Shown in pieces: positions 1 to 64,000 of a stretch of 64,000 bases of DNA. Source of the stretch: Callorhinchus milii (taxonomy: Eukaryota); NCBI RefSeq assembly GCF_018977255.1, contig NW_024704742.1, positions 123,320,001-123,384,000 of the forward strand, in the 5' to 3' direction. Every line of letters starts with the position of its first letter. The first letter of the stretch is position 1. The position numbers were made by a program, and so were the translations under genes. Below the pieces are notes generated by a model, which was not told where the DNA came from, ran no database searches, and worked only from the letters and a program-made list of their open reading frames with translations.

Positions 1-198
1 AGGGCTCCCAATATTGTCACTATTGTCATTGATGATATCCTGGCTAGAATAACGAATGGGGTTTACAGCAATTTAATTCCTTTCTCTTTCCCCCTCTCCC
101 CAAATGCGTTGTCTAATAACTCCATGATGCAGTTATAGCAAACATTATCACTGACGAGCACAGCTGAGGTCAGGAGCACTCCGGGGAAACGGGCTTCA

Positions 199-420
199 AA
201 CAACAACAACAACAAGAAGATTTCATTTATAGAGCGCCTTTCACGTCGGGAGGATGTCCCAAGGCACTGGACAGTTGGGTCGGGACCCGAGCATTGGGGG
301 GAAATGGTCAGGGTGAGGGTAAGGGAAGGAGGGAGCGAGGAGGGGGTAGAGAGTTGAGAGGGGAGCTAAAGGCACGGTCGAAGAGAAAGGTCTTGAGACC
401 GGCCTTGAAGGAGGAAAGGG
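199..420 (-). mobile_element. L2-clade LINE 3' end, young subfamily
   Basis: (AAC)n tail, reverse complement of the GGGAC..CTCCCGACGTGAAAGGCGC hairpin, and ORF2 C-terminal sequence shared with 38916-41800. Confidence 0.85.
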
Positions 421-620
421 AAATCAACTATGTCAACAACTTGCATGTATATAGTGCCCTTCACACGGGGCAGAGTCTCGGACCGCTTGCCCTACACTGG
501 TGTCATTTTTTGTTGTTGTGATTTAGTACTGCTGCAATTTGTGTTTGCTGTGATTATTTGATTAATGTTTAAAATATGTTTAATTTTAAAAATTCTTATT
601 TTTCAGTGACAGCCATAAAC

Positions 621-687
621 ATGTTTGGCCAGTGGAGATGGTTACGGTTATGCCTATTCCTTCAGCTGAACATATATTTTAAGGCTG
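621..687 (+). CDS. IL6ST: IL6ST coding exon 1, signal peptide (exon starts at 607)
   Basis: tttcag acceptor ends 606; ATG 621; [22 protein letters not shown]; phase-1 donor gtgagt at 688. Confidence 0.85.
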
Positions 688-3600
688 GTGAGTAAAGGAG
701 AATTGAGTGCAGATTTTCAATTTGTGATTGTATGATACAGTTTTTGATACTGGGTAATTTTGTGATGCCCTTGCAGATATCAGAAGTCTTTATGACTTTG
801 TTGATTTACTGTATAAATGAAACCGTACAGGACAATGTTTGATAGATCGTTTATTCATTAATTAAAATGTTTTTTTTGTTAGTTAGACGTGGGGGAGGAG
901 GGAGAATTTGACTTGAACGATAAATTTGGTGAATAGTGGGAAGTAATGTGATGCATTCATCCAAAAATCTGCTTAAAATACCGTCCATCACTCCTGTCCT
1001 CTCCAGGCTCACTGACTCTCAGCAAATCGACTTCAAGATTCTCACCATCACCTACAAATACATTTACACCCTTGCATTTCCCTACCTTGTGGAGTCCTGT
1101 AACTTAGTGGTTAGAGCACTCGCCTCGCAAGCGAGGACCTGGGTTCAATTCCCATGCAGCACGAAACGTTAGACAAGTCTCCTTACTCCATATGCCTCTG
1201 TTTACCTAGCAGTAAGTAAGAACCCGGTTGTTAATCGATTGGCAGGTTGCTTTTCCGGGGCTAATAATCCCTTCAAAAATAAAAATAATAATATGGTAAC
1301 TCAATCACCAACCGTTTGGGACACTGCTGTGCGCAATTGGCTGCCGTGTTTCGCCCACAAAATATATGGTCAATTCACTTTACAGTATATTCTGTGAAGC
1401 GCTTTAAGACGGCTCGAATATTACATCAAATACCAGGATTATTATTATTTCTCTTAACTTCTCCAACCTCCCCTTCCTTGCAAAGTCCCAGAATGCGTTG
1501 TTGCAAATCTACGCCCCGAGGCTCTGGAGCTCCCTCACTCCCTTCGCCTCACCCCCTTTCTTCCTAATTTCAGGTCTCGGCTGACCTTTCTTTTCGACCG
1601 CACCTTCCTCCCCCTCCCCCTGGCTCGGCCCCGGGATCCATTACTGTGAAGAGCTCTGAGACACCATCTGGCATGGCGGGCGCCATATAAATCCAAGTTG
1701 TTGTACTGCTTCTCTCCGCTCGTCAAACTGAGGCTTGCTGAGCATCTCCCACCCCCTCTTCCCCAGCATTGACCTTTAACTATTACGAGGCACTCTCTGA
1801 CACTCTACCCCGCCATATTATCGACTCTTACCTGTCTTCAAACAATGCCTAAATACCTATAATAATAATAATCCTTGCATTTGATATAGCGCTTTTCACG
1901 TCGGGAGGACGTCCCAAAGCGCTTCACAGAACACACTGTAAAGTGAATTGACTGTATATTTGTGGGCGAACGCGGCAGCCAATTGCGCACAGCAATGTCC
2001 CACAAACAGTCGTAGATTGAAAATGACCAATTTATTATTGTTTTTTTGGAGGGATTATTATTAGGCGTGTGGAGTAAGGAAACTTGCCCAAGGTTTCGCC
2101 CTGCCTGGAATTGAACTCAGGTCTTTCCTAGCTTGTAGAACATGCCTAAGGCCACATCTTTTCTCCCCCACAATGCACACAAATTTCCAGAACCAATTTA
2201 TTGCTCTATTCTGTACAGTGTGATGTGCGTGTATTCCTGGAACGAACAGTGCAGTGTTTGGAATTCAGGATGCATATGTACTATCCTGGACACTGAACTA
2301 AATTGGCAAATTCAGTTTTCAAAATTGAAATTTAGGTGAAAATCTGTTTCTGCCAAGTCATTTTCAACCCAAACCAAGTATTTATTATTTACAAATTGGT
2401 AAAAATTTGATATTAATGGTCCTTAACATTTTAGTATTTTCATATCAATTTTAATTCAGCCATCAAAATTCTATACAATATTCTCACTTCATAATCTACA
2501 AATATCTGTCATAATAGTCAGTCCATTGTGCGTGCAAGCATGCAGGACATCACACACCTCTCAAATGATTGTCCAAACTGGAAATGGTCATTTAATTGTG
2601 TGTAAATACTCTTATCAGATTTACTTTTTGAATTATCTAGATTTAATAAATATAAAATGTGTTTCTCTCCTCGTCATATAGGAGGTAGCTCAATTGAGAA
2701 TTATGCCTACATAATTCCAGAGTCGCCAATAGTTGAACTTGGATCCGAGCTAAAAGCATCCTGCATTCTCAATGATGACTACGTAAAAGATGTAGACGCA
2801 AATCAGATTTTCTGGAGATTGAAAGATAAACAAATACCAGAAACTCAGTATGTGGTAGTCAATAGAACTGTGTCCAATGTAACATTGACCTTTTCCGATG
2901 CCGGAACTGCACTTCTAACCTGTAATCTACAACTCAATGAAGATCAAGTAGCTACCGTCTTTGGAACAGTTGTCAGAACAGGACGTAAGTATTATTCTGA
3001 GAATTGAATGGGTGGGGAAAAGACAAGAAATTGTGTATGTAGCCTGTTTTTTTTGGATAAGACTGAAGATACGTTTGCCGTCGTATTGCATTAAATAAGT
3101 CATGTAAATGAATAATCGGCATGTTTTGATAATAAGATAGATTTCAGAAATGGATCAGATACTCTTGGATTAGAAATATTATTTTGATAATCAGAAAGCA
3201 AAACTTTTCGTACAGTGTAACTAGTCTTAGATGTGCCATGTAAAACAAATATCCAAATGTTGACAAGCATGAATCACTCACCAGCCTTTTTAAAACTTTA
3301 TTGTAGTTATCAGTAGTAAGTCTTTGAAGATTTCACCATTTGATTCTTATGGGCAGTAAGACTTTCTATTTCTAATCAAGGTTCTATGGATCTCTAAGCT
3401 GTGAGCTAATTTGTGCAAATGTTTTTTGTATTAAGAATTGTGCTAAAATATCCTTCTTTTGATCTTTCATTTAGTACCACCAGAAAAGCCAAAAAACTTG
3501 TCATGTATTACATATTATGACAAAAATATGACTTGTGCATGGGATCCGGGAAGAAATACATTCTTGAGGACAAGCTATCTGCTTCAAATGTCAGTACAAT

Positions 3601-6600
3601 CTTTGTTTGTTTAGTGAGTGATTTAAGATATTGATCACCTTTCTATAAGCTTGATATATACAGTGGAAACCCAGTTTGCAGTCGCCTTGGTAATCCAGCT
3701 GCCTCACAATTGCAGGCACATTTTCAGTCTCTTTCATCGTCTACACTAAAAGATGGGCTGTCGGCTTCAGTAAACCGGGCACCTCACTATTCAGGATAAT
3801 GGTCATTGATTGCGACCGCTACAGCGGTCTACTATACTACACACTATAAAGTATCGTTGGTGAATGTTCATCAGCTTTGACCATTACTAATGCCCTTAAC
3901 ATTACATCAGTGTCCTGAATCACCCGACCTGTTTCAGTAATCACGTCACCTCACAAGTAGGTCACTTTAGCCCGGTCACTTGAGTTACTGGATTAGTGAG
4001 GTTCTACTGTACCTGGAAATTTCTATTTTATTTTTTCTGAACAATTTTTGAAAGACTGCTATCAAAATTCTAATTTTCTTCATTATGTTAAGTGTTCTGA
4101 TCAGTAACCTTTAGTTACAAATTATTTTACATCCTTTTTGATGATCAGTTTTCTCTATTGAGGAAAACACTGAAGCTACTGCAATAATATCCAGTTAGGA
4201 ACAAGCATTTTTACTCAGTTTGATTTTTTTTTAAAAACAGGTTTGTGGGACGTGGCAGTGTTTCTTTCTGCCAATTTTTCTTCTCTCCTCCCATGAAAGG
4301 AATTTCTGAGCCATCTGCAGCTCAAATTGTACCTGATGGGCACAAAATGGCTTCCTTCTTTTCCTGTAATACAGTAACTGCACTTGCCATTAAATACTTT
4401 AAAGTTCTCAATGTAATTAGGTGTTATAAAAATAAAAACAATTCTTATATTAGATGGATTGACTTTCACAACCAGGCTTGACTATGCCAACTCCCTGCTC
4501 GCCTGATTTCCCAACTCTTCCGTCCGCAGGCTACAGACCATTCAGAACTCTGCAGCTCATGTTCTCTCCTGCACCAGGCTTTGGGAGCCTCACCCATCTC
4601 CACTAGCTCACATATCTCAGAGGATTGAGTTCAATATCCTCATCCTAACTTAAATCTCTCCACAGTCTTGTTCCACCCTAACCCTATGACCTTCTAAAGC
4701 CCAAACAACCCTGGCCTTGCTCTCCAAATTGTAGGCACTGACATTATTCACATTCTCTGTCCTGCCCATGTGGTTGAGCCTTCAGGCTTTCTACCCTTCT
4801 CCTGACCCTTTCCCTAAGCTCCTTCAAGATCCATCTCAAGGCATTTCTCTTTGACCACACCCAGAGCAAGCGCTCTGAGACGCCGTCCGGCGTGGAGGGC
4901 GCTATATAAATCCAAGTTGTTATTGTTGTTCGTTCATCTTCCCATGCCCACCCCTCTTGCTTCCCATTCCCCACCCTACCCAAATCCAACCCCCAACTCG
5001 GGTGCAAACCCTCGACTTTCCAGGCCTTGGGATGTCATCCTGTCGTGAAAGGCACTATATATGAATGCAATTTGATGTTGATCACATCGGGAGGATAACT
5101 CAAAGCATTGGACAGGTGGTGGTCAGCCGGGTGTTGACACATGTGGAAATCCATCACCACACTTAAGAGTATCCAAACCAAACTGAGAACTCCATGCATC
5201 CCACCTATGCATGGAAATTCCAGAGAGAGATTGTTGAAATGGAATGCAGTCTCTCCCTGGAGGGATGCACCCTGCTTATTTAATTCCGGAGAGTATTAGG
5301 CACAGGTTGGTAAGAGCCAAGGCTTGGGAACCCCAGAGTGTGCATTGGGGTACTGCTGTAGTCTGACCAGCTGAAATCACATTAAAATCAATGACTAGCA
5401 AGCTTTCCCACTCCTGATCCAGCTAGGATCAACCTGCCCATTAAGGCTTTGGCTTGCAGGTTTAACAGGAGGTGAGTGAGATGATTCCCTGCACGCAGTG
5501 ACTGGTCTGTCCGTCCAAGTCCTGCCGATGATCCAGGCTGGCTGTGCTGTCATCAGCAGCGCCCTGGAGTACTGTGGACCCGTCAGGCTCAGGAACTGGA
5601 CTACCAAGACCGCCACAGAGGGCTGGCTCGATTCTGATACAACTATTGCCAAACATGCTTGAGTGAGAATAAAGTTTGAGAAATCTTGATAAAATATGTG
5701 GTAGGATTTGATTAATGACATTGTACTAAATTTGGCCTCGTTGATCTTAAAACATTTGAAATTTCTAATTCTGTGTTTTTCAGCAATCGATCTGCATATT
5801 ACTTCTTCAATAAACAAGTATGTTTGGCAAAGGATATGGAAAATTTTTGTGTAATTCCCTTTGCAAACATCAGTTACTATGTTGATCAAATTTTCTGGGT
5901 GGAGGCAACTAACGGTTTGGGCAATGCAAAGTCCGAATCCATCATTTTGGATCCAGTTACCGTTAGTGAGTATCATTTTTGTACTTTAAAACAAGTCTGA
6001 GCAGTATGTGAATTGATGTTTTCTCAATTTTTATTGTATAGGATTTGAGATACTATAATATAATAATAATAATAATAATCCTTGCATTTGATATAGCGCT
6101 TTTCACGTCGGGAGGACGTCCCAAAGCGCTTCACGGAACACACTGTAAAGTGAATTGATTGTATATTTGTGGTCGAACGCGGCAGCCAATTGCGCACAGC
6201 AGTGTCCCACAAACAGTCGTAGATTGAAAATGACCAATTTATTATTGTTTTTGGTTTTACTATTGATTATTATTATAATAATCAACCTTGTACATTTGAT
6301 AGATATTTGATCTCCTTGTACATTTGAAATATTGATATTTACACCTATAACTTCTCCCTTTCCATCACTTATTCCACTGAGACTTCCATTTTACAAGCCT
6401 AATATTGGCCCCAAGTAATGAACATTTTGTTACAGGAATGATCATTTCCTCCTAGGTATATTTAGTATTTTTTATATAAAATGTAAATGTCTATATTCCC
6501 AAACTTCCCCTCATTGGCTTCCTACCTCTACTCTCCACAAGTTCCAATCTGTCCAGAACTTGGCAACTTATACAAGGCTGCACGTACTTTACCTATCCTC

Positions 6601-9600
6601 ATCAGGTTCTACTGACTCCAGTACCACAGACGATTGACTAATTTCCTCATCCAGACCTTCAAAGACCATTTTGAAATTGGCTGCTGCATTTCACCCACAA
6701 AATGCATAGTCAATTCACTTTACAATATATTCTGTGAAGGGCTTTCAGGCGTCTCAAGGTGCTATATCAAATGCAACGATTATTATTATTGTTGGTCTAA
6801 CATCTGTTCCAGATTCTCCTCCATCCCACCATCAGTGCCCGAGTCATCAACTATTATTGCTCACTCTCTCTTCCAGTCCCTTTGCCTTGCTCCCCTCCTC
6901 CTTTTAAAAACTCAACTCCTTGATCCTGTCTTTGGTTAACACTCTCCTTGCTCTTCTGAAATCTGGCAAAAGCATCTGGTAGTAGGGAATCATTGCTGCC
7001 CAGCTCTATTTTTGTTTAATTGGCAACTTTTCCTATTCGGAACTCTTTGATTTTTATTTGTAGTGCCTGATCAGAACATTAGCTATACCCGCAGATACCT
7101 GCAGCCTAAGCTTGGGGATTTACTGTATAACATCCTTCATACTGGGTAATATTTTGGATCACTTAATCATTGGTAGAAATAGAAGATACACAACTATTTT
7201 TGGTCATTACCAGGGCCAATAGAAAATTGCGGAAATATTTGCTGTAAAATTGCCGAGAAATCTGTCAAAAATTGCAGGGATGGTTCGTGCTGTTGATACA
7301 TTTTACTGCCAAGCAACATTTTTTCGCTTTATTGATCAAAACTAAATATGAAGAAATAACATATTAGATGGGCTGAATGGCCTCCTTCCTTTCTGTAAAT
7401 TTCTATGATTTATCTAAGGGAGTGAGGAGAGAGTGCAGTAAATGCAGTATTTTTAACCAATCTATTCATCAATAGCTATAGAAACAGTTTTGATAAAAGA
7501 GAATTTGCATTTACTCCTTTTTTTAAAACTTGAAAAAAAACTTCTTTCCCCCGCCTAAGCCACATCCTGTTCCCAAAGGCGAAAAGCAGTTTGCTTGCAA
7601 AATCTGCCTACTGTCTAGTGATTATGAGAGGCACAAGACTATTTGTCTGCCTTTTTTTCTAGCTTCCACCCATGGGACGTCCACTGCAATCTGGCCAAGA
7701 TGTTTTGCAGATACAGTTTTATTCACAAAATGCACAGTCATTCTACTTTGCAGTATGTTCTGTGAAGTGCTTTGAGACGTCTCACTGATGTGATAATGCA
7801 CTACATGAAGTGAAAGGATTATTATTATTACCCCTTTGTAACACAAATATCCAAAATGTGCATGTGCAGCATACAGACTGGGGTTTTGATGCATTAGTGG
7901 AGTGAATATAAAAGTTCTACTTAAATAGATCGATTGCGCCCAGTTATAATGCTGGTTGGAACCAAACTACCATGTTATAATGGGTCTCTACTGTCAAATT
8001 TATCCATACTAAATTAATGTTGTTTGTGTTTTAGTAAAACCTGATCCCCCAGTGATATCCACGGTGCAATCTGCACCAAATATCACCACGATGTTGACTG
8101 TAAGATGGAAAAATCCAGCCATCCTAGCAAACTATCAGCTGAAGTACATTATCCGTTATAGAGCAGTTGATGATCATGAGTGGATGCAGGTAAACTAATG
8201 TATTAAAGAAACTTAAAATACTGAAATATTGTAATCTTTTTGAGAGGAGGGAAGTTGCATCTTGGGTATGTTTTTCTAAATCCACAAATCTGCATTTCCT
8301 TATAATGTATCTAAATTCGGTTCTGCTCAGAATATCTCAGATGTGTAATGCTCTACCAAAAATAATGGTTGAAGCAGAATTCATAATAGCTTTCAAAAGG
8401 GAATTGGGTAAATATTTGGCCTGTGCTGTTAAATTGTACAATTGTATGTATCTTATGTTCAAAGCTACATATCAAGAGTGCAAAAATAGCCTGCAATTAA
8501 GTATACTGTACCAATATCTTTCACTTCCTTGACAGGTTCCCCCGGAGGATACATCAAATCATAGAGAGTCATTCATGCTTCATAACCTAACACCTTTTAC
8601 CGAGTATGTTTTCACAATCCGGTGCAAGAGCAAGCGTGAGGCTGGTTTCTGGAGTGATTGGAGTGCAGAGAAAAGTGGGAGGACTCCTGAAGGCAGTATG
8701 TATAACAAACAAATATGATCGTGAAACGTTTGGTGGTAATGAAACTAGTAGGAGCAGAGCCAGTAATTAAGAAGAAAGTTTAAAAATAAATCCATTCAGC
8801 TATATATTCATTGTCTTTCAAGCATTCTTTTGATTTTACACTGGATAAGTATCTGTTCCAAATATTCCCTTTGCCTATTCCAATTCCAAAGAAGGTTCAA
8901 AAATAGTTGCTATTTTCTACTGCTTTATTTTCTACTCATGCATAAGATCAAAACAACAACAACAACAAGATTCCATTTATAAAGCGCCTTTCACGTCAGG
9001 AGGACGTCCCAAGGCGCTGCACAGTTGGGTCATGACCCGAGCAGGGGGGAAATGGTCAGGGTGAGGGGAGGGAAGGGAGGGAGCGAGGAGGGGGAAGAGA
9101 GTCGAGAGGGGAGCTGAAGGCTCGGTCAAAGAGAAAGGTTTTGAGACCGGCCTTGAAGGAGGAAAGGGAGGAAGCAAGGCGAAGGCACTGGGGGATAGAG
9201 TTCCAGAGCCTGGGGGCTGAGAGGCTGAAGGCCCGACCACCGATGGTAGGGCGGTTGGGGCGGAGGACGTGGAGCAGACCGGAGCCAGAGGAACGGAGGG
9301 TACGGGCAGGTAGGTAGGGGGATAGTAGGTTGGAGAGGTAGGAGGGAGCAAGGCCGTGAATGGCCTTGTAGGTGAGGATGAGGATCTTGAAATCAATCCT
9401 CTGGGGGATGGGGAGCCAGTGGAGGCGAGCGAGGGTGGGAGTGATGTGGTCCCGAAGCCAAGTGCTGAGTTCTGAATGACCTGCAGCCTGTGGAGGGAGG
9501 CGGCGGGAAGGCCGGTGAGGAGAGAGTTCCCATAGTCCAGCCTTGAGGTGACAAAGGCGTGAACCAGGGTTTCAGCAGCGTGAGGGGTGAGGTAGTGCCG

Positions 9601-12600
9601 TAGTCTGGCGATATTCCGGAGGTGATGGAAGGCGGTGCCAGTTGTGGTGCGGATGTGAGGGAGAAAGGACAGCTCAGGGTCGAACAAAACGCCGAGGTTC
9701 CTGACTGGCTTTGAGAGGTGGAGAGTGCAGCCTTGGATGCTGATGGTGTCAGCGCCTGAGGTGCGGAGGCGCTGACGTGAGCCAATCAGGAGGGCCTCGG
9801 TTTTTCGCACGTTGAGCTGAAGAAAGTTGTCTCTCGTCCAGGACTCGATGTCGGACAGGCAGCTGTCAGGACATCGGTGGTCGTGGAGTTGAGAGTAGAG
9901 GAGGAAAGGTAGAGTTGGGTGTCATGCATGTGGAAGTTAACTCCATGTCTGCGGATGATGTCACCGAGGGGGAGCATATAGAGGGTGAAGAGGAGGCGAC
10001 CGAGGACAGAGCCCTGAGGGACACCACATGAGACAGTACGGGGGGGTGGAGGAGAAGCCATTCGTCGAGACAAAGTGAAGACGGTGAGAAAGGTACGACC
10101 TAAACCATGAGGTGGGAAGACAAGCGGTGGAGTAGGATAGCACGGTCGACCGTATCGAATGCTGCCGATAGGTCGAGGAGGACGAGGATGCAGAGGGAGC
10201 CCTGGTTGCAGATGGTCAGGATATCATTGGTGACCTTGACCAGGGCAGTTTCTGTGCTATGGGCAGCACGGAAACCTGACTGAAGGGGTTCGAAAAGTGA
10301 ATGGGTGGAAAGGAAAGAGCGCAGTTGGGAGGCGACAACTCTTTCCAAGACCTTGGAGAGAAAGGGGAGGTTGGAGATGGGCCGGTAGCTTGATAGCTGC
10401 GACGCATCAAGGGAGGGTTTTTTCAGGGTGGGCGTGATGGTGGCAGTTTTTAAGGGAAACCCATCTGTGTGTGTGTCTGTGTACGTGTGAAGGTTTCAGT
10501 TTTGCACATTCTTGACAGCTTGTGGAGTCCTGTAGCTCAGTGGTTAGAGCACTCGCTTTGCAAGTGAGAGACCTGAGTTCAATTCCAGGCAGAGGGCGAA
10601 ACCTTGGGCAAGTTTCCTTACTCCACACAGAGCCTAATAATAATCCCTCCAAAACCAAAAACAATAATAAATTGGTTATTTTCAATCTACGACTGTTTGT
10701 GGGACATTGCTGTGCGCAATTGGCTGCCGCGTTCGCCCACAAATATACAGTCAATTCACTTTACAGTGTGTTCTGTGAAGCACTTTGGGATGTCCTCCCG
10801 ACATGAAAAGCGCTATATCAAATGCAAGGATTATTATTATTATTATTATTATTATCTGTCACAAAGTAATACATCTGTTTTTTTAAATAACCATATGGTC
10901 AAAGGTGGTGATCATAATACAGTGGAGCCTTGTTATAATGAGGTGTTTGGGAATCTATAACATTCCAGCTTGCACTCTAGTGAAGCACAGTAGCCGGTTT
11001 CACTGCTCATGTGTGCAACCAGCCAGTTTGCTCCTTCCACACTGGGACTAAAAATAAAAAAGAGTTGACATGCTGGTTATTGGGTCAGCGCCAATATCAT
11101 TTCATTACTGGGTTCTGACAAAGGGTCGTGGACCTGAAACATTGACTCACTTTCCTTTCTCCATAGATGCTACCTGACCTACTGAGTGTTCCCAGGGACT
11201 TCAGTTTTTGTTTTCACTTCATTACTTCTTGGTTTAGGTACAAACTAACAAGTGTTGTTGTGGTGGCCTAATAACCCAGAAGTTGGCCATTTTTGACCGA
11301 AAGCAGGCTGACATGGGACTGAATTGTATATTGATTTATACATTCAGTACTTAAAACATTTTTGTTTTGATAAAATAGTAACTTGTAATCATAAAAGTAC
11401 ATTTTGCATTACACTTACGTGGAGTCCTGTAGCTCAATGGTTAGAGCACTCGCTTTGCAAGTGAGAGACCTGAGTTCAATTCCAGGCAGAGGGCGAAACC
11501 TTGGGCAAGTTTCCTTACTCCACACAGAGCCTAATAATAATCCCTCCAAAAACCAAAAACAATAATAAATTGGTCATTTTCAATCTACGACTGTTTGTGG
11601 GACATTGCTGTGCGCAAATGGCTGCCGCGTTCGCCCACAAATATACAGTCAATTCACTTTACAGTGTTCTGTGAAGCGCTTTGGGACGTCCTCCCGACGT
11701 GAAAAGCGCTATATCAAATGCAAGGATTATTATTATTACACTTGAAAACGTATAATGTAAAAATAGCTAAGCAAACTCAATTTTAGATATTTAGTATGAC
11801 TGATGCATTCAAATAAGCACAGACTTTGATGAAGAACATTAAATTTCAGAACATTTTTTGGGGTCAGCTGGGCATCTAACATATGTAGAAACCCATCGCC
11901 AAACCAGACTATTTCATGTATGCCACTTTCACATTCTTGTGTCTGGAACACACTCCCCGGAGGCACTTATCCTCCTAACCTAATTTCTACATACTAATCA
12001 AAGTGATCTAACTCCTAGATATATGAACACATGTTCACAAACGTGGACTACAGTTAACACCTTCCAGCTGCTGTCACTCCAAGCCTCAGTTTCCTCATGA
12101 GGTATTTGGTGGACATCGGCCTTCAACAGTTTGTGATGTGCCAACCACCTTGATGTTTTCAAGGTTCAAATCCAATGCCGCCCACCAAGCTTACTCAGCA
12201 CCAGCTACTTAATCCAGGTTCTTGTGTAAGGGGCTTTGGCAAATAGACATTTTGCCCACAAATATACAGTCAATTCACTTTACAGTCTATTCTGTGAAGC
12301 GCTTTGAGATGTCGAGAAGACATGAAAAGCGCTATATCAAATGCAAGGATTATTATTATATTATATTATGTCTGCCATGAAGCTGACTACGTCTGTTGCT
12401 CAGAAACAGGGTTGAGCCAACCCTCCTTGCAGCCGTTAGCCCTGTTTGATCCTGGATGTTCTAAATGGACCAGAGGAATTAATGTTCAGAAATGCTTTCA
12501 GTTTAAAGAATGAAACCACCACCCAAGTGAATAACTCTGGTATAAGATAATTTGAGAAATAATGGAAACTTGCTCTCCATTAATTAGCTTTCATATAAAT

Positions 12601-15600
12601 CCTTGTAATTAATTCTTTTATATGAAAGTGATCTTCACCAATGCGTTTGCACCTTTTTTTTTAATCAGAGCCACTTCGAGGTCCAAGCATCTGGAGAACA
12701 ATTGAAATTATAAACTCTCAGGATAGACGGTTACATCTCATGTGGAAGGTACCTTTGTTTATGTAAACCTGTGACAATTCTTCCAGCACAGTTAATAATA
12801 ATACAGGCTTTTGATATAGGGTCTTATCACACAGTCAAAACATCTCAGTGTGATCTACTGTACAGTGCAGCAAATATCTATTAAGCAAATGACCAGTTTT
12901 TAGGATGATATAGTGCCATGTCTCATTCAATGCAAGACCCCTCTGACAACCTTACAGATAGGCACAATGAATAAATATATTCACTTTACCATATATTCTG
13001 TGAGACATCTCAATGGTAAGGTGCTATATCAAATGCAATGATGATTATTATTATTATAGTGTCCACACTTAAGAGTTATAGGCTCTTGCTTTGGTACCAT
13101 ACTGGTTAGCCTAGGGGACGTGAATGTACTTTTGCTTGAAATTTGGCCTTAAAATAATAATCCCTCCAAAAAAACAATAATAAATTGGTCATTTTCAATC
13201 CACGACTGTTTGTGGGACAATGCTGTGCGCGATTGGCTGCTACATTTCGCTCACAAATATACAGTCAGTTCACTTTGCAGCATATTCCTAAGAAGCGCTT
13301 TGAGACATCTAGAAGACATGAAAAGCGCTATATCAAATGCAAGGATTATTATTATAAAATTTGTCATCATTGTCTATGTATCATACTGTTCCATTTGTCC
13401 AGATCATGTTGGTCATGTTTCATATTTTTTAGCAGCATTTTAATCAATCAAATGTAAACCCTCATGCCCCTCTCCTTGTAACAATGGATGCACTTTGAAT
13501 ATTTTCTTATTTTTCGTCAGTGGTAAGAGAAAATTAGGAAGAACTGCATTTATTAATTATTGCTGCTGAATACAATGACCAAGTATTCTTTGGATCTCGT
13601 GATATTAGTTTCTTCGCAGTTCTTTAGTTTCTTTAATGTCTTTGAGATTCTGCACTAGTATTTGTATTTTCTTTGTTTAAACTTTCTGATTCAATTTTGC
13701 AGGAGCTAACAAAGTCTAATGCCAACGGAATTATTTTGTGGTACTATCTGGAAATAAAGCAAATGAACCCTTTGGAAATAGAGGAAATAAAGACTCTCGA
13801 TTTGTTTTATGATATTATCCTTTCGAATAAAGGGTATGAAATAAGTGTCAAAGCCCACAATTCAGTCGGGAATTCTTCTGCGCAAACTATAAAAGTGCTT
13901 GCAAAAAATCAAAAAGGTGAGCTTTGTTTTATAACCACATGTCAAGGGTCATTAAATCCTTTTGAAAGATGTATGATTTTTAAAATGAGAGATGAAAACA
14001 GTTTTTTGAGGAATTAATATTCACTGAAGGCATAAGATTTATTTCAATACAAAATGTATACCAAAAATCTAAAATTTGACTTCATTCTAGGATTTGCAGG
14101 TGTACAAAAGCTCAGTGCTTACCCTCAGGATGGTCAGTTGATGGTGGAATGGAAACGTGTTTCCTCAAGTGGTTTTTTGATTGAATGGTGTGAAGAATTG
14201 AAAAAGGATCTGTATCCTGGACCAGTATACTGGCAACATGAGTCAAGATCTGCCAACAAGACATTCTTAAAAGGTGGCAACCATTGTACCGTGCTTTACA
14301 CCATTTTGTTATGTGGGAATGCAAGCGGTATAATGCTTCTTTGATTCGAAAGTGTATAGACTTGTTTGTATTCTATGGTTTGTGCCAACATATTAATGAA
14401 AAGGAACATCACAACATCCAGGACCAGAAACAATAACTATGGCACATATGGTTTCTAACTGCAGCGTGTGAAGTTTCCATTAAAGGTCATCTGGTAGCAA
14501 TCAGGAGTAGGAAAGCTATTTCACTTTCCATTTCCTACAGCCCTTGAGTGCTGAGGTCAGCTATGCTCCCCTACTGCTGCTGAGCTCAGATGAACTAACT
14601 CAGCAGATACTGGTTGTTTTGGCTGTTCTGCAGCACCTTTACCGACTAATCCATTAGGGAACTCAGCTGATTGTACCTACAGTAGAAACAGGAGTAGGCC
14701 ATTCAGTCCTTCTAGCCTGTTCTGCCATTCTTAAGATCATGGCTGATCTGCACCTCAACTCCAATTGCCCATCCTTGCCCCGTATCCCTTGATAACCTGA
14801 CCTAACAAATAGCTATCCATCTCAATCTTGAAAATGTGAATGGATCCAGCATCCACAGCCTTTTGGGGGAGAGAGTTTCAGATTTCCACAACCCTTTGGG
14901 TGAAAAACTGCCTTCTGATTTCACTCCTAAATGGCCTAGCTCTAATTTTAAGATTATGTCCCCTTGTTCTGGGTTCCCCCACCAGAGGAAATAATTTCTC
15001 TGTATCCTATCGAATCCCTTTATTATTTCAAAAACCTCAATTAGGTCATCCTTCAACCTTCTAAACTCAAGGGAATACAGATTAACTTTATGCAACCCGT
15101 CCTCATAATTTAACCCATTTAGCCCTGGTATCATTCTGGTGAATCTGCGCTGCACCCCCTCCAGAGCCAATATTTCCTTCCTGAGGTACAGGGCCCAAAC
15201 CTGAACACAGTACTCCAGATGAGGTCTGATCAAGGCTGTATACAGTTGAAGCATCATTTCCTCTCCTTTATAATCCAGCCCCCATGAGATAAAGGCCAAT
15301 GTCCCGTTAGCCTTTTTGATAACTTTTTGTATCTGTCAGCTTGGTTTTAGTGATTTGTATAGCTAGACACCCAAATCCTGTTGCTCCTCCACAGTTCTCA
15401 GTTTCTCACATAAGTAAAACTCGCATAAGTCTTATCTTTATAAATTGTATATTCGCCTAAGTCGTACATACACCCAAGTTTAATTCAGTTTCCTATCAAA
15501 ACCACTTAAATTTATTTGCACTACTCATATTAATCAGTAATAAGTAAAGTGTCATCCTCGCTCAATTGGTGGCACTCTCACTTCTGAGTCGGATAGTTAT

Positions 15601-18600
15601 GGGTTCAACCTCCTGGAACCTGGAACTCACGTAGTCTCAGCTTGTAGTGCTGGGATTGTGTTGCATTGGAGGTGCTGTTCTTCAGATGAGACATTAAACC
15701 AAGGTCCCATCTTCCTGTTCGAGTGGATGTTAAAGATTTCATGGCACTATTTGAAAAGAGAAGAGAGCATCTCCCAGTGTCCTAGATAACAATCCCTCAA
15801 ATAAAATTGGTCACTCACTTCATGGCAGTTTGTTTGCTGTGTGGCAAATTGATTACGCATTTGCTCATAAAACACACGGTTACTACACTTTACAGTATAT
15901 CCTGTGAAGCGCTTTGGGATTATTATTTTTTAAATTTAAAGAACGACAGTAAAGAACTGTTAAAAGAGATTGTTTTCCCTTAAAGCCAATTGATAAAATG
16001 TGCTTTGTCTTAAAGCAATGGAGGGTTTGGGAATAATGTACATATCTCAATGAGTTATTTCTTCCACAGAAAACATCATGCCATTCAAACGCTATCAGAT
16101 AACAATTTATCCTCTCTACAATGGTCAACCAGGAGCATCACTTTCAACAAAAGCATATCTGGAACAAGGCCGTATGTAACCAACATTTTTTGCTTAAAAT
16201 GTAGAGAAAAGGTTTAGATTTTTGTATATAATAGAAGTCCAATAAATAATTAATCAGCCTGGCTCAATTGCAGGACCAGGAGGGAAATTGGGGGTCAGGC
16301 ATTATTCCCGCTTAGCTGTGTACAAGTCACAGCATCTCGTTGGACAAGCAACAGGACGTTTGCCAGGCACTGCTTTAGTGGCATAGAATTATACAGCACA
16401 GAAGAAGGCCATTCGGCCCATCGTGTCTGTGCTGGCTTTTTGAAAAGAGCTATTCAATCCCACTCCCCTGCTCTCTCCCTGTGCCTTGTGGTTGTACATG
16501 GTTAAACTCTAGTTGTACCCAGTGCACGTTCTGGGGGTCCCAAATCTTTGTTCTTGCCAACCTGAGCCTAATATTCTCCGGAATTAGGTAAAATGGGTGA
16601 GTCCCTCCAGGGAGAGTGCACATTCCATTTCAGCCACAGGAATATTTCCATATATTCGTGGTATACATTTATGAATTTCTTTCTGGATATTCTTAAGCAT
16701 GTTAATCTGCTTTATGACTACCGGGGAGTGTTTGGATTTAAACGATCTCTTGTGAAACAATGAACAGTTTGCTTGCGTGGATAATTTATTTTCTGTTGAA
16801 TGAGCTGTGGTGACAGGTTAATTATCTTGTATTTTAGGTCCAATAAGAGGTCCTGAAGTTCACCTGAAGCGCGTGGGAAAAAATGAAGTTGAAATGATGT
16901 GGAAAGAAATTGCAGTAAATGATCAGCAAGGTTTCATCACAAACTACACCATATTTTACAAGCATGGCAATGCAAATGTATCATGTAAGCAAAAAAACAA
17001 GTTTCTTTTATTAGTGTTTTGATAGCAAAATGCATGACGTGATTGTTAAGAGATTTAAGGGTTGTGTTTTGGAGATATTGAAATTGTACTATTTACAACA
17101 ACAACTTGCATTTATATAGCGCCCTTCACACGGGGTAGTGTCCCGGAGGGCTTATTTATACTCTTGTTTCCTGGTTCTAAGACTATGTTGCCTACACCTT
17201 TTCTTTTTTGTCAGTTTTCTTGCACGGAGTGTTGATGAAAGTAAGTTAGAATCTGCATCTAAAGTAAGAAAAAGTATGTATATGGTCAGCTAAATGTAGG
17301 GCATTAACATACTATGATTAAACATAAAGTATGGAATTTTAAAGTATTCACATTTTTCCACAACATTATAATGTTGCAAATGATTCCACAGACAAAAGAG
17401 AGAAATTTACAACTGATAATAATAATAATCCTTACATTTGATTTAGCACCTTTCAAGGCAAGAGGGGTTTTAAAGAACAATCAAGTCACTTTTAAAAGTA
17501 GCAGTCTGGTCTCACTGTGGAGAGCCTAAGGTTTATCTTGTTGTGCTTTACCCCAGTTGTAGTGTTGAAACAAAAAATTTGATTTGCAGACCTATGAATG
17601 TGAAGTTATTTTTTTTAAAAAACTACCCCTCTTAAGAATAGGTCATCTTGATAAAACATAAGAGAATTCTTGTGCTGGGCTAGCATGGCAGAGACCATGT
17701 TAAAACTGCTATGAATAAGTGTATTGGCTTTCCTGCCAAGAGATTACAGCAGTTGTTATTTTAAAATGTCACAAGGATAACCTGTTTTGTCGTGTACATT
17801 AGAGAATTGTGACACATGTACACAGACCTGTTTGTTAGCAAAACCTGTAAAAACCTCTTGCCTGTGGTATGCATTACAGAGAATTTTAATGTGAGCAACA
17901 CAGGACAAATTTCATAGAAGAAGCTGTGGTTTGTGGCTTCAAATTTGATGGCATTTAATAAGTAATATGTTCAAATGGTCAACAACAAAATTACATTTGT
18001 ATTGCACCTTTCACGTCAGGTGGCACTGGCCACCGAATGTTTTCAGATATAACATATCCTTGCTATGTTACAAAAAAATAATTATTCCACAAGACAACTC
18101 CTCAGTTCTTTTGTGTTTGAAACTAAGAAATTGTATCTTGCAGCCTGTTGGACTGTAATCAGGACTGCTATCATTTCAACCAAGCTGGGTGTTGAACCTT
18201 ATGGTGTGTTAAATAATCTTAGCTTCAAGGCTCCCCTACTCATTATTTTCAGTGGAGATGCTGGGAACTGAGACTGACAAATCAAATGTTTCAGCATCCA
18301 GGCACAGAAATTGAAAACAGAATTTTCAACAAAGTAACCCATTTGGTTTTGCCCATAAAATACAGTCAATTCACTTTACAGAATATTCTGAAGCGCTTTG
18401 AGTCATCTCAACGACATGATAATATGTAGAGGGATGAGAGGGATGAGTTATGAGAATAGGTTGAGCAATTTAGGCCTATATTCTCTAGAATATAGAAGAA
18501 TGAGAGGTGATCTTATAGAAACTTATAAGATTATTAAGGGGCACGTCAGAATAGACAGTTGGAGAATTTTTTCCCTGGTTGGAGAAACTAACCAGTCTTA

Positions 18601-21600
18601 AAATTAGGGGTAAGCCCTTTTGCACTGAGTTGAGGAAAACTTCTTCACTCAAGAGGGTAGTGAATTTATGGAATTCTCTACCCCAAAGGACTGGAGATAC
18701 TCAGTCCTTGAATATATTCAAGACTGAGATTGATAGATTTCTTGTGGATTAAGGGATATGGGGATAAGGCGGGTAAGATTAGATCAGCCATGATTTTATT
18801 GAATGGCGGGGCAGGCTAGAGGGGCCGAATGGCCTACTCCTGCACCTATTTCTTAAGTTCTTATAAAATGCCATATCAAATGCAAGGATTATTTTTGTAT
18901 TGACCATTGTTTTATAAATGGGGGTAGAGAATATAAAACCAAAGAGGTAATGCTAAACTTATAAATCGTTAGTTAGACTACAGTTATCATATTGTGTCCA
19001 GTTTTGGTCACCCTACTTTAGTAAAGATGTCAAGGTAGTAGATGGGGTGCAGGGGAAATTTACTAGGATGGTATTGAGAATGAGTGGTTTGTCCTGTGAG
19101 CAACTGGAGACCGGAGGAACTGGAACTTTTTGCATGAAGGTTGAGGGGAGGATCTGTTATGGGTCTTTAAAATCTTGAGGGGTTTTGATAGAATCTAGGG
19201 AGAAGTTATTTACACTGGTTAGTAAGTCACTGATGAGAGAGCATCAATTTTAGGTTAAGGAAGTTTAGGAAAAAAAATTTCATGCACAAGAGTATTGAGG
19301 ATCTGGAAGTACCCCACTGGGAGTGGTGGCTCTTATAACCTAAGAATAATCATGCTGTTGTTTCCTTCATTTTGATGAAAATATTATACTACCCAACTGT
19401 TTCTCATTTATGAATGTTTCAGTTTAATTGTAATTTAGCAATAGTTCATATAATTTTATTTTTCAGCTGTGACTGTTGACCCAATGCATCAAGAGTGTAC
19501 ATTGACTTCCTTAAAGGGTAATACCTTGTATGTAATCTGGGTCATGGCATCAACAGTGAAAGGAGGCAGAAACAGCTCTGAAGTGACTTTTACTACATTG
19601 CATTTTGGTAAGTTTTGTTTCCACATATTGTATTGCTAACTTTATTTTAAAAATCAACAAATAAGTGCAGTGCTTAATGGTGGAAACTTGTGTTCTGAAG
19701 ACATTGGTGTGTTACATGAATTCAGTCATTTCATTTAACATTGACTCAGCCTCAGTTTTGTGGCGTGAATAAAAAATCTTTTCAAATACAAAAGCACACT
19801 TATCAAAATTGAAAATGACTAATAGGAGAAATACATTTTCAAAGGTCTTGTTTTCTTAGTCTTTCACTGCAGTCCCTCAATACTGGCATTATCGAGTAAA
19901 TTTGCGAAAGATTCTCAAAATATCGGGTTACATTAACCAGCAGCTATTAAATAATAATGAATGCAATCTTACATAAGTGTCACATGTTCAGTCAAAGTAG
20001 AAGTAAATATTGCAATGCAGACATTTCATTTATGTGAAAGCACTTTGCTTCATGATGAGCTCATTCTGAGTGGGAAATTATACAACTTGCACTTTCAGTA
20101 GGAACTATCACACAGGCATCATTTTGAAGTGACTGTAGAAGCTAAGCAAGGCGGATGGGAGGGGAGAGATGTGTTTGTAGGTGTTACATTTTCTACTATT
20201 ACATTTTTTTTTGCAGCTAAGGGAGAAATTGAAGCCATCGTTGTACCAGTTTGCCTGGGCTTTCTCTTTATCACAATCATGACTATACTGCTCTGCTACA
20301 GCAAAAAACATCTGTAAGTTTCCATTATTTTTGCTTAGTTATACACGTTACAGGATTTTGCCATAATTACGGATTTGGAAGTGTATTTTCTGTTTAGATA
20401 GCATTCGTATAATTTCATAGTTTAGCTGTAATTTACAGAGAATATTTTCTGGCATTATATCCTACACGTTTTGTGATAAACCGTTAATCAGAGGGACACT
20501 CACTGGATCATCACACCTGTATCTCACTTTTAAAAACCCCAGCCTGCATTTAATTTCTGCTCAGCTAATCCTCAAAATATTTTGAGGGCAGTGATCATCT
20601 GCTTTTGAAAGAGTAAAAATTTAGTGTTTAATTTTTCAAAATATTTCTTCACAGGATTAAGAAATATGTTTGGCCTAATGTCGCAGATCCTGCCAATAGC
20701 AGGGTTGTTGATTGGTTACCTAATGCTGGAAATCTAATGCAGGTAGGATTTTTTTTCATTCAATACTGCACAACCACTTTTCTTGCAAGATGGATAGAAT
20801 TCAAAAGGAATGCACTTCTGCATCCTTCATACTCTGGTTGCAGCTCTTCACCATTAAGCAACAATAACAACAACAAAATTACATTTATAGAGTGCCTTTA
20901 ACGTCGGGAGGACGTCCCAAAGCGCTGAACAGTCAGTGTCGGGGCCTGAGCATGGGGAGCAAAGCAAAACACTTATTCAAATCAGAAATTTACAATGCAG
21001 TTTGCATCAGTTTAAATCTTATTTTCACTCGTATACTAGTTCATTTAATCAAACTAAATGTCAATGATGTATTTCTACTATGCTGTAAAACATAATGATG
21101 GAAAAGGGGTGAGGGAACGCAGAGAGGTAGGAGGGAGACCAAAGGCACGATCGAAGAGAAGGGTCTTGAGACCGTCCTTAAGGGAGGCAAGGGAGGAAGC
21201 GAGGCGAAGGGACCATGGGATGGGGGCAGAGAGGCTGAAAGCCCGGCCACCGATGGTAGGTCGGGCGGGAGACATGAAGTAGACCGGAGCCCGCTGAACG
21301 GAGGCAGCGGGCAGGTTGGCAGGTTAAACTCGTGTCCAAGGCTGAAGCTCCAATGCAGTGCTGGGGTTTGTTGCATTTTTGGAATTGTTCTGAGGTTCGA
21401 AAAACATGTATTAAAATGTGTGTCAGCTTGGATCAGTGGTAGCACATTTGCCTCAGTCAGAATGTTGTGGGTTTGAGTCCAGTGTCGGGACGTGAATTCA
21501 CATCGAAACTGACACTCCAATGCAGTTACATTGTCAGCGGTGTCGTTGTTCAGATGAGACACTAAACTGAGGTTTAATAGCCTGTTCAAATGGACATTAA

Positions 21601-24600
21601 AGATCTCATGCACTATTCGAAAAGGGAAGAGTTTCTCATGGTGTGTGTCCCCCCCCACAAAACAAAAGCAAGGATTATTATCTGGTGATTGAAATTAGGC
21701 TCGAAGGGTATGTGTTTTTAGCTAGTCGGAGACCTGAGGACAGTGCTTGTCAGGTTAAATTGTTCATCTACTTTATCTGTGCTCTCACCCTCATCCACAA
21801 CACCCTCTCCTCCACACTCGACACTCTTGCCCCCATCACCTCCCGTACTGTCTCCTACTCTCGCTCCTCCCCCTGGTTCACCATCCACCTCCGCTCACTG
21901 AAGAGCCAGGTACGGGCCGCTGAACGCACCTGTGTCAAATCTGGCCGGACCTCCTCAAAATCTACCGCTCCACTCTAGCCTCGGCCAAGTCGTCCTTCTA
22001 CTCCAGGATAATCCTGGAGGCAAAGAACAACCCCAGGCTACTGTTTCCTACCACATCCCGACTCCTCCGTTTCCCCCCGCCACCCCGCGCAGGTCATCTC
22101 CTCTAACCTTCACTACGAGGAGATACTGGATTTTCTTGAATCCAAAATCAAGGGAATCCGCTCCGCGGTCACTCCCCCTCCAACTTCCACCCACCCCTTC
22201 CCTCCCACACTCCGACTCCTGCCCATCCTCCCCTACACACCTTCGAACCCGTTTCCCCACCCTCTGTCACCAAACTCATCCTGTCCCTGAAACCCACTAC
22301 CTGCTCCCTTGACCCCATCCCCACTCCACTCCTTATCTCTCAGCTCCACCTCCTTGCCCCACTTATCACAGACATCATCAACCTGTCCCTCTCCTCTGGC
22401 TCTGTTCCCATTCCCCTAAAAACTGCCATCATCACTCCCACTTTGAAAAAACCCTCCCTTGATACGTTGCAGCTATCAAGCTACCGGCCCATCTCCAACC
22501 TCCCCTTCCTGTCCAAGGTCCTTGAACGAGTTGTCGCCTCCCAGCTGCGCTCTTTCCTCTCCACCCATGCATTATTCGAACCCCTTCAGTCAAGTTTCCG
22601 TGCTCCCCATAGCACAGAAACTGCCCTGGTCAAGGTCACCAATGACATCGTGACCATCTGCGAGCAGGGCTCCCTCTGCATCCTCGTCGTCCTCAACCTA
22701 TCGGCAGCATTCGATATGGTCGACCACGCTCTCCTCCTCCGCCGCGTGTCCTCCCACCTCAACCTTCAAGGCTTTTCCTCCACCCCCCGTACTGTCTCGT
22801 GCGGTGTCCCTCAGGGCTCTGTCCTCGGTCCCCTCCTCTTCACCCTCTATATGCTCCCCCTCGGTGACATCATCCGCAGACATGGGGTTAACTTCCACTT
22901 GTATGCAGATGACACCCAACTCTATCTTTCCCCCTCTACCCTCAACTCCACGACCACCGATGTCCTGACAGCTGCCTGTCCGACATCGAGTCCTGGACGA
23001 GAGACAACTTTCTTCAGCTCAACGTGCGCAAAACTGAGGCCCTCCTAATTGGCTCACGTCAGCGCCTCCGCACCTCAGGCGCTGACAGCATCAGCATCCA
23101 AGGCTGCACTCTCCACCTCTCAAAGCCGGTCAGGAACCTCGGTGTTCTGTTCGACCCTGAGCTGTCCTTTCTTCCTCAACCGCGCCACAACTGGCACTGC
23201 CTTCCATCACCTCCGAAACATCGCCAGACTATGGCACTACCTCACCCCTCACGCTGCTGAAACACTGGTCAACGCCTTTATCACCTCAAGGCTGGACTAC
23301 AGGAACTCTCCTCGCCGGCCTTCCTGGCACCTCCCTCCACAAACTGCAGGTCATTCAGAACTCTGCAGCTCGTGTACTGTCCCGCACCAGGCTTCGCGAC
23401 CACATCACTCTCACCCTCGCTCGCCTCCACTGGCTCCCCATCCCCCAGAGGATTGATTTCAAGATCCTCATCCTCACCTACAAGGCCATTCACGGCCTTG
23501 CTCCCTCCTACCTCTCCGACCTACTAGCCCCCTATTTACCTGCCCATACCCTCCGTTCCTCTGGCTCCGGGCTGCTCCACATCCCCCGCCCCAACCGCCC
23601 TACCATCGGTGGCCGGGCCTTCAGCCTCTCAGCCCCTAGGCTCTGGAACTCTATCCCCCAGTGCCTTCGCCTTGCTTCCTCCGTTTCCTCCTTCAAGGCC
23701 GGTCTCAAGACCTTTCTCTTTGACCGTGCCTTCAGCTCCCCTCTCGACTCTCTACCCCCTCCTCGCTCCCTCCCCTCACCATTTTCCCCCTGCTCGGGTC
23801 CTGACCCAACTGTCCAGCGCCTTGGGACGTCCTCCCGACGTGAAAGGCGCTCTATAAATGGAATCTTGTTGTTGTTGTGCTGCATTCACGAGTGCATTTT
23901 CTGCTTAATTTTGATTAACAGTGTCATTTATTTTTCAACAGAACAACGTTGGCCAGAAAGAACCTTTGAATCCAGATGGCATCATTTCAGATCTTAAAAT
24001 AATCGAAGCCGATGTAGGTAGCACAAAATATCTTTCAACTGAGGAGGACATGAAGCCAATCACAACTTTGAAAAAAGAGAAAAGTATGTCAGGAGAGCAC
24101 AGTAGTGGTATTGGTGGTTCCTCGTGTATGTCATCCCCGCGACAGAGTGTCTCAGACAGTGATGATGGAGAGTCAGTACAGAATACTTCAAGCACAGTTC
24201 AGTATTCAACTGTGGCTAGTGATCCATGCTACAAACGACAGGTTCCACCACAGGGCATCGCACGATCAGAATCAACACAACCTTTACTGGAAAATGAAGA
24301 AGAGCATATGTATGGCAATTTGGGAAGCTGCAGTACAGAAATGAAAAGACAGTACTTTAAACAGAACGGTAATATAGAGGAGGCAAATGAAGGAAGCGAA
24401 GCACATATCAATAAATCAGATGTCCCAACTCATCTAAATGGAGGCAGCTTGCTTGGACTAAATGAGCTAAGCATTTCGGACCAGAGCCCTGACTTTGTGG
24501 GATGTCATCCCAGGATGGAGGAGTTTCCAAGCAACAATGAACAAACTGTTGTCAGGCTGGATTTTTTGGGGTTCAATGCAGATCTCGAACCTGATCACAA

Positions 24601-24655
24601 AAGTTACATGCCTCAGGCTGTGAAGCACAACAGCTATATGCCTCAGTCAAAATAA
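621..24655 (+). CDS. IL6ST: Interleukin-6 receptor subunit beta (gp130), spliced CDS of 15 coding exons, 915 aa (923 aa with alternative donor)
   Basis: Exons join in frame with GT-AG boundaries. Sizes (e.g. 155, 160, 183, 102, 147, 141, 97 nt) match the mammalian IL6ST layout as recalled. Diagnostic motifs: [28 protein letters not shown], WPNVx[35 protein letters not shown], terminal YMPQ x2. Confidence 0.97.
1089..1448 (+). mobile_element. tRNA-derived SINE, long form, between L2 fragments (about 980-1088 and 1480-1705)
   Basis: GTGGAGTCCTGTA head with A/B-box-like motifs, CTCTGTTTACCTAGCAGTAAGTA segment, conserved body, (TTA)n tail. Confidence 0.85.
1859..2127 (-). mobile_element. tRNA-derived SINE, short form, 5'-truncated
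   Basis: Near-identical in reverse complement to 11419-11737. Confidence 0.9.
2682..2984 (+). CDS. IL6ST: IL6ST coding exon 2, Ig-like D1
   Basis: [21 protein letters not shown]...IFW...LLTCN...VRTG; ag acceptor 2680-2681; donor gtaagt 2985; 303 nt, phase 1-1. Confidence 0.95.
3475..3589 (+). CDS. IL6ST: IL6ST coding exon 3, D2 N-half (3' end 3589 or 3613)
   Basis: [38 protein letters not shown] with CxW; two phase-2 donors, gtcagt 3590 and gtgagt 3614. Confidence 0.9.
3661..4009. mobile_element. Tc1/mariner (pogo/Tigger-type) MITE, internally deleted copy
   Basis: TA|CAGTGGAAAC...GTTCTACTG|TA; both ends match 34611-35394 in inverted orientation. Confidence 0.85.
4460..5080 (+). mobile_element. 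Older L2 3' fragment(s)
   Basis: Decayed RLDYANSLL...IQNSAA-type coding sequence and two tail hairpins ending in TTG-rich runs. Confidence 0.75.
5143..5635. repeat. Unclassified ~500 bp interspersed repeat, copy 1
   Basis: Collinear with 61558-62032 and 43181-43520, and in part with 16520-16702 (inverted) and 57740-57960. Confidence 0.8.
5784..5965 (+). CDS. IL6ST: IL6ST coding exon 4, D2 C-half
   Basis: [26 protein letters not shown]...[23 protein letters not shown]; ttttcag acceptor; gtgagt donor 5966. Confidence 0.95.
6053..6285 (-). mobile_element. tRNA-derived SINE, 3' half
   Basis: (AAT)n tail plus conserved body matching the 10522 and 11419 copies. Confidence 0.85.
8035..8189 (+). 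CDS. IL6ST: IL6ST coding exon 5, D3 N-half
   Basis: [12 protein letters not shown]...LTVRWKNP...[17 protein letters not shown]; 155 nt; donor gtaaac. Confidence 0.95.
8536..8695 (+). CDS. IL6ST: IL6ST coding exon 6, D3 C-half with WSXWS
   Basis: [58 protein letters not shown] at 8650-8664; 160 nt. Confidence 0.97.
8952..10458 (-). mobile_element. L2-clade LINE, 5'-truncated young copy (RT region)
   Basis: ORF fragments [57 protein letters not shown]; (AAC)n tail. Confidence 0.95.
10522..10855 (+). mobile_element. tRNA(Ala)-derived SINE, short form, full length
   Basis: A box TAGCTCAGTGG, anticodon arm CTCGC-TTTGCAA-GTGAG, B box GAGTTCAATTCC, L2-like tail, (TTA)n. Confidence 0.93.
11110..11217 (+). 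mobile_element. Penelope-like terminal-repeat fragment with degenerate hammerhead ribozyme
   Basis: GGGTT-CTGACAA-AGGGTC-GTG-GACCT-GAAA-CATT-GACTC, then TCCATAGATGCTACCTGACCTACTGAGT; flanked by direct repeat TTCATTACT. Confidence 0.7.
11419..11737 (+). mobile_element. tRNA(Ala)-derived SINE, short form, full length
   Basis: Nearly identical to 10522-10855; probable TSD ATTACACTT (11408-11416 and 11735-11743). Confidence 0.93.
12669..12748 (+). CDS. IL6ST: IL6ST coding exon 7, D4 start
   Basis: [27 protein letters not shown]; polypyrimidine + cag acceptor; donor gtacct. Confidence 0.92.
13150..13355 (+). mobile_element. SINE 3' half (similar fragments near 6677, 7690, 12250, 12975, 28310, 29512, 37452, 50898, 59685)
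   Basis: GACTGTTTGTGGGACA..GCTGTGCGC..TTGGCTGC body and GCGCTATATCAAATGCAAGGATTATT tail. Confidence 0.8.
13703..13916 (+). CDS. IL6ST: IL6ST coding exon 8, D4
   Basis: [18 protein letters not shown]...[27 protein letters not shown]; ttgcag acceptor; gtgagc donor. Confidence 0.93.
14091..14273 (+). CDS. IL6ST: IL6ST coding exon 9, D5 N-part
   Basis: [21 protein letters not shown]...FLIEWC...YWQHE...TFLK; 183 nt; donor AAG|gtggca. Confidence 0.92.
14465..14664 (-). mobile_element. Ancient SINE, AmnSINE2-like
   Basis: Reverse complement has a tRNA-like head, then CTGCTGAGTTAGTTCATCTGAGC..GCAGTAGGGG..CCTCAG..TTCCTACTCCTGATTGCTA, resembling the recalled AmnSINE2 consensus. Related copies at 32880-33180 and 62085-62935. 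Confidence 0.6.
14681..15410 (-). mobile_element. CR1 LINE 3' fragment
   Basis: ORF 14802-15299 [17 protein letters not shown]...[17 protein letters not shown]1-type tail GAATGGCCTACTCCTG. Confidence 0.92.
15549..15925 (+). mobile_element. DeuSINE-type (SacSINE1/AmnSINE1-like) SINE
   Basis: tRNA-like head plus CAGATGAGACATTAAACC..GGATGTTAAAGAT..CATGGCACTATTTG Deu-domain motif; same family at 21419, 36476, 46532, 50610. Confidence 0.75.
16070..16171 (+). CDS. IL6ST: IL6ST coding exon 10, D5 C-part
   Basis: [34 protein letters not shown]; 102 nt; ccacag acceptor; gtatgt donor. Confidence 0.95.
16520..16702. repeat. Unclassified repeat, partial inverted copy
   Basis: Reverse complement matches about 5160-5350 (CTCTCCCTGGAGGGA..AATTCCGGAGA.TATTAGGC.CAGGTTGG). 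Confidence 0.7.
16838..16984 (+). CDS. IL6ST: IL6ST coding exon 11, D6 N-part
   Basis: [49 protein letters not shown]; 147 nt. Confidence 0.95.
18425..18863 (+). mobile_element. CR1 3' fragment nested in a SINE tail
   Basis: [34 protein letters not shown] plus CR1 tail; SINE halves at about 18345-18422 and 18864-18895. Confidence 0.88.
18905..19320 (+). mobile_element. Older CR1 fragment
   Basis: Decayed [22 protein letters not shown] coding sequence. Confidence 0.65.
19467..19607 (+). CDS. IL6ST: IL6ST coding exon 12, D6 C-part
   Basis: [47 protein letters not shown]; 141 nt; gtaagt donor. Confidence 0.95.
20217..20313 (+). CDS. IL6ST: IL6ST coding exon 13, transmembrane
   Basis: [33 protein letters not shown]; 97 nt. 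Confidence 0.97.
20655..20742 (+). CDS. IL6ST: IL6ST coding exon 14, Box1
   Basis: [29 protein letters not shown]; acag acceptor; gtagga donor. Confidence 0.95.
21419..21690 (+). mobile_element. DeuSINE-type SINE
   Basis: TGTCAGCTTGGATCAGTGGTAGCAC head; CAGATGAGACACTAAACTGAGG..GGACATTAAAGATCTCATGCACTATTCG. Confidence 0.75.
21782..23878 (+). mobile_element. L2-clade LINE, young 5'-truncated copy in the last IL6ST intron
   Basis: RT motifs [32 protein letters not shown]; 3' hairpin 23817-23850 and (TTG)n; ends about 64 nt before the last exon. Confidence 0.96.
23942..24655 (+). CDS. IL6ST: IL6ST last coding exon, cytoplasmic tail
   Basis: Within ORF 23921-24655. Box2-like LKIIEAD; YSTV 24203; YKRQ 24230; STQPLL dileucine; YFKQ 24353; YMPQ 24605 and 24635; stop TAA. 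Confidence 0.97.
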   Translation, partial: NNVGQKEPLNPDGIISDLKIIEADVGSTKYLSTEEDMKPITTLKKEKSMSGEHSSGIGGSSCMSSPRQSVSDSDDGESVQNTSSTVQYSTVASDPCYKRQVPPQGIARSESTQPLLENEEEHMYGNLGSCSTEMKRQYFKQNGNIEEANEGSEAHINKSDVPTHLNGGSLLGLNELSISDQSPDFVGCHPRMEEFPSNNEQTVVRLDFLGFNADLEPDHKSYMPQAVKHNSYMPQSK

Positions 24656-27600
24656 AAAGAAGCAAGGCTTCTTATACCTGTATTTGAAATGAATTCACTT
24701 TGCAGCTCTTGCCTCACAGGCCACGTTGTTTTAAAAACTGCCTTTTGTTAGTATTCATCACTATCCTAAATAAGTGATCGTTGTAATCAGAATATCTAAA
24801 GACTGGTAATATTCAGGCTTATAGTTGCCAAGTGTGATTATGAATATTTTGAGTGAGCTGGAATACTCTTGCCACTAGTTATCTTGGATGAGTTGCATTT
24901 TATTTTGTGTTATTTTGTATTTTAAAAAATGCTAACCTGGTTTAAAAAAAAGTTCTACTTCGACACAGCTGTGCTACGTGGTTCTGCTAACAAAATTCAA
25001 AATGATCCATACAGTTATCTCTATAAATTGGTTCTCTCGGGACTATGATACTTTTCTCGTTACTGAAGCGTTTTTTAAAAAAAAAAGACTTGGAAGTGCT
25101 ACATCCATTCTGTAGTGTGAGTATTCATACTCCAACATATCCTATTCCATATAAGTATTGTACTAAGAATTTTTGGAAGTGTTAGATAGAAAGCAATCAT
25201 GTATTTTGGAATGCATAACATCAATTTTAGTACTCCATTCCAAAGTTTTGTCAGACTGACATCTGCGTGATACAAACCAACCATCAGTGATTTATTACAA
25301 ATCAGATTTTACGAGACATCAAAATGCCAGTCAAGTATCGAAGTGATGACTTGGAGTATGTCCTTCTATTAGAAATCTCTAAATGTGAGGTAACCTCAAA
25401 AAATAGCAAGTGTCAAGTTGAGACGGTTTTAAGCTTTTTTTTTAAATGGCAACAGTGGCTTTATAGCACTACATTTTTTTTCAAATAAATAATCTGGCCC
25501 AAAAATACACTACTGTAGTTAAATGCTTTAAAAGAAAAACTATTTTTATGATGAGACAATCTGTTACATAGCATTTTATTTGACAAGCGAGGAGAGAGGA
25601 GCAAATATACCCAATTGTGAAGACAAAACACTGGAGCTAGGAACTATATATTCAGTCAGTTTATCATAGATTGTATTATCTTCCAAATCTGTATGACATG
25701 GCAACATTTTCAAATCTCTTATAGCTATCTTTATAGAATTTTAACCACAAAGCTATCTTACTTATATTGCCAAATGTAGAAAGCTTAACGGAGTTGAATT
25801 TTGAATGTAAGCTTTTCATAAACAGCTTTTTGGGAAAAACGGAAGGTATACCACTTAAAGAAATCCTTTGTAATTTAAGCTTGATGCTTCAATAAATCTA
25901 AGCCACCCGTTATTCTTATTCTCACTTTAGAAAAGCAGCTTTTCTTGATGTAAGCCATACCAAAGCACTTGCTGGATGTTGAAGTAACACTAACACTGAA
26001 CCTGCTTAACACCAAAGGTTCAATTAAATCATGGGAATTCTGTGTTATATATTACTCTGTATGTTAATGGTGAGAATTCCATATGCCAAGAAAGTGATAA
26101 AGTTCAGCCAAATATATATATATAATATATACATATACTGTTATTCCAATTTGTCCAAAACATGTATTTTTTAAAAAGGTTTAAGTTGTACAATTAAACG
26201 CCAAACCAATGGTGATGCTTTGCAACATTTCCTTTGCTTGTGTGATGCCGACCTAATGCCTGGAGGACATGAGCACTTGTCTGTTTCTCACACTATTGTT
26301 AAAAGAGCTCCTGCAACACACAGCCAGTGGGGTGACACTTTTGATTTCCTGTTAAATTTTCTAACCATATAAGAATCAATTTACAATTCTGTTTAGTGGT
26401 GCTCTCCACTCATAACATAGCCTCTCGGTAGCTATTCAGCCCAATAAATAATTAGATCAGAATCCCCATCTATCTACATTTTAACTGGAAGATTCTCACT
26501 GGTTGCAGATTTTTTTTTAAAATTAATAATTAAATGTTGGCAATTTAATCCAGTAATTTTAAGCAGCATAATTTACCTATACACTATGACTGCAAGTTAT
26601 AATGTAGACTTAATGAATAATAAAAAAAATTCTCTGCCATAACAGTTTTTCTTTAAAAAGAATAAAAAGTATACGGTTAGGGCTCTGGCAATGACCCGAT
26701 GCTTTTCTCATTCTATTCGAGTTAAAAATGAATGTACCTGTGTCTTTATTAGAGCTTCTGTTCGGGGTTTGAAAATATTGCCCATACTCCCTCTAGGAAG
26801 GTACTCACTCAGTCCACGGTCTTGCTTCCTATACTTTCTGGCTCCAAAGTTACTAAGCCTTAAACACTGTTACAAATTTGCTTGCAATCCATGTGTTCAA
26901 ATTTTGTATCATAAATGATTGTTATGCAGAAAGTTTCTTAAGTAGCAATAGAATTTGGAGAAATTGATACTTAAGTTCTTTTGACCGCAGTATTATGCAC
27001 GAACTGCCCATTAGAGATGTTTTCAGCAAGGAAATTATTGAATAGTTAATCAAGGTCTATTTTGTATTTAAAGCTAAGATATACTGGAATATTGTATCAC
27101 TAAGGCTAAAATAAAAAGTATGTGTATTTTTAACCCCTCCCTCTTCTCATGTCCTTTGTTTTAGACAGCAAAGAGGAACTCTTGCTACTCTAATTAATAG
27201 TGTTTTTCTAATAGACTAATTGAAATCTATGAACAGTTCCTGAAAATGTTGTGCTCTGCTATTATAGTATGCTTCAGAATTATGTGAGTTGTTTTGGGAT
27301 TAAAGTGTCTGCATTATTTTTACCACCTGTTCGATTACAAATACTTTCAAAGTCAGTATGTTATCTGTACAGATGTTCAGCTATTTAGAAAATGTATATA
27401 CTGCTTGTTTGCTTTACACATATTAAAAAGAGGTTCACAGCTAGAGTACTGCTCTCACAGCTTTGTAAGTAGTAATGCACTTATTAGACTCTTGTGTAGT
27501 TTTCACCACGTAATGTAAGTAGATTCATTTGATGTACAAGTCCAAACATTTGTTTTTATTTGTGTACCTCCGGTCTGCTCCACGTCCCCCGTCCCAATCG

Positions 27601-28180
27601 CCCCACCATCGGTGGTCGGGCCTTCAGCCTCTCAGCCCCCAGGCTCTGGAACTCTATCCCCCAGTGCCTTCGCCGCTTCCTCCCTTTCCTCCTTCAAGGC
27701 CGGTCTCAAAACCTTTCTCTTTGACCGAGCCTTCAGCTCCCCTCTCGACTCTCTACCCCCTCCTCGCTCCCTCCCCTCCCCCTGACCATTTCCCCCCTGC
27801 TCGGGTCATGACCCAACTGTGCAGCGCCTTGGGACATCCTCCTGACGTGAAAGGCGCTTTATAAATGGAATCTTGTTGTTGTTATTGTTGTACCTTTTTA
27901 TTTGATCCTAAATTGTAATATTAGATTGTGTTGACGAACAAGAAGGCTATTAAGGTCATTTTACCTGAAATGTATTATTGGAAGTATTCCCATTTTTTAA
28001 AAAGCATTAAATCTGTGGTACACTTAATGTTCCTAGTTGTATACCATTTACGGTAGTTTTGTTGCAAAGTAGTACTAAAATTCCCAAATGGAATAATTTG
28101 CCTTTTCATAATCAAAGATATGTATGAAATATTATTTTCCAGTAGAAAAAATAAACATCCCGGTTTACCAACTCAGACTG
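24656..28180 (+). other. IL6ST: Probable long 3' UTR of IL6ST
   Basis: About 2.9 kb after the stop with no TE I could recognise, unlike the flanks. Several AATAAA; the one at 28150-28155 is followed by a GT-rich tract. The end is a guess. Confidence 0.5.
27568..27890 (+). mobile_element. L2 3' end inserted in the putative 3' UTR
   Basis: Matches about 23566-23878; TGTACCT repeated at 27563-27569 and 27889-27895 (possible TSD). Confidence 0.9.
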
Positions 28181-29719
28181 TTTGTGCAAATTATTAGTCT
28201 CGCTAACTTTAAAATTGCATTGAATATGATGCTAAAATTGTAAAGTCACCACTAATATTTACAGTATACTTGCCGTAAAGTATAATAGTCATAATACATG
28301 GGTATGAAAGAACAAATCCTCTAGATAACATCAGTCATTCACTTCATGGCTGTTTCTGAGACATTGCTGTGTGCAAATTGGATGCCGTGTTTGCCCACAA
28401 ATACAGTCAATACATTTCCCAGTAAAATCTTATGAAGTGCTTTGAGATGATCTGATATGATAAGGTGCAATCTCAAATGCGAGGATTATTATTATTTAGT
28501 ACGTCTATTGTACTACTGCTACTGGCTCTTCCATCAAAGCCCATCACCAATATGACTTACCACCTGTTTTACGGAGCTGCATTTATTGTGATGGTGTTTC
28601 TATTCTCAATATTCAAATTCTGTTGTTTTTAAAAGCTTTCATAACAACTATAATTTTTTTGTCTTTGTTTCCTCTTAGATATTTTAAGTTTCGCAGGAAA
28701 TAAAATGCACTCGGCTATAGCCTCTACAATTTTTTTTTGCATTGTTTCCGGTTAAATATTTTTAAATTATGAGGAAATGCAGTTTTTCTTTAAATATTTT
28801 TAAACAGCTGTGTTGATTTGAATTTGCAGTATATATCAATATTAATTTCAGACAAAATATCAGGCATTTTGCTCCTGCTCTCTGGAACTCCATTCCCGAG
28901 GCTCTCTGCATTGCTCTCTTCATTCTTACCTTCAGAAACCATACAACTTTGACCACCTCCACCCACCCACCAAGTTGGAGGGAAATTGGAATCGGAGGAG
29001 GCAGCAAATGTCTTACAAAGAGAACTTAATTGGACATGGCTATCGGCTAATGATTGACAAATTAAGTTCAATACCAAGTATTATATATGAGTCCGTAGAT
29101 GGTAGAGCGCTTGCCAAGGAAGAAGCTCAAAGAGATTTTGTTCTGCAACTCAAAACTGAGGTATCAATAAAAAGGAAAAACAGATGCTAGGTTATAGTCC
29201 TAAATCAGTTGATTTCAGATCCCTTTGGCAAATTAAGTATAATGTAAGAAATGTGATGTAATTCACTTATGTAATTCTCCAACTGGTTGATCATTGTCTT
29301 CTCACATATACTCCCTAAGGCCTAGAGGAAGGAGTGATATTTACTGCCTTTTAAAAAGTAAAGTTTATATTTTTATTTCAAGTTCCATGAAATACTTTGT
29401 GGTCTGGCTTCATTTTCAATTGAACTAACTGCGCAATTCTATCGCTCCATCCTCTTTTTGATCATGTACTAGAGGACCACCAACCGGTTGGAAACCCCTG
29501 GTCTAGATGGTGATAATAATAACCCTTGCATTTGATATAGTGCCTTCTCACATTGTTGAGACTTCTCAAAGCGCTTCACAGAACATATTGTGAAGTGGAT
29601 TGACTGTGAATTTGGTGGGCGGCAGCCAATTGCGCACAGCAGTGTCCCACAAACAGTCTTGGATTGAGTGACCAAATTATTATTATTATTATTTGGTTTG
29701 AAGGGATCATTACCCCCCA

Positions 29720-30290
29720 GAAAAATACCTAAGAGGAATGGAGAAGCAAAGAGATCTGGAAATTCAGATCCACAAATCTCTAAAAGTAGCTGTAAAGGTA
29801 GATAAGGCTGTAGAAAAGCCCTCTTGGGCTTTATATCCAGAGGGATAGAATATAAAAGTGAGGAGGTGATGTTGAATTTGTACAACATTCAATATCACCT
29901 CTTAGACCACATTTAGATTATTGTATCCAATTCTGGTCTCCACATTTTAAGCAAGCTCTTTAGTGCTCTGGCCAAGCTTCACCTGGAGTAGTGCATGTGG
30001 TTTTGGATGTTGCAATATAAGGGCTGTCTATACCTTAGAGGTAGAGAAGAGCAACATGGACGATTCCCATTGTAGAAGAAATGAGCTATGAGGGTTAACT
30101 AGATAATCCAGTGCTCTTCAGCCTTGAAAAAAGAGGTTTCAGTGGACACTTAAAAGAGGTAAACGTGATTTTAAATAGGCTGAGAAAATAAACCGCCAAA
30201 ATACTTTAGTATACAACAAGGTGTCAGAACAAGATGGCACAGGTTCAGGGTTGCAAACAGAAATGTACGAAACCTGCAACACATCAATCA
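29720..30290 (+). mobile_element. Decayed CR1 fragments
   Basis: LLGFISRGIEYKSEEVMLNLY..RPHLDYCIQFWSPHF-like remnants. Confidence 0.65.
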
Positions 30291-30469
30291 GCATTTGGAT
30301 GAAAATAAATGGGTTAATTTTTCATGTGGGAAGTGCATCTATTTTTCTTGTTCAAATCCTTATTGATCTGCTGTGGATTTCCACTATTTCTATTGTCCAC
30401 CCAAACACTGCTTCTGATGACTGTTAGGCTAAAAGCAGCATAGGTTGACTGACTAAATAATATCCATGA

Positions 30470-31150
30470 CAATAACAACAAGGTACAACAACAAGATTAC
30501 ATTTGTATAGCGCCTTTCACGTCGGGAGGACATCCCAAGGCGCTGGACAGAGTACAGCATTTCAGACCCGAGCTGCGGTGGGGGGAGGGGGTGGCCGATG
30601 GCATGGTTGAAGAGGAGGGTCTTGAGGCAGGTCTTGAAGGAGGCTAAGGAGGGGGGCGAGGTGGAGTGATTGGGGGATGGAATTCCAGAGGTTGGGGGCA
30701 GAGTGGCTGAAGGCTCTCCCGCCAATGGTGGGGCGGGTGGGTTGGGGAACGTGGAGCCGGCCAGAGCCGGTTGAGCAGAGGGAGCGGGTGGGTTGGTAGG
30801 GGGTTAGGAGGTCGCAGAGGTAGGGTGGGGCGAGTCCATGGAGGGCTTTGTATGTGAGGACCAGGATCTTGAACTGGATCCTCTGAAGGACAGGGAGCCA
30901 GTGGAGTCGGGCGAGAGTGGGGAGATGGGGTCACGGAGTTTGGTGCAGGAGAGGACATGGGCTGCAGAGTTCTGGATTATCTGCAGCCTGTGGAGGGAGG
31001 AGTTGGGAAGGCCAACAAGCAGGGCATTTGCATAGTCGAGCCTGGAGGTGATGAAGGCATGAACAAGAGTTTCAGTGGCCTGAGGGATGAGGTAGTGGTG
31101 GAGTCGGGTGATGTTATGGAGGTGAGGGAAGGCAGAGCGGGTCATGGCAT
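30470..31150 (-). mobile_element. L2 3' fragment, older subfamily
   Basis: [28 protein letters not shown]; tail hairpin and (AAC)n. Confidence 0.9.
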
Positions 31151-34100
31151 TTGGGCTACACAGTAGCTGGTCATTTCCAAACTGTTGATGATATAAAACA
31201 TGACTGAATAAAATTGATAGCCCCAAAATAAAAGCATAAGATTGTTTTCTAATTGAACCGACATTAACTAGATAAATACTTGAACTGTGAGTGTCACTAC
31301 ATTGTCTGAGCTGCACAGATTCTGCTGCTGGGTTTCCTCCCAGAGGGTTTTCACCAGTCAATTTTGGCATGTGAGCAGTATTGACATTTCCGTCCCTAAA
31401 CCATCTGGCTAGAAATGATAACACTAATAAGGAGACACTTCTCACACTATTTTGTCTTAAAATTTAAGAGTGCACAGAATTATAGTAAATTCTTCAAGTC
31501 AGTCTAATTTGGACGCTGGTTCTTTTATGAACTGCAAGAAAACCAGCATTCAAATGTCACAATTTTCTACAATTCTACAAGTAATCTAAAATTTTAAGAC
31601 AAAACACTCTTAGAAATATAGAAACAGGAGTAGGCTATTCAGCCATTTTACCTTAATTACCCTGACCTAACAAATATCCATCTTCTGCTGTCTTGAAAAT
31701 TTGAATGGATCCAGCATCCAAAGTCTTTTGAGGGAGAGAGCTCCAGATTTCACTACCCTTTGGGTGAAAAACTGCTTCTTAATAATATCACCTTAATCTT
31801 GCCGGTTAAGGTGATATTTTCAGCCTTTCAATGAGGACATTTGGCCCATCAAGCCTTTGTTTGCACATCACTGGAGTAAACGACTCAATGCCTGGAAGAG
31901 TAAAGTATAAGTATCATGTGATATTGTGCAAAGTATAAGGTGATCCATTAAACCTGACCTTGTTGAGCTTCGGTTCACTTAGAGTGCAGACCAGCTATAT
32001 TGGAAGTACAGTAAACATGGGTTACAGTGCTGACTATAGGGCTTCCCACACTACAAATTTGCTGCCTTGGGTTGTCAGTCGCCGCTGACAATCCAAGGCA
32101 TGAAGGAAAGCGTGAAGGAAATGATGCCAGCGACCCTTTCTTGCACCTTGTGGATATGCACCAAATGCGCAGGAAATAATGTCAGCGGTGACCTGACATC
32201 CTGGAAACAGGAACAGCGACATTTGGGATCTAAGAATTTTGGGGTTGCCCTGTGTGTGGCCTGATCTGACAAAACTATTCTTAAAAAATCCACCAAAAAT
32301 GTAGAACTCGTTTAATTCAGATTGGAGGAATGTGAAGCTTTTATTTATCTGACTAAACTAATTTTCTATGATTAAGCCTCACTTTGCAGGATTGCTACGT
32401 GTTGCAGCAGCGCCAGTTACACTGTCAGCTAATCTGGTTCTCTTTTTAAGAACTGATTTTCTCTATGAAACATAGTCAGCATTCCAACAAAACCCAGTAA
32501 AGAGAAATGAATCTGGCAGTGCTTCAAAGCACAGATTCCTGTTCCATGAGCTGTTTATCCTTGCACATTTGTTTGGGGGGGATTTTAATGCATTTACTGT
32601 GAAGTAGGTTGCACTTTAACATGGAATTTCACGTGACCTTATTTTATATTTACGTTAGTAGACAGACTAGCTGCATTTGTAGGAATCATATTTTCGTATA
32701 TCTTTCAATCCACTGTCAATGCCAGGATGAACCTTGTATATTGTAGCTGCTCCCCTCCACATTCCAATCCAGTAATTGAAGTTGTAGTAAACCTGTATTA
32801 TGGTAAGGGTAGAAAGGGTAAAGGGTACTGTTCATCCTAAAGGTGTGCTGTGTTTTGTGCATGGAAAGCATTTCTATCGCTGTCCCTGCATGGTTGAGTG
32901 AGTAGTTGAGCCATTCAGTGTGCAAAAGGCCCAATTATAATACACAATCTGTGCTGAATTAGGTAATTTCAGATTGAGCCAAAATAGGAATTTCAATTAT
33001 CCTTAAAATAAGAAAGGAAAGTGAGCCATGATTATAGCTATGCAACCACCTTTGTTAGCAGTATGGATGCCAAATGAAGATTGGATGAGCCTCAGTTTCT
33101 CATTGCCCCTGTACTCGCTGAATAATGGCCATTAAGTGCAGAGAGCACGAGACACCTGTGGAAGTCTACCCAGGGCAAGGATAAAAGATACAAGTGCCTT
33201 CAGAAGAGAACATGAATGGAGAAAATTGGATACTTTACTTCAGTGATAGAACCATAGAAATTTACAACACAGAGGAAGACTATTTGGCCCATTATGTCTG
33301 TGCTGGCTTTTTGAAAGAGCAAACTATTCAGTCTCATTTCCCTTCCTTTTCTTCATACATTTGCGAATTACTCATTTTCAGATATCTGTCTAGTTCCCAC
33401 TTGAAACTATTATGGATCCTACCTTGACCACTGTACCCAGGCAATCTATGTGCTAACAACCCTCTGCAGTAAATTCTTGACTTTGTTTTAGGACTCCGGG
33501 TTTCCAGAATTTTAACCTAACCAGACTGTTACCGAAACTTAAACATTTTTTAAAAAAATCTGCTGACTAAAAATTTCTGCAGACCCTTGTGCATTTAAAC
33601 TTTCGATTCCCAGCTCTCCAAGCACGTGCCAATGCCACTCTAAGCAGCCTCACCGTGCTTTTAAAATGATGTTAAATTACTGTAATGATGTTGTAATTAC
33701 ACCTTGCAGGAAATTCCAACTCACACCTCCCACCCCCATTAGTCTGAAGTTTTAGTGAAAAAAATTCTCCTAATCCTCCCCTTCGTTCACTTGCTATCAG
33801 AAATCAGTGCCTGTTAATCACTGGCGTTCTGCCACTCTGCCCCCACCCTCTGTAACTCCATCCCATAGTCCCTCTGCCTCGCCTCCTCCCTTGCCTATTT
33901 CAAGACCCATCTCAAGACCTTCCTCTTCGACTGGCTTTTGAGCACCATGCTTCCCCCCCCCACCCTCCACCCTCCCCAATCCCGACCCCCAGCGTGGGTC
34001 CAAAACACTGAACGTCCAGCACCATGGAACGTAATTTTGTAGTTGTTGTTATTGATTCTATAAAAAACCCTCATATTTAAAGATCTCTATCAGGTCTCCT

Positions 34101-34610
34101 CTTAACCTTCCCTTAACCTTATATAATTTGCAAACCTTCAAGCATGGCATCCGTTATTTTCTTGTCTTTAATTTTTTTTAACAAAGTAGCCAAGTGGACT
34201 AAGAGTTAACAGGGTTTTCTTTGAAAAAAAGCCTCAGACAAATCTGGTAATTATTTCAAACTATCATTTTCAATTGCATGAACATGAAGCAATTTTTGCA
34301 ATGAACTGTGAACTTATTACTCATACTATGCTGCAATGATGCGTCTTGGAATTTCCCAGTGTAATTTAAGATTTGTTGCCAGTGCAAGGCTGCAAACTAT
34401 GAAATCACTTCTGTCTTGTGGTAAAGGTTATTACATTTTGCACGTATGCTGTCTGGAAATCTCACATGTTTTCCTTTCGATTTTCCAATCTAAGCATACA
34501 CTTATTCACACGCAGTTCAAATCATTGCACAAGCTAAACAGAACGTGATGGGTAAATCAATGTTTGGCTTCTAATAAACTGCCTTCTGCACAATGCTGGG
34601 CATTTTAAAA

Positions 34611-35394
34611 CAGTGGAACCTCACTAATCTGGTCACTCAAGTGACCAGGCAAGAGTGACCTACTTGTGAGGTGACCTGATTACTGAAACAGGTCGGGTGA
34701 TTCAGGTCACTGATGTAATGTTAAGGGCATTGGTAATGGCCAAGGCTGATGAACATTCACCAACGATACTTTATAATCTCATTATAAATAAAGGCATTGT
34801 CACATTTAACACAAAAGCTGTCATGTATTAGCCTTCCTTTTGAGAATGCATCAAACTTGTGTTCTGCTAATGTATACAGATCAACAGCTACTGTCTGTCT
34901 ATGACCTTTGCTGTTACTGTGTTTGATTATAAGTCCATTCTCTCATGTAAGGACAACTCCTTCCGTGGTGGCGTGTTTACAGCACTTACTAAGAATTGGC
35001 AGCAGGAGCTCAGGTTAGGCCACGGGAATCGGGTAAAGTCAATTTCCCGTTGGTGCCATTTCTACGATCCCAATACTCCCCGCACTGCGAATCCGCAATC
35101 GGAGCCCCCTCCACCCACAGTAGCAGCGTCGAGGAAACAGCGTGAGAAGCCTGTGGCCTAGCCCACTGTGTACTGTACAGGTTAGTAGCAGAGGGGGGTG
35201 TTTGTACTGTGTTTGAAGCGAAGGAGGGCGCTGTAGCGGTCGCAATCAATGACCGTTATCCTGAATAGTGAGGTGCCCGGTTTACTGAAGCCGACAGCCT
35301 ATCTTTTAGTGTAGACCATGAAAGAGACTGAAAATGTGCCCACAATTGTGAGGTGGCTGGATTACCAAGGCGACTGCAAACCGGGTTTCCAATG
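34611..35394. mobile_element. Tc1/mariner (pogo/Tigger-type) non-autonomous DNA transposon, longer copy
   Basis: CAGTGGAACC...GGGTTTCCAATG|TA; both ~165 bp ends match 3661-4009, with about 450 bp extra interior. Confidence 0.85.
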
Positions 35395-36475
35395 TAGTGC
35401 TTTTGAAATCCTGTTGTTTCCCTTTTTGTTCTACGTAAGTGTGTGTGGAAGATCGAACACTTTAGCATTACATTAAACTTTGACTTTGTACACATTGTCG
35501 TTGACATATACCTGGAACAGTGGACATAATATTTTCTGATCACCTGCAAACTAAATAAAGATAATGGAACCTGGGACCCACCAATTTAGCTCCCAGATTT
35601 TCTCCCGTTTCCTCAATGGTGACCATCCCCGATGGATGGGGCATGGGATTGGGGGGGCAATGACAAATATTCCGTCCATGTGCAGAATGAAAAGCTTCCC
35701 TTTGGCTGTTCAGTTACTGATCGCAGTAGCTGGGCTTGTCAGAGGAGAAATTCCAATGGCAGGGATGCTACTTCTTCTGCTTGTTCTTTGTCCCCTTCAC
35801 TCCAACATTGGCGGCTTCATTTTCAGCCACTACTCCTCAAAGCTTTGGAATTCTCCTCCAATCCCCCAGTCCCTCCACCTGTCCATCTCCTTCCCCGCTT
35901 TTAGATCATGACTGAAGACCTTCCTTTTCAACCGTGCTTACGGTCACCTCCTCCCTCCCCCTGGTTCAGCGTCAGGCTCCGCCACTGCTTAAGCTCTCCG
36001 AAACGCTACCCCACATGAAGGGCGCTATGTAAATGCAAGGTGTTGTTGTTGCTTCAGCTACTGGTTGTTCACAGCATTGTCACGTTTTGCTCCTTCAATG
36101 TCAGCTCTGCCTATCATTGTGAATCAGAAGTATTGGACTGCTCATCTACTAACAGGGAACGTGAGGGAGCTGAGATTAGACCTTCCTGAGACCAGTTAGC
36201 TTTAGCCTACTGACGACATGTTGCTTCAATGGTAATCCTGTTCACTGCAAGATGAACCACATGTTCAGTCACTTAGCGGATGTGCTTGGCTGAGGAACCA
36301 ATGATGCATGGGTTATCTGAGAGATAATGACTAATTCCCCTAATGTCAGGTTGATGTGTAATAATAACAGTACTTCAATCAGGCATCATCTTACACCAAC
36401 TGCCCCCGACCCAGATATTTTTATATTACATAGAGGGGGTAGTGTGGTGTATGATTCAATATTTATCACAAAGAT

Positions 36476-36916
36476 TAATAATAATCCTTGAATGAAATAG
36501 TGCCTTATCATGTTGGAACGATGTTTCAAAGCACTTCACAGGTTCTATTGTGAAATGGAGTGACTGTGTGTTTGTAGGTGAACCCAGCAGCTCAATTACA
36601 CACAGCAATGTCCCACAAACAGCCATGAAGTGAATGATCAATTTTATTCAGGGGATTGCTGGCCAGGATAGTGGAGATACTCCCTTTTCTTTTTGAACAG
36701 TGCCATCTTTCGAATAGTGATCTTTACCATCGACCTGAACAGGCAGTCTGGACCTCTGTTTAAATCTCATCCAAAGGCTAGCACCTCCGACAATGCATCA
36801 CATTGCCAGCACTAAACGGGAGTGCCATCTATGTGACTTCAAGTTCCAACATGGGCTCACGCTCACAACCTTCTGACTCTGAGGCAAGTGTGCTACCACT
36901 GAGCCAAGCTGACACA
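36476..36916 (-). mobile_element. DeuSINE-type SINE, near full length
   Basis: Reverse complement starts GTGTCAGCTTGGCTCAGTGGTAGCACAC; Deu-like middle; shared 3' body and tail. Confidence 0.78.
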
Positions 36917-37899
36917 CCCTTTAATGCATGCCCTTAGATCCTGTCCTTAACAAATAGATTCGGGGGTGAACAATCACTTTGCCTTAACCCCACGACTTTC
37001 AGAGAATAATATTAATAATACTTACATTTGAAACATTTGAAAGGATGTCTCAAATCTCTTCACAGGATATACTGTAAAGCGGAGTGATTGTATTTTTTGA
37101 GTGAATAGAGAATAGTTTCCTCCTTATGTATTTTCAGAATTTCAAAATGTCTCTGTGTTTGTCTACTAGTTAGGTAGGGTTGAGAATTTTTTTTTAAGTT
37201 TAGGATACAGTTAAAGTTAAAGTATAGGTTCTTTAACTTTTGATTTTAATTTTAAGACAGAATGAGATGAAGCCAGCCTCAATCACTCCACCCATGGCTG
37301 ATACTAATTTTGTGCAAATTTCCATCCTCAACTAAAAAAAAGGCATCAAATGGGGGCACAAAATTAGTGAGAAAACCAATATTCCCTGATAAACATGTCA
37401 AGGGATTTATGTATTACGTATATACATTAAAGGTATTTATGCTTCATCAATGAATAATAATAATAATAATAATCCCTGCATTTGATAATGCCTCATTAGG
37501 TCTTTGAGACGTCTCAAAGAGCTTCACAGAATATACTGTAAAGTGAGTTGACCGTATATTTTGTGGGCGAATAAAAAGCATTCCATATGTTACACTGCTC
37601 ATAATGGATATTACTGATCTTGCCAGGATAGATCTAAAAATAACATCATTCTTCAGTAAAGAGGGCAAGTACATTTCTGACAATACTTCTAAAGCCACAG
37701 CTCAATGGAATAGCTTCTGCAATTTACTTCTTACTCTGCATGCTTCTTTTTTTAAACGTTTTATGTCTAAAGACAACTTTCATTGGAGTTAGAATAAATG
37801 ATATTATTAAACTTTCTGACTTTTAAAATTGTCTCCAGCCCTTTGTTAATTTTGACTCTTTCTAGCTTGCTCTCCCCCTCTTCTCTTACCTCTAGCATT

Positions 37900-38915
37900 T
37901 CCCAAATGAAGCCCACCACCCACTTACACCCTTAACCCCATCCCTACTCCTCTCCTGACCTCCTAATCCTTGCCCCCATCTTCAACCTCTCTCTGTCCAT
38001 TGGCACAGTTCCCAATGCCTAAAAGCAGCAGTCATCACCACACTCTCAAAAAACCTTCCCTCAAGCCACCACAATTTCCTAACTACAGTACCATCTCCAA
38101 CCTCTCTTTCCAAGATCCTGGAACAAGTAGTTGCTTCCCAGCTTCGCTCTTTCCTCTCTTGCCATTCCCTGCCTGAACCCTCCAATCTGGTTTCCGTGCT
38201 GCCCACAGTTCAGAGGCAGCCCTCATTAAATTCACAAATGACATTCTGTTCATCTGTGACCAGGGGGTTTCTCTGCCTACTTGTCCTCCTTGTTTCTCTG
38301 CCACCTTTGCTACTGTTGACCTCTCTATTCTTCTCCCTCAGGCCGATTAGACTCCACGCTTTCATCACATCCAGGCTTCACTATGCCAACTCTACTCATG
38401 GTAGTTCCCAACTCTTCCCTCCACAAGATGCAGATTATTCAGAAGTCTGCAGCTCATGTCCTTTCCCGCACTTAACTCCATGAGCTTATCACCTCCATCC
38501 TCGAGTGCTCCACTGGCTTCCCATCCCTCAGAGGATTGAGTTCAAGATCCTCGTCTTCACTTTTAAAGCCCTCCATGGCTTGTCCCACACTACCTCTGTG
38601 ACCTACTAAAACCTTACCATCCCGCCTGCTCTCTCCACTTGGCAGACAGTGGCCTGATTTACATCCCCCACTCTGCCCGCTCCACCATCGGCGGTCGAGT
38701 CTTCAGCCTTTCTGTCCCCATCTTTGGAACTTCATCACCGAGTCCCTTCACCCGGCCCCTTCCCTCATTCAAGGCCCATCTCAATACCTTCCTCTTTGAC
38801 CATGGCTTTGATTATCTCCCCACCCCCAAACCGCTTGCCCTCCACCCCTTTTGAATCCAACCCCCAGCTCAGGTACAAATCCTCGACTGTCCAGCGCTTG
38901 AGACCTCCTCCTGAC
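37900..38915 (+). mobile_element. Older L2 copy, internally deleted; its tail continues at about 41801-41832
   Basis: Decayed RT and C-terminal motifs; the tail hairpin is interrupted by the 38916-41800 insertion. Confidence 0.8.
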
Positions 38916-41800
38916 AACAACAACAACAACAAGATTCCATTTATAGAGCGCCTTTCACGTCGGGAGGACGTCCCAAGGCGCTGTACAGTTGGGTCAGGAC
39001 CCGAGCAGGGGGGAGATGGTCAGGGTGAGGGGAGGGAAGGGAGGGAGCGAGGAGGGGGTAGAGAGTCGAGAGGGGAGCTGAAGGCACGGTCAAAGAGAAA
39101 GGTCTTGAGACCGGCCTTGAAGGAGAAAAGGGAGGAGGCAAGGCGAAGGCACTGGGGGATAGAGTTCCAGAGCCTAGGGGCTGAGAGGCTGAAGGCCCGG
39201 CCACCGATGGTAGGGTGGTTGGGGCGGGGGATGTGGAGCAGACCGGAGCCAGAGGAACGGAGGGTACGGGCAGGTAGATAGGGTGATAGTAGGTTGGAGA
39301 GGTAGGAGGGAGCGAGGCCGTGAATGGCCTTGTAGGTGAGGATGAGGATCTTGAATTCGATCCTCTGGGGGATGGGGAGCCAGTGGAGGGGAGCGAGGGT
39401 GGGAGTGATGTGGTCCCGAAGCCTGGTGCGGGACAGTACACGAGCTGCAGAGTTCTGAATGACCTGCAGCTTGTGGAGGGAGGTGCCGGGAAGGCCGGCG
39501 AGGAGAGAGTTCCCATAGTCCAGCCTTGAGGTGATAAAGGCGTGGACCAGAGTTTCAGCAGCGTGAGGGGTGAGGTAGTGCCGTAGTCTGGCGATATTCC
39601 GGAGGTGATGGAAGGCGGTGCCAGTTGTGGCGCGGATATGAGGGAGAAAGGACAGCTCAGGGTCGAACAGAACACCGAGGTTCCTGACTGGCTTTGAGAG
39701 GTGGAGAGTGCAGCCTTGGATGCTGATGCTGTCAGCGCCTGAGGTGCGGAGGCGCTGACGTGAGCCAATCAGGAGGGCCTCAGTTTTGCACACGTTGAGC
39801 TGAAGAAAGTTGTCTCTCGTCCAGGACTCGATGTCGGACAGGCAGCTGTCAGGACATCGGTGGTCGTGGAGTTGAGAGTAGAGGAGGAAAGGTAGAGTTG
39901 GGTGTCATCCGCATACATGTGGAAGTTAACCCCATGTCTGCGGATGATGTCACCAAGGGGGAGCATATAGAGGGTGAAGAGGAGGGGACCGAGGACAGAG
40001 CCCTGAGGGACACCGCACGAGACAGTGCGGGGGCTGGAGGAAAAGCCATTCGAGAAAACAAAGTGAAGATGGTGGGAGAGGTACAACCTGAACCACTCAA
40101 GGACAGGGCCTTGAAGGTTGAGGTGGGAGGACAAGCGGTGGAGGAGGATAGCATGGTCGACCGTATCGAATGCTGCCGATAGGTCGAGGAGGACGAGAAG
40201 GCAGAGGGAGCCCTGGTCACAGATGGTCAGGATGTCATTGGTGACCTTGACCAGGGCAGTTTCTGTGCTATGGGCAGCACGGAAACCCGACTGAAGGGGT
40301 TCAAATAATGAATGGGTGGAGAGGAAAGAGCGCAGCTGGGAGGCGACAACTCGTTCCAGGACCTTGGACAGGAAGGGGAGGTTGGAGATGGGCCGGTAGC
40401 TTGATAGCTGCGACGCATCAAGGGAGGGTTTTTTCAAGGTGGGAGTGATGGTGGCAGTTTTTAAGGGAATGGGGACAGAGCCAGAGGAGAGGGACAGGTT
40501 GATGATGTCTGTGATATGTGGGGCAAGGAGGTGGAGCTGGGAGATAAGGAGTGGAGTGGGGATGGGGTCAAGGGAGCAGGTGGTGGGTTTCAGGGATAGG
40601 ATGAGTTTAGTGACAGAGGGTGGGGAAACGGGTACGAAAGTGTGTAGGGGAGGATGGGTAGGAGTCAGAGTGTGGGAGGGAGAGGGTGGGGGATGGGTGG
40701 ATGTTGGAGGGGAAGTGACCGCGGAGCGAATTCCCTTGATTTTGGATTCAAGGAAATCCAGCATCTCCTCACAGTGAAGGTTGGAGGAGATGACCTGCGC
40801 GGGGTGGCGGGGGGGACGGAGGAGTCGGGATGTGGTAGAAAACAGTAGCCTGGGGTTGTTCTTTGCCTCCAGGATTATCCTGGAGTAGAAGGACGACTTG
40901 GCCGAGGCTAGAGTGGAGCGGTAGATTTTGAGGAGGTCCAGCCAGATTTGTCGGTGGACCGTTAAGCCAGATTTGACACAGGTGCGTTCAGCGGCCCGCA
41001 CCTGGCTTTTCAGTGAGCGGAGGTGGGTGGTGAACCAGGGGGAGGAGCGAGAGTAGGAGACAGTACGGGAGGTGATGGGGGCAAGAGTATCGAGTATGGA
41101 GGAGAGAGTGTTGTGGAGGAGGGTGAGAGGAGAAGAGGGGTCAGTGAGGGTTGAGAGGGGAAGAGAAGTTCAGAGGACTCCAAGGCAGCGGTTAGGGATT
41201 GTGGAGGTAACTTCTTCCAGGGGCGGTAGAAGATGGTGGTGGGTCTGGTGGAGGTGGGGAGGGGGGTGGAGGTGGTGAAGGAGATGAAGTGGTGGTCGAA
41301 GACGACCTTGTCGGTGATAGTGACATCCGAGACACTGAGGCCCCGGGTGATCACCAAGTCGAGTGGGTGGCCGTGACTGTGAGTGGGGGAGTTGATGTGG
41401 AGGGAGAGATTGAGCGAGGAGAGCAGGGAAGAGAAGTCTGAGGAGATGGAGCAGGAGGGGGTGAAGTGTAGGTTGAAGTCGCCCAGGATGATGAGGCGAT
41501 CAGAACAGAGGCAGAGAGATGTAAGAAGTGTCGAAATATCGTAGATGAAGGTGGGAGAGGTTTTAGGGGGCCGGTAGTATTATTATTGCTATTATTATTG
41601 CTATTATTATTATTTTTGAGCGAGAGTAAGGAGGGGTGGGAGAGGGTGAGGTGCTCGAAAGAGGGGAAAGAGCCAGAGGAGTTGGGGGATAGGGCAAGTG
41701 GTGTCCTTGAGATAAGGGCTACACCACCGCCACGGCGGTTGGGGCGAGGGATGTGGTGGGAGGTGTAGCCGGGTGGTGTGGCCTCCGTGAGGGGGAAGGC
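38916..41800 (-). mobile_element. L2-clade LINE with nearly complete but frameshifted ORF2 (APE endonuclease + RT)
   Basis: EN motifs PPGY...PRPNRRGGGVALI and DHH; RT ORF 39769-41001 with PQGSVLGP and YADD; C-terminal ORF 39020-39793; (AAC)n tail. Confidence 0.97.
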
Positions 41801-43180
41801 CATATATAAATGCAATTTGTTTTTGTTGTTGTGCTGTAAGACATCTCAATAATGTAATAAAGTGCAATATAAAATACAAGGATTCATTTATTTTATTCAC
41901 TTCGGACAACAACAAATTTAGAAATGATCTAGAGGCAATAATTTTACATAGAATTACATAGACTGTTACAGCACAGGAACAAGCCATTCCTTTCAAATGG
42001 TCCATGCCAGTGTCAACCTCTTCTTTATGTATCCATCAAACCACTTAAGAATGTTATTTATTTGTTTTATTAATGCTCTTGGTTTAGGTTGCTGCTTCTT
42101 TTTGTTGCACTTCTTCCTCCATTCAAACGCCATTGGATCTCAAAGACTCTTGGAACAACGTTCATCATACACAGTCACCACACTTTACAGTCAAACTGTG
42201 AAGCATTTTGAGACTTTCAGTGACAAGATAAAATGCTATGTCAAATGCAGGTATTATTATTATTGCTATTATTATTATCCCTTTAAAGCGATTTGTTATT
42301 TTTGTCCTAACTGCATTTTCACACGATCACAAGATTACAAGATTTGGATGAAGCAAGCCTTCAGCCCATCCAATCTCATCCTTTCAGCACACCTATCCAT
42401 TAAATTGCTTTTTAAATGAGTACAGTGTATCTCCTCTGCCAACATTCATGGAAACCTAGTCCAATATTTTGTTTAAAAACCCTTGTTTATTAGTCTTCAG
42501 TGTTCCCGCTTCCCACCATCAGAATGCAGGTTTCTTCATTTCTGTTTTGCAATCTTTTTGAGGTTAACTTTGCAACAGTCTTATTGTGACACCATTTAGC
42601 AAATTGTTATTTCAATGTCGCCCAGGCCTTTCTATGGAATAACGCAACCAAGACCAGTGAGAGAGGAGAGTTTAGATTGTTTTGCTATGTATTTATTTTT
42701 TTTAGGTAAGGGTTTCAAGGAATATAGGGCAAGGGCTTGTAATTGGAATCAAGGTACAGATCAGCATGATCTTGTAGAAAGGTGGAACAGGCTCGAGGGC
42801 CTGAATGGCCTATGTTCCTATGTTACAACACAATACAATACAAAATTGCATTTGTAAAGCGCCTTGCAGGTCGGGAGGACGTCCCAAGGCGCTAATGTTC
42901 CTATGTTACTTTTAAATACAGCCTTTCATGGAACTTGTTTGTGAGGCACTGTCTTTTAATCTCAATTCAAAGTTTTTGTCTACATTAAAATGCTTTAATT
43001 TTCTTCCATACATTAACATAGTTATTCCTATCAACTTTTGATGTAAAAGTATGAATGCATTGATACTTTTTGCAAATTTTACAAGTATAAATAAACTATC
43101 AGAGCCTGTTTCACTCATGAAGCAGTACTACATACTGTGCATTTGTTTTGTTCAGCCAGCTGTCTGACACATGCGGAGAT

Positions 43181-43520
43181 TAAGCTGAGATTTCCATGCA
43201 TCCCACCTACACATGGAAAGTCCAGAGATACATTGATGGAATGGAATGCACACTCTCCCTGGAGAGACACATCCTGCTTACCTAATTCCGGAAAGTATAA
43301 GGTGCAGGTTGGCAAGAGCCTAGACTTGGGAAACCCAGAGTATGCGTTGGGGTACTGCTGGAGTCTAACCATCTAAAACTGCACAGCTTGCCATTGATAT
43401 CACTGTCTATCAAGCTTTCCCACTGCTTGTCCAGCTAGGACCATCCACATGTTAAGGCTTTGGCTTGCAGGGTTAACAGGAGCTGAGTGGGATGGCTCCC
43501 TGCTCCCAGTGACTGGTCAC
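43181..43520. repeat. Unclassified ~500 bp repeat, partial copy
   Basis: Collinear with about 5180-5506. Confidence 0.8.
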
Positions 43521-46500
43521 TGTGTAGTAAAAAGATAGACAATAAAGCCAACTATTAGTTAAGTGATACATGCACAGCCTGAGCTTTCATTGTACATTGT
43601 AATCTGGGATTCATAATCTAATCTATGGAGCCTAGTGTGGGAAAGGACACAAGCTGCAGAGTTCTGGATGCATATATACCAAATGCAAGGATTATTCTTT
43701 TTATAGAAATTATACAGGGTCAGAAAAGACTATTGTGGTCCATCTGGATTTTTCTGAACAACAATGCACAAGGTTAGAGACCAAGGTTAAACCGTATCAT
43801 TTCTTTAGGCCAAACATGCTTCAATGACTGATCAATTTATTCACAGTTTGTTTGACTTGAAATCTTGGTACCGTCTGTTTTTAAGCAACAGACCAATCTG
43901 CTCTTGCGTACCTCGGATGTGGAAACAAACAGTGAACGCGCTGCAGTTTAACTCAAATTCTTGCTCCGGGCTAGAAAGGTTAATTATTACTTTTGTACTG
44001 AGAAAACAAATATATTCTTTGCAAAGAAGAGAAAAATAGCTCAGGGCCTTCAACACTGTGATCTCAACTGCCAAGAAAAAAAAACAGAATAAGTTTAATT
44101 AAATGTCAGGATGAATTATCAAAAAGTTGATTTTATTTAGTAATATAAACATATATGAACTTGCTGTACTACATTAAACTTGCATTTATATTGTGCCTTT
44201 CAAGTACAAAATTGCCCTTGACAACTGTATGCCTCGAGCAACAAGAAAGGAGATTTAAAGATGTTAATGAAAGGCACAGTTTAAGAGATATGTTTTTTCG
44301 GAGGATTTCGAAGGCAGGAAGAGAGGTTTCCTGGTGAAATTATTTTGGAAGAGTTCCAGAGGGCAGAGGCATGTCAGTTTAACCACAGATGGTAAAGCAA
44401 ATAGAATGGGGAACAAGCAATAGTCCAGAACCAGAAGTATGGAAAGAGAAGGCAGGAAACCAGGACTGAAAGAGATTGAGTGGAATGGTGAGGTGAGATT
44501 GTGGAGTAATTTGAAGACCAGGACATGTAACTTAGAATTAGTCTGCTGAAGGAGCCAGCGGAGTTCGATTAGACGGGGATAATAGATATATGGAGCATTG
44601 TGTTGGGAGAGAACAGGGTCTAAATCGTTTAGAGCTTCAAGGGAATGGAGCTTGTGAGGCTGGTGGATAAAGCATTGGAAAATTCTACCTTGAGGTTGTT
44701 CTGAATCAGTTAAAACCACAGATTTAGTAAATACAGGATGATTCCCTGTAACATGCTGGCAAATGTTGGTCCCAGGCAGAGTGAAGTTATAATGGTAGTC
44801 CATAAATCCCTCTCTTCAAAGTGGAAGCACAATCAATCCAGATCTGAATAATGTGTGGGAGGTTCAGGGCCCTGGGCATGGCTGGTGAAAAGCAATGAGA
44901 ACATGATCAACCTGATAGCTGATTCAATTTACTGGACTCTATCATGCGTTTTGAATACTAAACATGAGCGAACTCGGAGAAAGTAATCACGACTATATTG
45001 AACAAAGAATATTATGGATAAAAGCTGTCTGTGGGGCCTCTGTGAACCCATCACCCCATCCTCCACTGACTGCCTATTCTTCCAGTGGACCGACTGACTT
45101 TAAGATCCTCATTCTAACTTTCAAATGTCATAAGGCCATAACCTCACCTCTGTGATCTCCTGCAGTCCCTCTCCCCCACACCCCCACCCAAGGCATTATG
45201 CTCTACCAATTCAGGTGTGTTCCAGATCCTTCACCCTATCAGCTCTTCAACATTGCCGGAACTTTCAGCCACTCTCTCTGGAACTAACTCCCTAAATCCC
45301 TTCACCTCACTCCTTCCCACGTCACTTTCAAACCCCATCTAAAATATCTTTCTCTGTGCTTTTGTGTCAACTTCCCCTGCCACACCCCCTCTCCCCTCCT
45401 TATTTCCCCCTGATCGGACTCCCACACTGTCTCCGTGAAGCACTTTGATATATCTTACCTGAAAAGAGCTATATTAGTGCAAGTTGTTATTGAATAACTA
45501 AAACCTTGGGACGTTCTCCTGAAGTGAAAGGTACTATACAAATGTAATTTGTTGTTGTTATCATGATCTCTGAGTTACCTTGTGGAGTACAGAATTTGTT
45601 TGAAACTCCTTGGAAGAGACTACCTCCTTCTCCCCCGAAGTCTCCGCAACATTGGATTTCAGCCTTTGACCAAACAATGTCATTTTCAAAAGGTGTAGGA
45701 GTAAATCACATTACTGGTGACGATTTTTGAAGACTACAGTCTCTTCGGACATGGCTTCTATGGGCCTCACCAAATACTGTCTTAATTTTAAGGTGGTATC
45801 TGGTGAAGTAGGGTTGCAATGTTCCCTCTGTAGCTAGGGTGAGCCCCCACCGTGTTGACTAAAACCCCACCAAGTTGGCAATATCTCAAGGTCAGGGAGT
45901 TCACACACAAATCTCTTAATGGGGTTTAGTTTTGACTGTATTTTCTGTCCACGTAATAACTATCATCAGGACCTCTAACCTATTTTACATATTATAAGTT
46001 TCAATAGTTTCCTCAGCTTGTTCTAACACGTGTTCTAATGGGTAAAGGCTCTTTTGGGTCTTCTGCTTCACATACCCCCTCTCCTGGTACAGATTGATAG
46101 GACCTGTAACTTTAGAAGTAATTCTCCATTTATCCACCGGTTGCTGCAGAGCTGTTAATGAAGAGAGAGAGGGTAAAGTTTGCTTCTCCCCAACATCATG
46201 CTTTTCCAGGCATTCACTAAGGTGGATGTTTTGTTCAGTAACTTGTTGAGCTTTCCATTGATTTTATAACAGTAATGATAGTCCTTGAATTTGATATAGC
46301 GTCTTATCATGTTGAGCATAAAGATCCCAGGGCTAAAGTGGAGTATCAGCCACTTAAACTCAAATTCTGACTTTGGTATGATTCCTCCTACATTATTACT
46401 ATTTAAAGTGCTGTCATAACCACAGAGTATATATTGAATGTGGGCTTTCAAATCTAACAGCACATCACTGACTATAATTCTGCTCCAGTCATCACCTAGG

Positions 46501-46531
46501 TTAAATCCAAGACACATTCATTCTTAGTTGC

Positions 46532-47165
46532 GTGTCAGCCTGGCGCAGTGGAACCACTCTCATCAGACTGTTGTGGGTTCAAGCCCCATGTCAGGACTTG
46601 AAATCACATAGTCTAAGATGACACACCAATGCAGTGCTGGGGGTATGAGACATTAAACCAGGAGCCCATTTGCCTCTTCAGGTGGATGTTAAAGATCTCA
46701 TGGCACTATTCGCAAAGAGAAGGGAGTTGCATTGAATCATAGAATCTTACAGCACTGAAGGAGGCCATCCGGCTCCATAAAAGAGTTATCCAATTAGCCT
46801 CACTCTCCCACTTTTTCCCCAAAGCCTTGCAAATTTTTCCTTTTCAAATATATATACAATTCCCTTTTGAAAGTTATTATTGAATCTGCTTCCATCACCC
46901 CTTCAGGCATGGTATTCCTGATTGTAAAACTCGCTGCACAAAAAAACATTCCTTATCTCTCCTTAGGTTTTTTCACCAAGTTTCTCCCAGTATCATGGCC
47001 AACATTCCCCCCAAAATAAAACCAGTCACTTATTCCATGGCTGTTTGTGAAACGTTGTCGTATGCCGTGTTTCACCCACAAAATACAGAGTCAATTCACT
47101 ACAGAATATCCTCTGAAGCGCTTTGAAATGCCTCAACGACATGATAAGGTGCAATGATTATTATT
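46532..47165 (+). mobile_element. DeuSINE-type SINE split by a CR1 3' fragment (about 46733-46978, minus)
   Basis: Head and Deu motif to 46730; CATAGAATC..ACAGCAC.GAAGGAGGCCAT CR1 tail; SINE resumes at TTCTCCCAGT. Confidence 0.7.
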
Positions 47166-47352
47166 ATATACTGGAAATGTTCGTGTGACAGAAATACCTT
47201 TTCATATATTTACTGTTTGTGTACAAAGCCTGTTTATATAAGTATATGCTTAGGATATGAATATATGCTTTTAATTTCGCATTTTCAGTAAATTATGTGA
47301 AGTGCTGTGAGGCATCCTCCCGTCATGAGACACTATATATTTTTTAATCCGT

Positions 47353-47676
47353 TTAATCCTGCCAATTGCGTACAGCTGTGTCTCACAAACAGTCGTGGAT
47401 TGAGTGACCAAATTATTATGTTTTTTTGGAGGGATTATTATCCCCGGAAAGCGATCTGCCAATCGACAAGCAACTGGGTTCCTACTTACTTAACCTTGGC
47501 ATCTTGTTTGACCCTCGACTATCCTTTCTACCTCAACTGGTAGCTCCTACTTACTGCTAGGTAAACAGAGGCATATGAGTAAGGAAACCTGCCCAACATT
47601 TCGCCCTGCCAGGAATCAAACCCAAGTCTCTCACTTATGAGGCGAGTGTTCTAACCATTGAACTACAGGACTCCAT
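47353..47676 (-). mobile_element. tRNA-derived SINE, long form, carrying a small internal insertion
   Basis: Reverse complement starts TGGAGTCCTGTAGTTCAATGG and includes the CTCTGTTTACCTAGCAGTAAGTAGG segment. Confidence 0.85.
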
Positions 47677-47729
47677 AAATGCATGGATTATTATTATTGT
47701 TACACCTTTTACATGCTACACTCCATGTA

Positions 47730-49455
47730 TTATGCTACTGTCTTCACCTTAGAAGACGCTGAAAACTTACCAAGAATAGAAGGGAACCAAGAAAACAATG
47801 TTAGTGAGCAACTTGGGGGAATTAATATCAGTAAAGAAAAGGTTTTAGGTAAATTATCAGGTCTTATAACTGATAAATCTCCTGGACCTGATGGCCTACA
47901 TCCTAGGGTTTTAAAAGAGGTGGCTACTGAGATAGTGGATGGCTTGTCTTTGATCTTCCAAAATTCCCTGGATTCCGGAACGGTTCCCATTGATTGGAAG
48001 ATTGCAAACATAGCACCACTATTTAAGAAGGGTGGGAGAGAAAAGATGGGGAACTATAAACCAGTTAGTCTGACATCAGCGGTAGGGAAAATTCTTGAGT
48101 CCTTAATTAAAGATGTCGTTATGGGATACCTGGAAGATCATAACAAGATTAGGCAGAGTCAACATGGCTTTACAAAAGGGAAGTCATGCTTAACCAATCG
48201 TTTAGAGTTTTTTGAAGATGTATCTAGCAGTTAGATAGGGGGGAACCAGTGGATGTATTATATTTAGATTTTAAAAAGGCATTTGACAAAGTGCCACACA
48301 AAAGGCTATTGTACAAGGTTAAGGCCCACGGGATTAATGGGAACATATTAGCATGGATTGAAGAATGGCTAACGGGTAGAAAACAGAGAGTAGGGATAAA
48401 TGGGTCATTCTCGAATTGGCAGGATGTGACTAGTGGAGTGCCACAAGGATCAGTTCTTGGGCCTCAGCTATTTACAATTTACATCAATGATCTAGACGAG
48501 GACATTGAATGTAACGTATCTCAATTTGTGGATGACACTAAACTAGGTGGGAGAGTAAGCTCTGAGGATGATGCAAAAAGATTGCAACGGGATATAGATA
48601 GGCTAGGGAAGTGGGCGAGTAGGTGGCAGATGGAATTTAATGTGGGGAAGTGTGAAGTTATTCACCTCGGTAGAAAAAATAGAAAAACAGATTATTTTCT
48701 AGAGGGGTAGAGATTAGATAGTGTTAGTGTTCAGAGCTATTTGGGTGTCCTTGTACACCAGTCTCAAAAAGTTAGTTTGCAGGTGCAGCAAACAACTAAG
48801 AAGGCGAACGGCATGTTAGTGTTCATTGCAAAAGGTTTAGAGTACAAGAGTAGGGAAGTCTTGCTGCAACTGTATAGGGCCTTGGTGAGACCGCACCTAG
48901 AGTATTGTGTGCAGTTTTGGTCTCCTTATTTAAAAAAGGACATACTTGCCCTAGAGGGGGTGCAGCGTAGATTCACTAGGTTAGTTCCTGGGATGAGGGG
49001 ACTGACCTTTGAGGATAGGCTGAATAAACTAGGGCTGTATTCTCTAGAGTACAGAAGAATTAGGGGAGATCTTGTTGAAACATATAAGATTCTTAAAGAG
49101 CTGGATAAAGTAGACACTGAGGGTCTGTTTCCCCTGGTAGGAGAATCTATAACCAGGGGTCACAGTCTTAAAATTAAGGGTCAGCCTTTTAGAACAGAGT
49201 TGAGGCAACATTTCTTCACTCAGAGGGTAGTGAATTTATGGAATTCACTACCCCAGAAGGCTGTAGATGCTCAGTCCTTGAACATCTTCAAGGCTGAGAC
49301 TGATAGATTTTTTAAAAATAGAGGGATTAGGGGATATGGGGATAGGGCAGGTAATTAGAGTTAGATCTGAAGATCAGCAATGATCTTATCGAATGGCGGG
49401 GCAGGCTCGAGGGGCCGAATGGCCTACTCCTGCTCCTAATTCTTATGTTATCTTA
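47730..49455 (+). mobile_element. CR1 LINE, 5'-truncated, disrupted RT ORF
   Basis: [68 protein letters not shown]; 3' tail GGCCTACTCCTGCTCCTAATTCTTATGTT. Confidence 0.96.
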
Positions 49456-49751
49456 CATTTAGAAGTTTCATGTGACGGGCCACCAAATATTGCATTTATA
49501 CAGTTTTGATTTAACTCTCGCTGCATCATGCCAATGAGATCAGTCACTTAATTCCAGGGTGCAGTTTCTAGTTTCTCCAGCAGGTCATACTCATTCTTCT
49601 TTTTTAGAAAAAAATGATGGACGTTTTATACAGCTTTTCTTGAATTATTTCCTAGTGGCGTAAAGCTATTTTTTTTGGTGGATAAATGTGCACACTTTAA
49701 ATAAATAACCATTGCTTGGATTGCTGGCCAGGATTCCGAAAGGGGAACGCC

Positions 49752-50575
49752 TTTCTATATGCTCCCCCTTGGTGACATCATCCACAGACATGGGGTCAAT
49801 TTCCACATGTATGCGAATGCCACCCAACGGTACCTCTCTGTCTCCACCCTTGACTCCATGTCTGTCAGACATCAGTACTTGGATGAGAGGCAACTTTCGT
49901 CAGTTGAACGTCAACAAGTCCGAGGCTCTCCTGATTGGCTCCTGTCAGCGCCTCCTCACCTCAGGCGCTGACAGCATCACCATCCATGGTTGCACACTCC
50001 ACCTTGCTAAGCCAGTCCGGAACTTTGGGGTCTTGTTTGACTCTCAACTGGTGCACTATACATATAATTTTGTTGTTGCTGTTGCTTTCCCCCACCTCTG
50101 GAACGTCGCCCGGCTCAGCCATCCCGTGTTCTCTCCTGCACCAGGCTCCTTAACCTACCAGCACCATCCTCGCTTGACTCCACTGGCTTCCCATCACACA
50201 GAGGATACAGTTCAAGATCCTGGTCCTCACCTTCAAAACTCTCCATGGCCTTGCTCTCCCTACCTCTGGGAAGTCCTAACACCCTACCAACCTGCCCACT
50301 CACTCCACTCAGCCTGTTTCATGTCCCCCGCCTCGCCCACCCCACCATTGACAGGTGGGCCTTCAACCACTCTGCCACCACCCTCTGGAACTCCATCCTG
50401 CTGTCCCTCCGTCTCGTCCCCTCCCTTACTTCCTTCAAGACCCATCCCAAGACCCTCCTCTTCAACTGTGCTTTCCTGACCCCCCAGAGCAGGTCTGAAG
50501 CATTGATTGTCCATCGCCTTGGGACGTCCTCCCGATGTGAAAGGCGCTATACAAATGAAATGTTGTTATTGTTGT
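49752..50575 (+). mobile_element. L2 3' fragment, older
   Basis: [31 protein letters not shown]; tail hairpin. Confidence 0.88.
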
Positions 50576-51830
50576 CCTTTCTCTTTTTCAAATAGTACCT
50601 TTAATGTACTTCTGCCGAGAGGCAGATGAAACCTCAATTTAATATCTCATCTGAAGGATGCCACCTCTGACAATAAAGTCCTCCCATAGTATTGTAAAAT
50701 CTGACATGGGGCTTGAACTCACTTTCTTCTGAATTAGACGACATGGTGCTAACAATTGTGCCAGCCTTTATTTCACAAAACTACAGCAACGCACGTTAAA
50801 GCACACAAATCTGAAGAAAAAATCCTGTGTACCTGGTAGGCTGTTTTAAATCCATGTTGCCCACTCCTTGTAGTATCAACGACTTTTAAAAGCATTGATA
50901 ATAATAATAATAATCCTTGCATTTGATATAGCGTCTTATCACGTTGTTGAGACGTCTCAAACTCTTCACAGATTATACTATAAAGTGAAGTGTATGGGCG
51001 AAATTAATAGAATATCATACAATGATCTCTATTTTTTTCCCAAGTATTGATGCTCTGATAGCTGATCGATAAATTACAGGTTTACTTGTCACTCCTTTTT
51101 TCACAAGGGGAAAATATTTTCCACCCTTCATCCTCAGGGTCATGAACCTCCCATATATTATTGCCTATTGCTTTACCCACATCCTGGTGAGTTTACACAT
51201 TTGGGGGATAAGTTATCACTAGAGTTTCACAACTGTAAGAGTAACTTTTACCTGCTGGTTAAAAACCACAGAGAAATGCAGAACAGATGTGTCTTTGATA
51301 AGTTATCTTCAGAGTGATTTATCAGAAAAGCTTTAAACTGAATTGAAAACGAATGTAAGAATGACATTCAAACAGAAAGCAATGAGAGTAAGAAATACAA
51401 ATGAAAAGAGGATTTAAAGACTCATGTAGAAATTTACCAGGGGAATTTGGGGGGCACGAGGGGAAGTAATTCTCCAAATGTTGCCAACATTTCAGAGGTC
51501 AGCAGGGTAAGTTTATATGAATAACATAATTAGAGAAGGGATCAGAGTAGAGATCAGAATGTCAGGTGGGCCTTAACTCTCCCAAAATGGCCACAGGTAT
51601 TCATAACACTAATTGGATAATCATCAACCATCCTGCATCTAATTTGCAATTGTAAGAAAACTGTTTACAATGCAGTCTTTGAAGAAGACAACTTATACCA
51701 CCTGCAAATCTTCGGTCACTAGTGTTAGCAATCATTTGAGTGATAGGCTTCTTGAATTCTTAATTTTTTGTCTTTCTGAAGCCCATCAGTAGATTTCAGT
51801 GGATCAGTTCTCATCCACGGACTCCCTACA

Positions 51831-52207
51831 GGTGGAATCCTAAAGCTATTGGTTAGAGCACTCGCCTTGCAAGCGAGAGGACCTGGGTTTGATTCTCGGG
51901 CAGGGCAAAAGTTTTCTTATGCCACACGCCTCTGTTTACCTAGCAGTAAGTAGGAATACAGTTGTTAGTTGATTGGCAGATTGCTTTTTTGAGGTTAATA
52001 ACCCCTTCAATTTTTTAAAAAATAATACTTTGGTCACTTAATCCACAACTGTTTGTGGGACACTGTTGTGTGCAATTGGCTGCTGTATTTCACCCATAAA
52101 ATGTACAGTCAAATCAGTTTACAGTATATTCTGTGAAATGCTTTGAGACGTCCCAATAGACGTGATAAGGCACTATATCAAAAGAAAGGATTATTATTAT
52201 TATTATT
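51831..52207 (+). mobile_element. tRNA-derived SINE, long form
   Basis: Collinear with 1089-1448; (TTA)n tail. Confidence 0.85.
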
Positions 52208-53884
52208 CTAAAAACAGAGAGTTCAGTTTTCAAAAGGCTTTAAAGAACTGAGGAGAGAACTGTGGTGAAAATATTGCTCAAGACAAGACGCTATGTATTG
52301 TGTAACTATTATGGAAACTGACAAGAACATTACTGTATTTTCAGTAGGTTTCCATAGGATTTGTGAAACATATGTGCCTGACTATTTGGTGACTTATTGT
52401 GGTCAAAGTTCTTTATAAACAATACTCTCCTCTTCCTCTCCTGGAATTCGTTAGAAATTCGTCAGTTCCACAAGTGTCGCTTTTGGTCTGGAACCCCACC
52501 TTTGCGTCATGTGTGAGCCGTGCAATGAATGTTGAAGGCCGTTCAACCACAGAGAATATCACACCAAGCCAGTCCTCAACTGGTTTAAACGCTCCGAGAC
52601 ACTGCCCCACGTGAAGGGCACTACATAAATTCAAAGTTGTTGTTATTGATGTGCATTCTTGGCACTTTCCAAGACTCGCTGGATAGTCATCTGAATCTTA
52701 GCTTTAAAATTGTTGAGTTAATATTTAAAATTGTTCTGAATTTTCTGAAAATTCATAGAATTGGCCTAAATTTGGAAAGTGGTTGGTGGGTTGGTTCTCC
52801 CTAGTTCTTTTAAAAAAATCTTCAAAGAAATACAGAAAATAATCTTCCAAATTAAGGCTGAATTTAGGAATTTTCCAGAATTAAGCAGAAACTTAATTTT
52901 TTTTGACATATAAAATTAGTGCGAAGACAATGATAAATTCTGTGTCTGAGGTAGGGGGAAGGCTGGCTGATATTTCTCAGCCCCCACATTCCTCCACAAT
53001 CCCCCCACCCCCCACCAACCCTCCCCTCACCACTGGCACAAGAAGGTTAGTCACATTATGATACATAATTTCATTCCTAGAACCCACATGAATCGAGTGG
53101 GAGACAAATTCATGTAATTTTGCATGACTTCTGAAACCCCACCTTCTTTAGGTGAAATCAATGGAATGAAGTCCAGTAACATTACAAAAAAAACTACAGA
53201 ACTCGGTATGTGTTTCAACAAAATCTGTTTTGACGATTTCCTCCAAATTTCACTGCTTTCAAATTGTTTTGTTGATAGAGAATTGCACGAAATTTGGACC
53301 CTTTAGTACTTTTGGTTTAAAATAAAAGCTTTGAAGCTCAGAACCGAGATAAGAGAAAATGCTTTTAGAAATGCGCGTACAAGTATTGGCTTGCATTGCC
53401 ATACATTTGCATGCACATCGGGCACCCTCCCAATTTTCAAATAGCAAAATGTGAATCTTGTAACAGATCCAAATCCAGGTGCATAAAGAAAGAATATTCA
53501 AACAGTGCAGTACATACTTATTTCCTACATGAGCCCTGACATCTGACACATTTTGAAAGACTCCAACTCCCTGACACGTCTCAGTCGGTAAGAAGACTTC
53601 ATCGGTTCATTTATTCACTCTGAAATATTTTTTAAATTTTTTTAACTGGATCAGTTGGGATTTACTAATGGATTATTATTATTAGACATAAAATGTTGGC
53701 TAGATATCACCAAAACACTTTGATTTTGCAATGCGACGGAGCAACAATACTCAGGGAAGATTTACGCAGCTGAAATTACCTCTTTCCTCCTTGTTTGTTT
53801 CACCCTACGTCAGCCAGTAGCACTCTCGCCTCTAGGTCAGAAGGTTGTGGGTTCAAGTCCCACATCTAGACTTTGAGCTTTGAG

Positions 53885-54220
53885 CCTGTCCGCTCCCTCT
53901 GCTCAGAGGACACCAGTCTGCTTCAAGTCCCCCGGACTTCCTGCCTCACCATTGGCAGTCGGGCATTCAGCATCTCTTCCCCCAAACCCTGGAACTCTAT
54001 CCTGCAATCCCTCCATTTCACCCCTTCTCTTGCCTCCTTCAAGTCCCGTCTAAAGACCCTCCTCTTCGACCGTGCCTTCGGCCACCCTCCCACCCCTATT
54101 GCCCCTGCCCTCCATCCCTCCTGACCCCAACTCCCAGCTTGGGTGCAAAAACCCTGATTGTCCAGCGCTCTGGGACATCTTTCCAATGTGAAGGGTGCTG
54201 TACAACTATAATTTGTTGTT
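53885..54220 (+). mobile_element. L2 3' fragment, preceded by a SINE head (about 53810-53875)
   Basis: [29 protein letters not shown]; tail hairpin. Confidence 0.8.
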
Positions 54221-55089
54221 GATTACAGTAAATCCTGTGAAGTGCTTAGAGACATTGCCCTAAAGTGAAAAGTGCTGTATCAAATGTAATTATTATTATT
54301 ATTATTATTATGCTTATTGGATCTAAAAAGGAGGGAGTTTGGAATCAGAAAAAAGCCTGTGTGAGAAACCATTATATACAATTCTAGAGTTTGAGTCCCA
54401 ACTCTGTAACTGTGGACACTAGTGATATAGGGTACTATACAGAGGCCGCTCTTGCTGTAGGCAAAGAAGGCAGCTGCCTAGGTCAGCAGATTTTTGGAAG
54501 AAGCAATTTTTTTTGAATGACCATCAAAATTGAGACAAGAACGAAATGAGCTTTATTAAAGATTGCTAACTGTCGCTAAGCTAAGCAAGCTCGGGGGGGC
54601 TTCAGTGAGTGCCACGGGCTAGTGGTGGGCTGTCTGTGTCGCTGTTCTACTGTACTTGCTGGATCTAGACAATGTGGTTAGAGATTTTGCTAAAGCAAAG
54701 AAGGCAAGGGAAGTCCTGTTATACTGATTGCCACAGTGACCTTCTGACAATCTGGTCAGTGAGATGTGCATGGGGAGAGGTGCATATCTGCATTTTCATT
54801 GGAAGCTCTCACATGCTTCAGAGTATTTTTATATTAACTTGATGCAACTTGCATAAGTCTTTGGAACAACAGAAACTATTGCATCATGTATGTTGTAAGT
54901 GTTTTATGGTAAATTCATCTCACTTATGTGAAAGCCGTCGAACTACTAAGGGTTTAGGAGTGGGAGGGGCACACTGAGGTTTTCACTGTTGTCTTCAGCA
55001 GCCTCTGTCTAGACAGGTATATCTAACAGTCATAATGTGTGGTGAGAAATGATGTGGATGTGAAAATGTACATTTAGTATCTACAAACA

Positions 55090-56025
55090 GGATGGTTGGG
55101 GGGATTAGGAGGTCAGAGAGCTAGGGGGGAGCAAGATTGTGGAGGTGAGGAACAGGATCTTGAACTGTATTCTCTGTGTGATGGGAAGCCAGTGGAGTTG
55201 GGCAAGGATGGGGGTGATAAGGTCACGGAGCCTTGCGGGAGAGGACACGGGCTGCAGAGTTCTGGATGATCTGCAGCCTGTGGAGGGAGGAGTTGGGGAG
55301 GCCGACAAGCAGTGAGTTTGCGTAGTCGAGCTTTGAAGTAATGGAGGCCTGTATGAGGGTTTTGGTGGCCCGTGGTCTGAGACAGTGTCGGAGCCAGGCG
55401 ACATTGCAGAGGTGGGGGAAGGCAGAGCCTATCATGGTGCAGATGTGGGGTAGAAAGGATAGTTGAGGGTCAAACAAGACCCCAAGGTTCCGGACTGGCT
55501 CAGCAAGGTGGGGTGTGCAACCATGGATGGTGATGCTGTCAGCGACTGAGGTGAGGAGGTGCTGACGGGAGCCAATCAGGAGAACCTCAGTCTTGTTGAC
55601 GTTCAACCAAAGAAAGTTAGCTCTCATTCAGGACTTGATGTCTGACAGACATTCTGTCAGCACAGCAGTGCTCCTGGAGTCAAGGGTGGAGGCAGAGAGG
55701 TACAGCTGGGTGTCATCCGCATGCATGTGGAAGTTGACCCCATGTCTGCGGACGATGTCACCAAGAGGGAGCATATAGATATTGAAGAGGAGGGGACCAA
55801 GGGCAGAGCCCTGAGGAACGCAACACGAGATGGTCCGGGGACTAGAGGAGAAGCCGTTTGTGGAGATGAAGTGCAGGTGGTGTGAGAGGTATGATCTGAA
55901 CCAATCAAGGACAGCGTCATGGAGGTTGAGCTGAAAGGAGAGGCGGTGGATCAGGATAGAGCGGTCGACGGTAGCGAAAGCAGCAGAGAGATCAAGGAGG
56001 ACAAGGAGGCAGAAGGAACCCTGTG
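55090..56025 (-). mobile_element. L2 RT fragment, older subfamily lacking the shared frameshift
   Basis: [48 protein letters not shown] in one frame. Confidence 0.9.
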
Positions 56026-56319
56026 ATAAGCTCACATTGCTAATGTAAGTAACTTTACTGACTTGAAAGGAATCAAATGTCCTTGCACAACAAGGTTGAT
56101 ATTTTGATCCAAGGTATAATATGAATTTTACTTCTCACTGTCCCTTTAAAATTTCCCGTTCACATCAACAGGTACCTTATTCTATCTCATTCAACTGTGA
56201 ATGTGTAATCGATTTATGGCTATTCTCGGAGCTGCTTTGGATCCTGTGATCATCCAAAAGGGAATTGGTCCTGTCTGTCTATAAGGTCTTCATTATCTGT
56301 CTGCCTATCTGTGTGTCAA

Positions 56320-56800
56320 CAAGAACAACCACAAATTACGGTTATTTACTACCTTTCATGTCAGGATGAAGTCCCAAGGCACTTGATGGTCAAGGGTTTG
56401 CACCCAAGCTGGGGGTTGGAATCAAGAGTGGTGTGGGCCAAAGGAGAAGAGGGTGGGAGGATATCTGAAGGTGCGGTCATAAAGGAAGGTCTTGAGACAA
56501 GGCAAAGGGATTCTGGGATGGAGTTCCAGAGGGTGGGGACAGAAATGCTGAAGGGCCAACCGCTGCTGGTGGAGTGGGCAGGGTGGGGGACATGGAGCAG
56601 GCCAGTGCCTGCAGAGCTAAGGAAGTGGGAAGGTTGTTATGGTGTTAGTAGGTCACAGAGGTAGTGAAGAGCAAGACCATGGAGAGCTTTGAAACTGAGG
56701 ACCAGGATCTTAACCTTGATCCCCTGGGGGATTGGGAGCCAGTCAATCCAGACGAAGGTGGGGGTGATGGTTTCATGGTGCTTGGTGCAGGAGAGGACAC
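56320..56800 (-). mobile_element. L2 3' fragment, old
   Basis: Decayed WLPIPQGIKVKILV motif and tail. Confidence 0.7.
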
Positions 56801-57020
56801 TTTTGATCTCTCAATCCCTCTATTTCTCAATCTCTTAGTTTCTTGTTTCTCTTCCTCTTCCCCTCTCTCTACCAAGTTAAAATAATTGAGTCAACTTTGG
56901 TCACTGGCGACTTTAGCTATCATTCTGCTTCTCTAGGTTGAGGTCTGCTGACAATAGCCGCAATGATTGCTTAAGTGTGATGTTAAATTTAAAATCCCTC
57001 ATATGAGAAGTTAAACCAAG

Positions 57021-57345
57021 GTGGAGTCCTGTAGGTCAGTGGTTAGAGCACTCGCTTTGCAAGTGAGAGACCTGAGTTCAATTCCAGGCAGGGCGAAACC
57101 TTGGGCAAGTTTCCTTACTCCACACACCTAATAATAATCCCTCCAAAAAACAAAAACAATAATAAATTGGTCATTTTCAATCCACGACTGTTTGTGGGAC
57201 ATTGCTGTGCGCAATTGGCTGCCGTGTTCGCCCATAAAACACATAGTAACTCACTTTACAGTATAAACTGTGAGGCACTTTGAGCATCCTCCCAATGTGA
57301 AGGGCAATTCACCAAATGTAAGGATTATTATTTTTATTTTATTAT
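57021..57345 (+). mobile_element. tRNA-derived SINE, short form
   Basis: Collinear with 11419-11737. Confidence 0.9.
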
Positions 57346-60300
57346 TAAAATAGCTAGGGTTTGGAGAAAATTCAAGTTTTTTTATGATTGCAATTTGAAA
57401 ATCACTGATATTTCTTTTAAACAGAGGCAGGAAAACAGTAACACAATGTCTGTTATGTTAATGGTGTTGCCATTTCCTGTCTATGGGAGTGTAAGAATCC
57501 AATTATAGCCTTGGGACAAAGGTGAAGAAAAAATATCCTTTGCATATGTATTGTTCTTGATGTAGATTTTTTTTCAGTTAGCAAAAAGTATGACACATGC
57601 TTACGGTATCCAACCCACGTATGTGAGAATCCCACGTATGTGGGCCATTTACTCTTCAAAATGTCTTTGAGTCTCAATGGAGTAAACACTGCAGAAAAAA
57701 TTACCCCACTCACCTCATTTCTAGAAAGTATTAGGAATTAGGAACAGGTTGGCAGGAGCCAAGAGTGAGGGCCCTAAAGGAGGTGTTAAAAACACATAGC
57801 TTGCCATTGAAAGCAAGCTTTCCTGCTGCTTATCCAACTTGGATTAACCCTGTCTAGTAGGACTTTGGCTTGCAGTGTTAGCAGGACCTGGGTGGGAAGA
57901 ATGCTTGCTTCCATATACTGATCCACCTCTCCAAGTCCTGCCAATGAGCCTGTCTGGCTTGCCTGTCATCAACAGAGGTCCGGAATACTTGGCTCAAGAA
58001 CCACATGACCAAGAGCATCACAGAATACTGTCTTGATTCTGATATTCTATTGCCAGGCACATACATCACCTTGGAGCCAGCTCCGCCCAAGGACCTTACT
58101 TCTAAGGTCCTTGGGCGGAGCTTACTTCTAAGTAAGGTCTTCGGGCTAAGTGGAGTACAAGAAGATCAGAGTGCAAAGAGATGCTAAGCCATGGAGGAAT
58201 TTATAGATGAGGGTGAGTATCTCGAGTTGATCTATTGGGAGCCTGGGAGCCAGTGCAGTCTGGTGAGGAGTTTAGCATGTGGAGTTTAGTATATTTGAGG
58301 GTGTGAGTAGTGAGAATGTGAGTGGTGGAGTTTGGGATTAGCTGGATTTTGGGATTAGCAGATGATGGAACTATGGAGACTGGCAAGCAATGTATCATTG
58401 AAGTCAAGGCAGAAGGTAACAAGAAACTCCACCTACATCAATTTTCTTCAGAAATAATGTACCAAAGAGATTCAAAGTCTATTGTAGTAAAACCATTTAC
58501 GTTCTGCAGACCTATCTCCCCTGGGAAGTGAGGTGAAACTGGGTAAACTCAGTGTGGGATCCTTTCTGCTGAGAGAGAACACCACCACTCACAGCTGGAT
58601 TAAGCTGATAAAGCAGCTTGCTATCAAACCACATTGTCCAGAAAACTTTTCTTGTGGTTTCAATAAACAATATATACAATTCATCAAAATTTGATGCATG
58701 TTGATACCAACATTTCTACATGCAACACAAACCTTTAACCTTGTGATTTGGATCTTTACTGGAAACTTCAAGTTAGCTTCAAGTGGTTACATTGCTCAGG
58801 AAATGATCATTAACTTGCTTTGCACTAAATGAAGATTTTATAAAACTTGGCAGCCATGATAACAGACCGCCGAATGTTTTATACAAACAGGAACTCAGTA
58901 ATGCCACCATTGTTTCACTGCAACCGACAAGGTTACGCAAGTTCTAATGCTATCTAAATAATCTGAAGTACAGTTTCAATGGTGTGAAATATGTGCTATT
59001 TTGCAATATGTTCAATGTGATATTTATTACCACTGATAAGTAAATTGCCTTTTTATGCGATAGAATTGCATGGAATTACATGGGCCGTTACAGCATGGAA
59101 ACAGGGCATTTGGCTCAACTAGTCCATGTCAATGTTTATACTCTACATGAGCTTCCGCCTCTCCTAATCCCCTCTCCAATACCCCTCCATTACCTCTCCC
59201 TCAAGTATGCATATGACAGATTGCAATGCATCCTATGAAGCATTTGGAGACTCCTCCCTAACGCTTTGGGGTATCACCTTGATGTGAAAGGCACAATATC
59301 TATTCCAAGGATTATTATTATTTTCCCCTGCTGGTTGTTCATTTCATCAGATTGGGGTGCAGAAGAAGCATGAATAATTACTGACAACCAGAGAATGAAC
59401 CCTTCATTATCCAGGTGCAGGATATACTTGGGCATGATTTAAAATGCAGAAGTATTTTGCGGAAAGACTGCCTTTTTAATGTAACCACAGCTTTTATCCA
59501 TTACCTTAATGCGTTTAGGCTTAGAAAGGGCTATAAGTAACTGGCAACATTTCATGTTCTATGCCATTCCTGGCTCAGATGGAAATAAAGTTTCATTGGA
59601 AATTTGTGACAATACTACACATCTCTATTGATATCTATTTGACGTTAATTGCTCCATTGATGTGTTAACATAGGGTGTAATAAAAATAATAATAATAAAA
59701 ATCCTTGCATTGATACAGCACCTTTCACATCAGAAAATGCCTCAAAACGCTTTACAGGATAAACTCTAAAGCAAAGTGACTGTATATGTGTTCCAGGCAA
59801 ACACTCCTGCCAATTTGCACATAACAATGTTCCACAAATAATCATGTAAGTGAATGACTAATTTTATTTGGAAGCTTATTATTCAGCACACAGAAGGAAA
59901 CTCTCTTCTGTTTATGATTAGTGCAATGGTATCATAAACATCCATCAGAACAGGCAGCCAAGGCCTTGGATTACTATCTCATCGCAAATAGTGAAGTAAG
60001 ACTTGAACCACAGCCTCTGCTCAGAGACAAAAGTGCCTCAATTCAAGACAAACTATCTAGCATTTTTAAATTGCATTCGCACAACAGAACAATGAAAACA
60101 ATTGTTTGCTCGCAGAACCCTAGCATTCTCCCTCAGCCTCTACACCATGACATAATTGCTGACTCTAGCCACCTGATAAATTGTTAGCCTGTACATACTT
60201 TCAGAATTTCAGCATTTAAATCCTTTTTATATTCAAACCTCCCAGCTTGCTGGCTGCAGCTAACAACAACAACAACAACTTGGATTTATATAGCACCCTC

Positions 60301-61557
60301 CACACCGGACTGCGTCTCAGAGCACTTTGAGCTAACTGAGCCAGAGCATTATTTGGGGATTTTGCTTGACCACAGCTTTGTTTTGACCCCTAGATCCAGG
60401 AAACAAGTCACTTGGCAACCAGTCTTGTGCTAGCGTTTATACTCCACATGAGCACCCACCCACCTATTCCCCTCTCTGTACTCATCTATTCTCATCTCCC
60501 TAATGCATGACGTTTTCTCTTAAATACATTAATACTAGTTGCTTTAACCATAGCTTTTAGGAGTGAGTTCCACATTTTCCACTCTTTGGGTGATAAAGTT
60601 CCTCCTAAACGCCCTATTAGACCTATGATTAGCTGTCTTTATGTTCTCTAGTTTTGGACTCAACAAGTGGTAACAACCTATGAGCATCCATTATGTGTCT
60701 CTACCTCAGGTGCTATAAAAGTCCAAGTTGTTGTTAATGAAATTTGTCATAAGAACTATGAACTACAGTCAAATGTATATTATTTCTACACAATCTGTAG
60801 TTGTAAATGTATATAATATTATTTCCACACAGTCTATCGTTGCGCTTTATTTATTGTTTGGCAGAGGACTGGTGGGTTATGGGAAAGAAAGAAAAATTCC
60901 TGACAAAACAATTCAAGGTTGGTGTGTATCTAATAATTCTTCCCAGAACAGTTAATGTATTTCATCCAAACCTATGTTAATGGGTGTGATTGCTTGGAAG
61001 TACCGGGAGTCATCTGGGAAATTGTCTGATCTCTGCCAATGCACTTGAAATGCCTGCTTGCAGCCTCGATGTAATCCTTAATGGGAGGAGCTGATGAGCT
61101 GTAGATAGGGACTAACTACAGCACTCTGCTTCCTACTGTCTAAAGGATTCCCAACCCAGGAGGCACTGTTACAGTAACCTAATAGCTGATGAACCTGACT
61201 GGCATGATTTGAAAGTGACATTGCAAAGAATGAGAAGGTCTGTAGTCGCTTTGCTCTGTGTTATTTTAACCTCGCAGTTTCATTGTGCATGTCAATGAAC
61301 CACAAATGCATGCTTAGAACTGCACTAACGCAAACTAAAAGTAAAATGACTACTGCAGTCCGCTGCAAATGTTTAATACAGGATACGCGACTTACTGAAT
61401 GCTGTTACCCTCAAGAGACAGACCAACGAGTCAGAGGATAATCATAACCTGGAATGGCGTACCAGGAAGCACTGTAGAAAACAAGAGATCTAAATTCACT
61501 TATTTAAAAATATCTGACGCTGGAAGATGGCAAGGTTGATGATGGTAAGATACATCT

Positions 61558-62032
61558 GGAAACCCATCACCATGCTTAAGAGTATCTAAACCAAATTGAG
61601 AATTTCATGCATCCCACAGACACATGAAAATTCCAGAGATAACTTGTTGGAATGGAGTGAGTACTCTCTCCATGGAGGGGTGCATCCTGTTTACCTAATT
61701 CCAATAAGTATTAGGCACAGGTTGGCTAGAGCCAAGGATTGAGGATCTCAGAATACGTGTTGGGGACCTGGGTAAAACTTTCCATTGATATCGCTGTCTG
61801 GCAAACTTTTCCGCTGCTTGTCCAGCTAAGACACCCTACCCATTAGGACTTTGGCTTGCAGGGTTAACAGGAGCTGAGTGGGATGACTCCCTGCCCTCAG
61901 TGACTGGTCTGCCTTCCAGGACCTGTCGATGAGCAGGCTAGCTGTGCTGTCATCAGAGGTGGCCTGGAACACTGTGGACCTGTCAGGCTCAGGAACCAGA
62001 CTAGAAACTGTCACAGAGGGCTGGCTCGATTC
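61558..62032. repeat. Unclassified ~500 bp repeat, copy with both ends
   Basis: Shares start (GGAAA.CCATCACCA..CTTAAGAGTATC) and end (CACAGAGGGCTGGCTCGATTC) with 5143-5635. Confidence 0.82.
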
Positions 62033-62131
62033 CGACGATAGTCAAATAGAGTTCAAATAAGTCAAAGCAACTCTACCACTAGGTTTTGTGATGTGGGAGC
62101 TTTGACAGTGAGTGTTGGCAGGCAGTTTCAA

Positions 62132-62680
62132 TATCATAGAATATGACAGCAAAGAAGGAGGCCATTCGGCCCATTGTGCCTGTGCCGGTACTTTGGAAGA
62201 CCTACCCAATCAGTCCCACTCGCCCACTCTTTCCCCATACACCTGTAAATGTTTCCTTTTCAAGTACTTATCTATACCCTTTTAAAAGCTGTTATTGAAT
62301 CTGTTTCCACCACCCTTTCAGGCAGTGCATTCCAAACCGTAACAACTTTCTGTGTAAAAACAAATTTCCTCATCTCCCTTCTGGTTCTTTTGCCAATTAT
62401 CTTAAATCTGTGTCTCCTGGTTACCAACCCACCGACCAGTGGAAACAGTTTCTCCCTATCTTCTCTATCAAACCCTTCATAATTTTGAACACCTCTGTTA
62501 AATCTCCCTTAACCTTCTCTGTTCCAAGAAGAACAATCCCAGTTTCTTTAGTCTCTCCACATAATTAAAATTCTTCATCCTTTTACTATTCTGGAAAATC
62601 TCCTCTGCAACCTCTCCAAGACCTTGATATCTTTCCTAAAGTGTGGTGCCCAGAATTGGACACAATACTCCAGTTATAGG
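62132..62680 (-). mobile_element. CR1 3' fragment nested in an AmnSINE2-like SINE (62085-62935)
   Basis: CATAGAAT..ACAGCA.AGAAGGAGGCCATTCGGCCCA tail; [15 protein letters not shown] on the minus strand. Confidence 0.8.
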
Positions 62681-64000
62681 GGAGCAAAGCATCTGAGCCC
62701 AATCCTGTCACCCACACTTTCACTTTACTGGTTTGTCACTGGACAGTTATCGGAAATAGGAAGGGAAACATTGCTGTGTTAACCTCATTAACCCAGGGAT
62801 ATTGAGGTCAATTGGAGCATCTGTGCAACAACCTGAATGAGAGATCAGCTTCGTCTTCACAGCCTGCTATTAAGTCTTGATTTTCCAGGCTCATTTTTCT
62901 GCTGAGCAGTGACTTTATCAATTCAGCCATCAGGAAGTAGCTAATGGCTGTATTGATTTGTACCGTCTCTGATACGCAACGTTAGGTTTGATTATCACCT
63001 CGTATTATACAATCGGCTGATTTCCACAAACAGACAGTAGTATCACAACTGATTTTGTTTCCAGTTTGTCATCAACCAGAAGTTTCTCCAGTAAAACAAG
63101 TCCCCCTGTGGGGACATTTACACTACTATGACTGTGCTTATGTAATCTGCCAACGTCCACTGTCTAAGTTCTCAGATGATGACTGACCACTTTGATGAGA
63201 TGGTGGACGCTGTTCATTTTGTGGCTTCGAGCAGAGGAGGAGGCAAACAAAGAGAAGAATAAATTCAGTGCCTTGTGATGAAAGAAATTCTCCCCACTCC
63301 ATCTCCTGAAGCCTCTGCTCGGCTGGCTCCAGCCTCCAGCTTGTCCCTCATCCCCTTCACTCCACCATCAGCAGCTTTTGCCCCTAAATTTTGGAACTCT
63401 CTCCCCAATCTCTTTGTCTTTCCCCTTCTTTAACCATTTTCAGATCATGCCTGAAGACCTTACGTTTCAACCGTACGTACGGTCACCTCAGCTCAGCATC
63501 AGACTTCACCACTGTTAAGTGCTTCAAGATGCTACGCCGTGTGAACTGTGCTATTACAATACAATATGATATGATATAATAATATAAGGTTCCAAAGCAC
63601 TATTCAGAAAGAGAAGGGAATTTCTTTCAGTGTCCAAGCCAACGATCTTCCAGTGCGTTATTCTCATCCTCGCTATGTATGGGACGTGGCTGATGCAAAT
63701 GGCTACACATTTAGCCCACAGTTGCTGAAGTTTACAGTAATTACTTGTGAAGCACTTTGAGCAGTTTCAACATGAGAAGTTGCAATGAAAATGCAAGCTC
63801 TTTCTTTTGTAATATGGCAGAGAGTTACTTTTACTTTATTTTTCAGTGTCTATCGGAATCATGCCAGCAATAATACTGGTAATACTGTCGACATGCTTTC
63901 AGCTCAGTGTGTGTCATGAGGGGGGTAAGTACAATTTCAATGAAATGTGACACTTCTGACCTTGTAAGCATCCTTACTTTGTAAACAAATGCCTGCGGAT

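Follow-up and report, generated by a model that had tools for sequence, protein, structure and literature searches.

Non-autonomous LINEs and recurrent frameshifts

Several derivatives of LINEs, such as NARTc and RIME of trypanosomes, HAL1 and R2 SIDE, are incapable of producing a reverse transcriptase (RT) of their own, have kept the 3' end required for recognition, and are found in high copy number. These are monophyletic deletion derivatives, in which the RT is no longer under selection. Ordinary dead-on-arrival LINE copies are truncated and undergo neutral decay after insertion, with lesions that are normally private to each copy. Another situation is encountered at hairpin-linked frameshift hotspots, where Streisinger slippage or quasi-palindrome template switching repeatedly generates the same indel at an inverted repeat and leaves a more perfect palindrome; the known cases are rare events in replicating DNA. 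Finally, corrective or 'savior' frameshifting has been described for indels located in a needed open reading frame (ORF), with selection acting on both halves (PMC5009743).

The element considered here shares with the stringent L2-clade LINEs, represented by eel UnaL2, zebrafish ZfL2-1 and ZfL2-2, and L2-2_CM, an ORF with an RT and a putative endonuclease, a 3' stem-loop, a short tandem-repeat tail and heavy 5' truncation (PMC5499810, PMC3747384, PMC4176376). The tail of L2-2_CM is also found in SINEs of Callorhinchus milii (PMC5499810). In this family, a single base is missing from the RT gene of many copies. In contrast to NARTc/RIME, HAL1 and R2 SIDE, the lesion is limited to one base, is polyphyletic and occurs in copies that appear to descend from selected source lineages; unlike the lesions of dead-on-arrival copies, it recurs at a fixed base; and unlike the products of known hairpin-linked hotspots, it apparently constitutes most of the output of a retroelement. 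As in corrective frameshifting, both halves of the ORF bear marks of selection, but there is no slippery site or homopolymer run, and in-frame copies occur in each lineage. For a majority frameshift distributed polyphyletically over selected lineages and situated at the tip of a predicted hairpin, the literature searched, which lay outside Repbase and most subscription journals, contained no like case and no L2 family with a majority frameshift scattered over several selected lineages.

L2 copies in the window and their shared deletion

The window, that is the whole stretch of 64,000 nucleotides of C. milii DNA that was analysed, contains three young copies of the element: copy A (8952-10458, minus strand), copy B (21782-23878, plus strand) and copy C (38916-41800, minus strand). 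All have different 5' truncation points. C is the longest and starts inside the endonuclease region, A starts just ahead of the RT domain, and B between these two; the initial annotation had referred to a near-full-length element, a description that applies to none of the copies in the window. Across the junction, the alignment of A, B and C is identical and reads CTG ACA GC TGC CTG TCC GAC ATC, with the incomplete codon at 9862-9863 in A, at 22971-22972 (plus strand) in B and at 39845-39846 in C. This GC is the remainder of a GCC codon, the 20th after the YADD motif, from which one C is absent by comparison with the in-frame allele. An intact sister form with the complete codon (ACA GCC TGC, with the extra C behind 22971) is indeed present in public data. 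A motif search of the window located the deleted motif at 22968 (plus strand), 39849 and 9866 (both minus strand), and the in-frame pattern only once, at 55657 (minus strand). The deletion is the sole indel common to A, B and C; compared with C, copy A has 4 further indels and copy B has 7, and these two sets do not overlap. Thus, the proposal that three young L2 copies carry the same one-nucleotide deletion was upheld by motif search, alignment and translations, as was the observation that an older related copy, D (55100-56023, minus strand, 77% identical), has retained a full codon (ACA GAA TGT, 55652-55654) and stays in frame. A further older relative, copy E, occupies positions 49754-50520 on the plus strand.

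Copies A, B and C are independent insertions. Local duplication and assembly collapse, both raised as alternatives in the initial annotation, are unlikely in view of the unrelated flanks, the orientation of B opposite to that of A and C, the distinct truncation points and a pairwise identity of 93-95%. B and C have a single family-rare site in common, a CpG-type change at 22022.

Other repeats were noted in the window. The young L2 family is further represented by short fragments of its 3' end at 200-421 and 27568-27891, neither of which extends to the break. The 5' end of copy C (41800-41850) adjoins an apparent inverted LINE/SINE 3' tail remnant, judged by a tail pattern that we take to be typical; the endonuclease region of this copy includes an expanded (AAT)n-like microsatellite (41578-41616), and about 4 nt near 41155 are missing by comparison with the database gene model P0001. 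Two 320-nt repeats (10522-10842 and 11419-11738), 97% identical and about 900 nt apart, probably represent a young SINE family, with many relatives across the window (1859-2127, 6055-6275, 57021-57347).

Identity of the element and effect of the break on the RT

The ten best protein matches of the element were all from C. milii (77-96% identity), followed by fish LINE RTs with about 50% identity. The RT domain matched Pfam RVT_1 (E 6e-31), and its solved-structure matches were R2 and L1 ORF2p. The family member P0001 matched Exo_endo_phos_2 with an E value of 7e-4, which is below the curated cut-off, the N-terminus lying outside the window; the corresponding stretch is contained in copy C. In the 3' tail of copy C, a stem-loop is predicted ahead of (TTG)n at positions 38916-38995 (minus strand; z -3.3, 0/200 shuffles). 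The RT domain, together with the 3' stem-loop and the tandem repeat of the tail, places the element in the L2/CR1 group of non-LTR retrotransposons, of which it is an ordinary representative. The L2 label itself comes from the initial annotation, the tail and features that we presume to be those of the family.

In copy B, the YADD catalytic motif of the RT is encoded at 22902-22913 (plus strand). Past the break, the 0 frame enters junk and ends after 25 codons at a premature TAA (23046-23048, plus strand), and CLSDIESW carries on in the -1 frame; translation therefore bears out what had been described for this frame. In copy C, the downstream half of ORF2 (39023-39844, minus strand), which comprises the last part of the RT core and the C-terminal region, stays open over 274 codons of the -1 frame and has no ATG. 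Since the truncated product matches RVT_1 positions 2-163 of 205, versus 2-201 for the in-frame relative P0247, the break takes away the last part of the RT core together with everything beyond. Re-initiation was set aside, the 274-codon downstream frame having no ATG. Splicing at the acceptor-like CTGACAG was also dropped, as any intron would either cut out YADD or be too short.

Frequency of the deletion in public data

Contigs from eight public runs were aligned to the junction and the contig depth of both alleles was compared. The deleted form accounted for the larger share in seven of the eight runs, with an in-frame depth of 34,972 out of 407,127 in X1, 34,880 out of 336,055 in X2, 1,411 out of 35,554 in X5, 1,097 out of 6,577 in X7, 392 out of 3,188 in X11, 0 out of 147 in X19 and 0 out of 144 in X18. 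The remaining run, X17, which has another organism label, yielded the in-frame form only (depth 13.2/13.2, a single 353-nt contig); this contig aligns to 39660-39930, is a 98.5% identical in-frame copy and may come from a related species or from mixed-in DNA. The raw in-frame share of 0-17% in the seven other runs is an undercount reflecting poor gap detection. Control indels private to B, at which the whole family should differ, were detected at rates that varied between runs and between sites, over a range of 0.6% to 100%, from 1,466/243,023 (2 nt) and 16,256/20,545 (1 nt, collapsed depth) in X2 to mostly full detection in X18 and X19. Both alleles were found in runs from 2013, 2014, 2022 and 2025, as well as in database gene models.

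We estimate that in-frame copies represent 10-45% of the family. The deleted form appears to be the majority of young copies, as suggested by the public runs, especially X18 and X19, and by the three of three copies in the window, a figure that is one of depth and not of copy count. The relative depth of the two alleles in these runs indicates that, as had been anticipated, the deletion is general in the family and not private to the copies in the window.

Several other frameshifts are shared in the family. One is an additional base behind 39955 (copy C frame), which accounts for 1.8% of the raw depth in X1; gene models P0001, P0006 and P0242 end at 39955 as LPLW, and this position is the base of another strong predicted hairpin (39955-39903) spanning the YADD codons. 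Two-base deletions at 23341 and 23672, shared within the family or its relatives, reach 20,026/869,222 in X2 and up to 212/406 in X19. These frameshifts (behind 39955, at 23341 and at 23672) are not located at predicted loop tips.

Both states on the same haplotypes

Database searches provided 27 gene models of the young C. milii family that reach the junction, a set biased towards open frames, with 18 of them in frame and 9 deleted. TACLSD is not obtainable from deleted DNA by base skipping, so that the in-frame models mirror the assembled sequence. The deleted and in-frame states share derived haplotypes in at least four sub-lineages. In one group, defined by derived markers, P0244, P0245 and P0255 are in frame and P0256 is deleted; in another, P0092, P0252 and P0254 are in frame and P0121 is deleted; a third combines P0002, P0243, P0247 and P0248 (in frame) with P0251 and P0010 (deleted), and a fourth combines P0003, P0249 and P0259 (in frame) with P0007 (deleted).

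A tree was built from the upstream protein of 30 gene models and window copies, excluding P0004 and P0126, which were ambiguous, and six models that end before, or nearly at, the junction. At least nine state changes were counted on this tree, a soft figure given its weak resolution: only 2 of 27 inner branches were starred, the bootstrap had not settled, and the protein models are ORF-biased with few informative sites. One of the starred groups (P0003, P0259, P0249 and P0007) is itself mixed. A single clade uniting the 11 deleted rows was rejected (p-AU 9.6e-5), and the end branches of deleted rows (0-0.004) are as short as those of in-frame rows.

Among deleted copies, upstream and downstream markers are linked (3/3 and 4/4, p 0.03), and this linkage speaks against one crossover event at the hairpin. 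The lineage markers nearest to the break are located 31 nt upstream and 55 nt downstream, and short conversion tracts would therefore go unseen. One sub-lineage departs from the mixed pattern. The SHM group (P0122, P0126 and P0253), named after a non-synonymous change from FHM to SHM, is deleted in 3/3 models versus 6/24 of the other models (p=0.03), and its members have SHM and an AV reading in common on two different flanking haplotypes. This SHM/AV block looks like the transfer of a patch of about 80 nt or like a broken lineage copied in trans. The three models also carry a TGT variant; the positions concerned, with that of SHM, are 39861, 39842 and about 39923 in the copy C frame. The deletion together with TGT yields a perfect 10-bp palindrome, GACAGCTGTC, and SHM improves the stem in a neighbouring hairpin.

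Selection on both sides of the break

Pairwise differences among A, B and C were synonymous in 21/42, 27/37 and 28/61 cases in the upstream half of ORF2, the second of these figures being that of the A versus C upstream haplotype, and in 24/44, 17/33 and 17/31 cases in the downstream half. A neutral simulation that preserved the observed base-change spectrum revealed a synonymous excess in all six pair-by-half tests (p 0.007 or less). Variable columns fell at codon position 3 in 47/90 cases upstream and 28/54 downstream, and this enrichment persisted after removal of CpG sites (38/70 and 21/38, respectively). A transition or CpG bias behind the synonymous excess was thus ruled out by the codon-position test without CpG sites and by the spectrum-preserving simulation. 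Values of pN/pS among deleted copies ranged from 0.13 to 0.43 upstream and from 0.28 to 0.32 downstream, similar to those obtained in comparisons with the in-frame copy D (0.17-0.32).

Family variants were also divided by depth, 22574 being taken together with 22572 and 39788 being judged against the family codon. Among the variants listed, those private to B (at least 90% of family depth differing) comprised 8 synonymous and 18 other changes, a ratio that is about neutral and resembles the private decay of ordinary dead-on-arrival copies; those shared in the family (10-90% of depth) comprised 26 synonymous and 5 other changes (Fisher p 1e-4 versus the B-private class). A dead master should pass on neutral differences, and the predominance of synonymous differences indicates that the alleles of selected source lineages found in A, B and C are not the same. 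These substitution patterns show that purifying selection acted on each half of ORF2 in the source lineages of the three copies. The source expected for a non-autonomous LINE derivative, with no selection on ORF2, is at odds with a synonymous excess found on both sides of the break.

A predicted hairpin at the site of the break

In copy C, the site falls within an imperfect hairpin of 65 nt predicted at 39814-39878 (minus strand), with a loop at 39845-39842 and a folding energy of -30.2 kcal/mol (z -5.2, 0/200 shuffles). In copy B, the predicted core (22947-22997, plus strand) folds at -26.6 kcal/mol (z -4.6, 0/200 shuffles) with an apical loop CUGC at 22972-22975. The initial annotation was right about the deletion, and had missed the position of the lost base, which is the apical loop of this strong predicted hairpin. 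The upper 20 pairs of the copy C hairpin had pair probabilities of 0.95-1.00 in a 400-nt fold, and the break fell within the predicted loop in every folding window covering the site. With a z-score among the five best of 281 folding windows, the hairpin has several equally strong counterparts in the element, and stable loops of any kind account for 218 of 2885 positions (7.6%). The DNA strand of the hairpin folds at -20.3 kcal/mol, and the deletion generates the perfect palindrome CAGCTG. No match above chance was returned by an Rfam search at the hairpin, the two matches obtained being at chance level.

The history of this structure can be partly followed in older relatives. These have Asp or Glu at the junction codon and are in frame (a set that is ORF-biased except for D), and the CC dinucleotide of the GCC codon is found only in the young lineage. 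Copy D has kept an 8-bp stem at the same place, within a fold that is unremarkable overall (z -0.3). Compared with D, copy E has lost 23 nt that include the 5' arm of the hairpin, and this deletion ends at the loop (49857/49858); this is one case. Joints at the hairpin tip made up 1 of the 15 breakpoint joints listed in each of two run sets, and no conclusion was drawn from this number.

Origin of the deletion

The deletion is real and more interesting than the product of one broken master. As the reading that we favour, with a probability of about 0.45, the one-base deletion would arise anew, at high frequency, when intact selected masters are copied, most daughters being born dead. Selection on the source lineages suggests that ORF2 acts largely in cis, in which case broken copies would not be expected to serve as the main sources; a broken majority that includes the youngest copies without being the source would then imply fresh production at each round. 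The RT may unwind the 3' arm of the hairpin and pause at its tip, where the end of the cDNA could slip by one base in the CC of the loop, as in a -1 slip of the Streisinger type. The same outcome would be expected from loss during second-strand synthesis, or from nicking of the hairpin tip by host repair. Insertion of ZfL2-2 involves Artemis and other NHEJ factors, the accessible part of that study making no mention of a hairpin role (PMC2666801). Some of the broken daughters would probably be copied onward in trans. We are aware of no case in which a run of two bases gives a one-nucleotide slip at a frequency of tens of percent, which counts against fresh loss. So do the SHM/AV block on two flanking haplotypes, the shared frameshifts away from loop tips, which imply that broken sources do spread in the family, the weakness of the protein-model tree, the uncertain in-frame share and the presence of other hairpins as strong as this one. 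It is more tentative still that the element would be a LINE with a built-in self-inactivation hotspot, in which a hairpin in the RT gene drops one base in most new insertions and leaves few daughters active.

The deletion might otherwise have arisen once or a few times and moved as a short patch, through RT template switching at the hairpin pause or gene conversion begun at the hairpin, with broken recombinants being amplified in trans by intact partners, much as L2 enzymes mobilise SINEs. Such an exchange, which we regard as rather unlikely, would account for the SHM and AV readings accompanying the deletion on two flanking haplotypes and would leave no trace in the 86-nt stretch around the break, which has only two common variants; it is also in line with the other shared frameshifts of the family and with the SINE-L2 tail sharing reported in C. 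milii (PMC5499810). Yet, a double exchange within about 85 nt would be needed in each of at least four lineages, with broken sources then outrunning intact ones. Free action in trans should relax selection, against the 26 : 5 synonymous ratio among the shared variants listed, and deleted copies are no older than in-frame ones. Trans copying from one near-full-length master carrying the deletion, as put forward in the initial annotation, has in its favour the identical deletion in the three of three young copies of the window, the majority of this form in public runs and the intact L2 tail stem-loop. Only part of that proposal stands: the deleted-only SHM group fits the copying of a broken source in trans (p=0.03), but a single source for the whole family is largely refuted by the rejected monophyly (p-AU 9.6e-5), the mixed haplotypes, the synonymous divergence and selection on both ORF2 halves among several source lineages, and the lack of a second lesion shared by A, B and C, so that a lone master is hardly tenable.

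Selection on both halves among deleted copies would also be expected if deleted masters still obtained a full-length ORF2 product, either from a -1 shift of the ribosome or from a C inserted during transcription, and both frames are open over a 136-nt overlap with a strong predicted hairpin at the site. Such recoding is improbable, as the overlap has no X XXY YYZ heptamer (two have YYY only and none XXX), consistent with what had been noted for the site itself, nor any shared run that exceeds AAAA. Up to 39877 the common variants are synonymous in the 0 frame, and from 39842 onwards they are so in the -1 frame; a shift would be confined to the roughly 30 nt in between, within the stem. Moreover, the strong predicted hairpin encloses the break, where a stimulatory structure would lie 5-9 nt 3' of the shift site, the downstream frame has no ATG, and the in-frame twins in every lineage would be unexplained. 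The accessible part of the work on 'savior' frameshifting mentions no such shift within a LINE RT (PMC5009743). A sequencing or assembly artefact producing one allele from the other by read errors would likewise be independent of lineage and age and tied to the hairpin. Inverted repeats and GGC, both present at the junction, trigger Illumina errors, but the accessible text describes mixed miscalls and not clean deletions (PMC3141275). Given also that both alleles occur in gene models and in runs of 2013, 2014, 2022 and 2025, that X17 is in-frame only and X18 and X19 are deleted only, where control indels were mostly seen in full, and that the SHM sub-lineage is 3/3 deleted, an artefact is highly improbable. 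The loss of a C after insertion, at a hotspot of genomic DNA forming the hairpin in single-stranded state, would agree with the -20.3 kcal/mol of the DNA strand and the palindrome CAGCTG created; however, end branches of 0-0.004 in deleted rows leave little time for it and intact masters would soon be lost, making the chances of this route very slim.

Implications for LINE biology

Frameshifts shared by LINE copies are usually read as the legacy of one broken master, and a consensus built from the majority of copies would here designate this L2 family as non-autonomous. If the deletion is made during copying, the LINE RT would commit an error that is both site-specific and very strong, one that may act as a brake on the activity of the element. 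If spread occurred by patch exchange and trans copying, the family would measure the weakness of cis preference in stringent L2 elements. Should the self-inactivation hotspot be true, it would cap the spread of the element and provide a natural read-out, open to counting, of how faithful a LINE RT is at an RNA structure.
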